A DNA stretch of 64,000 bases from the human T2T-CHM13v2.0 reference genome, Homo sapiens, in the NCBI RefSeq assembly GCF_009914755.1, contig NC_060925.1. One strand, 5' to 3'. Positions 1 through 64,000 of this stretch are shown here, one piece after another. The first letter of the stretch is position 1, and each line of letters begins with the position of its first letter. A program made the position numbers and the translations under genes. The notes beneath the pieces were generated by a model, which worked only from the letters and a program-made list of their open reading frames with translations, did not search any database and had not been told where the DNA came from.

Positions 1-346
1 CAGATGGAAAATGGACAGTTCCTCTGATTGGTTGCTTTCTGCAGCCAATCAGATATTTGCATAGAAGTGTAACTTTGTAACTTCACTTCAGCCTCTGATT
101 GTGGACCACTATTCATTTGCATGGGGTGAACACCAAGTGGCCAATGGCAAACTTCTAGGAGGTATTTGGACCCCAAAAGATTCTGAATCCGGGCTCTTGA
201 GCCCCTATGCTTGGCCTGCTCCCACCCTGTGGAGTGTACTTTCATTTTCAATAAATGAAAATTTGTTTGCTCCTTGTTTTGTTTGTGCGTTCTGTCCAGT
301 TCTTTGTTCAAAATGCGAAGAACCTGAACGCCCTCCACTGGTAACA
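1..346 (+). mobile_element. 3' part of an ERV1-class LTR
   Basis: CCAAT motifs, AATAAA near 250 and an LTR-like end ...ccctccactggtaaca; subfamily not assigned. Confidence 0.55.
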
Positions 347-1843
347 AGCAGATCTCATTTTAAGTGTTTTTATTACAACTTAAAAAAGAAAGCTTTAATT
401 TGTTACCTATTTGTATATTTATATATCTGTGTATGCCTAAATGCATACAAATAAAGGAATATTAATAGAGCCTTTATTATAATCTATTAGAAAATTATGT
501 ACCAAAGGAGTAAAATTAGGATTTGGCTCTGTCATGTAAAATGACTCAGTTGTTTTGCACCCAGATTACTAGAGGTTATTTTTTTCACCAAATTATTCTG
601 TTAACTCTCAGTGTTTTTCACATGCTCTTAAAACGTCTTGTTAGAAATTCCCTTGGATAGCCCTGACCTGATTTTATTTGTTCATATTTTAAAATGCTAT
701 CACAGACCTAAATTCACCCTTAAAGTAGAGACCACTCCAGAAATTAAATCAGCTCCAATGACTGAAATAATTGCCTGCATCTGGGTCTGCTGGCTGCTAA
801 AGTGTAAAAGAGTAAGCATATACACTAATGGCAGATGCACTTTTGGGGAGTCTGTGAATTGGGAATGCTTTGGAAATGAAGAGTTTTCTAACCTCCACAA
901 AAATCTGCAAAAATTGGATGACGGATTAAAAATAAAACTTTCAGCTGCTTTGCTGTTACCTGAGGAAATAGCTGTAATAAAAGTAGACCACCATTCAATG
1001 CACAAAGACCCAGAATTTCTAGTAATACTTTAGCTGGCCACCATGCTAACCCCAGTAGCGTCACCAAGATCAATGCTCCTGCAAATCACACAGAAAAGAG
1101 GGGTCTTGGAGGATTCAAAGAGGCCATTTTTAACTGTCAGAGACAAACCCCTGATTCCCAAAAGTAGAAAAGTGAAAAAATCTGGAAGTGGGAAAAGTTT
1201 GGATGTTCATGGCAAAAGAGACTATTTGATGCTGTCAGGATAGCTGACACATAATGGCGAATGATTTAAAGGGGAATTTCAGAAAAATGCTTTGCGATAT
1301 TACTCATAATAGCAGGGACAAATTGGCAACTATACTAAATCAACATTGGTGGGGGTAATTTTAGAGGTATTTCCAAGGATATTTTAAAAACTTGTCCTAC
1401 TGCCAACAATGCGATCCTAGCAAATGCAAAGGTGGGATATGAACAAGAACTAAGATCTCGAGGGCCCTTCAGACCTCCAATCACTTTATACAAATGCCTC
1501 CTGCAATGGACTAGAAATATGCTCTGATTATTTTGGTTTTTTTTTTTCTCCTTCAAGATGGATTAAAGCTTTTCCTTGCCGGAGAGTTATGGCTGTTATA
1601 ACTGTGGCAAAAATTTCTGCTTGATTTTGTTTTCCAACCTGGAATTTCCACTTATTTCTCTAATAATGACAACGACACTCATTTTACTGGTATTGTTATT
1701 AAGGAACTCTGTAAAGTTTGCCTTTTACCCAAAAACTTTACTGTCCTTATCATCCACGGTCCTCAGGAAAAACAGAGAGAACTAATGAAATTTGACAGCT
1801 AAGATGAACAAAGCTCCCTTAAACTCCAATGGTCTAAAATCTT

Positions 1844-2671
1844 CTCTTTTCCAGCTGGAACCATAGAGGGTGTCAAAGAGAAGAAGAAGAAGGTTCCTGC
1901 TGTGCCAGAAACCCTTCAGAAAAAGAAAAGGAATTTTGCAGAGCTAAAGATCAAGTGCCTGAGAAATAAGTTTGCCCAAAAGATGCTTCAAAAGGCAAGG
2001 AGGAAACTTATCTGTGAAAAAGCGAATAGGCAGATGTACAGAACTGAAATTTGAATAGTGAGGGGGGCAAGAAAAGCTGGCAACTTCTATGTACGTGCAG
2101 AACCCAAATTGGCATTTGTCATCGGGATCAGAGGTATCAATGGTGTGAACCCAAAGGTCCAAAAGGTGTTGCAGCTTCTTCGCCTTTGTCAAATCTTCAA
2201 TGGAAACTTTGTGAAGCTTAACAGGGCTTCAGTTAACATGCTGAGGATTGTAGAGCCATATATTGCATGCGGGTACCCAAATCTGAAGTCAGTAAATGAA
2301 CTAGGCTACAAGCGTGGTTATGGCAAAATCAATAAGAAAAGAATTGCTTTGACAGACAACGCTTTGATTGCTTGATCTCTTGGTAAATATGGCATTATCT
2401 GCATGGAGGATCTGATTCAAGGGATCTATACTGTTGGAAAAGTCTGCAAAAAAACAAATAACTTCCTGTGGCCCTTCAAATTATCTTATCCACGAGGTGG
2501 AATGAAGAAAAAGGCCACCCATTTTGTAGAAGGTGGAGATGCTGGCAACAGGGAGGACCAGATCAACAGGCTTATTAGAAGAATGAACTAAGGTGTCTTC
2601 CATGATTATTTTTCTAAGCTGGTCAGTTAATAAACAGTACCTGCTCTCAAATTGAAAAAATAAAAATAAAA
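1844..2671 (+). pseudogene. Processed pseudogene of ribosomal protein L7 (RPL7)
   Basis: Intronless RPL7-like fragments ([35 protein letters not shown]; [42 protein letters not shown]). Pyrimidine-rich 5' leader, ATG changed to ATA at 1863, in-frame stops, AATAAA plus A-rich tail, TSD TAAAATCTT at 1835-1843 and 2672-2680. Confidence 0.95.
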
Positions 2672-2756
2672 TAAAATCTTACCTCTAGCTTCAGTGTGTA
2701 TAAGATCAGCCCCTTCTGGGACCCACAGGTTACCTCCTTATGAATTAATACGAGGC

Positions 2757-2942
2757 CAAGCTGGGTGCGGTGGCTCGCGTCTATAATCTTAGCTATTCAG
2801 GAGGCTGAGGTGGGAGATTGCTTGAAGCCAAGAGTTTGAGGCTGTAGTGCACTATGATTGCACCTGTGAAGAGCTACTGCACTCCAGCCTGGGCAACATA
2901 GCAACACCCTGTCTCTAAAAAAAAGAAAAAGAAAAAGAAAAA
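2757..2942 (+). mobile_element. Alu monomer (FAM/FLAM-like)
   Basis: Single Alu arm with A-rich tail. Confidence 0.75.
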
Positions 2943-3469
2943 TGGCCTGTCCATGTATTTGAAAATTTCACCACCAATCTTTGATTTGGTCCTATTACAA
3001 TTATGATGAAATATGATTAAGAATTGCAAGGGCGTCATAGAATACCTTCAGCTTTATCATCAACAGATATGATCTTCATTTCCAAACAACTCACCTGTGA
3101 TTCACAACAAGAGATTTAGTGTTCTGGAAAAGACCTGAGATTAACTGCCTTTGATCCTCGAGGAAATGGACCTTATCAGATACTTAACAACTGACCCAGC
3201 AGTAATATTCCAAAGTATGGATCCTTAGGTAAATTATTTCCTAGCTCAAAAGACATACAATATTTCCTCCTGACTCTTGGACACCCATTCCACTGGAAAT
3301 CTTAAACTGAGATTCTTAGGTATGCTCCAGAAGATGCTGACTTCAGAGGTGGATAGCTTCTGCCCAGCACTTTGGATAAGGATTAACAATCTGACTCAAC
3401 ACCCTTTCCTGGCTATTATTCTACTCTGAAGCCATCTAAAATATTAATGTTAGCTTCCTATTTTCATCC

Positions 3470-3470
3470 T

Positions 3471-3504
<34 letters not shown>

Positions 3505-3655
3505 TTTAAAAGCCAGGGTCTCACTCTGTTGCTCAGGCTAGAGTACAGTGGCACAATCATGGCTCACTGCAGCCTCAGACTCCTGGGCTCTAGTGATTCT
3601 CCCACCTCAGTTTCCCAAGTACCTGGTATGATGGGCACAAGCCACTGTACCTGGC
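3470..3655 (-). mobile_element. Alu monomer (FRAM/AluJ-like)
   Basis: (TTTA)n tail followed by a reverse Alu right arm. Confidence 0.75.
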
Positions 3656-4279
3656 CCTCATCCTGTTACTTCTGACCTCTTATGTTCTCTATCTACCACT
3701 TAACAGAAAACAAAATTTTCTTATACTTTTTTTTCCCAAACCATTGCTGCCACTCTGAATCTAACAACCCTGCTGACAAAAATTTCATAGCTGTCCTTTT
3801 AAAACCTTCACAAGGCAACCTCCCTTTAACTGGCTCCTTATGGTAATTATGTTTCACTCACATCATTCATCCCAACCTTCAGTCTTGCAACAATTGTGCT
3901 TAGACTTCGTGCCAACAAATTGCTTCTGCTGAGGCCATTACAAGGCCAATAAATCAGGACTAATATTGGGTCTATTCTGGCTACCACGGTTGTTTGCTTT
4001 CTTCAGAGACATCTGAGCCTGCTTTGCAGAAACTATTTAATTCCACTCAAGGAATCTGTCCATCTTGAGGAACACAAAAGTGACTCATTCCTATTGTAAT
4101 AAATGATACTTAATACCAGTATAATCAGTGCTCCACTAAAATCCTGTTTCTTACATGACATCAGGATCATTCTGTCCACTGCTACCCTGTGATTCCAATG
4201 AATTGTTAGAGATTGCCAGATATTTAAAACTATCATCCCACCAGGAAATCATGTTTTCTTGAAAAAGATATACAGAAGT

Positions 4280-5045
<766 letters not shown>

Positions 5046-5626
5046 ACAACAGCGTGCACATTCTTCCCCAGGGCACCACTTCCGCCTCCCTCATCCCCAC
5101 TGCTCCCGATCCCTGTCCACAGACCCACTTCCCGCCCTGGTGTGATCCTCGTGGCCACTGTGGCCCCTACTTTGGAGATCCTGCTGGTCCAGTTCTTCCC
5201 GCCTTCCGCAGAGCCGTACTCCTCCTTCTGAAGAAGCCACCTGGGACCTGGGCCCCGTCTTCCTGGCTCCTCAGAGTCCTTGCAACAGCAGGCACCGCTT
5301 CTCTCTCCTACACTCAACCCCTCTCCCACTCCACTGCCTCTCAGTGTGCAAAAACAGTAAGAAGTGTCCCGTATTTTCAAAATCTCTCCCCTGTAGTTCC
5401 CACCTGACTTCTAGTCGTAGGTGGCCAAAGTACAGTGTTTTTGAAGGATTGTTTTATTCCCAGTGCCTGGAATATGGTAGGATCTCAACAACTGTTGTTT
5501 CAATAAAGGAATGACCAAATGGGTGAATACTAATGTAACAATATCAATTCTGTTTCTTTCATAATTATTCTCATAAGTGTTAGCTTTCTTAAAAAATCAT
5601 CTTCACAATTGGACCTAGACATTTTA

Positions 5627-6015
<389 letters not shown>

Positions 6016-6349
6016 CTATTCAGAAGTCCAAGCACTTGTGTGTGCATGGTGCTATCGTCTTGCTGTAGGCAAACCTACATGGGAATCCACCTTGACACAT
6101 AGGCCACTTCCTGAGCCTGGACCCAGTCTCAGAGCTGGGGAACTGGCCCAATGCAAAAGGGTCGGGAGCATCTGCAACAGAGACTGAGCTCTATCAGCTT
6201 CGGTGACATAGCCTCCATTCACGCTCCCCAACTCAGCAGAGAGAGCACACCATCAGACTTCTAAGACTTAGTAGCCAAGAAGTGTTGAATTAAACTCTCT
6301 GAGACCTCTCTTTAGTCTGACCCTGGCAGCCTCAGTCTCCCAGAGCCTG

Positions 6350-6950
6350 TGGGAACTCGGCAGCCGAGAGGCAGAAGGCTGGGCGACGTCCGGAGAAGAA
6401 GAAACGGGGGAAGAACTTTTCTCTTACGATCTGGCTTTACTCTCACGCGCACAGCCGAGTCCCTGGGGACCCAGCAGAGGTCCGAAGCGGAGCGGGGCGG
6501 GGCGGGGCTACGGAAGCTGGCGAGGCCGAGCCCCTCCTAGTGGTTCCGGACCTTGCTCCCTGAACACTCGGAGGTGGCGGTGGATCTTACTCCTTCCAGC
6601 CAGTGAGGATCCAGCAACCTGCTCCGTGCCTCCCGCGCCTGTTGGTTGGAAGTGACGACCTTGAAGATCGGCCGGTTGGAAGTGACGACCTTGAAGATCG
6701 GCGGGCGCAGCGGGGCCGAGGGGGCGGGTCTGGCGCTAGGTCCAGCCCCTGCGTGCCGGGAACCCCAGAGGAGGTCGCAGTTCAGCCCAGCTGAGGCCTG
6801 TCTGCAGAATCGACACCAACCAGCATCATGTCCATGACACTGGGGTACTGGGACATCCGCGGGGTGAGTGAGGGTCCGCTGCACTGTGGGACCGGGCGCG
6901 TGGGCGGGAAGTGCCGAGCGGCTGGGGACCGGCTCTAGGGACGGTTCCCT
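6350..6950 (+). promoter_or_regulatory. GSTM4 CpG-island promoter
   Basis: CpG-rich, GC boxes (GGGGCGGGGCGGGG near 6494-6507), tandem 29-bp repeat with GGAAGTGACG at 6644-6702. Confidence 0.8.
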
Positions 6951-6986
6951 CCTTAGGGCTATCTCTCACAGGAGGGCCTGTGCATG

Positions 6987-7040
<54 letters not shown>

Positions 7041-10000
7041 CGCCGGGGTGGGGGGGGGTGCAGTGCAGTGTAGACTAGGGGCTCACCTGGTGCAGAGAAA
7101 GTCACCAAGTCAGGGACCCTCCATCTCTGACACGACCTGCGGGCCATCTCTTCCAGCTGGCCCACGCCATCCGCCTGCTCCTGGAATACACAGACTCAAG
7201 CTACGAGGAAAAGAAGTATACGATGGGGGACGGTAATGACACCCTTGTGTCCGGGCTCTGCCCACTCACGCTGAGTTGGCACCAAGCAACCCATGGTGGC
7301 CACCTGTGGCTACCTCTGCAGGCCTCCCCTGCTGGAGCTGCAGGCTGTCCCTTCCCTGAGCCCCGGTGAGGGAGTCCTGTGGCCTTGCAAGGCAGAATGC
7401 TGGGGCGGGATGCTGGGCCCCCTGTTTAATTGGGTTGGGTGTCCCTCAGAGCTTCCCTAAACCCTGGAAGCCTTAGCCGTGTGGGGTCCAGAGCCCTCAG
7501 CGGGATTCTTTGTCCCTGAACCCTGGGATGTGGGACTGAGTGGTCAGATTCTAGATCCACCTGTCTCAGGGATCTTGCCACTGGTTCCTTGGGAGGGTCC
7601 CCGGGAAGGAGGGCTGGGCTCTGGGGAGGTTTGTTTTCACTTCTTCTTCCCCACGGCAGCTCCTGACTATGACAGAAGCCAGTGGCTGAATGAAAAATTC
7701 AAGCTGGGCCTGGACTTTCCCAATGTAGGTGCAGGGGAAGGGGCGGTTTTGGGGGAAAGTGCGACGTGTCTCTGACTGCATCTCCTCTCCCCAGATTAGA
7801 GGTGTTCGGATCAGGAGTCTTCTGCCCAATTCCTCTCACTCCTGGTTGTCTACACAGCCCCTGCATGATGTTCTGTGTCCCAGCTCATTTGTTCATGTGA
7901 CAGTATTTCTATGTCAGGCCTGCCATGAGCGGGCACAGTGAGTGCCTGGTCTCCCCTCTGCCCTTGCATATGGGAAGGGGATGCTGGGGAGCCTGCTGGC
8001 CCAACTGAGCTTCCCCGGTTTCCCATCTATCCAGCTGCCCTACTTGATTGATGGGGCTCACAAGATCACCCAGAGCAACGCCATCCTGTGCTACATTGCC
8101 CGCAAGCACAACCTGTGTGAGTGTGGTTGGCTGCAGTGTGTGGGGGGAAGGTGGCATCCTCCTTGGCTGGATTGGGGTGCTATGCTCAGAGTGAGTCTGT
8201 GTTTTGTGGGTGGCAGGTGGGGAGACAGAAGAGGAGAAGATTCGTGTGGACATTTTGGAGAACCAGGCTATGGACGTCTCCAATCAGCTGGCCAGAGTCT
8301 GCTACAGCCCTGACTTTGTGAGTCCCTCCCTGGTCTGGACCAGAAGCCAGGCTTGTATTCCCATCTACTCTGGTCCTATTCACAATTTGAACTCCTCACT
8401 GCTATTGATCCTCTGAGGGTTCCCTGTACTGTAGCAGAGTGACTGTCATATCATTAAACTTATAAAATAAAAACTTGAAATCAGTCCCCACCAATCATAG
8501 GAAGTCCTATGAAAGCTAGCAATTCAGTTCCTAGACGATAAAGTCATGCGTTCAGAATTCCCTTCACCTCTGACCCCTGACCTCTGCCACGGGCCATCTA
8601 ACCCAGCTGGTTCATGCCATCTGCCTGTTCGGGGAATACGCAGACTCACACTATGGGGTAAAGAAGTATGTAGTGGGATGTAATAGCACCCTCCTCTGTG
8701 GAATTCCGTGCTATTCTTTTCCTAGTGCTTCTCCTTGACACGCACAGGGATGAATGCATTTTCCTAACAGGCAGCTCAGGGGCGGCCAGAGGGCCTTTGT
8801 TCCTCTGTCTCCTTCCATGCAGCCTCTCAAAATCTCATCTCTCCAGAAACTACTCAATGTCCATTGTATTATTCTGCCACTGCACTAGGAGGAACTTTCA
8901 ACTTCTTTCTCTGAGCTCCTTTAGTTCTTTGTATCCTTGATTTTGCTCGTGTCTGGGTCCAGAGCCTGCCAGGTACTCAGGTGCTCCTGGGCTGACCCAG
9001 AGGAGGGTGGTTGGGAGGTCAGTGGGGACAGATTCAGGGATAGTGTTGCATTCCTCTCTGCCTTCCCATCACCACAAAAGCCTCCAGCTACCCATTTGGA
9101 GTGTAATAAATGCTGGTATGTCCAGCTGAAGCCAGTTCCAGCTGTGGGGAAGATGGCTGCTTGCTCGTGGCCAGCTGGGGCCATACACAGCCCTGGGGAG
9201 GCCACATCTGTGCAGGGAGCTTGTGTCTGAGGGTGGTGACAGCTGTTTTCTGCCTCAGGAGAAACTGAAGCCAGAATACTTGGAGGAACTTCCTACAATG
9301 ATGCAGCACTTCTCACAGTTCCTGGGGAAGAGGCCATGGTTTGTTGGAGACAAGGTAATGGGGGCATGTGATGAGGACACTAGAGATTTGCCATACATCC
9401 TATGTTACAGAGATTCCAGCCCACACATTCTTGGCCTTCTGCAGATCACCTTTGTAGATTTCCTCGCCTATGATGTCCTTGACCTCCACCGTATATTTGA
9501 GCCCAACTGCTTGGACGCCTTCCCAAATCTGAAGGACTTCATCTCCCGCTTTGAGGTGATGCCCCCATCCTCCTTTCTCTTTGATGCCCCTTGTTCCGTT
9601 ACCTCCTTTCAGATGCTTTCCCAGTCCTGGATCTGCATAAAGAATAACTTGCATTTATTGAGTGCTGGCTTCATGCCAGGAACCTTGCCCAGCACATTAT
9701 ACCTATCGTGTGGAATTTGAAATTTCCAACATTCCTACAGGGTGACAGAATTATCTTGCCCATTTAGAGATAAGAAAACTTTGAATGAGAGGGTCAGTCC
9801 TTTGTTCTGGGTCCCAGAGCCAGTGGAGGCTGTGCTGGGCTCCCTGTGAGCATCTGGATCTATGGGTGGCAGTCAGGGCTCTCCCTTTTGTGACAAAAGA
9901 AAGAAGCCTCAGGCCTCATCCAGCCTGGATTTCACAGCCCAGGGCACTTTGGAAGAGGCAGAGAACTTTAGGAGCATGGATGCAGCTGGCAATAGTAGGA

Positions 10001-11699
10001 CTGACACACGGTGGCATTGACGTCGAGTACGAAACCCACAGGCAGTATTCATAGCTACTCCCAGAAGCTTTGCACGATCAGACCCCCACGTGGGGAATCC
10101 TGAGAGCCAGAGCTGTGGCCAGAGCTGGATTAGGGTACATATGTGGGTGCCCCTGTTGAAGGAGTGTATGTTGAAGTGCTCTGTGCTGGGGCACTCTCCT
10201 TCTTTATCTTTTTTCCTCTCTTTTTTCCCTCCAGTGTTCCAAGTGTTCCCCCTGTGAGATGAGTAGCACACTGATTTTACTGCTATTCACCGACCTTCTC
10301 CTCTGCATGAGGCAGGGTGTGAGGCACAGTGGGAGTTGCATAGATGACTGCCCCATCCTGGAAATGAGTGCAGTGAGAGGCCTGCAGGCAGAGCAGCCTG
10401 TGAGGTGTGTGGCACCACCTGGGTACCAGGCCTGGGGCCTGCCCCTCACTCATGGGGAACCATCCCTCACCCGTGCTGAATTTGTTTGAGAGCAGCAAAT
10501 CCTACTTTTAGTACAGATGTGAGAATTTGAGGCATTAGTCCAACAAGTTTTTCAGCCTAGAATTTGTTTTCCTTTCCCACTACCCATCAAGGGATCTGGT
10601 TACTCAGCTAGTTCCCATCAGCTCTGGCTGTGGTCTCGGCTGAGTGGCCTTGGGGTTATGTAAGAGGTAGTGGGAGGGGAAGAGAGCTGAGGGCTGCAGC
10701 ATATGGTCCACCTGGGCTTGGCCCTTTGGGAATAGGCAGCCCTGGCTCTCTCTGAATCCTTAGAAATTACACGGCTATTTGATCCTGGAAAGATCGTGCA
10801 GAGCACACCTGAGTGTCATACAGCCTGGTCTGAGGTAGTGGGGTTGGAGATGAGGTGGGTTGGGGCACAGTGGTGTTTAGCTCAGGTACCAGGTGGGGAG
10901 GTTTAGACTTTCTGCTTTAAAAGGAATGATTAGAGCCTGGTCTGGCGTTTCTTTTGCTGGTCCAACACACCTTGACCACTTTCATCCAGGTTTTGCCAGG
11001 TCCTTGGGTGAGATCTGGGCTCTCTTCCAGGCTGCACAGACATTTTCAGAGGTCCCCTCTGTGTGTGCAAACCTAGGCAAGCCAGGTGCCTCCCTGTGAA
11101 ACAGGAGAATGTTGTGTAGTCAGAGAGTGACAGGACCTCCTGAGGGATTTGGGGGAGGATGGGGATTTGACAGAAAGAGGCCAGAACTGGAGAGAGACAG
11201 AACCAGTCTACGTTGCAGCTCTGTCCCCCTTAGTAGCTATTTGAGTGTGAGGAAGTTACTGAACTTCTGTTTCCCACATGAGAAATGGTGATAATAGATT
11301 CAGCCTTGCAGAGTAGTCGAGTGGGTTTTCTAAGCTTATGTTGTAATTTCTCTTGGGTACAGAGCACCCAGCACCGTGTAGAATCTTCATAAGTGTTAGC
11401 TGTTACTGTGGTACAACATTACTTAAAGGAAGTTGGAAGAGTTAACTCCGCAAATCTGGGGACCCTAAGAGGCTGTGTGATGCCTCAGCACTTGAGCCCA
11501 CGTGGAAAGGCTGTGGCCAGGGCCCTGACCTGCTGTGTCTGCAGTGGGGTTGTCCCAGCCCTCATGGGCAGCTGACCTTGAGTTCTGGCCTTATTTTCCC
11601 CCCTCTCAGGGCTTGGAGAAGATCTCTGCCTACATGAAGTCCAGCCGCTTCCTCCCAAAACCTCTGTACACAAGGGTGGCTGTCTGGGGCAACAAGTAA
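6828..11699 (+). CDS. GSTM4: Glutathione S-transferase mu 4 (8 coding exons, 218 aa)
   Basis: Exons 6828-6863, 7157-7232, 7660-7724, 8035-8116, 8217-8317, 9259-9354, 9445-9555, 11610-11699, all GT-AG, total 657 nt. Protein [12 protein letters not shown]...ENQAMDVSNQLARVCYSPDF...LPTMMQHFSQF...FLPKPLYTRVAVWGNK is diagnostic of GSTM4. Confidence 0.97.
6989..7036 (+). repeat. (TG)n microsatellite in GSTM4 intron 1
   Basis: About 24 TG units. Confidence 0.95.
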
Positions 11700-12127
11700 T
11701 GCCTTGAAGGCCAGGAGGTGGGAGTGAGGAGCCCATACTCAGCCTGCTGCCCAGGCTGTGCAGCGCAGCTGGACTCTGCATCCCAGCACCTGCCTCCTCG
11801 TTCCTTTCTCCTGTTTATTCCCATCTTTACCCCCAAGACTTTATTGGGCCTCTTCACTTCCCCTAAACCCCTGTCCCATGCAGGCCCTTTGAAGCCTCAG
11901 CTACCCACTTTCCTTCATGAACATCCCCCTCCCAACACTACCCTTCCCTGCACTAAAGCCAGCCTGACCTTCCTTCCTGTTAGTGGTTGTATCTGCTTTG
12001 AAGGGCCTACCTGGCCCCTCGCCTGTGGAGCTCAGCCCTGAGCTGTCCCCGTGTTGCATGACAGCATTGACTGGTTTACAGGCCCTGCTCCTGCAGCATG
12101 GCCCCTGCCTTAGGCCTACCTGATCAA

Positions 12128-12133
12128 AATAAA
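12128..12133 (+). terminator. GSTM4 polyadenylation signal
   Basis: AATAAA about 430 nt after the stop codon. Confidence 0.75.
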
Positions 12134-12289
12134 GCCTCAGCCACATTTGCTATAGTCTTGTCTTATTTGCTCCTGGCTGCCCAGACTGTGTCTGTCACTG
12201 CCTCTTCTGAGGGACTGGCTGGTGACCCTGGCAGTAGCTGGGTTCATAGAGATTATGATGGGCTTAGTAAGGTGTTTCCAACTTTGTTT

Positions 12290-12713
<424 letters not shown>

Positions 12714-12964
12714 TAGGCAGAGCTAGGTCTCAGTGAGTACGTCTTAGATGCCCAGAGGTGGTGGAATTCCCATCACAGAGAACCAGGATCCTTCTGTCTT
12801 CCACACTGACTGACTCCATCACAGCTTAGATCTCTAGGACGCAAGCTCTACTGTGAGCTGCTTCACCAGAAGGTTCTCCCACTCAGCAGTTCCCAAGCTG
12901 TGTTATCACAAATAGTTGTTGATTTTGTGGGTTAGGAATTCAGGTGATGCCCAGCAGGGAGAAC

Positions 12965-13730
12965 TTATTACAAATCAACAAAGGTCTTTTCTCCAAAAAC
13001 TATATATCCAGAAATACGGCCCATTAAAAAATGAGTCAAAACTTGAACAGGCATTTCCGAAAAATGAATATCCAAATTGCCAACAAGCTCATGAGAAGGT
13101 GCTCAACATTATTAGAAAGCAGAAAGTTAAAAACCCATAAGATCCTACTGTATCCCCACTAGAATGGCTGACATTGAAAGGACTGACAATTGCTGGTGAT
13201 TTATGCAGTAACTGGAACTGTCATGCATTGCTGGTGGGAAAGCCACTTTGGAATACTGGCAGTGTCAACTAGAGCTAAACATACATCTACCCAGGACCCA
13301 GAAATCCCACCCTATAGGAATGAGTCTTAATGGATTCCAAGAGCCAGGTATAATGATGCCAAAAGCAGCTTTATTTTAAATAGCCAATAACTGAAAACAA
13401 TCCAAATTCCATGAATAGAAGAATGAACAAATAAACTGTGGTTTATCAACATAATTCCATCATTCATATAATGGTATATTTACTCTGCTATAATGAAAAT
13501 AAACATGCTAACACTATGTGCAAAAACATGGATGGGTCTCACAGAAGTGTTGAGTAAAAGGATCCAGACAGGAGAAAGGACACACGATCTCATTCCACTT
13601 ACACGAAATTCAGGAGAGGGAAATGAGTCCATGGTATCAGAGGTCAGATGATTGGTGACCTTGGTGAGAACTGGAAGGTTGCCTATTGAAGGCTCCTGGT
13701 GCAGTGCTGTAAGTTTTCTCTCTTTATCTG
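12965..13730 (+). mobile_element. Old L1 (L1M) 3' fragment; paralogous copy at about 27450-28190
   Basis: Resembles the L1 ORF2 3' end/UTR (gctcaacatcatta, actggaactgtcat..gctggtggga, gacccag.aatcccac). Confidence 0.65.
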
Positions 13731-13830
13731 GGAGGTGATTCCAGAAGAGTATCCAAGTGGAAAAGCCCACAGAGTAGCACACTTAAGGCCTATGCACTGT
13801 ATGTATTACACTTCAATGAAAAGCATGCTT

Positions 13831-14128
<298 letters not shown>

Positions 14129-14760
14129 GCATGCATTAAGGCCTGTGCACTGTATGTGTATTACACTTCAATGAAAAGCATGCTCATATGTCTTACATTA
14201 TTTGTGTGCTTGTGTTGGTTTGCTTTCCCTCATAAGATGTCAACGTCCTCAGGACATGTGTTTTTGTCTCTTCTTGTTCGCTGATGTAACAGGTGTTTGC
14301 ATATCACCTAGGACAGTCCCTGAGCATAGCAGGTGCTCACTGAATAGTTATTAGGCAAATTATAGGCTCTATCTTAATGGTGTCATTTCAAATTCCCTTT
14401 AGATTTTTATTTATGCCTACTTCTTTGGATAGGTGAGATTGATGGGCACATACACTCTTAGGTTCTGCAGTTTTTTCTCTTTAACATTTTACCTAAGAAT
14501 CTGTACATGTTGGCAGTCTATATGCATGCCTATTTCTAGCATTTAATGGCTATCATTACTTCCTGTGGATAAATTATAGTTTGCTTAGTCATTCTTACCC
14601 TATTGGGCATGTGGATTTTTCTCATTTATTTATTTTTAGAACAGAGTGATCATGTTTAAACTAATTCCTTCTCTGGTTTTTGGGTACTTTATTTGAGTTG
14701 GTCCCCAAAGGCAATTACTACAAGGCAAAAGGTGAGAATGGTGTTATGGTATTATCATAG

Positions 14761-15105
<345 letters not shown>

Positions 15106-15456
15106 CAGAGAGAATAACTTAATTCATGGTGACACCTGCAAGTCACATGGATCTTTCTGCACTACCTTAGGTACTTGAGGGATTGCAGTTTCATCTTATA
15201 ATATTTTTATAGGTTTATAGAATACCTTCAAGTTTTCTACCTTCACCTTTTTTGTTTATAGTGTGTGCATGTTTCTGCCAATGAATCACAGTCTATGAAT
15301 CTACCCGTCCTTGAATCTCCTGTATAAAACTCTCTGTTTACCCATTCTCTACCTGTGGCTTAGTCAACTCCTGGAGAAAGGTTAAAGAATGATCTTGTGG
15401 CAGTCAAGACCTTCTCTCTAATAGGCACAATGTAATTAATTATGATTCTGTTCTAG

Positions 15457-15477
15457 GTTTCCTGTGGCATAATGTGA
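15457..15477 (+). CDS. GSTM4: GSTM4 alternative terminal exon, coding part VSCGIM*
   Basis: ttctag|GTT TCC TGT GGC ATA ATG TGA is in phase with exon 7 and matches the C-terminus I recall for a short GSTM4 isoform; AATAAA at 15921-15926. Confidence 0.7.
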   Translation, partial: VSCGIM

Positions 15478-15990
15478 TGGTCAATTTTCTGCATCAACTT
15501 GACTGGGCTAAGGGATGCTCAGATGGCAGGTAAAATCATTGTGCTTGTGAGGGTGTTTCCAGAAGAGATTTGCCTTTGAATCAGAAGACAGCAAAGATTT
15601 CCTTCAGCAATGAAGGAGGCATCCACCAAACTGTCAGGGCCCAGAGAGAAGAAAAAGACAGGAAGGGTGAATTTGACCTCTCTGACTGGGACATCCATCT
15701 CTGCCTATCCTGGGACCTCCACACTCCTGGTTCTCTGGCCTTCAGACTTGATCAGGGACTAACACCATCGCCTCCCACCCCCACCTTTGTTCTGAGGCCT
15801 TTAGCCTCTGAATGATACCACTGGCTTTCCTGCTTCTCTATCCTGCAGTCGGCAGATCATGGGACTTCTTCACTCCAAAATTGTGTGAGCCAATTCCCAT
15901 AACAGATAGATAAATTTATAAATAAACACACAAATTTCCTACAGCCTTATCTTAGTGGTGTCACTTCAAATTTTGAAGAACCCTGACCTA
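15473..15990 (+). mobile_element. MLT2 (ERVL) LTR; paralogous copy at about 30230-30760
   Basis: Starts TGTGATGGTCAATTTT..TCAACTTGACTGGGCTAAGGGATGC and has gtgagccaattcc..aataaa near its end. Confidence 0.75.
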
Positions 15991-16351
15991 GTACACATAG
16001 CAAAAAACAACAACGACAACAACAACAAACAAAAACACACACACACACAAAAACTCATCATCAATAAGTTTTAAAAAATCAAACACAAGATAAAACGCTG
16101 CAGCATATCTATTACCTGGGGGCTTTTCTATATGGAAAGCACTTTCTGAGATGCCTTGCAGTAAACTCCAAGGAGATTTTGAGGGAAGATATTCTCTTTT
16201 CTCCTGGTAAATCTCCCTGTTGATGATCATTATTTTAAAGACTCCAAAGATGAAAACATCTGCTTGCACATTTTGTCGATTCATTTTGGGTGAGGGTCTC
16301 TGGCAGGCTTGGAAGGGTGGGTGAACAGTGGAAGGGGGCTGCCTCTGGTGA

Positions 16352-16789
<438 letters not shown>

Positions 16790-17159
16790 TAGCCTTGCCC
16801 CAGCAGCTCTAGAGGAATTACCCACTCTGGTGCTGGGCTCAGGCTGCCTGTCTCTGGAATAATGTGCTCAGAGCTGCAGGGTAGGCCTGCTGTCTGACTG
16901 GCAGAGAGAGTCCCATACTCCCTACCCTGTACCCTGAAAGATCAAGGCTGCCCAGCCTGTCCACCTGGTAGACCATTTCCCTGCCCAATTCTCCTTCTCT
17001 CATTCCTGATGTGCAGCTTGATGCCTGCAGGGACTGTGCCAGCTGAGATTGTCTCTAGGTCCTCCCTTCTGCCAGCTGGTGTCCAGGGAAGTGGGTCCTT
17101 TGGCCTGCTTCCTGCCACCAGAATTTTGAGGACCTTGTTTCTCCCACTGCAACTTTTGA

Positions 17160-17393
<234 letters not shown>

Positions 17394-17394
17394 T

Positions 17395-17605
17395 AGGGTT
17401 TCTTCACCTCAGCAGTACTGTCATTTTGGAGGGCAAAATCATTTGTTGTGGGGCACTGTCCTGAGCATTGCAGGGTGTTCAGCATCCTACGCAAACTCTA
17501 CCCACTAGATGCCATGGGCGCTTCCCAGTGGTGACAATTAACAAAGTCTCCAGACAGACCTACATGTCCCCTGAGGGGCAAAGTTACCTCCACTTGAAGA
17601 CCAGT
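17395..17605. mobile_element. MER20-like DNA transposon; paralogous copy at about 31690-31900
   Basis: tgtggggcactgtcctgagcattgcagggtgttcagcatcc..tacccactagatgcc..gtctccagaca. Confidence 0.65.
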
Positions 17606-18561
17606 GGTGTGCTGGATGGATACTAATATTAAAATAATAATAATAATAATAATAGAAATCATAATATAACTCATGTAGTTAAGGTAAGTCCTTTTTGATG
17701 GAACATTTATTTCAGTTAATAATATTTGTATATGTCTGTCCTGGTAGTTTTTTTTTTTTAACTTTTTATTTTGATTTAACATGAGAGTTTGAGAAATTTA
17801 CAAAACGAATGAATACAAAGACCTCTGATTACCCCAGATTCTAACGTTTCCACATGGGCTTTCTCCTCCCTCCCCAAGTCCACCAGCCCCTGCTCCCCAC
17901 CTTTCTGTCTCTCTTCCCACCCAGCAAGCTCCCTAGGAGCACAGCACCACTTATGACAAAAACATCATTTTCTTTTCTCTGAGGCGGTATTCCTGACGTT
18001 TGGATTTAGGCTGATAAGTGACAGTGAGTTATAATCATCCTTGCCTGTGTTGTCCTTCCCACGTTAGGTCTGTCATGCCACGTATGTCCGCAGTTTATAA
18101 CAATCTCTATCATACATTGAAAAGTTTTGAAAACTTATCCAGTGAATCCCTGAGCACCAAATGTTCTTTTGTGTTATTTTTCTTTATTAGGCTATTATTA
18201 CTTTATTCAGAATCTCTCTGTTTTAGAGAGAGCCTTTCTTTCTTGCCTAACCTAGAGTGCAGCGGCGCGATCATAGCTCAGTTCAGTCTTGAACCCCTGG
18301 ACTCAACCAGTTCTCCCCCGCCCTGGGCTTCTGGGCGTCCTGATCTCTCTCCTGAAACCCACGGGGCTGGGAGGTGGGAGGAGATCCTACTCCTAGCCCC
18401 ATGAGCGCGCTCCAGGCCTCCAGATTGGCCCGTTTCGGGGGCAGGGCGGGCCGTGGGGCGGGGTCGCAGCAAGGCTTCCCCTCTACCCTCTCTGGGCCTC
18501 TCACAAACGCTGAGCCCCGCCCCGCTGAGGCCTGTCTGCAGAATCCACAGCAACCAGCACC

Positions 18562-25326
<6,765 letters not shown>

Positions 25327-25758
25327 GGCCTTGAAGGCCAGGAGGTGGGAGTGAGGAGCCCATACTCAGCCTGCTGCCCAGGCTGTGCAGCGCAGCTGGA
25401 CTCTGCATCCCAGCACCTGCCTCCTCGTTCCTTTCTCCTGTTTATTCCCATCTTTACTCCCAAGACTTCATTGTCCCTCTTCACTCCCCCTAAACCCCTG
25501 TCCCATGCAGGCCCTTTGAAGCCTCAGCTACCCACTATCCTTCGTGAACATCCCCTCCCATCATTACCCTTCCCTGCACTAAAGCCAGCCTGACCTTCCT
25601 TCCTGTTAGTGGTTGTGTCTGCTTTAAAGGGCCTGCCTGGCCCCTCGCCTGTGGAGCTCAGCCCCGAGCTGTCCCCGTGTTGCATGAAGGAGCAGCATTG
25701 ACTGGTTTACAGGCCCTGCTCCTGCAGCATGGTCCCTGCCTTAGGCCTACCTGATGGA

Positions 25759-25764
25759 AGTAAA
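25759..25764 (+). terminator. GSTM2 variant polyA signal AGTAAA
   Basis: Aligns with the GSTM4 AATAAA (…taaagcctca.ccacatttgc). Confidence 0.65.
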
Positions 25765-26353
25765 GCCTCAACCACATTTGCTGTGTGTCTTATCTTATTT
25801 GCTCCTGGCCATCTACCCAGACTGTCTGTCTGTCTGTCACTGCCTCTTCCAAGGGACTGGCTGGTGATCCTGGCAGTGGCTGGGTTCTAAAGGATTCTGC
25901 TGGGCATAGTAAGGCGCTTGAGAATTCTTGCTCCCATTCCTGAGAGACTCAGAGCAGGAAGCCCCATGAGGCACTGTGGAAAGGATGTCTCTTTCTTGGC
26001 CTGGATCTCCCATTCATTCATCCAGCCGTATTGAGTACTTTCCATAATTGCACAGAGCTTGTGTCTCATTGAATAGGACCCCAAGGGGGTGGAATCTCCA
26101 TCAGAGAGAACCAGGGTCCCTTTTACCTTCTCCACTATATGACTGCATCACTTCTGTTAGGTCTCCAGGACCCAATCTCTATTGTTTTTCTCAGATGGCT
26201 TCCAGGTACCCTCTCCAGGCTTGCTGCACAGCTGTCATCAGGACGTTCTCTCTGGGTTTACTTCCTCTCTTTCCTGGGTACCTGTGAGAGAAATGTCTTT
26301 AGTCCTTGCATAACTGAAAGTGCCTTTACATGCTTACTGAATACTCTGGCTGA

Positions 26354-26710
26354 TGATTTAGTCTGTTCTCACGCTGCTAATAGAGACATACCCGAGACTG
26401 GGTAATTGATAAAGGAAAGAGGTTTAAAGGACTCACAGTTCCACAGGGCCTGGGAGGCCTCATAACCATGGCAGAAGGCGAATGAGGACCAAAGTAATGT
26501 CTTACATGGCAGCAGGCAAGAGGGCGTGTGCAGGGGAACTCCCACTTATAAAACCATCAGATCTTGTGAGACTTATTCACTACTGTGAGAACAGTATGGG
26601 GGAAACTGCCCCCATGATGGAGTTTTCTCCACCTGGCCCCCACCCTTGACACCTGGGGATTATTACAATTCAAGGTAAGATGTGGGTGGGGACACAGCCA
26701 AACCATATCA
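26354..26710 (-). mobile_element. THE1 (MaLR) solo LTR
   Basis: Minus strand starts TGATATGGTTTGGCTGTGTCCCCACCC; about 355 bp. Confidence 0.88.
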
Positions 26711-26794
26711 GCTGGGGATAGAATTCTATGATGAAAACCTTCAGACTTCTAATAGATTTATTCACTTTTTTCTAGAATTGAGCATTTCTGGTGA

Positions 26795-27138
<344 letters not shown>

Positions 27139-28610
27139 CTATATCTTTTGCTTTTTTACGCTTTTTCTGTTTGTCATTCTGAGGTCTATAATTCCAAAGG
27201 CTGTGTGGGGATCTACAGGTTGATCTCTTCTTGATTCACATCCTTGCAGGAACATGCTAAGCATAGGCTTCCTCCACCCTGACAGCAATCTGCATTGCCT
27301 CTTGTTGAAGTAACTTAAAATCTCACTGGAGAGTGAACTGCTTCAGAGGAAGATTCTCATAGCTTAGCAGTTCCTAAGCTGTGATACCAGAAATAGCTGT
27401 TGAGTCTGTGGGTCATGTATTCACGCAAGGCTCAGCAGGGAGATCTTGTTACAAATCAACAAAGGTCTCTTCTCCAAAAACTATATATCCGAAAATACAA
27501 CTCATTAAAAAATGAGTCAGAATTTCAACAAGCATTTCCCAAAAGTGAATATCCACATGGCCACTAAGCTCATGAGAAGGTGCTCAACATCATTAGACAG
27601 CAGAAAGTTAAAAACCCCTAAGATCCTACTGTATCCCCACTAGAATGGCTGACATTGAAAGGACCGACAATTGTTGGTGATTTATGGAGTAACTGGAACT
27701 GTCATGCATTGCTGGTGGGAAAGCCACTTTGGAATACTGGCACTGTCAACTAGAGCTAAACCTACATCTACCCAGGACCCAGAAATCCCACCCTACAGGA
27801 ATGAGTCCTAATGGATTCCAAGAACCAGGTGTAGTGATGCCAAAAGCAGCTTTATTTTAAATAGCCAATAACTGAAAACAATCCAAATTCCATGAACAAA
27901 TGAACTGTGGTTTATCAACATAATTCCATCATTCATATAATGGAATACTTACTCTGGTATAATGAAAATAAACATGCTAACGCTATGTGCAAAAACATGG
28001 ATGGGCCTCACAGACGTATTGAGTAAAAGGATCCAGACAGGAGAAAGGACACACAATCTCATTCCACTTACACGAAAATCAGGAGAGGGAAATGATTCCA
28101 TGGTATCAGAGGTCAGATGATTGGTGAACTTTGTGAGAACTGGAAGGTTGCCTATTGAAGGGGCCTGGTGGAGTGCTGTAAGTTTTCTCTCTTTATCTGG
28201 GAGGTGATTCCAGAAGAGTACACAAGTGGAAAAGCCCACAGAGTAGCACACTTAAGGCCTGTCCACTGTATGTATCTTACACTTCAATGAAAAGCATGCA
28301 TTAAGGCCTGTGCACTGCATGTGTATTACACTTCAGTTAAAAGCATGCACATTATTTGTGTGCTTGTGTTTGCTTTCCCTCATAAGATATCAACATCATA
28401 AGGGCATGTGTTTTTCTCTCTTCTTGTTCACTGATGTAACAGGTGTTTGCATATCGCCTAGGACAGTCCCTGAGCATAGTAGGTGCTCACTGAACAATTA
28501 TTAAGCAAATTATACGTTCATCTTAATGGTGTCATTTCAAATTCTCTTTAGATTTTTATTCATGCCTACTTCTTCAGATAGGTGAGACTGGTGTGCGTGT
28601 TTACTCTTAG

Positions 28611-28926
<316 letters not shown>

Positions 28927-28954
28927 TAACATTTTACTTAAAAATCTGTATATG

Positions 28955-29325
<371 letters not shown>

Positions 29326-29676
29326 TTAGTTCCTGTGGATAAACTATATTTTGCCTAGTCATTCTTATGCTATGGCATGTGTAGATTTTTCTAACTTATT
29401 TATTTGTTTTTAGAGCAGGGTGATCATGTTTTGACTAATTCTTTCCCGTTTTTGGTGACTTTGAGTAGATCCCCAAAGCGCTTACTACAAGGTAAAGGAT
29501 GAGACTGGTTTAATGGTATTACAACAGATAATTTCATTGCTCTCCAGAGACAATAACTTAATTTATGGTGCCACCAGCAAGGTACACGGATCATTCTGCA
29601 CTATTTTAGACACTTAGGAGATCGCGATTTCATCTTATGATTTTTTTTTTTTAATAAGAACACCTTCACATTTTCT

Positions 29677-29980
29677 GGCTGGGCATGGTGGCTCATGCCT
29701 GTATTCCCAGCACTTTGGGAGGCCGAGGCGGGTGGATCACTTGAGGTCAGGAGTTTGAGACCAGCCTAGCCAATATGGTGAAACCCTGTCTCTACTAAAA
29801 ATACAAAAATTAGCCGGGCATGGTGGTGGGCACCTGTAATCCCAGCTATTCAGGAGGCTGAGGCACAAGAATCACTTCAACCTGGGAGGCAGAGGTTGCA
29901 GTGAGCCAAGATCGTGCCATTGCACACTGCACTCCAGCTTGGGTGACAGAGTGAGATTCCATCTCAAAAAAAGAAAAAAA
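29677..29980 (+). mobile_element. AluS element
   Basis: Dimeric Alu with polyA. Confidence 0.9.
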
Positions 29981-32295
29981 GAATACCTTCAAGTTTTCTA
30001 CCTTCACCTTTTTTGTTTATTGGTTGTGCATGTTTCTGCCAATGAATCACAGTCTATGAATCTACTTGTTTGTGAATCTCCTGTATAAAACTCTCTACCC
30101 ATTCTCTACTGGTGGCTTAGTCAACTCCTGGAGAAAGCTTAAAGAATGATCTTGTGGCAGTCAAGGCTTTTTCTCCCATAGGCACAATGTAATTAATTGT
30201 GATTTTGTTCTTGGTTTCCTGTGGCATAATGTGATGGTTAGTTAGTTTTCTGTGTCAACTTGACTGGGCTAAGGGATGCTCAGATGGCTGGTAAAATTAT
30301 TGTGTTTGTGAGGGTGTTTCCAGAAGTGATTCGCCTTTGAATCAGAAGACTGAGCCAAGATTTCTCTCAGCAAATGAAGGAGGCATCCACCAAACTGTCA
30401 GGGCCCAGAGAGGAGAAAAAGACAGAGGAAGGGTGCATTTGATATCTCTGACTGGGACATCCATCTCCGCCTATCCTGGGACCTCCACACTCCTGGTTCT
30501 CTGGCCTTCAGACTTGATCAGGGACTAACACCATCGCCTCCCACCCCCACCTTTGTTCTGAGGCCTTTAGACTCACACTGAATGATACCGCTGGCTTTCC
30601 TGCTTCTCTGTCCTGCAGCCAGCTGATTGTGGGACTTCACTCCAAAATTGTGTGAGCCAATTCCCATAAGAGATAAATAAATTTGTAAATAAACACACAA
30701 ATTTCCTACAGGCTTATCTTAGTGGTGTCACTTCAAATTTTGAAGAACCTTGACTAGTACACATAGCAAAAAAAAAAAAAAAATACACAAGTGGGTCACC
30801 ATCATCAATAAGTAAGTTTTATAAAATCAAACACAAGATAAAACGCTGCAGCATATCTATTACCTGGGTTTTTTTCTATATGGAAAGCACTGTCTGAGAT
30901 GCCTCACAGTAAACTCCAAGGAGATTTTGAGGGAAGATATTATCTTTCCTGGTAAATCTCCGTGTTGATGATCATTGTTTTAAAGTCTCCAGAGATGAAA
31001 ACATCTGCTTGCACATTTTGCTAATTCATTTTGGGTGAGGGTCTCTGGCAGGCTTGGAAGGGTGGGTGAGCAGTGGGAAGGGGGCTGCGTCTGGTGACTA
31101 GCATCACTCATATCCATGTCTGTGGCAGTCATCAGGTGCTTATTATATATTTGACTTTTGGCCACCCCTCTGGGGGTGTTAAATGCAGGCAGGGTCTAGT
31201 CAAGCCATTACAAGTTGGCAGTGACTCGTAGCAACTTTCTACACACCCTTCTCGGTCAGGGTGGATACCTTTTGAAAATAAGTTCAGTTCATCCTGCCTA
31301 GCTTTGCCCCAGCAGCTCTAGAAGAATTACCCGATGGTGCTGGGCTCAGGCTGCCTGGCTCTGGAGCAATGTGCTGAGAGCTGCAGGGGAGGCCTGCTGT
31401 CTGACTGGCAGAGAGAGTCCCACCACTCCCTACCCTGTACCCTGGAAGACCAGGCTGCCCAGCCTGTCCACCTAGTAGACCGTTTGCCTGCCCAATTCTC
31501 CTTCTCTGATTCCTGATGTGCAGCTTGATGCCTGCATGGGCTGCGCCAGCTGAGATTGTCTCTAGGTCCTCCCTTCTGCCAGCTGGTGTCCAGGGAAGTG
31601 GGTCCTCTGGCCTGCTTCCTGCCAGCCAGAATTTCGAGGACCTTGTTTCTCCCACTGCAGCTTTCGACCCTGTCCTGGATCACAGACTAGGGTTTCTTAA
31701 GGTCGGCCGTACAGAGATTTGGAGGGCAGAATTCTTTGTTGTGGGGCGCTGTCCTGAGCATCGCAGGGTGCTCAGCATCCTACCCATCCTCTACCCACTA
31801 ATACCACGGGCGCTTCCTGGTGTTTACAATTAACAAAGTCTCCAGACAGACCTACATGTCCCCTGAGGGGCAAAATCACCTTCACTTGAATCACATCCAG
31901 TGGTGTGCTGGATGGATACTAGCATTAAAAATATTAATAATAATAAAAAGATTCATAATGTAGCTCATGTAGTTAATTCCTTTTTGATGGAACATTTATT
32001 TAAGTTAATAATATAAGTATCATTAATACCTAATAATATGAGTATATGTATATGTAATTTTCTTGTTTACCTTTTTATATTGATCTAGCGTCAGAGTTTG
32101 AGAAATTGTAGAAAGATTAGAAACGACTCTGATTACCCTAGATACTAATGTTTCCACATGGGCTTTCTGCCCCCCAGAGTACCCTCTGCCCCTCCTTCTC
32201 CTGCCCCCGCCTTTCTGTCTCTGTCTCCCCCAGCAAGCTCCGAATGAGCACAACACCATTATAAGAAAAACACTATTTTCTTTTCTCTGAGGTAG

Positions 32296-32304
32296 CATTC
32301 CTGA
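32296..32304 (+). CDS. GSTM2: Putative GSTM2 alternative terminal exon, coding part HS*
   Basis: Pyrimidine tract then ggtag|CAT TCC TGA, in phase with exon 7; matches my recollection of a GSTM2 isoform ending ...RFEHS. Confidence 0.55.
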   Translation, partial: HS

Positions 32305-32695
32305 TGTTTGGATTCAGGCTGGTAAGTGACAGTGATTTATAATCATCCTTGCCTGTGTTGTCCTTCCCATGTTAGGTCATGTCTGTAGTTTATGACAATC
32401 TGTGTCATCCATGCCATTTTCAAAATTTTTGAAAACATATCCAGCCTAATGCTGAGGATAAAATGCCCTTTTGTGTTGTTATTTTTCTTTATCACGCTTT
32501 TTGTACTTCATTCAGAATCTTTATCTCTTAACATGTTTTGGCCTGTTTGTGTTTCTTCCACTTGGTGGTAACATCAATTAACATAGAGTTTAGAAAAATG
32601 TTTCCCCAATTTAAAAAATCACTTGTACTACATCTTCTTTCTTAGTTCTGATTTGTATTAACTTATAATTATATTTTTTGTTTTTGTTGTACTAA

Positions 32696-33010
<315 letters not shown>

Positions 33011-33699
33011 AGTTACCTAACTTTTAAGAGAATAAACTATTACATATAACAAGCAAATTGGTTAAAGTTTCAATATTTCTCTTAAGGTCACTTATTGCTT
33101 CCACTTCTTTTTCCATCTCTAACTTTGTGCCTGTTCTACTTTCTTGAAATTCTAGTTTGTTTGCCTTATTCTTGGTATCACAGGCATGTTGGAAAAATGT
33201 TTTCTCAATTCAAATTTGGTAGCATCTTCAAATGGTGATTTCTATTTTCTTCTTTTCAGATTGAAGAAAAGATTCTTTATATTTCAGATTTCCTAAGTTT
33301 ACCCAAACAATATTTAAGAGACTTTAATACATTTCCATGAATTAGGATACATTTTATTTTGTCTGTCAGTATTTGTTTCTAATAGATTAGTTTTTAAAAT
33401 TCTGACAACATGTTAGGTAGATTTTCTGTTAATTTGCCTTGAGAATGTAAGAATGTTGTCAGAAGAGACAGAAGGAATTATGAATTCCAGTCCAGAGGTC
33501 CCATTACAGGCCCTTGGTAAAGTGGGACCCAGTGCATTTTGACTGTCTGGCACAGCATTGTTTTAAAAATTAGAACTTTTCCACATTTTGCAGTTCAGAC
33601 AGCACATACAAATGCAGAAGTCCAGGCCCTGTCGGGACTGAGTTTCTGTGTGGTGACAACTGGCTACAACCCCTTCCTTCTGAACACTTGCAGCTTCCC

Positions 33700-34133
33700 T
33701 CATCCCTGCTGCTCCTGATCCCCGTCCACAGACCCACTTTCCCTGCTGGTGTGATCCTTGTGGCCACTATGGCAGCTACTTTGGAGAGCCGCTAGTCCAG
33801 TCCTTCCCGCCTTCCGCAGAGCTCTACTCCTGCTTCTGAAGAAGCCACCTGGGGCCTGGCCTTCTTCCTGGCTCCTCAGAGTCCTTGCAACAGCAGGCAC
33901 TACTTCTCTCTCCTGCACTCAACCCCTCTCCCACTCCACTGCCTCTCAGTGTGCCAAAACACGAAGATGTGTCCTGATTTTCAAAATCTCTCCCCTGAAG
34001 TTCCCACCTGATATGTAGTTGGAGATGGGCAAATACAGTGTCCTTGAAGCATCATTTTATTCATAGTGCCTGGAATGTAGTAGGATCTCGACAATTGTTG
34101 TTTCAATAAAGGAATGACCAAATATATTAATAC
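33700..34133 (+). repeat. Block paralogous to GSTM4 upstream 5085-5530; continues at 41759-41965 after the ERV insertion
   Basis: Near-identical translation PVLPAFRRA.LLLLKKPPG.W.PSSWLLRVLATAGT in both copies; homology resumes at atactaatgtaaca. Confidence 0.9.
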
Positions 34134-34656
34134 TGTAAAAAGTAAAGTAGAGGTTCCTCTTCAAAGAGACTTTTCTCCCCATCTAATTAAGAATAAGTCG
34201 TAACTTCTCTTAGAAGCAAAATTTATTCAAAGACCGGTGCTGATATTCTGAAATATCTGCTAGCTGTAATAAAGAAATTAATGTACTTTATGTTCTTAAC
34301 TCCCACAATTTAGCCTAAATACTTGCCCTGGCATGCTTATACTGATCCAAACAAGCATGAGGTCATAGCCTGTTCCTCTTCCTTATTTGAAGGTGTTTTT
34401 ACCTTTCTCAGCGTTCCACAAGTGAGTTCCCCCTTCCTTTGTTCTCCTCTGCCTCTGCCTCTTTTAAAAAGTTCTAAGTTGCTAGCCAATCAGGACAAAT
34501 ACAGAATGTGAGGTCCCGTTCCAGCCAGTGGAAACTGGACACAGCAGTAGGGTGGACACATCAAGTTATAAATGACCCTTTCTCCTTTGTTCAGTGTACT
34601 CTCGTGGTAAAACTGCTGGCGAGTGTACCCTTTCTGCAGAAAGTAAAAATGGCCTT

Positions 34657-37600
34657 TGTTGCAGGAAGTCAGGGACCCCGAATGGAGGGACCGGCTGGAG
34701 CTGCAGCAGAGGAACATAAATTGCAAATATTTCATTTTAATATGGACATTTATCAGTTCCCAAATTAATACTTTTATAATTTCTTATGCCTGCCTTACTT
34801 TAATCTCTTAATCCTGTTATCTTCTTAAGCTGAGGATATAGGTCACCTCAGGACCACTGTGATAATTGTGTTAACTGTACAAATTGATTGTAAAACATGT
34901 GTGTTGGAACAATATGAAATCAGTGCACCTTGAAAAAGAACAGAATAACAGCGATATTTAGGGAACAAGAGAAGACAACCATAAGGTCTGACTGTCCGCA
35001 GGGTCAGGCAAAATAGAGCCATATTTTTCTTCTTGCAGAGAGCCTATAAATGGACATGCAAGTAGGGAAGATATTGCTAAATTCTTTTCCTAGCAAGGAA
35101 TATTAATATTAATACTCTGGGAAAGGAAAGCATTCCTGGGGGGAGGTCTATAAATGGTCGCTTTGGGAATGAATGTCTGTCCTATGCAGTTGAGATAAGG
35201 ACTGAAATACACCCTGGTCTCCTGCAGTACCCTCAGGCTTACTAGGGTGGGGAAAAACCTGGCCCTGGCAAATTTGTGGTCAGACTGGTTCTCTGCTCTT
35301 GAACCCTGTGTTCTGTTGTTTAAGATGTTTATCAAGACAATACATGCACCGCTGAACATAGACCCTTATCAGGAGTTCTATTTTGCCCTTGTCCTGTTTC
35401 CTCAGAAGCATGTGATCTTTGTTCTGCTTTTTGCCCTTTAAAGCATGTGATCTTCCTACCTACCCCCTGTTCGTACACCCCCTCCCCTTTTGCAATCCTT
35501 AATAAAAACTTGCTGGTTTTGAGGCTCGGGCGGGCATTACGGTCCCACTGATATGTGATGTCACCTCCAGCAGCCCAGCTGTAAAATTCCTCTCTTTGTA
35601 CTCTTTCTCTTTATTTCTCAGCCAGCCGACACTTATGGAAAGTAGAAAGAACCTACATTGAAATACTGGGGGCAGGTTCCCCCAATATCTGGTGCACCAA
35701 CATGGTTTTCTTTTTCCTAAGTGCATGTGGGAACCTGATTCCCTTTGGTAGGTGTGGAGAAACGATCATCAGTCCAGTCCTCAGAAACGCTTGTTCGGCT
35801 CCCTGATGATTGGTGAATTTTCTATGTATTGTCTCGGGTAACTATGGGTCACATGGAGTCTAAATATTATGCTTATCTCTGCTATATTAAACTCCTGTTA
35901 AAACAGGGTGGAGTTTGGGTGCCCATGGAAAATATGGTCACCCTATTCAGGGTGTTGGAAGAACACTGTCCTTGGTTTCCTGAAAAGGGAAAATTAGATG
36001 TGGAACTATGGGATCGCGTTGGTGCAAAATTCCAGGAACTGATCCCATCAGGAAATTATGTTCCCTTCACTGTTTGGGGTGATTGGGCCTTGGTATGTGC
36101 CATCCTAACGACATACCAATCCCGTGACCCCCTGCAGTTACCACAGTTTTCTGAATCTGGCGACCTTCTACCTCTTCCACAGCTTTCCTCTCCCACTCGG
36201 GCTTCATTATCTGCTCAGCCTCTCCCTTCACCTACTCCTCCCCCACCTAACGATATTGAGGATTCAATATCTAACTCCGGTGACTTTGGCTTAATGTCAC
36301 CCCCGATGGTCTTATTTCTTTTCATGAAGACCTGATACTTGTAGCTCCCATGGCCCTGACTCGGACAGCTCTGCACCATATCTATGCTAACTCTTCCCTT
36401 TTCAAATCTTTGCAGGCTTTGCCTCCAGAGCCATCTAATGGCTCCAGACCAAACTACAATTTACCTGTAATTCTGCAGGCCCTCCCCCACCGCAGCCCCT
36501 CACCCTCCTGTCATTTCGGTCCCTCAACCAGTCACTTTGCCATTCACTCAACCTGCTTCTCTGTACCCTTCTTCACACATGGACGCCCCTGCCACTCTGG
36601 TTGCACAGGATTTCCCAATAATCACCAGTATGCTTCTGTCTCTTCTGCTCCCCCAATGCACCTTTCTCACACTCTCATACTGGTCTGACCTCCTGAACCT
36701 CAGTTTCCCTTATCTACACATACTTTTACTGTCACTTCTATGCCAACTCCATCTCATGTGCCTGCTCTTGAAACTTCCATGCAATGCTTATTACGCCAGA
36801 ACAAAGAAACAAGTGGATTAGAGGTGTGGGCTTATCCGGTCACGCTGGAACCTCCCAATGCTCAAGGGGTACAAATGCGTTGATATGCACTGCTCAATCT
36901 TACCTTTTCAAAAGAATTCAAGGATGCTTGTGCTCAGTATGGTCCTGCTTCTCCATATGTTAAAATGGCATTACAGACTCTTTGTACTGAGGTCATTTTG
37001 CTTCCTTCAGAATGGGACCTTTTGGCGAAAGCTGTTCTAACTCCATCTCAGCATTTACAATTCTGTACCTGGTGGTCAGAGGAGGCCCGTCTGCAGGCTC
37101 AGCTAAATTGGGTTGATGGCATTCTAATTACTCAGGCTCAGCTCACAGGCTCTGATAATCACTCTGACACTACCGCCCAATTAGACTTTGACGCTCTCAC
37201 CACGGAACAAGTAACAAAGTTGTGTATGAGAGTTTGGGATAAACTAGGTGCCCCAGGCCAAGCTCCTGTTTCTTTTACTACTGTTAAACAGGGTCGCAGT
37301 GAATTACATCCTGATTTTTTGGCTAAATTACAAGATGCTGTTCAAAATCTGTCTCTGATGATTACGCTCAAGGTATTCTCCTTCATATGTTAGCTTTTGA
37401 GAATGCGAACCATGAGTGTAAAGTGGTCATGCGTTCTGTCTAATGACAAAATTTACCTGATCACGAGGTGTGCCTGCATATATTAAAGCTTGTGAAAGCA
37501 TTGGATCAGAGACCCACAAAGCTATTCTGTGGGCACGGGCCATGAAGGATGGCAATCAAACTGGCTTGACTGAATTCTTTTCTTGGAGCCTGCTATAATT

Positions 37601-40600
37601 GTGGTCAACTTCATCATACCCAAAAAAATTGCACTGTTAAAAGCGGCCAAGCCAGCTCAACAAACATGGCCAAATGCTCCTGCTACTGTTTGCCCTCATT
37701 GTCGTAAAGGTAAACACTGGGCAAGTACTTGCCACTCTAAGTCTGATATAGATGGCAATCCCTTGCCACAGAACCAGGGAAATGGGAAGCAGGGCCAGTC
37801 CCAGGCCCCAGTATCAAATGGGACACCTCAGACTCAGACCAATATTGTGTTTCTGCTTCAAGCGGTCCCAATACAGCCCCCAGCACAGGCAAATTTACCT
37901 ACAGCCAACCCAGATGGGTCCCAGTCGCTTCTTCTGTCTCAGTACAATGCTTGTCTACCTCCACAGTAGGGGGCAGGGCGGTCAATCTCTGTAGTACCAC
38001 TCCTCTAAATTTACTACCGAATTCTTTGCCTTTAATTGTCCCCACGGGGGCCACTGGCCCTTTACCTCAAGGTTTGGTGGGCCTGGTGTTAGGTAGGGCA
38101 TCCACCTCTGCTAAAGGTATCATAGTTCATACTGGTCTCATTAATTCTGATTCCTCTGATGAGATTAAAATAATCGTGTCTGCCAAGGTTCCTGTTTCCA
38201 TTCCGGCCAGTGAGTCAATTGCTCAACTACTTTTACTACCTAATATTGTTTTAAACAAAGGAGATAAGACAGGGGGCCCTGGGATGGGCTCTGGCGGTGA
38301 AAAAGCCGCTTATTGGATTAAAGTAATTTCTAAACAACAGCCCACCTGCACCATACATATTAAAGGAAAAAAGTTTGAGGGCCTAGTAGATACTGGGGCT
38401 GATGTTTCTATTATTTCCTCTAATTTATGGCCTTCTTCCTGGCTTAAACATCCCACTAACATGGGACTAGTAAGGGTTGGAAAAGCTGATGAAGTTCACC
38501 AAAGCACATTTATCTTGCCTTGCACTGGGCCTGATGGTCAAAAGGGAACAATTCAGCCTTATATCATGCCAATCCCCATTAATCTTTGGGGTAGACATTT
38601 GCTGGAACAATGGGGGGCTGAAATTAATATTCCACATAACTCTTCTCGTGCTCCCAGTCAACATATAATGGAAAACGTGGGGACTGTTCCTGGACTCAGT
38701 CTCGGTCCAAAACATGAAGGAATTACTAAATTCCTTTATGGTTTAAAAGCATAATTTAACCACTCCCCACTCCCAATTCCATTTAGCATTGTTTACTTTA
38801 AACTTTCTAAATGTTCCTAAAGACAATACTCTGACTGCAGCCGAACACCATTATACAGGCAAAAAATTCTCCCTAAATGAAAGCAAGCCAGTGTTATGGA
38901 AAAACTCCCAGACAAATACCTGGGAACCTGGAACAATTATAATGTGGGGAAGAGGGTATGCTTGTGTTTCACCAGGATATCATCAATCCCCTGTCTGGGT
39001 GCCCACTAGAAGACTTTAACTTCGTGTGAATACTGACAATGAAAAACACAGGGAAGAGATGTCCACGTCAGAGACTGCCCTCATACCTGGTGAGATCTGT
39101 GCCAACTCCTCAAAAACTGGCACACCAAATCAAAATGGATCTCATTCAATCCTCCCTAATGGCAACAGAGACCCCTCTAACTAATCCCACTTCTCCTAAT
39201 TACCTTTCTTTTTCTCCTTACAAACCTGAAAATCTCACCATTTCTATTAGCCTGAAAATAACATCCCTCTGTTCTTCTCTTCCTCCTTCAGCACTGGATC
39301 TCGCTTACAATAGGTTTTATTTAATAATTCTACTCCTTATACTTTCTGTCTCACCAGTTTCCCCTCACACTGATTTGCCTGCTACACAAAATTATTCTTA
39401 TTGGGCTTATGTGCCTTTTCCTCCACTTATTCGACCTCTCACCTGGATGAATGCTCCTGCGGAAATCTACACTAACGATAGTGTGTAGATGCCTGGAGCT
39501 ATAGATGACCATTGCCCTGCTCAACCAGGAGAAGAAGGCACTGCATTTAATGTTACTATGGGTTATAAATACCCTCCTCTGTGCCTCAGACATGCAACTC
39601 GTTGTATCCATCTAGAAACTCAAGTCTGGGCTGCTTATCTTCTGGAGAGATTAGCTACAGGAAAATGGGGACATTTGGTCTCCGGCCTCTCCCTTTGTCC
39701 TTTAAGACAAATGAAAAGGGGAGTAATAGGAGATACCCCATACTTTCAATATAAACCTGTAGGAAAACTATGTCCTAAAAATTTTGAGGGCCCATCTAAA
39801 ACTTTAATTTGGGGAGATTGTGTTAACTCACATGCAGTAGTATTAAAAAATGACTCATATGCTTTAGTAATAGACTGGGCACCAAAGGGCTATTTAAAAA
39901 ACACTTGCTCCTCTGGGGGAGGGGAATTCCTGGAGGCTACTTATTTTATTTCTTATTGGGAGGACGAGGATCATCATCCTACTTTGCATAGGTGGTTCGG
40001 CTCATTCTTTACCTTAAAATGGGAAGATAAGGACATTACCCTCCACCCCCAAGGCCTTGTATGATATTCCCCATTCTGAGCCCAGAACACCCAGAACTTT
40101 CGAAATTGGCTATTGTCATGTCTGGACTGCCAGTATCTGTGATTCTGAACCCCATGATAAATCCCCTTTGAACCTTTTTCCTCTTTTTGATGCCGATCCT
40201 CCTTTACGGGACTCCAATTGGCATTACGATAATTCTTATCGACCCAGGTATGCCCCTCTACTTCTTCAGCATCCCCAGGCACCTCGGTTTGCTTCTTTAT
40301 GGTGGAGAACATCGGGCATTGCCACCGCCGCTCCTCTCCCTCAGTATCAACATAGATTCAAGCATTCTGCTTTGTTTACCTCCAACCTGACTATTCCTAT
40401 ACAGAGTTGTGTTAAGCTTCCTTACATGCTGTTAGTGGCAAATATCAAAATTTGGACAAACAATCAAACTGTCCAATGCATTGTCATTTATACACTTGTG
40501 TTGACTCCCGTTTTGACTCCAGGAAAAGTGTAATGTTGGTTGGAGCTCGAGAAGGAATCTGGATACTGTGTGCCGGACCAGCCAAAGAATCCTGTGTCAA

Positions 40601-41685
40601 AACCGAGAGAACGAATAAGCCTTCATCACCATGGCACATTTATATAAAAAGAAAGGGAGAGATGTTGCGGGAAGTCAGGGACCCCGAATGGAGGGACTGA
40701 CTGGAGCCGCGGCAGAGGAACATAAATTGCAAATATTTCATTTTAATATGGACATTTATCAGTTCCCAAATTATTACTTTTTACATTTCTTACGCCTGTC
40801 TTACTTTAATCTCTTAATCCTGTTATCTTCATAAGCTGAGGATATATGTCACCTCAGGACCACTGTGATAATTGTGTTAACTGTACAAATTGATTGTAAA
40901 ACATGTGTGTTTGCACAATATGAAATCAGTGCACCTTGAAGAAGAACAGAATAACAGTGATTTTTAGGCAACAAGAGAAGACAACCATAAGGTCTGACTG
41001 CGTGCAGGGTCAGGCAAAATAGAGCCATATTTTTCTTCTTGCAGGGAGCCTATAAATGGACATGGAAGTAGGGAAGATATTGCTAAATTCTTTTCCTAGC
41101 AAGGAATATTACTATTAATACTCTGGGAAAGGAATGCATTCCTGGGGGGAGGTCTATAAACGGCCACTCTGGGAATGTCTGTCCTATGCAGTTGAGACAA
41201 GGACTGAAGTACACCCTGGTCTCCTGCAGTACCCTCAGGCTTACTAGGGTGGGGAAAAACCTGGCCCTGGCAAATCTGTGGTCAGACTGGTTCTCTGCTC
41301 TTGAACCCTGTGTTCTGTTGTTTAAGATGTTTATCAAGACAATACGTGCACTGCTGAACATAGACCCTTATCAGGAGTTCTACTTTTGCCCTTGTCCTGT
41401 TTCCTCAGAAGCATGTGATCTCTGTTCTGCTTTTTGCCCCTTAAAGCATGTGATCTTTGTACCTACCCCCCGTTCGTACACCCCCTCCCCTTTTGCAATC
41501 CTTAATAAAAACTTGCTGGTTTTGAGGCTCGGGCCGGCATCACGGTCCTACTGATATGTGATGTCACCCCTGGCGGCCCAGCTGTAAAATTCCTCTCTTT
41601 GTACTCTTTCTCTTTATTTCTCAGCCAGCTGACACTTATGGAAAATAGAACCTATGTTGAAATACTGGGGGCAGTTTCCCCGATA
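34657..41685 (+). mobile_element. HERV-K(HML-8)/MER11 provirus with internal deletions
   Basis: LTRs 34657-35687 and 40663-41685 (TGTTGC.GGAAGTCAGGGACCCCGAA). Lys-like PBS near 35690, PPT near 40647-40662, TSD GCCTT. Broken gag from ATG 35844 with CCHC knuckles; pro 37951-38754; pol reduced to the integrase tail (about 38755-39020); partial env about 39040-40570. Confidence 0.92.
37951..38754 (+). pseudogene. HERV-K pro frame (dUTPase-like region plus aspartic protease), 267 codons open
   Basis: GLVLGRAS..GIIVHTGLINSD (dUTPase motifs), FEGLVDTGADVSII (catalytic DTG), INLWGRHLL. Confidence 0.8.
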
Positions 41686-42789
41686 GCCTTGCTGAGGAAA
41701 TTAAATTTATGTTCAAGTGCTATTTCTTTATGGAACCAAGGAACAAGTATTTCAAACAATACTAATGTAACAGTACTGGTTCTATGTGTTTCAAAATTAT
41801 TATTCTCATGAGTGTTAGCTTTCTTAAAAAATCGTTTTTATCAATTGGATCTAGACATCTTATCTTTCACAGCTCAAGACCCATTAACTCAAAATCATAA
41901 ACTCTTAATGCATAATGAGAAATATAATGATTCCTAGGGCCAGGCACTTGTGTCTGTGCTGGTGCTATTGCCTCAATGCAGGAAAATCTATGTGAGAATT
42001 CACTGTGAGGCCAAAACTGCTTCCTAAACATGGATACCTGCCAGGTATCTGAGCTGGGAGTACTGCCCAGGTCTGGATGGGTGGGGAGTGTTTGCAACAA
42101 GGACTGTGCCTTGCCAGCCTCAGTGACACAGTGTCCAAGTGCCCCAACTTAGCAGCCACCTGCTGACCACCTGATTTCTGTGGCCTAATAGGGATGTGAT
42201 GAAGTCTACCTGTTTACTCAACCCCAAACCACACATTATCCAGGTGGTTTGAAACTTTTTTGATATACTGGGTTCATCCTCTGGAGTCCTAACAATGTTT
42301 TAGCTAATTTACAAAAAAACAAAAACAAAAACAAAAAACAAAAAACTACTTTTTTTGCAGCACAACAGCCTGGTTTACATTGCAAAATGATTTCTCATTA
42401 AAGGTCTATCATCTATTTCCATATATCCATTATTATTTGTAATATCCTTTAAAAAAAGCAGTCAACCCCAGGCTAATCCATTGCACAACTCTTTTGAAAG
42501 TCTTCCTTCTACCTTGAAAGAAGAAAGTTGGCAGGTTGGACATTGTTCTTGCGGAGGTTGTACCATGGGTCACATATCACGGTGTGACTTCAAAGGCCAC
42601 TGGAGCCACCGTCTCATACTGAAGAACACACATGGGTCAGGAGCCAGGTCCAGGTCCGGCCTGGTGGATCTGGAGAGGGGAGAGTCCCTGCCTGTGATCC
42701 TGTGGGGAGCCCTCAGGCTCCTCTCTGGCCACCATCCTCTGACCTCCCTCCTCAGCAGGACAGGGTTCTGGCTTCTCTGAGGGACAGGT

Positions 42790-43450
42790 TCTGTGGCAGG
42801 CCAGGTGTCACTAACACAGGCCTCCATAACAACTGTTTCAGTACTGACTGAGTGATGAAATTAAATATTAAAAGCTGAAAAAAGCCAGTACCTTTATACA
42901 GAGGCTGGATGTAACAAAAGCCCACCAAGAGTTTTGCTTAGGCCTTTCCTGGGCCTTAAAGCATGACAAAACAATGAAGGAATTCTTAACAGGACCTATT
43001 TAGAATTAAACAAGTTTTATTGTGAGTCTGAAGAAACTCCCCAGGCCTCCACAAACAAGTTTACTGGGCATCTGAAGGAACTCCCCAAACCTCCATGATT
43101 TAGCAGGAGACAAGATAAGGGCAATCATCCCCCGCACCTGGACCCATTTAGATTAAGTAACTAGACTGAGGCTCCAGAGTAAGGTCCTCAGGACCCAGAC
43201 CTCAGTTACAGATTAAAGAAGTTAATCACTTATGTCTTTAGATGAATGCACACTTACTTGTAGACATATACCTTAGAAGGTATATATGCTCTGGAAAACT
43301 TTAATTTTGAGTTGGTCTGGTAGTAATTTCCAGGCCTTCTCCCTGTAACTGGTTGCAGAAATAAAACCTCTCTTCCTCCCCATTTGATCTGCATCTCGTT
43401 ATTGGGCCTAGAGAAATAGCAGCCGGACCCTCAGTTTGGTCCGGGAAGTT
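42790..43450 (+). mobile_element. ERV1 (MER4-group) solo LTR upstream of GSTM5
   Basis: LTR-like features: tatatatgct, aataaa near 43360, end cagtttggtccgggaa; subfamily and left boundary uncertain. Confidence 0.5.
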
Positions 43451-43949
43451 CTTCCATCCTCCCTCGCCTGCTCTCTGTGGCCACTGCACTCACTGTTGCT
43501 GTTGCTGTTCCGGTCTCTGTGAGGTTCACCTAGTGGACTGGCTGGACATTTCTAGGGGGCACCTCAGATACCTCACCAACTTGCTGGATCTGATCCTTGG
43601 ATTTCGATTCATAAATTGTGCCAAAATACGAAGTGGCTAATTTACATAGTACTTAGCCAGATGACCGAAGGACTCAGTATCCAAAGGCCCCTAACAGAAA
43701 ACACAGACCACATTTCCTTTACTCTGGCCCTTTTCCTGGGGGTCCTTCCTATACCACTGACACTGTTCCTGTGTAGGCGGGGCTAGAGGGGAGACTAAGC
43801 CCTCGGAGTAGCTTTGGGATCAGAGGAAGTCCTGCTCTTACAGTGACAGGGGCTGAATTAAATTCCCAGGTTGGGGCCACCACTTTTTAGTCTGACCCCT
43901 GCAGCCGGAGTCTCCCAGAGCCCTTGGGAACTGGGCAGCGGAGAGAAGG

Positions 43950-44450
43950 CTGAGGGACACCGCGGGCAGGGAGGAGAAGGGAGAAGAGCTTTGCTCCATT
44001 AGGATCTGGCTGGTGTCTCAAGCGCACAGCCAAGTCGCTGTGGACCTAGCAAGGGCTGGATGGACTCATGGAGCCTCAGGGCGGGTTGGGGAAGCTGTCG
44101 AGGCCGAGCCCCGCTTTGGGCTTCTGGGCGCCCTGACCTCGCTCCCGGAACCCTGGGGACTGGGAGGCGGGAGGGGGCTTATTGATTCCAGCCCCGGGCG
44201 CTCGCTCGGGGGCCTACAGAATGGCGTGTTTCGGGGTTGTGGCGGGCCGAGGGGCGGGGTCGCAGCAAGGCCCCGCCTGTCCCCTCCTGGGCCTCTCAAA
44301 GTCTGAGCCCCGCTCCGCTGATGCCTGTCTGCAGAATCCGCACCAACCAGCACCATGCCCATGACTCTGGGGTACTGGGACATCCGTGGGGTAAGCGAGG
44401 GTCCTCTGGTGGGTGGGACAGGGGGCGGAGGCGGGGATGTGTGGAGTAGC
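43950..44450 (+). promoter_or_regulatory. GSTM5 CpG-rich promoter
   Basis: CpG-rich, GC box GGGGCGGGG near 44251, homologous to the GSTM4 and GSTM2 promoters. Confidence 0.75.
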
Positions 44451-47400
44451 TGCAGGACTGGCTCTAGGGACCGTTCCTCTTCAGGGCTGCCCGCCTCAGA
44501 AGGGCCTGTGCATGACGCTGTGTGTGTGTTTGGGGGTGGGGGCGGGTAGAGGAGGCGACGGGTACGTGCAGTATAGACTAGGGGCTGGCCTGGGGCAGAG
44601 AAAGTCACCAAGTCAGGGACCCTCCATCTCTGACCCGAGCCGCGGGCCATCTCTCCCAGCTGGCCCACGCCATCCGCTTGCTCCTGGAATACACAGACTC
44701 AAGCTATGTGGAAAAGAAGTACACGCTGGGGGACGGTAATGGCACCCTCGTGTCCGGGCCCTGCCCACTCACGCTGAGTTGGCACCAAGCAACCCATGGT
44801 GGCCACCTGTGGCTGCCTCTGCAGGCCTCCCCTGCTGGAGCTGCAGGCTGTCCCTTCCCTGAGCTCCCGTGAGTGAGCCCTCTGGCCTTGCAAGGCAGAA
44901 TGCTGGGGCGGGATGCTGGACACCCTGTCTAATTGGGTTGGGTGTCCCTCAGAGCTTCCCTAAACCCTGGAAGCCTTAGCCGTTGTGGGGTCCAGAGCCC
45001 TCAGTGGGATTCTTTGTCCCTGAACCCTGGGATGTGGGACTGAGTGGTCAGATTCTAGATCCACCTGTCTCAGGGATCTTGCCACTGGCTCCTTGGGAGG
45101 GTCCCCGGGAAGGAGGGCTGGGCTCTGGGGAGGTTTGTTTTCACTTCTTCCCCACCACAGCTCCTGACTATGACAGAAGCCAGTGGCTGAATGAAAAATT
45201 CAAGCTGGGCCTGGACTTTCCCAATGTAGGTGCAGGGGAAGGGGCGGTTTTGGGGGAAAGTGCGACGTGTCTCTGACTGCATCTCCTCTCCCCACCTTAG
45301 AGGTGTTAAGATCAGGAGTCTTCTGCCCAATTCCTCTCACTCTTGGCTGTCTACACAGCCCTTGCATGATGTTCTGTGTCCCAGCTCATTTATTAGTGTG
45401 ACAGTATTTCTATCTCAGGCCTGCCATGAGCAGGCCCTGGTCTCCTCTCTGCCCTTGCATATGGGAAGGGGATGCTGGGGAGCCTGGTGGCCCAACTGAG
45501 CTTCCCCGGTTTCCCATCTATCCAGCTGCCCTACTTGATTGATGGGGCTCACAAGATCACCCAGAGCAATGCCATCCTGCGCTACATTGCCCGCAAGCAC
45601 AACCTGTGTGAGTGTGGGTGGCTGCAATGTGCGGGGGGAAGGTGACCTCCTCCTTGGCTGGGCTGTGATGCTGAGATTGAGTCTGTGTTTTGTGGGTGGC
45701 AGGTGGGGAGACAGAAGAGGAGAAGATTCGTGTGGACATTTTGGAGAACCAGGTTATGGATAACCACATGGAGCTGGTCAGACTGTGCTATGACCCAGAT
45801 TTTGTGAGTCCCACACCCCACTCCCAGTCACCCATTTCCCTGCCTTTTGGCCCAGACCAGGGAGGGACTTCCAAAGTCAGGTCTGTAGCAGACTCCGGCC
45901 AGCTGACTGGAGACGTCTATAACCTGGTTCTCCAAAATGTCCACACGAATCTTCTCCTCTTCTGAAGATTCTTGTGGACATTTTGGAGAACCAGACCACG
46001 GACAACTGGATGCAACTGGTCATGATCTGCTACCACCCAGAGTTTGTGAGTCTCCCCAGTGAGCTGCACCTGGCAGAGTTTGGATTTGGGGCCAGGACTC
46101 TTGCATTCCTGCACGCACTGGTCTTTTCTTAAGTCCTTGGTACCACTCATCCTCCAAGTGCTTTCCCATACTATCAGCAGTTATTCTCACGACTCCAATG
46201 TCATGTCAACAAAAGCAGAGGCAATTCCCACCAATCTTAGGACACGATCCAGGCATCCCACGGTGGAAATTCAATTCCTAGATGGTAAAATTTGTGTTCA
46301 GAATCTCCTTCATCTCCTCTGGCCTCTGGCCTCTGTCATGGGTCATTTCTGTCAGTTGATTTATATCACCTACCTGCTCCTAGAATATACAGACTCAAGT
46401 ACAAGACCAAGGAATGTAATGGCACCCTCAAATTGCATCTTCTCCTCAAAGTTTTCCAAGTGCTGTCATTGACATGCACCGGGATCTGTGCATTTTCATA
46501 ACAGACAGCTCAGAGGCAGCCAGAGGGCCTTTATTCCTCTCCCTCCTTCCTTTCAACTTGAACTTCTCATCTCCCTGGAAACTAGTCAATGTTCATTGTT
46601 TTCTTCTGTCACCCCATTAGAAGGAACTTTCTACTTCTTTCCCTGAGCTCCTTTAGTTCTTTGCATCCTTGATTCTGCCCCTGTCTGGATCCAGAGGCTG
46701 CCAGGTGCTCGGGCGCTCATGCGGCTGACCCAGAGGCTATTGGGAGGCCAGTGAGGACAGATTCAGGAAGAGCATCTCATTCTGATCACTTCAGATAGGG
46801 TCTGGCACCCAGTCAGAGTCTAATAAATGCTGATGTATCCAATTGAAGCCTGGGCACTGCCCCGGTTTTAGTTGTGGGGAAGATGGCTGCTTGCCTGTGG
46901 CCAGCCTGGGCCATCTACAGCCCTGGGGAGGCCACGTCTGTGCAGGGAGCTTTTGTCTGAGGGTGGTGACAGCTGTTTTCTGCCTCAGGAGAAACTGAAG
47001 CCAAAATACTTGGAGGAACTCCCTGAAAAGCTAAAGCTCTACTCAGAGTTTCTGGGGAAGCGGCCATGGTTTGCAGGAGACAAGGTAAAGGAGGAGTGAT
47101 ATGGGGAATGAGATCTGTTTTACTTCATGTGTTTCGGGGTTTTCAGCCCACACATTCTTGGCCTTCTTCAGATCACCTTTGTGGATTTCCTTGCCTATGA
47201 TGTCCTTGACATGAAGCGTATATTTGAGCCCAAGTGCTTGGACGCCTTCCTAAACTTGAAGGACTTCATCTCCCGCTTTGAGGTGATGCCCCCATCCTCC
47301 TTTCTCTTTGATGCCCCTTGTTCCTTTCTCTCCTTTCAGATGCTTTCCCAGTCCTGGAGCTACACAAAGAATAACTCGTATGTATTGAGTACGGGCTTCA

Positions 47401-49468
47401 TGCCAGGAATCATGCCCAGCACATTATACCTATCGTGTAGAATTTGAAATTTCCAACATTCCTACAGGGTGACAGAATTATCTTGCCCATTTTAGAGATA
47501 AGAAAACTGAGAATGAGAGGGTCAGTCCTTTGCTCAGGGTCCCAGAGCCAGTGGAGGCTGTGCTGGGCTCCCTGTGAGCCTCTGGATCTATGGGTGGCAG
47601 TCAGGGCTCTCCCATTTGTGACAAAAGGAGAAGCCTCAGGCCTCATCCAGCCTGGGTTTCACAGCCCAGAACACTTTGAAAGAGGCAGAGCACTTCAGGA
47701 CCACGGATGCAGCTGGCAATAGTAGGACTGACACACAGTGGCATTGATGTTGAGTACTAAACCTGCAGGCAGTATTCATAGCCACCCCCAGAAGCTTTGC
47801 ATGATCGGACCCCCATGTGGAAAATCCTGAGATCCGGAGCTGTGGCTGGAGCTGGATTAGGGTACATATGTGGGTGCCCCTGTTGAAGCAGTGTGTGTTG
47901 AAGTGCTCTGTGCTGGGGCACTCTCCTTCTTTATCTTTCTTCCTCTCTTTTTTTCCCTCCAATGTTCCACGTCTTCCCCCTGTGAGATGAGTAGCACACT
48001 GATTTTACTCCTATTCACCGACCTTCTCCTCTGCATGAGGCAGGGTGTGAGGCACAGTGGGAGTTGCATAGATGACTGCCCCATCCTGGAAATGAGTGCA
48101 GTGAGAGGCCTGCAGGCAGAGCAGCCTGTGAGGTGTGTGTGGCACCACCTGGGTACCGGGCCTGGGGCCTGCCCCTCACTCACGGGGAACCATCCCTCAC
48201 CTGTGTTGAAGTTGTTTGAGAGCAGCAAATCCTACTTTAGTACAGATTTGGGGATTTGAGGCATTAGTCCAACAGGCTTCTGAGCCTAGAATCTGTTTCC
48301 CTTTCCCACTCCCCATCAAGAAATCTGCTTGCTCAGCTAGTTCCCATCAGCTCTGGTTCTGGTCCAGCCTGAGCAGCCTTGGGGTTATGTAAGAGGTGGT
48401 GGGAGGGGAGCGGTGGGGAACAGCCGAGGGCTGGGTCATGGAGCCTGCCTGGGCCTGGCCCTGGCCCTTTGGGGAGAGGGAGCCCTGGATCTCTTTGAAT
48501 TCTTTAGAAGTTACATGGTCATTGAATCCTGGTAAGATTGTGTGCAGCACACCTGAGTGTCATGTGGCCTGGCTAGCAGTAGTAGGGCTGGAGATGTGAT
48601 GGGGGCACAGGGACATAGGGAGATTTAGCTCAGGTACCAGGTGGAGAAGTTTGGACTTTATGCTTTAATGGGAATGATTAGAGCCTGGTCTGGCCTTCCT
48701 TTGGTGGTTCACCCTTACCCTATTCAGTTTCATCCAGGTTTTGCTAAGTCATTGGGTGAGATCTGTGCTCTCTTCTTGGCTACACAGGTGTGTTCTGAGC
48801 CCCTTTGTTCTGCTGGAGGTCCTTTCTGTGTGTGCAATCCTAGGCAAGCCAAGAACCTCCCTGTGAAAAAGGAGAATGTTTGTGCCGACAAGGAGTGACA
48901 GGATCTGGCATGGGGTGTGGCTGGGTGGAAGAGGAGGAGAATTTGGCAAAAACATGCTAGAACTGAAGACAGAACCAGGCTATATTCCAGCCCTGTCCCA
49001 CTTACTAGCTATTTGAGTGTGAGGAAGTTGCTGAACTTCTGTTCTTCTATATGAGAAACGGTGATAATAGAACTGACCATGGAGGGTAGTCGAGTGGATT
49101 TTCTAAGCCTGTGTTGTAATTTCTGTTGGATATAAAGCACCCAGCACAGTGTAGATCTTTCGTAAATGGTAGCTGTTATTATGGTATAACATTACTTAAA
49201 GGAAGTTGGAAGAGTTAACTTAGAAGAGCTGGGGACCTAAGAGACCGTGTGATGCTCCAGCACTTGAGCCCACATGGAAAGGCTGTGGCCAGGGCCCTGA
49301 CCTGCTGTGCCTGCAGCAAAGCTACTTGAGCCCTTCTAGACAGCAGACCTGGCTCTGGCCCCTTCTTCCCGCCCTCAGGGTTTGAAGAAGATCTCTGCCT
49401 ACATGAAGTCCAGCCAATTCCTCCGAGGTCTTTTGTTTGGAAAGTCAGCTACATGGAACAGCAAATAG
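44355..49468 (+). CDS. GSTM5: Glutathione S-transferase mu 5 (8 coding exons, 218 aa)
   Basis: Exons 44355-44390, 44660-44735, 45161-45225, 45526-45607, 45703-45803, 46989-47084, 47172-47282, 49379-49468, all GT-AG. Protein ...[11 protein letters not shown]...[20 protein letters not shown]...[11 protein letters not shown]...[29 protein letters not shown] is diagnostic of GSTM5. Confidence 0.97.
45851..45964 (-). pseudogene. Inverted copy of GSTM exon 5 in GSTM5 intron 5
   Basis: Reverse complement reads cagaagaggagaagattcgtgtggacattttggagaaccaggttatagacgtctccagtcagctggccggagtctgctacagacctgacttt...ccctccctggtctgg. Confidence 0.92.
45964..46051 (+). pseudogene. Direct, 5'-truncated pseudo-exon 5 with retained donor site
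   Basis: Translates [27 protein letters not shown] followed by |gtgagt. Confidence 0.9.
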
Positions 49469-50283
49469 GGCCCAGTGATGCCAGAAGATGGGAGGGAGGA
49501 GCCAACCTTGCTGCCTGCGACCCTGGAGGACAGCCTGACTCCCTGGACCTGCCTTCTTCCTTTTTCCTTCTTTCTACTCTCTTCTCTTCCCCAAGGCCTC
49601 ATTGGCTTCCTTTCTTCTAACATCATCCCTCCCCGCATCGAGGCTCTTTAAAGCTTCAGCTCCCCACTGTCCTCCATCAAAGTCCCCCTCCTAACGTCTT
49701 CCTTTCCCTGCACTAACGCCAACCTGACTGCTTTTCCTGTCAGTGCTTTTCTCTTCTTTGAGAAGCCAGACTGATCTCTGAGCTCCCTAGCACTGTCCTC
49801 AAAGACCATCTGTATGCCCTGCTCCCTTTGCTGGGTCCCTACCCCAGCTCCGTGTGATGCCCAGTAAAGCCTGAACCATGCCTGCCATGTCTTGTCTTAT
49901 TCCCTGAGGCTCCCTTGACTCAGGACTGTGCTCGAATTGTGGGTGGTTTTTTGTCTTCTGTTGTCCACAGCCAGAGCTTAGTGGATGGGTGTGTGTGTGT
50001 GTGTGTTGGGGGTGGTGATCAGGCAGGTTCATAAATTTCCTTGGTCATTTCTGCCCTCTAGCCACATCCCTCTGTTCCTCACTGTGGGGATTACTACAGA
50101 AAGGTGCTCTGTGCCAAGTTCCTCACTCATTCGCGCTCCTGTAGGCCGTCTAGAACTGGCATGGTTCAAAGAGGGGCTAGGCTGATGGGGAAGGGGGCTG
50201 AGCAGCTCCCAGGCAGACTGCCTTCTTTCACCCTGTCCTGATAGACTTCCCTGATCTAGATATCCTTCGTCATGACACTTCTC

Positions 50284-50289
50284 AATAAA
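50284..50289 (+). terminator. GSTM5 distal polyA signal (proximal AGTAAA at 49863-49868)
   Basis: AATAAA about 820 nt after the stop codon. Confidence 0.65.
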
Positions 50290-50961
50290 ACGTATCCCAC
50301 CGTATTGTAATCATGGTACTTGTTTTTCACCCAAACTCAATCATAAATTTATTGAAGAGAAAAGCCATGTCTTACTGAACTTTTTACCTCGAGTATCATT
50401 CACAGTTCCTGAAATACAGTAAATGTTTAACACATGTGAAAATTTGAAAGAATTCCCTCAAGGGAAGATTCTGCCAACCTGTACAGTCATTATTGGGATT
50501 TAGAGCTCTGGATATAGTTGTATTAACCAGAGAAGATATAGGATAACGTTCAGAAGATTTTACATGTACGTGTCTTAGAGAATGAGCCAGCAGCTCTCTG
50601 TAACTTCAGCTTTAATAGCTGCTAGCTGTCCTTTGAATAGCTTAACCTGAGATGGGGCAGCCTGGTTTGTTGGGTCACACAGTAGCAATCTGTGTGGTCA
50701 GCAGGTGTCAGTATTTTATATGAAGTCATCTGCAAAGGAGCAGGACTCATTGGATAACCATCTGATGAGCAGGTTCCTCCAACAGTGGCTGGATAGTGGA
50801 GTTGGGCCTTGGTAAGGCCCAGCCTTGAGATGTAGCCCAGAACAGGGAGATTTTGAGGAGAGTCTTGTGGGGCCATTGTCCAGATGATCACTGCCTGCAG
50901 CTGCACTTGAAAAGGGAGCAATAGGTGTAATGTTAAGGACATTAAGAAGTAAATGACTAAT

Positions 50962-51258
<297 letters not shown>

Positions 51259-51451
51259 TTTGAGCAAAGTTAGAATCTTATGAAACTGGTAAGAAAAATT
51301 AGTTGAGCCAAATATTTATGAATGCTTAACTTCAATACAGAAGGGATAAAAATAAAAAGGAAAAAGTAATAGAAGTTAGGAGTTAATACTATGATAAAAG
51401 ATAAGTAGACAGTATGAAAATATTAGACGAGTAAAATAGACATAGATCTAG

Positions 51452-51630
51452 AACAGATGTCAGCAAACACTTTTTGCAAAGGGCTGGTAGTGAACATTTT
51501 AGGCTTTGCAGGCCAATGGGCTCTGTCATAATGACTCAGCGTTATTATCATAGTGTAAAAGCAGTCATAGACAATACATAAATGAATGGTGGGACACTGC
51601 ATTCCAATGGAACTTTATTTACAAACACAG
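51452..51630. mobile_element. MER58-like DNA transposon fragment
   Basis: cagcaaac..aaagggc..attttaggctttgcaggcca..ttccaat..aactttatttaca. Confidence 0.6.
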
Positions 51631-51639
51631 ATGACTGCA

Positions 51640-52515
51640 ACAAAACAAAAACCGAACAACCTGATTCAAAAGTGGGCAAAGGATTTGAATAGACATTTCT
51701 CCAGAGAAGATATAAAAATGTCCACTAAGCACATGAAAAAATGCTCACTATGACTCATCATTAGAGAAATGCAAATCCAAACTATAACGAGATGCCACCT
51801 CACACCGGTTAGGATGGTATTGAAAAGCAGAAAATCACAAGTGCTGGTGAGAGTATGGAGATACTGGTGCACTGTTGTGCACTGTCGGTAAGAATGCAAA
51901 ATGGTACAGCCACAGTGGAAAACAGTATGGCAGTTCCTCAAAAAATTAAACATAAAATTACTATATGATGCAGCAATTCAATTTCTGAGTATACACCCAA
52001 AAGAACTGAAAGCAAGCTCTTAGAGAGATACTTGTACACCCATGTTCACAATAGTATTACACAGCTAAAATGTGGAAGCAATCCAAGTGTGCATCAACAG
52101 ATGAATGAATAAATGAAATATCATGTATACATACAAAGGAGCATTATTCAGCCTTCACAAAGAAAGGAAATTCTGACATATGCTACAACACGGGTGAGCC
52201 TTGAGGACATAATGCAAGGTGAAAGAATCCAGTCACAAAAGGACAAAAACTTTATGATCTCACTTATGTTACATAGTCAAAAAACATCTAAAGAGAAAGT
52301 AGGAAGCTGATTGTCAGTGGCTGAGAGAATAGGAAAATATTATTTTAGGTGTATAGAATTCCAGTTTTATAAGATGAAAGGAGTTATGGAGCTAGATAGC
52401 GGGGATAGTTGCATAACACTATGAATGCATTTAATGTCAGTGAATTGTTAACACGGTTAAGATGGTAATTTTGTGTTATGTGTATATTACCACAATATAA
52501 AATAATAAAACCAAA
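51640..52515 (+). mobile_element. L1 (L1MA/MB) 3' end
   Basis: Typical L1 ORF2 3' end/UTR (gaatagacatttctcc..aaatgcaaatc.aaac..ggaaaacagtatgg..cctcaaaaaattaaa) with A-rich tail. Confidence 0.85.
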
Positions 52516-54774
52516 ACAGAACAAAAAACAGCAGGTGGTGGTAGTTTTCTGATTCCTGATTTAGAAGCTCAAATTAAAAGTGCATAGTTATATTAAAGGT
52601 AAAATATTACATTTAAGATTTGAAATGTGATTATCAAAAACATTAACTCAATCCTTTAAAAAGGGGGAAGATGTGGTAAACAAAGAGAATTGCAAATGAA
52701 AATGATTTTCTAAACATTGTGGTCAAAATTATAAAAGATAAAAACATACATACATTCTAAAGTCAGAGACAGAAGTAGTATAACCTATATACCTCACACT
52801 GAGCCACCAAAAAGGATAATGTAATGGTGGCTAGTACCTAGCAGAAGTCCTGGACCGTGAGATTGTTCGGTGCCTCGTGGCAGTGCTCATACGGTGTTCA
52901 GTGCGTCTCCCCCTTCTATTAACAGAATAGAATCAGAAAATGAGATGTGCTCAGAAAACACAGCAGCCTGTGTTGGCGGCTTCTGCATTCATCTGTAATC
53001 ATCTGTTGTTAATTACAACTTCTATGCCTTATATGTACCCATTACCCTTGTATTAGCAGAAAAAGATGAAGCTGAAAGAGACCCCAAGACAGCAGCTTAT
53101 AGAAAACAGTTTATTCTCCTTTTGTGTAACAGTTCTACAGGGAAGACTCTAGGTTGTTGGGAAGCCGTCCTGCTCCATGAAGTTACTCAGGGACTCGAGC
53201 TCCTTCCATCTCGTGCCTCTGTCATTCCTTAGGGTGCTTCCTTATCTCCTTGGTTAGAGCTGTATTGCCCAAGCCAAGGAAGCGACTTCCTATTATGCAA
53301 GTGAGGCCGAAGTTGCCCACATCACAACCATTCACATTCCATTGGTGAGATTCAGTTGTGTGGCTATATCTAGTTGCAAGGATAGATGCATATTATAATG
53401 GAACAATGGATTTTGGTAGCCAGTTACATCTCTCCCACATCCAGAAAAGTAGAGATAAAGGTTAATTAAACCCAAGTTTAGGAGAAACCTTGGGTTTGAG
53501 ACAGTGTTTCAAAGCAGGTAGGATAGAGGCTAAGGTATTAAAGATAAGATCTTTATCTTCTGCTAGACCTGAGGTGGGTGGCATATCACTTAGAGTTCCT
53601 TGTTGCTAAAACAGCAAAAGAATTTATTAGCTATATCAGGTAGTTCACTGAATCCCCGGGAGGGCCAGGGAGTTGGCCTTGGAACCTGGGTAGCCAGGAA
53701 ATATGCCTAATCATATGTGGGATTATTCTAGAGAAGGCAACACAGCCATTGCTGGGCACCAACACCAGAACCCCTACCCATGACATGTGGCACTGGATAC
53801 CAGTCTCACCACTGCTGTCTCCAAAATCCTGATCCCTCCACCTCTGCCCTTCTCATAAGAAAACAAAGAAGCAGGGCTTGCTTCTTTAAAACTGAAGTCT
53901 TCCACAACTGTGTGCAATTAACAGAGTCTGGGGCAGAGGACTTCGCCTCAGCCACAAGGGAGGCTGGAAGATCAAGTGGATTAGTTCACATTAAGTTCTG
54001 CTATATATAGCCAAATAATAGCAGTGGCTTAAGTAGGACAGACTTCTATTTCTCATGTAAAAAGGTTTTTTGAGGCAGACAGTTAAGTGCTGGTAATGTC
54101 AGCTTCACAATGGCCTTAGTGACTTAGCTTGTTAACTTTATCTTCAGCATGTGGTTTCCCTTCTCCATGTCACCTCTTTGTCCAAAGTGGTTGCTAGAGT
54201 CCAACCATCACAGCTGCATTCCAAACAACAGGAGGGAAAAAGAGGAATGGGAGTTGCTCCTTCCCTTTTAAAGAAACTTCCTAGAAATAACATACATCAT
54301 TTGTGCTTATCATCATTGGTTAGAACTTAGTCACATTGGAAATGACATCTTTTGTCTGGGAAGTAATGTGCCCGGGAGAAATGAAGATTCTATGACAAAA
54401 GAAGATAGGGAGAATGGATATTGGGAAAGCAGTCTTCTACCTCAGGAAGGTGAGACTTCTAATGTGAGAAATTCCCCACCTATAGGAAGAGTGTTAAAAA
54501 GACGCAGATGAGAGATACCTGACAAAAGCATTATTTTTCTATATGTACATTTCCATTTATTACCGTAACAGTCACTACTATAAAATGCTCCTGCTTAACA
54601 TATGCAACCATGCCTTGTACAAATGAAAACACATTCACCCTCTTTCTCCTAAAACAGAAATTAAGCAAAGTGTCATTTCCTGCATCCACTTCCAAGTTTG
54701 GAATCTGTGGGTAATGTTCATATTGATATTTTGAAAACGAGAGACTAAAGTGTAAAGTTAATAACCCCCAATTT

Positions 54775-54945
54775 GGGCAGGGTGTGGTGGTACAGGCCTG
54801 CAGTCCTAACTATCCTAGAGGTTAAGGTGGGAGGATCGCTTGAGGACAGAAGTTTGCAGTGAGCTATGATTGCACCTGTGTATAATCAGTGCACTCTAGC
54901 CTGGGCAACATAGTGAGACCTCATCTCTGAAAAAAAAAAAAAAAT
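54775..54945 (+). mobile_element. Alu monomer (FAM-like)
   Basis: Single arm with polyA. Confidence 0.7.
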
Positions 54946-55609
54946 AATAAAGGACGAAAGAAAGAGTAAAAACAAACCCCAATTCACCCTCTATAAAATA
55001 ACAAATGAAATGGGAAGTGGAAAAAAGGGAAAAATTAGGTAAGCCTATATGATACAGTAGAAAACAGGCTGCACTCAGATTTGCAAATAAGCTGTTTTGC
55101 ATTTATTTACAATGCTTATAGAATGCACTTCTTTGGTGAAGGGACTCTGAAGAGATATTGCGTAATAAGACTTATATACTAAGCATTGATATGAACAACC
55201 CAAAGTCACTCCTTGGATTGGCTCTTGTCTCCATCCCTCTGTGACCCCACTCAGGTTTACTGTCATCCCACTTTGTTACCCTACATTTTTTAGGCTCATG
55301 TGGCTTGTGTGGAATGGTGAGGGAAACTCTTACTGATGACAGAGACACAGAGACAGACTGGCCACTACCACATGGTAACCTGAGACTTGGAAGCAGTGAG
55401 CGAGAGTGGTCCATTCTGATGGGTTCCGGACCAACTCTCTCTGCAAATGTTAATTGTCATACTCCTTGTAAACAGATCTGGTTTTCCACAGAGGACTCCG
55501 CCTTTTGGAATAGCCCCAACAAATCCTCTCAAAGCATATTCTGTCCAAAAGGCCCAACAGACACCCTACATTCCCTGCATACCTTTAGTTCTCTTCCAGT
55601 TGAAACATA

Positions 55610-55924
55610 ATTTTTTTTTTTTTTTTTAGACAAGGTCTTGCTCTGTCGCCCAAGCTGGAGTGCAGTAGTGCAATCATGGCTCACTGCAGCCTTGACTTCC
55701 TTGGGCTCAGGTGATCCTTCCACGTCAGCCTCCTGGGTTGCTGGGACTACAGGCACATGCCACCATGCCTGGCTAATTTTTTTTCCTGTATTTTGTAGAG
55801 ATGGGGTTTTGCCATGTTGCCCAGGCTGGTCTTGAACTCCTGGGCTCAAGTGATTTGCCTGCCTCTGCCTCCCTCCACCTCCCAAAATGCTGGGATTACA
55901 TGCATAAGCCACTGCGTGCGGCCT
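55610..55924 (-). mobile_element. AluJ-like element
   Basis: Reverse Alu with TSD TGAAACATAATTTT. Confidence 0.88.
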
Positions 55925-56809
55925 GAAACATAATTTTGGAAAGAAGCAGATAGGGTCTTGGTCACAGTTCAAAAAGAGTATCTGTTAATATAATTGAAAG
56001 TGTTGTACTACAGAAGATAAAGTACAGGCCTATTTAATAATTCTAATTTTCCTTCAAACTTCCAATACAACATGAACATTATTAGCTGGTGTGTTCTATT
56101 CCTATTATTTTGCATCATGGAAAACATCTCCTGCGAACACTAGGTTGGCCCGCTGTCTCCAAGTCAGGCCACACAGAAGCACCTATTCATTTAAAATTCA
56201 AATATACCCACACCCATTTAATCTTTTCTTCCAGATTTAAGTCTCACGTGTCAGTTATCTGTAATTATTTCCATTGTAAACCCCATAAGAACATTAAGAG
56301 CCAATCCCTGTTAGTTTTCAGAAATGTTTCATTTCAATTTGGCCTAAGCAAGGAAGAAATAAGCCAGACCATGAACTTGTAAACCCAGAAAATCTGGGAG
56401 AGGTCCAAGTTAAATCAGAAAGTTTATTTTGCCAAGGTGGAGGATGTGGCCATGACACGGTCTCAGAAAGTCCTTGACAACATGTCCCCAAGATGGTCGG
56501 GGCACAGCTTGGTTTGTAAATATATATAAAAGCTATGGCTTATCAATATATGTAAAAAGCACATTGGTTCCATCCAGAAAGGCTGGACAACTCGAAGCAG
56601 GTGGGTGCTTCAAGTTGTCCCACCTTTCCAGACCAAACCAATGTAGTTCTTTATACATATTAATTGATGTTTCATGTCTGTCTAAAATGTATAAAATCAA
56701 GCTGTGCCCTGAACACCTGCGGCACATGTTGTCAGGACATCCTGAGGCTGTGCCACCGGTATTCATCCTCAACCTTGGCAAAACAAACTTTCTAAATTAA
56801 CTGAGACCT

Positions 56810-57355
<546 letters not shown>

Positions 57356-57659
57356 TCAGATAAGACTGTTTTAAAGCTGAGCTCAGCCATGGATTTGTGC
57401 CATTAAATACCTATGAGTTGGGTGATCCTCTCCCCTTGAGGTTCCAAAGTAAACTTGGGGCTCCTGGGCCTGTCAGAAAGTGACATTCTTTACCTACCAC
57501 AGGTGGACAAAACTATGAGTCCAGTTTCCCAAGTGGCTTTATTGGCTCCATAAATCAAGTTTGATTCCTTAAAGGAAAGCATACCATTCAAGTTAAAGCT
57601 TTGGTAAAATAACCAGTTTCTCCAACTGTGTCCTGTTACAAATGAAAACAGATTATTAT

Positions 57660-59320
57660 TGTGTTGGGAACCGAAAGCCTGAGGGTTGTGACCCACTCAG
57701 CATTCCACTGAAGGCTATATGATCAAACAGCAAACTGTTTATCATGAATACAGAATGTGAGCAAACTTGCATCTGTGCCTGCCGCCAGAAGGTATGCTGA
57801 GAGTAATCACTCCCTGGTGCCGTGCTCCTTGAGGTTATCTACTGGGACATCTGGAGCCTACTGTTCAAATAATGCAGTCATGCAGACCTGCACTAAGTCA
57901 AGCAGCTGACCACAACCATCCCCTTCTCCCTATCTCCTTTACTCAATAAATATGAAGGACTCTAAAAGCTCAGGGCCCTTGTTCACTAGAAGCAAGGAGT
58001 CCCCTGACCCCCTTCTTCAAAACATACTCTTCAGTCTTTGTCTTTATTCCCGCCTTGGTCCTCCTTTGTTCAGTCCAGCAAGGTCCACAGCAAAGTGCTG
58101 CCCGAAAACAGGGTCTTGAGGACATGAACAAAGAAGGTCTGCTGGAGCAGAGGAAGTGAAATTGACCAGATGAACAGGGACCCTGGGATGAATCTGCTGG
58201 CAGTGGATATAAGGTCAGTGCTCTAAAGAAGTACTGGGAATGGGAATTTTCTGAATCAGGGTAACATGGGGCAGAATTTGTCTCTTGAAGAAAAACATTA
58301 TGTGCAGTTGCTTAAAGTTCTGTTGAAATAGCCTGGGGCTCAAGTTAATTCGCAAACATTAACTAAGCTTCTGCAGGAGGTTATTATGCATAACCCATGG
58401 TTTCTGCAGGCAGGCAATCTTGATGTGGAAAATTGGGACAGAATAGGAGAAGGATTGAAACGGGCTCATCAAAAAGGTCTTAAAGTAGACCCTTCTGTTT
58501 TTTCTGCCTGGGGTTTGGTTTGCACAATCCTACTGCTGCTGTCTCCTTCTAATTCTGTCGGACAACAGGAGTCAGGTTCTGAGTCTCAAGAATTAAAAAG
58601 ATTATTTATTCCTCTGACAGCGCCTATTGAAAATAATGAGCAGGAGAAAGGGGAGGAGATTTGGCCACTTGCTACGCAGGAAAAAGGAGAGGAGAACTGG
58701 CCTCCGCCACCCCCTCCAATAACAGAAGCAGAAACCCCCATATAAAAAATGTTGCGTGCTGCTGCTATGGCTGGTGAACCTTTAGGACCTTGCGCTTTTC
58801 CTATTACTATAAGGCCTGATCTGAATGACCTACAACATCTTTTACATGAACACACTCTTGTAGAGTTTAAATTATAAAAGAATTAAAAGCTAGCGTGGTT
58901 AATAATAGAGGGCAAAGCCCATTTACTATAGGGCTGTTAGAATCAGTGTTTGGAGCCATGTGCCTTCCACCCTTTGATATAAAACATTTGGCTCACACTC
59001 GCTTATCCGCCAGTGCGTATCTGACATGGAGTTTAAATTGGCAAGAAATGTGAGCAGACCAGGCTAGGCAGAATTGCACCGCTGGTCAAGGACACATTAC
59101 AGAGGAAATGCTAACATGTAGTGGCCCCTTTTCAGATCTGGTATAACAATTAACACTCCCAGAGGCCACTTACCACCAGTCTGCCTTAGCCACCAAATGT
59201 GTCTGGAGCACAATTCCTGAAGAGAGAGTTCCAGTGCAGACTTTTCCACATGTTATGCAGGGATCACGGGAGCCTTATGCACAATTTATCGCGTGGCTGC
59301 AAGAGGCAGTGCAGTGTCAG
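57660..59320 (+). mobile_element. HERV-K (probably HML-6/LTR3) 5' LTR, PBS and truncated gag
   Basis: LTR about 57660-58092 with AATAAA; PBS resembling tRNA-Lys3 (gctgcccgaaaacaggg); gag ATG at 58266 MGQNLSLEEKHYVQLLKVLL, then HNPWF..GNLDVENWDRIG. Confidence 0.78.
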
Positions 59321-59749
59321 AACAGGAGGACAGGGGATTGATCTCCCAAGGGAGGTCCCCCGATCCAAGTCACGGCACCTAATGTCATGCGCATCCATGT
59401 GAGGAGACCACTAAACAGGCTTTGTGTGAGCAATAAAGCTTTTTAATCGCCTGGGTGCAGGTGGGCTGAGTCTGAAAAGAGAGTCAGCAAAGGGAGTTTT
59501 GGGGGGGGCAGTTTTATAGGATTTGGGTAGGTAGTGGAAAATTACAGTCAAAGGGGGTTGTTCGCCTGTAGGCAGGGGCGGGAGTCACAAGGTGCTCAGT
59601 GGGGGAGCTTCTGAGCCAGGAAAAGGAATTTCACAAGGTAATGTCATCAGTTGAGGCAGGAACCAGCCATTTTCACTTCTTTTATGGTTCTTCAGTTGCC
59701 TCAGGCCCTCTGGATGTATATGTGCAGGCTTGGGCTCAGAGGCCTGACA
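59320..59749 (-). mobile_element. HERV-H LTR7 (59383-59749) with PBS-His and short leader
   Basis: Minus strand starts TGTCAGGCCTCTGAGCCCAAGC; GGTGCCGTGACTTGGATCGGGG (His PBS-like) follows the LTR. Confidence 0.85.
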
Positions 59750-60528
59750 GTTTAGATAACTAAATGTATATCATAAGGTACAAATAGAATGTCTGGTGAG
59801 CTAGAGGGAAATTAAAAATGGATTTATTTGCCAATTGAACATAAAATTATAGAAATTTATCATTGGATTGTCTAAGGAGACCAATTTTATTTAGATAGGA
59901 ACTACCTATTTTTTTAACTGGATCTCTGAGTTCTGGGTAGAACCCACAATGAATCCTGGGTCTCCAAAAATGGAGAATTATTATGAGGCTAGAACATATG
60001 ATGCTTTTACAGTGCACTTAAAATTTTTTTTTTAAACAAAGACATGTCTAAGTGTCTAAACTACATTCTTCCTTAACTCAAGAGTAGCCTCTGTTGCAAT
60101 AAATATTTTAGTTAAAAAATCAGGTGAAAACAGAATTCAGTCAACTCAGAAGAAAAAAAACTTTTGCTCAAAAAAATACAAGGTTCTAGAAGAGAAAAAC
60201 AAAAACAAAAAGGCCTTTTAAATACGAATACGCACTTATGCACACACACATATCTTGGATGATAGCTTTTAATTAAGCTGACATTTAACCATTGAGCTCC
60301 TTTTTAAAAAAATATTTTTAAATCTCATTACTATATTTCAGCTAAGACAAATTGCTGCTATTTCAGAAGTACCAAGTATCAAACCAGCAAGGGCTTGATT
60401 TAGGAACCAAACGTGTCATAGTAGAAAAAAAGAAGGCAGAACCTTAGCTATTGAACTGCAGTGTGGGGGGCCAGCCAATGCTTTCAATTTGGTCTGGCTG
60501 GCAAAAAGGTGGCCTTGTTACATTATAA

Positions 60529-60935
<407 letters not shown>

Positions 60936-63460
60936 CCATACCACCTTTTTTTGTGTGTGTGGGTATTTTAGCCACTTCAGAGGCTTGTTACCCATAATTT
61001 AGAGTTCCCCTTCGGATTTGACCAAGTCAGGATGTGTGTTGGACCCAAAATGTGCTGCTTGCAGACCTAGCTTTTCAGGGCCGTTACACCCTGAACCAGT
61101 TTGGTCCACCTGTGTTGCAGCTACCTGGCACAGTGTGCCAGGGGCTCAAGGTGCGGGCGGAGCCAGCTCCTTATATTGCACCTGCTGGCTGAGATTAGGC
61201 CCTAAGAATGTTCTCCTGAGGGGAAAACCTATTTAAAGCCGCTGCAGGTCTAGGGAGCGTTCCTCCCAGACACCCTCACGTGATTCTCAGTCACCTGAGA
61301 ATGCCCCTAAAGGCTCAGGGGAGCAAGGTGCTCTTATTTCTTCAGAGTGGAAGATTCCACACTCATGAGGTATAGGGTTTGGAGTTGGTCAAATCTGGTA
61401 AGGAAAGGACCGAAACACACACACACACAAAACCCAACAAGACAGAAACAAACAACAAAATACTTAAGCAAAACTAACAATGATCACACAAATTAAATGA
61501 TTTCTGAATGCTCTAAGTGTAAGCAGAAATTAACACCAGCTGGTTGTTAATGCTAACTTTAGTCATTTAAAAATAATTTGCCAGACAGAATCCCAGACCA
61601 GTTTCTTACCTAGTGGTGTGTCTCAGGCTGTAGACTGCTCTCTACAATTCTAGAAGCAGGAAAAAAAAGACTCATCTTCCCTGTTAGAAGCTAGCTCAAA
61701 CTCCATTAAGGAGTTTCCTGCCTTCCATCATCATGGAAGCAGGAAAACTTGCCTTCCTTGTTGGAAGCAAGTAAAATTCCAAAGAAAAGAGGAGTTGTAC
61801 AGGAAAATAAATTTTAGATCTCAACCAAATTTTTGGAAATCAGGGATTCTCTGCAGGGGGTGCTCTCAGACCTCAGCAAATTGTCCTGTTGGTTTGAGCC
61901 GTAAAGTTAGCTCATGCTGGTACCAAGCACCAATAGGACATTTGTCAAAGGTCAGGGGCATCTTCACCCAGAATCCCTTCATGGTTACCAAAATGTAAAC
62001 CCAGAAAATCTGAGACAGGTCTCAGTTAATTTAGAAAGTCTATTTTGCCAAGGTTGAGGGCGTGTGTCTGTGACATAGCCTCAGGAAGCCCTGATGACAT
62101 GTGCCCCAGGTGGTTGGGGCACGGCTTAGTTTTATACATTTTAGGGAGACACGAGACGTCAATCAATATATGTAAGTGGTACATTGGTTCCATCCAGAAA
62201 GGTGGGGACAACTCAAAGCAGGGGGGAGGGGGTTGGGCTTCCAGGTCACAGGTAAGTGAGAGACAGATGGTTTCCTTCTTTTGAATTTCTGATAGGCCTT
62301 TCCAAAGGAGGCAATCAGAATATGCATCTATTTCAATGAGCAGAGGGATGGCTTTGAATAGAATGGGAGGTAGGTTTGTCCTGAGCAGTTTCCAGTTTGA
62401 ATTTTCTTTTTAGCTTACTGATTTTGGGGGCTCAAGATATTTTCCTTTCACAAACTCATATAACCTACTCTCCAGCCTCAGTGCCTTGCTGATCCTCTGA
62501 GACCTCCCTGAATACGAACTTCAGTTCTGACTCCAGGTACTTCTACCTGAACTCTCTCTGTTTTAAGACAGGGCATTCTGTTTTTCTGGGTTCTGTCTCT
62601 CAGTCAAAACAAAGAGGAATTTTTTAAAGTTCCTTGAGGGCATTAGGCATTTACCTATCAAGCAAACTCTTCTTTTTTTCTTCCAATTCTCAGTAAATGA
62701 CAGGAATCAGTGCACAGTTGTGAGTGCCTACTTTGTGTCAGGCTCTGTGCAAGCACTAAATATAAAATTTTGCATAAGACATAGTCTCTGCTCTCAGGCA
62801 ACTTATAATTTAGCAGCAAAGACTAACATCTAAATGAACAACTGGAGTTGTGTGTTAAGTCCTGATCGAGGAAAGCATTGTACCCTGTGGGAACAAAAAT
62901 TTAAAATATGTGCATTTAAATTAGCCTGTGGGAGGTAGAGAAATGTCAGTCAGGATAAACCAAATCCTAGTGGCTTAATACACGCTTATTTCTTACTTAC
63001 CCTTCATGTCGGATGTGATCAACAGGGGCCCTGCTATTCGTAGTCTTTTAGAGACCTAGGCCGACGGAGGCTTTAACTTGGCACCTGCTCTGAGTCTAGA
63101 CAACTGTGGTGGTCAGATACAGTGACTTACTCACTGGCTTTTAAAACTTCTGCCTGGAAAATGTGTGTAATTTCTACTTGTGTTTAATTGGCCAAACAAC
63201 TCAGGAGACCACATTTAAGTTAAAGAGTGTCATGAAGTTTTCCCAATGGGAAAACAATCAGAAATCTTTGGTGACCATCACCACAGGGATTATCAGATGT
63301 GACTTCAAATCTGATTTGAAGGCTAAGGGAGTTGGGGGAAAAGCAAGAGGCAGAGGGGACAGCATGTATTAAAGTGTGAAAATATAAAAGTGAATGTGGT
63401 GCTTTTTGGCAATTAGTATTTATAAATTTATGTAACACTGATCTGTTTCAAGTGCTCTAA

Positions 63461-63756
<296 letters not shown>

Positions 63757-63789
63757 CAAGTGCTCTAGAAATATTGACTTCATTCTCAT

Positions 63790-64000
63790 TGTAGCAGGAC
63801 GAGCCACAGACAAGAACCCCTCAGGCACCGAGTTGTGGAAGGAAAGGGCTTTATTCAGCTGGGAGCATCGGCGGACTCACATCTCCAAAAACCGAGCTCC
63901 CTGAGTGAGCAATTCCTATCCCTTTTAAGGGTTTATGATTCTAAGGGGGTCCGTGTGAGAGGGTCATGATCGATTGAGCAAGCAGGGGATATGTGACTGG
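63790..64000 (-). mobile_element. LTR (probably LTR22/HML-5) running off the window
   Basis: Starts tgtagcaggacgagcc.cagacaa..cctcag.caccgagtt; inverted AATAAA (tttatt) near 63851. Confidence 0.6.

What the first reader, a model, noticed from the sequence alone, without database searches (positions are those of the whole stretch)
45703..46051. Exon 5 / inverted exon 5 / pseudo-exon 5 foldback in GSTM5: a potential RNA-structure splicing switch
Seen: (1) 45919-45964 is the exact 46-nt reverse complement of real exon 5 at 45712-45757. (2) The same segment can instead pair locally, 45924-45954 with 45964-45994, as a 31-bp stem with one mismatch and a 9-nt loop. (3) The distal inverted copy is GSTM4-like (gacgtctcca.tcagctggcc.gagtctgctacag, plus the M4 intron start ccctccctggtctgg). 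(4) The direct copy resembles GSTM1 exon 5 as I recall it (ENQT.DN.MQL.MICY.PEF) and keeps a gtgagt donor at 46046. Inferred: a template-switch (dup-inv-dup) event mixing paralogs. It offers two mutually exclusive helices, one masking exon 5 near its acceptor and one releasing it. Skipping the 101-nt exon, or using the distal donor (stop at 45963-45965), would truncate the protein. dsRNA made here would also match GSTM4 exon 5.
Basis: partly seen in the sequence, partly recalled or inferred. Interest (0 to 1): 0.8.

Follow-up and report, generated by a model that had tools for sequence, protein, structure and literature searches.

The report
Inverted exon copy guiding GSTM5 RNA editing
Intron 5 of human GSTM5 holds a backwards copy of a neighbouring gene's exon 5 that can fold onto the real exon 5 as double-stranded RNA, which most likely explains the known A-to-I RNA editing of this exon rather than acting as a splicing switch.

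Summary
GSTM5 exon 5 (A, 45703-45803) is followed by two copies. B (45839-45964) is an inverted, GSTM4-derived copy of exon 5, 92% identical over 126 nt. C (45964-46045) is a direct, GSTM1-type copy of exon-5 nt 20-101 with an intact donor.

The structure is already in print: Wang & Leung 2009, seen only as a title and one citing sentence.

The proposed two-state splicing switch is not supported. The A:B fold has a 50-bp unbroken helix at -152.5 kcal/mol. The B:C hairpin reaches only -100.2. A:B takes 98% of the ensemble and B:C 0.2%.

The A:B helix does coincide with A-to-I editing. Four published GSTM5 exon-5 sites map to 45716, 45724 (K94R) and 45726 (I95V), all inside the perfect helix, and to 45780 (R113G), at an A.C mismatch. 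B therefore most likely acts as an intronic editing-complementary sequence. That is an inference, and my ten searches found no such statement in print.

On origin: a chr3 retrocopy of GSTM5 carries the C-type half-exon. C runs collinearly into the native intron. The foldback sits at the 3' edge of a gene-conversion block. C is probably the displaced ancestral half of exon 5.

Verdict: a known structure with a plausible new functional link, of modest interest.

The parts
45703..45803 (+). A: real GSTM5 exon 5 (101 nt). The 5' half (nt 1-51) matches GSTM4 at 50/51. The 3' half is GSTM2-type (42/51).
   Evidence: Hub annotation
45712..45761 (+). Exonic strand of the 50-bp unbroken helix: 46 exact Watson-Crick pairs (45712-45757), then G.U, G-C, A-U, U.G.
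45716..45716 (+). Published A-to-I site (synonymous, E91E). It lies opposite U 45960 in the perfect helix.
   Evidence: TCGA table of PMC9445000, mapped
45724..45724 (+). Published A-to-I recoding site K94R. It lies opposite U 45952, in an A-A-G context.
   Evidence: REDIportal, DARNED, Gabay2022 and TCGA tables; peptide in PMC12295206; mapped
45726..45726 (+). Published A-to-I recoding site I95V. It lies opposite U 45950.
45780..45780 (+). Published A-to-I recoding site R113G. It lies opposite C 45896, an A.C mismatch in the imperfect part of the A:B helix.
   Evidence: Gabay2022 table, mapped
45804..45843 (+). First 40 nt of intron 5 after the real donor. GSTM2-like (87-89% over 28-30 nt) and unlike the GSTM4 intron start.
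45839..45964 (-). B: inverted GSTM4-derived copy of exon-5 nt 10-101 plus 34 nt of intron 5. Proposed editing-complementary sequence. Its core is 45915-45964.
   Evidence: 92.1% over 126 nt
45964..46045 (+). C: direct GSTM1-type copy of exon-5 nt 20-101. Probably the displaced ancestral half of the exon. Its part 45995-46045 is annotated as an exon of another transcript.
   Evidence: hub annotation
46046..46051 (+). Distal GTGAGT donor. The 9-mer 46043-46051 is identical to the real exon-5 donor 9-mer.
45753..45994 (+). 242-nt GT..AG interval removed in the annotated alternative transcript. Its length equals the direct-repeat spacing. Removing it gives an in-frame hybrid exon 5 of 101 nt.
   Evidence: Hub annotation
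45924..45994 (+). B:C hairpin: 31-position stem with 1 mismatch and a 9-nt loop, -49.8 kcal/mol. It is expected only when exon 5 is unavailable, for example in the excised intron.

Best explanation
What it is. A three-part mosaic at GSTM5 exon 5 and intron 5:
- A: the real exon 5.
- B: an inverted copy of exon-5 nt 10-101 plus 34 nt of intron, derived from the GSTM4 lineage.
- C: a GSTM1-type copy of exon-5 nt 20-101 that runs collinearly into the native intron.

How it works. In the pre-mRNA, B folds back on exon 5. This makes a 50-bp unbroken helix (46 exact pairs) that continues imperfectly over about 101 nt. This double-stranded RNA is an ADAR substrate. B serves as the intronic editing-complementary sequence for the published A-to-I sites E91E, K94R and I95V inside the perfect helix, and for R113G at an A.C mismatch. 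Editing must happen before intron 5 is removed.

Arm C is out-competed while exon 5 is present. It can pair with B only in the excised intron, so this is not a balanced two-state switch.

Origin (inferred, about 50% confidence). The foldback is a template-switch scar at the 3' end of a block homogenised by paralog gene conversion. The event gave exon 5 a new GSTM2-type 3' half with its own donor. It left the ancestral GSTM1-type half (C) stranded in the intron. The annotated alternative transcript can still splice C in.

Shown here: the sequence anatomy, the energies, and the mapping of the published sites. Inferred: that B is required for editing, that ADAR is the enzyme at this locus, and the origin model.
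For: Helix:
- 46-nt exact complement.
- 50-bp unbroken stack 45712-45761:45915-45964, kept in folds of 371 nt and 1.2 kb.
- z = -9.96.
- A:B -152.5 against B:C -100.2 kcal/mol. P(B core pairs with A) = 0.98; with C = 0.002.

Editing:
- The supplementary tables of PMC9445000 list four exon-5 sites in hg19 chr1: 110256296 (synonymous), 110256304 (K>R), 110256306 (I>V) and 110256360 (R>G).
- K94 is named in that paper's text.
- A K>R peptide ending at that lysine is listed for GSTM5 in Table 2 of PMC12295206.
- A single offset maps 11 of 11 listed GSTM5 coordinates onto window adenines with exactly the published amino-acid change.
- 4 of the 4 exon-5 sites lie in the A:B helix. Three sit opposite U in the perfect part. 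One sits at an A.C mismatch.
- In the alignment printed, none of GSTM4, GSTM2, C, the chr3 retrocopy or the chr6 retrocopy has G at these four positions. Mis-mapped paralog reads therefore do not explain the A>G calls.
- 45716 and 45724 have the A-A-G context. From recalled ADAR biochemistry, ADARs tolerate a 5' A and favour a 3' G.

Origin:
- B is 92% identical to GSTM4, where native GSTM5 intron 5 is only 75% identical to the GSTM4 intron.
- C plus its flank is collinear with GSTM4 exon 5 and intron 5.
- The chr3 retrocopy is GSTM5-type in exon 6 (94%) and exon 8 (92%, against 68-72% for GSTM4 and GSTM2).
- That retrocopy matches C at 42/51 and A at 35/51 in exon-5 nt 51-101. At the 17 sites where A and C differ, it is C-like at 10, A-like at 3 and neither at 4.
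- GSTM5 identity to GSTM4 and GSTM2 is 90-100% from 44600 to about 45600. It then falls, through about 80-90% between 45600 and 45800, to 46-85% in most 100-nt windows beyond.
Against: - No experiment links B to the editing. I saw site lists, not reads or editing levels.
- REDIportal also lists 7 sites in exon 4 (45554-45602). I found no complementary partner for them within 43000-51000 or in the whole window. Most of them are unpaired in the 1.2-kb fold. Either some GSTM5 editing does not need this helix, or those calls are false.
- A perfect 46-bp helix should be edited promiscuously. Yet only 3 of its 15 exonic adenines appear in the lists I saw. Three of those four tables list only amino-acid-changing sites; only the TCGA table also lists synonymous ones.
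- 45726 has a 5' G, a context ADARs disfavour (recalled).
- There is no significant sign that the helix is preserved by selection. B has 1 of its 10 mismatches to GSTM4 within the first 46 nt (hypergeometric P = 0.064).
- Thermodynamic folds ignore proteins, helicases and co-transcriptional splicing.
- Origin model: the retrocopy test is weak (one-sided p = 0.046, 13 informative sites). A retrocopy made from the alternative isoform would give the same pattern. GSTM1 DNA is absent from this assembly, so C could not be compared with it at DNA level.
Confidence: 0.7

Rival explanations
1. B pairs with exon 5, masking it, or with C, releasing it. The choice then sets exon-5 inclusion, or use of the distal donor and the hybrid exon.
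For: - The two helices share arm B and cannot coexist.
- The real donor lies in the imperfect part of A:B in the predicted fold.
- RefSeq annotates a transcript using 45703-45752 plus 45995-46045. It is in frame at 218 aa with no stop, and the removed interval has GT..AG ends.
- The distal donor 9-mer equals the real one.
Against: - The helices are far from balanced: -152.5 against -100.2 kcal/mol, and 98% against 0.2% of the ensemble.
- A and B are transcribed before C.
- The alternative junction lies inside a 22-nt direct repeat next to a strong hairpin. From recalled knowledge, this is the classic setting for reverse-transcriptase template-switch artefacts.
- I had no read data, no conservation data and no covariation data.
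- The selected transcript uses the whole exon 5 despite the helix.
Confidence: 0.12
2. A neutral scar only. It is a leftover of paralog recombination with no molecular consequence, and the editing calls in exon 5 are unrelated to it or artefactual.
For: - There is no significant excess conservation of the helix (P = 0.064).
- The GSTM cluster is riddled with gene conversion (passages of PMC5918908).
- K>R and I>V are conservative changes.
Against: - 4 of 4 published exon-5 sites fall in the helix, one of them at an A.C mismatch.
- The K>R and I>V sites each appear in four separate site tables (REDIportal, DARNED, Gabay2022, TCGA).
- A K>R peptide is reported.
- Paralog mis-mapping is excluded by the alignment.
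- A 50-bp perfect intramolecular helix is, by established ADAR biochemistry (recalled), a substrate whenever it forms.
Confidence: 0.1
3. Small-RNA source. The B:C hairpin, in the excised intron or a retained-intron RNA, is processed into miRNA- or siRNA-like RNAs. These would also match GSTM4 exon 5.
For: - A 31-position stem with one mismatch and a 9-nt loop, -49.8 kcal/mol.
- It draws generic miRNA-precursor hits in Rfam.
- B is 94.6% identical to antisense GSTM4 exon 5.
Against: - All Rfam hits are far below the gathering scores: 37.1 bits against 94, and 35.3 against 76.
- The hub annotation lists no miRNA here.
- I had no small-RNA data.
- The hairpin is out-competed by A:B until the exon is spliced away.
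Confidence: 0.04

Closest known systems
[quoted passage not shown]
   Same: The same locus and the same object: inverted GSTM exon copies inside a GSTM5 intron. PMC5414712 cites it as the example of a long inverted repeat with one arm in an exon, and says such stem-loops might create alternative splicing patterns.
   Different: I saw only the title and that one citing sentence. The paper is not held. I cannot say whether it covers the editing link, the energy imbalance, the chr3 retrocopy, or the reading of C as the ancestral half-exon.
Exon plus intronic editing-complementary-sequence hairpins of ADAR recoding sites (textbook case: GRIA2 Q/R site; recalled)
   Same: An exonic adenine is edited within a helix formed with a downstream intronic complement, so editing must precede splicing. 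One site sits at an A.C mismatch.
   Different: Here the complement is a 126-nt inverted copy of a paralog's exon, not a short dedicated element. The helix is long and perfect (46-50 bp). The 2009 title calls the acquisition 'primate'. Dependence on the complement is untested.
Competing-helix control of alternative splicing (docking/selector systems such as Dscam; recalled)
   Same: One arm (B) can pair with either of two partners (A or C). An annotated alternative product exists.
   Different: The stabilities differ by more than 50 kcal/mol. No orthologue covariation or read evidence was available.
Microhomology-mediated template-switch rearrangements (FoSTeS/MMBIR; DUP-TRP/INV-DUP architecture; recalled)
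   Same: Direct-inverted-direct order. There is 4-5 nt of microhomology (CCTG(C), 45839-45843) at the A-flank/B junction and 1 nt at the B/C junction.
   Different: The scale is about 250 nt, not kilobases to megabases. The three copies are of three different paralog types rather than copies of one template. This needs either switches between paralogs or later conversions.

Membership tests
ADAR exon/intronic-ECS editing hairpin | The edited exonic adenines lie in a helix formed with an intronic complement of the same pre-mRNA | tested here: met
   A 50-bp unbroken helix 45712-45761:45915-45964. The sites 45716, 45724 and 45726 lie opposite U. The site 45780 lies opposite C.
ADAR exon/intronic-ECS editing hairpin | A-to-G changes are seen in RNA at those positions and are not explained by paralogs | tested here: met
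   The sites come from published tables, and 11 of 11 coordinates map consistently. No paralog or retrocopy in the assembly has G at the four exon-5 positions (alignment). I did not see reads or editing levels.
ADAR exon/intronic-ECS editing hairpin | Editing is lost when the intronic complement is removed, and depends on ADAR1/ADAR2 | not testable with these tools
   This needs minigenes or knock-outs.
Competing-helix splicing switch | Two mutually exclusive helices share one arm | tested here: met
   B pairs with A (101 nt, 79%) or with C (94 nt, 71%).
Competing-helix splicing switch | The alternative helices are of comparable stability, so the choice can be tipped | tested here: not met
   -152.5 against -100.2 kcal/mol. 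Ensemble shares are 0.98 against 0.002.
Competing-helix splicing switch | The splice outcome follows the helix choice, and the arms co-vary in orthologues | not testable with these tools
   No RNA-seq and no primate genomes were on hand. Only the annotated alternative exons are known.
miRNA/mirtron precursor | A match to a curated precursor family at its gathering score | tested here: not met
   The best hits are 37.1 bits (gathering score 94) and 35.3 bits (gathering score 76).
Template-switch (MMBIR-type) rearrangement | Direct-inverted-direct order with microhomology at the junctions | tested here: met
   The order is A, B (inverted), C. The CCTG(C) overlap lies at 45839-45843 and there is a 1-nt overlap at 45964. 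Microhomology this short is weak evidence.
Template-switch (MMBIR-type) rearrangement | A single event copying one template | tested here: inconclusive
   The three segments are GSTM2-type, GSTM4-type and GSTM1-type. One multi-paralog event and several successive events cannot be told apart here.

The most novel reading that the evidence does not exclude
A single complex template switch occurred at the end of a paralog gene-conversion tract and did three things at once. It replaced the 3' half of GSTM5 exon 5, which lies in the alpha-4 / substrate-site region by recalled structure knowledge, with a GSTM2-type version. It left the ancestral GSTM1-type half as an intronic spare that can still be spliced in, giving two alternative enzyme versions. 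It also planted an inverted GSTM4 exon that became the editing-complementary sequence, creating recoding sites K94R, I95V and R113G. If so, this is a datable birth of an ADAR recoding site from paralog DNA.
Probability: 0.25. Interest if true: 0.6.

Novelty: already known. Interest (0 to 1): 0.38.

Why it matters
The origin of the intronic complements that make site-specific recoding possible is rarely traceable. Here the complement is plainly a borrowed paralog exon. The locus could therefore serve as a dated natural example of how a recoding site is born.

It also warns that the annotated hybrid-exon transcript lies across a direct repeat next to a strong hairpin. It needs evidence that does not depend on reverse transcription.

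For GSTM5 biology, the edits (K94R, I95V, R113G) and the possible hybrid exon change the helix that carries substrate-site residues. Their effect on the enzyme is unknown.

As a structure the finding is not new, and the splicing-switch idea gains no support.

Tried and rejected
- The 2009 paper could not be fetched by DOI.
- All ten literature searches found no paper linking the inverted exon to the editing sites. Subscription journals and PDF supplements are not covered.
- PMC11572221 concerns rat Gstm5 expression only.
- PMC5918908 has 0 occurrences of 'exon 5' or 'inverted'.
- Rfam gave only sub-threshold generic miRNA hits.
- I looked for a complement of exon 4 to explain the REDIportal exon-4 cluster and found none.
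- I tested whether the perfect 46 nt is better preserved than the rest of B. It is not significant (P = 0.064).
- I considered that GSTM2 intron 5 carries a relic of a C-like exon end at about 20078-20092. I rejected this because the stretch belongs to a repeat insertion with the same motif recurring.
- I considered an assembly artefact. I rejected it on the annotation and on the 2009 title.
- GSTM1 DNA could not be compared because this assembly has no GSTM1 locus.
- No primate genomes are reachable with these tools, so age and conservation could not be tested.
Full report
**1. Observation**

The sequence at 45480-46260 and the repeat search show three homologous segments.
- A is the real GSTM5 exon 5, 45703-45803.
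- B is an inverted copy. Its arms with A are 45712-45812 and 45864-45964: 101 nt, 79% complementary, 51 nt apart.
- C is a direct copy. 45964-46052 matches 45722-45810 at 80% over 89 nt, with a spacing of 242.

A script confirmed the following.
- 45919-45964 is the exact reverse complement of 45712-45757 (46 nt), and the exact match does not extend by one base either way.
- 45924-45954 pairs with 45964-45994 with 1 mismatch in 31 and a 9-nt loop.
- Both donors read GTGAGT.
- 45963-45965 is TGA.

Translation shows that this TGA is the first in-frame stop if exon 5 reads on into the intron.

Across the whole window there are 12 inverted pairs of 40 nt or more within 1 kb. These are two of them. 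By my reading of the hub's list of masked repeats, the other ten lie wholly or partly in masked repeats.

**2. What the pieces are**

BLAST within the window shows that B (45839-45964) matches GSTM4 8351-8226 at 92.1% over 126 nt without gaps. That span is exon-5 nt 10-101 plus 34 nt of GSTM4 intron 5. By contrast, native GSTM5 intron 5 is only 74-75% identical to the introns of GSTM2 and GSTM4. B is therefore a later import from the GSTM4 lineage, not an in-place duplicate of GSTM5's own exon.

In exon-5 nt 51-101, where the paralogs differ most, three types appear.

| Type | Members | Identity |
|---|---|---|
| GSTM4-type | GSTM4 and B | 46/51 |
| GSTM2-type | GSTM2, a chr6 retrocopy, and A | 42/51 each (A vs GSTM2; A vs the chr6 retrocopy) |
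| GSTM1-type | C and a chr3 retrocopy | 42/51 |

Translated, C (27 aa) hits human GSTM1 best among solved structures, at 22/27. The real exon also hits GSTM1 best, at 20/27 over the same span, and no GSTM5 chain was among the hits.

The first 40 nt of intron after the real donor are GSTM2-like. They overlap B by the 4-5 nt CCTG(C) at 45839-45843. B and C overlap by one base at 45964.

C and its downstream flank align collinearly with GSTM4 exon 5 and intron 5, all the way into the well-conserved part of the intron.

**3. Structure**

As RNA, 45690-46060 folds at -184.3 kcal/mol with z = -9.96, and 0 of 100 shuffles fold as well. A is paired to B.

| Condition | Free energy (kcal/mol) |
|---|---|
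| A..B in isolation | -152.5 |
| B..C in isolation | -100.2 |
| Whole 371 nt with A blocked | -118.9 |
| B:C core hairpin alone | -49.8 |

In the ensemble, the B core pairs with A with mean probability 0.98 and with C with 0.002.

A 1.2-kb fold keeps a 50-bp unbroken stack, 45712-45761:45915-45964.

A and B are also transcribed before C. C can realistically pair with B only when exon 5 is occupied or already spliced away, as in the excised intron.

Rfam gives only sub-threshold generic miRNA-precursor hits on the B:C hairpin.

**4. Literature**

*The structure is in print.* PMC5414712 (passages read) says that occasionally one repeat of a long inverted repeat lies in an exon, 'exemplified by GSTM5 gene'. 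[quoted passage not shown] That paper is not held, so I saw its title only.

*GSTM5 exon 5 is a listed A-to-I target.*
- PMC9445000 (passages) names hg19 chr1:110256304, K94.
- Its supplementary tables are labelled in the legend file as REDIportal, DARNED, Gabay2022 and TCGA. I matched tables to files by the order of the file numbers, which no call confirmed. On that matching:

| hg19 chr1 site | Change | Tables listing it |
|---|---|---|
| 110256304 | K>R | all four |
| 110256306 | I>V | all four |
| 110256360 | R>G | Gabay2022 |
| 110256296 | synonymous | TCGA |

- PMC12295206 Table 2 lists a K>R tryptic peptide of GSTM5 in muscle and plasma.
- The PDF supplements of PMC9445000 could not be read.

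**5. Mapping**

With one offset, fixed by placing K94's middle adenine at 45724, all 11 GSTM5 coordinates in those tables fall on adenines in the window. Each gives exactly the published amino-acid change on editing.

The four exon-5 sites map as follows.

| Window position | Change | Opposite base |
|---|---|---|
| 45716 | E91E | U 45960 |
| 45724 | K94R | U 45952 |
| 45726 | I95V | U 45950 |
| 45780 | R113G | C 45896 (A.C mismatch) |

The first three lie in the perfect helix and the fourth in its imperfect continuation.

None of GSTM4, GSTM2, C or the two retrocopies has G at these positions (alignment printed). Paralog mis-mapping therefore does not explain the calls.

The architecture is an exonic target with a downstream intronic complement, as at classical recoding sites (recalled: GRIA2 Q/R). 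From recalled ADAR biochemistry, an A.C mismatch and the A-A-G context of 45716 and 45724 are favourable.

I therefore take B to be the editing-complementary sequence. This is an inference. My ten searches found no such statement in print.

**6. Points against or left open**

- REDIportal alone lists seven further sites in exon 4 (45554-45602). I found no complement for exon 4 within 43000-51000 or in the whole window. Most of those sites are unpaired in the 1.2-kb fold.
- Only 3 of the 15 exonic adenines of the perfect helix are in the lists I saw.
- 45726 has a disfavoured 5' G.
- I saw no editing levels.
- The perfect 46 nt is not significantly better preserved than the rest of B. Of B's 10 mismatches to GSTM4, 1 lies in the first 46 nt (P = 0.064).
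- A is itself 50/51 identical to GSTM4 in nt 1-51. The perfect complementarity may therefore be a passive result of both arms being GSTM4-like.

**7. Origin**

*Identity profile.* Sliding identity shows GSTM5 at 90-100% to GSTM4 and GSTM2 from 44600 to about 45600, including 100% to GSTM2 over 45300-45500. Identity is intermediate (about 80-90%) between 45600 and 45800. Beyond that, most 100-nt windows lie between 46% and 85%. The foldback thus sits at the 3' edge of a homogenised block, presumably made by gene conversion.

*The chr3 retrocopy.* A processed pseudogene on chr3 (L003) is 89% identical to the GSTM5 CDS over 657 nt and has 5 internal stops. It is GSTM5-type in exon 6 (94%) and exon 8 (92%, against 68-72% for the others). 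Yet it carries the C-type exon-5 3' half. Of the 17 sites where A and C differ, it is C-like at 10, A-like at 3 and neither at 4 (one-sided p = 0.046).

*My preferred reading (about 50%).* The ancestral GSTM5 exon 5 had a GSTM1-type 3' half, which is C. One complex template switch, or a few successive events, then inserted three things:
- a GSTM2-type 3' half with its donor and about 40 nt of intron;
- an inverted GSTM4 piece;
- a repeat of exon nt 20-50.

*The alternative.* The intron acquired B and C, as the 2009 title suggests, and the retrocopy came from the hybrid isoform. I cannot exclude this.

*The annotated alternative transcript.* It uses 45703-45752 plus 45995-46045 and removes exactly the 242-nt interval between the direct repeats. 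The interval has GT..AG ends. The product is in frame at 218 aa with no stop. In effect it restores a C-type exon. The junction lies in a 22-nt direct repeat beside a strong hairpin. A reverse-transcription artefact must therefore be ruled out.

**8. Verdict**

The structure itself is already published. The splicing-switch mechanism is not supported by the energetics and remains untested.

The best-supported function is formation of an exon-intron duplex that is edited by ADAR. Whether the edits or the spare half-exon matter to the organism is unknown.

Noticed in passing
window 25777-43792; whole assembly: This assembly has no GSTM1 locus. Genome-wide searches with the C copy and with the retrocopy found only the GSTM4, GSTM2, GSTM5 and GSTM3 loci, plus one retrocopy each on chr3 and chr6. 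The annotation jumps from GSTM2 to GSTM5. This fits the common GSTM1 deletion allele (recalled).
   Followed up: partly
window 45554, 45569, 45584, 45595, 45596, 45599, 45602 (exon 4): Seven A-to-I sites are listed only in the REDIportal-derived table of PMC9445000. They map cleanly to exon-4 adenines. No complementary partner was found in the gene or in the window, and they are mostly unpaired in a 1.2-kb fold. They are unexplained: either false calls or a distant or trans partner.
   Followed up: partly
L003 (G000:C3:12255989-12256645, minus strand): A processed GSTM5-type pseudogene, 89% identical to the GSTM5 CDS, with 5 internal stops and a 3'UTR-like tail. Its exon-5 3' half is of the C/GSTM1 type, not the type of today's exon 5.
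   Followed up: yes
L009 (G000:C6, about 112225482-112226135, minus strand): A processed GSTM2-type pseudogene, 90.7% identical to the GSTM2 CDS. Its exon-5 3' half is as close to GSTM5's present exon (42/51) as GSTM2 itself is.
   Followed up: partly
window 45300-45500 vs GSTM2 about 19510-19710: GSTM5 and GSTM2 are 100% identical over these 200 nt, which cover most of intron 3. This points to a very recent gene-conversion tract.
   Followed up: no
window 20025-20079 and about 20080-20908 (GSTM2 intron 5): The start of GSTM2 intron 5 holds a tandem duplication of a roughly 27-nt C-rich motif that is single-copy in GSTM5. A long repeat-like insertion follows, absent from GSTM4 and GSTM5.
   Followed up: no
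window 45924-45994: At DNA level B:C is a near-palindrome, with 31-nt arms, 1 mismatch and a 9-nt spacer. From recalled knowledge, this kind of sequence is prone to hairpin or cruciform formation and to rearrangement.
   Followed up: no
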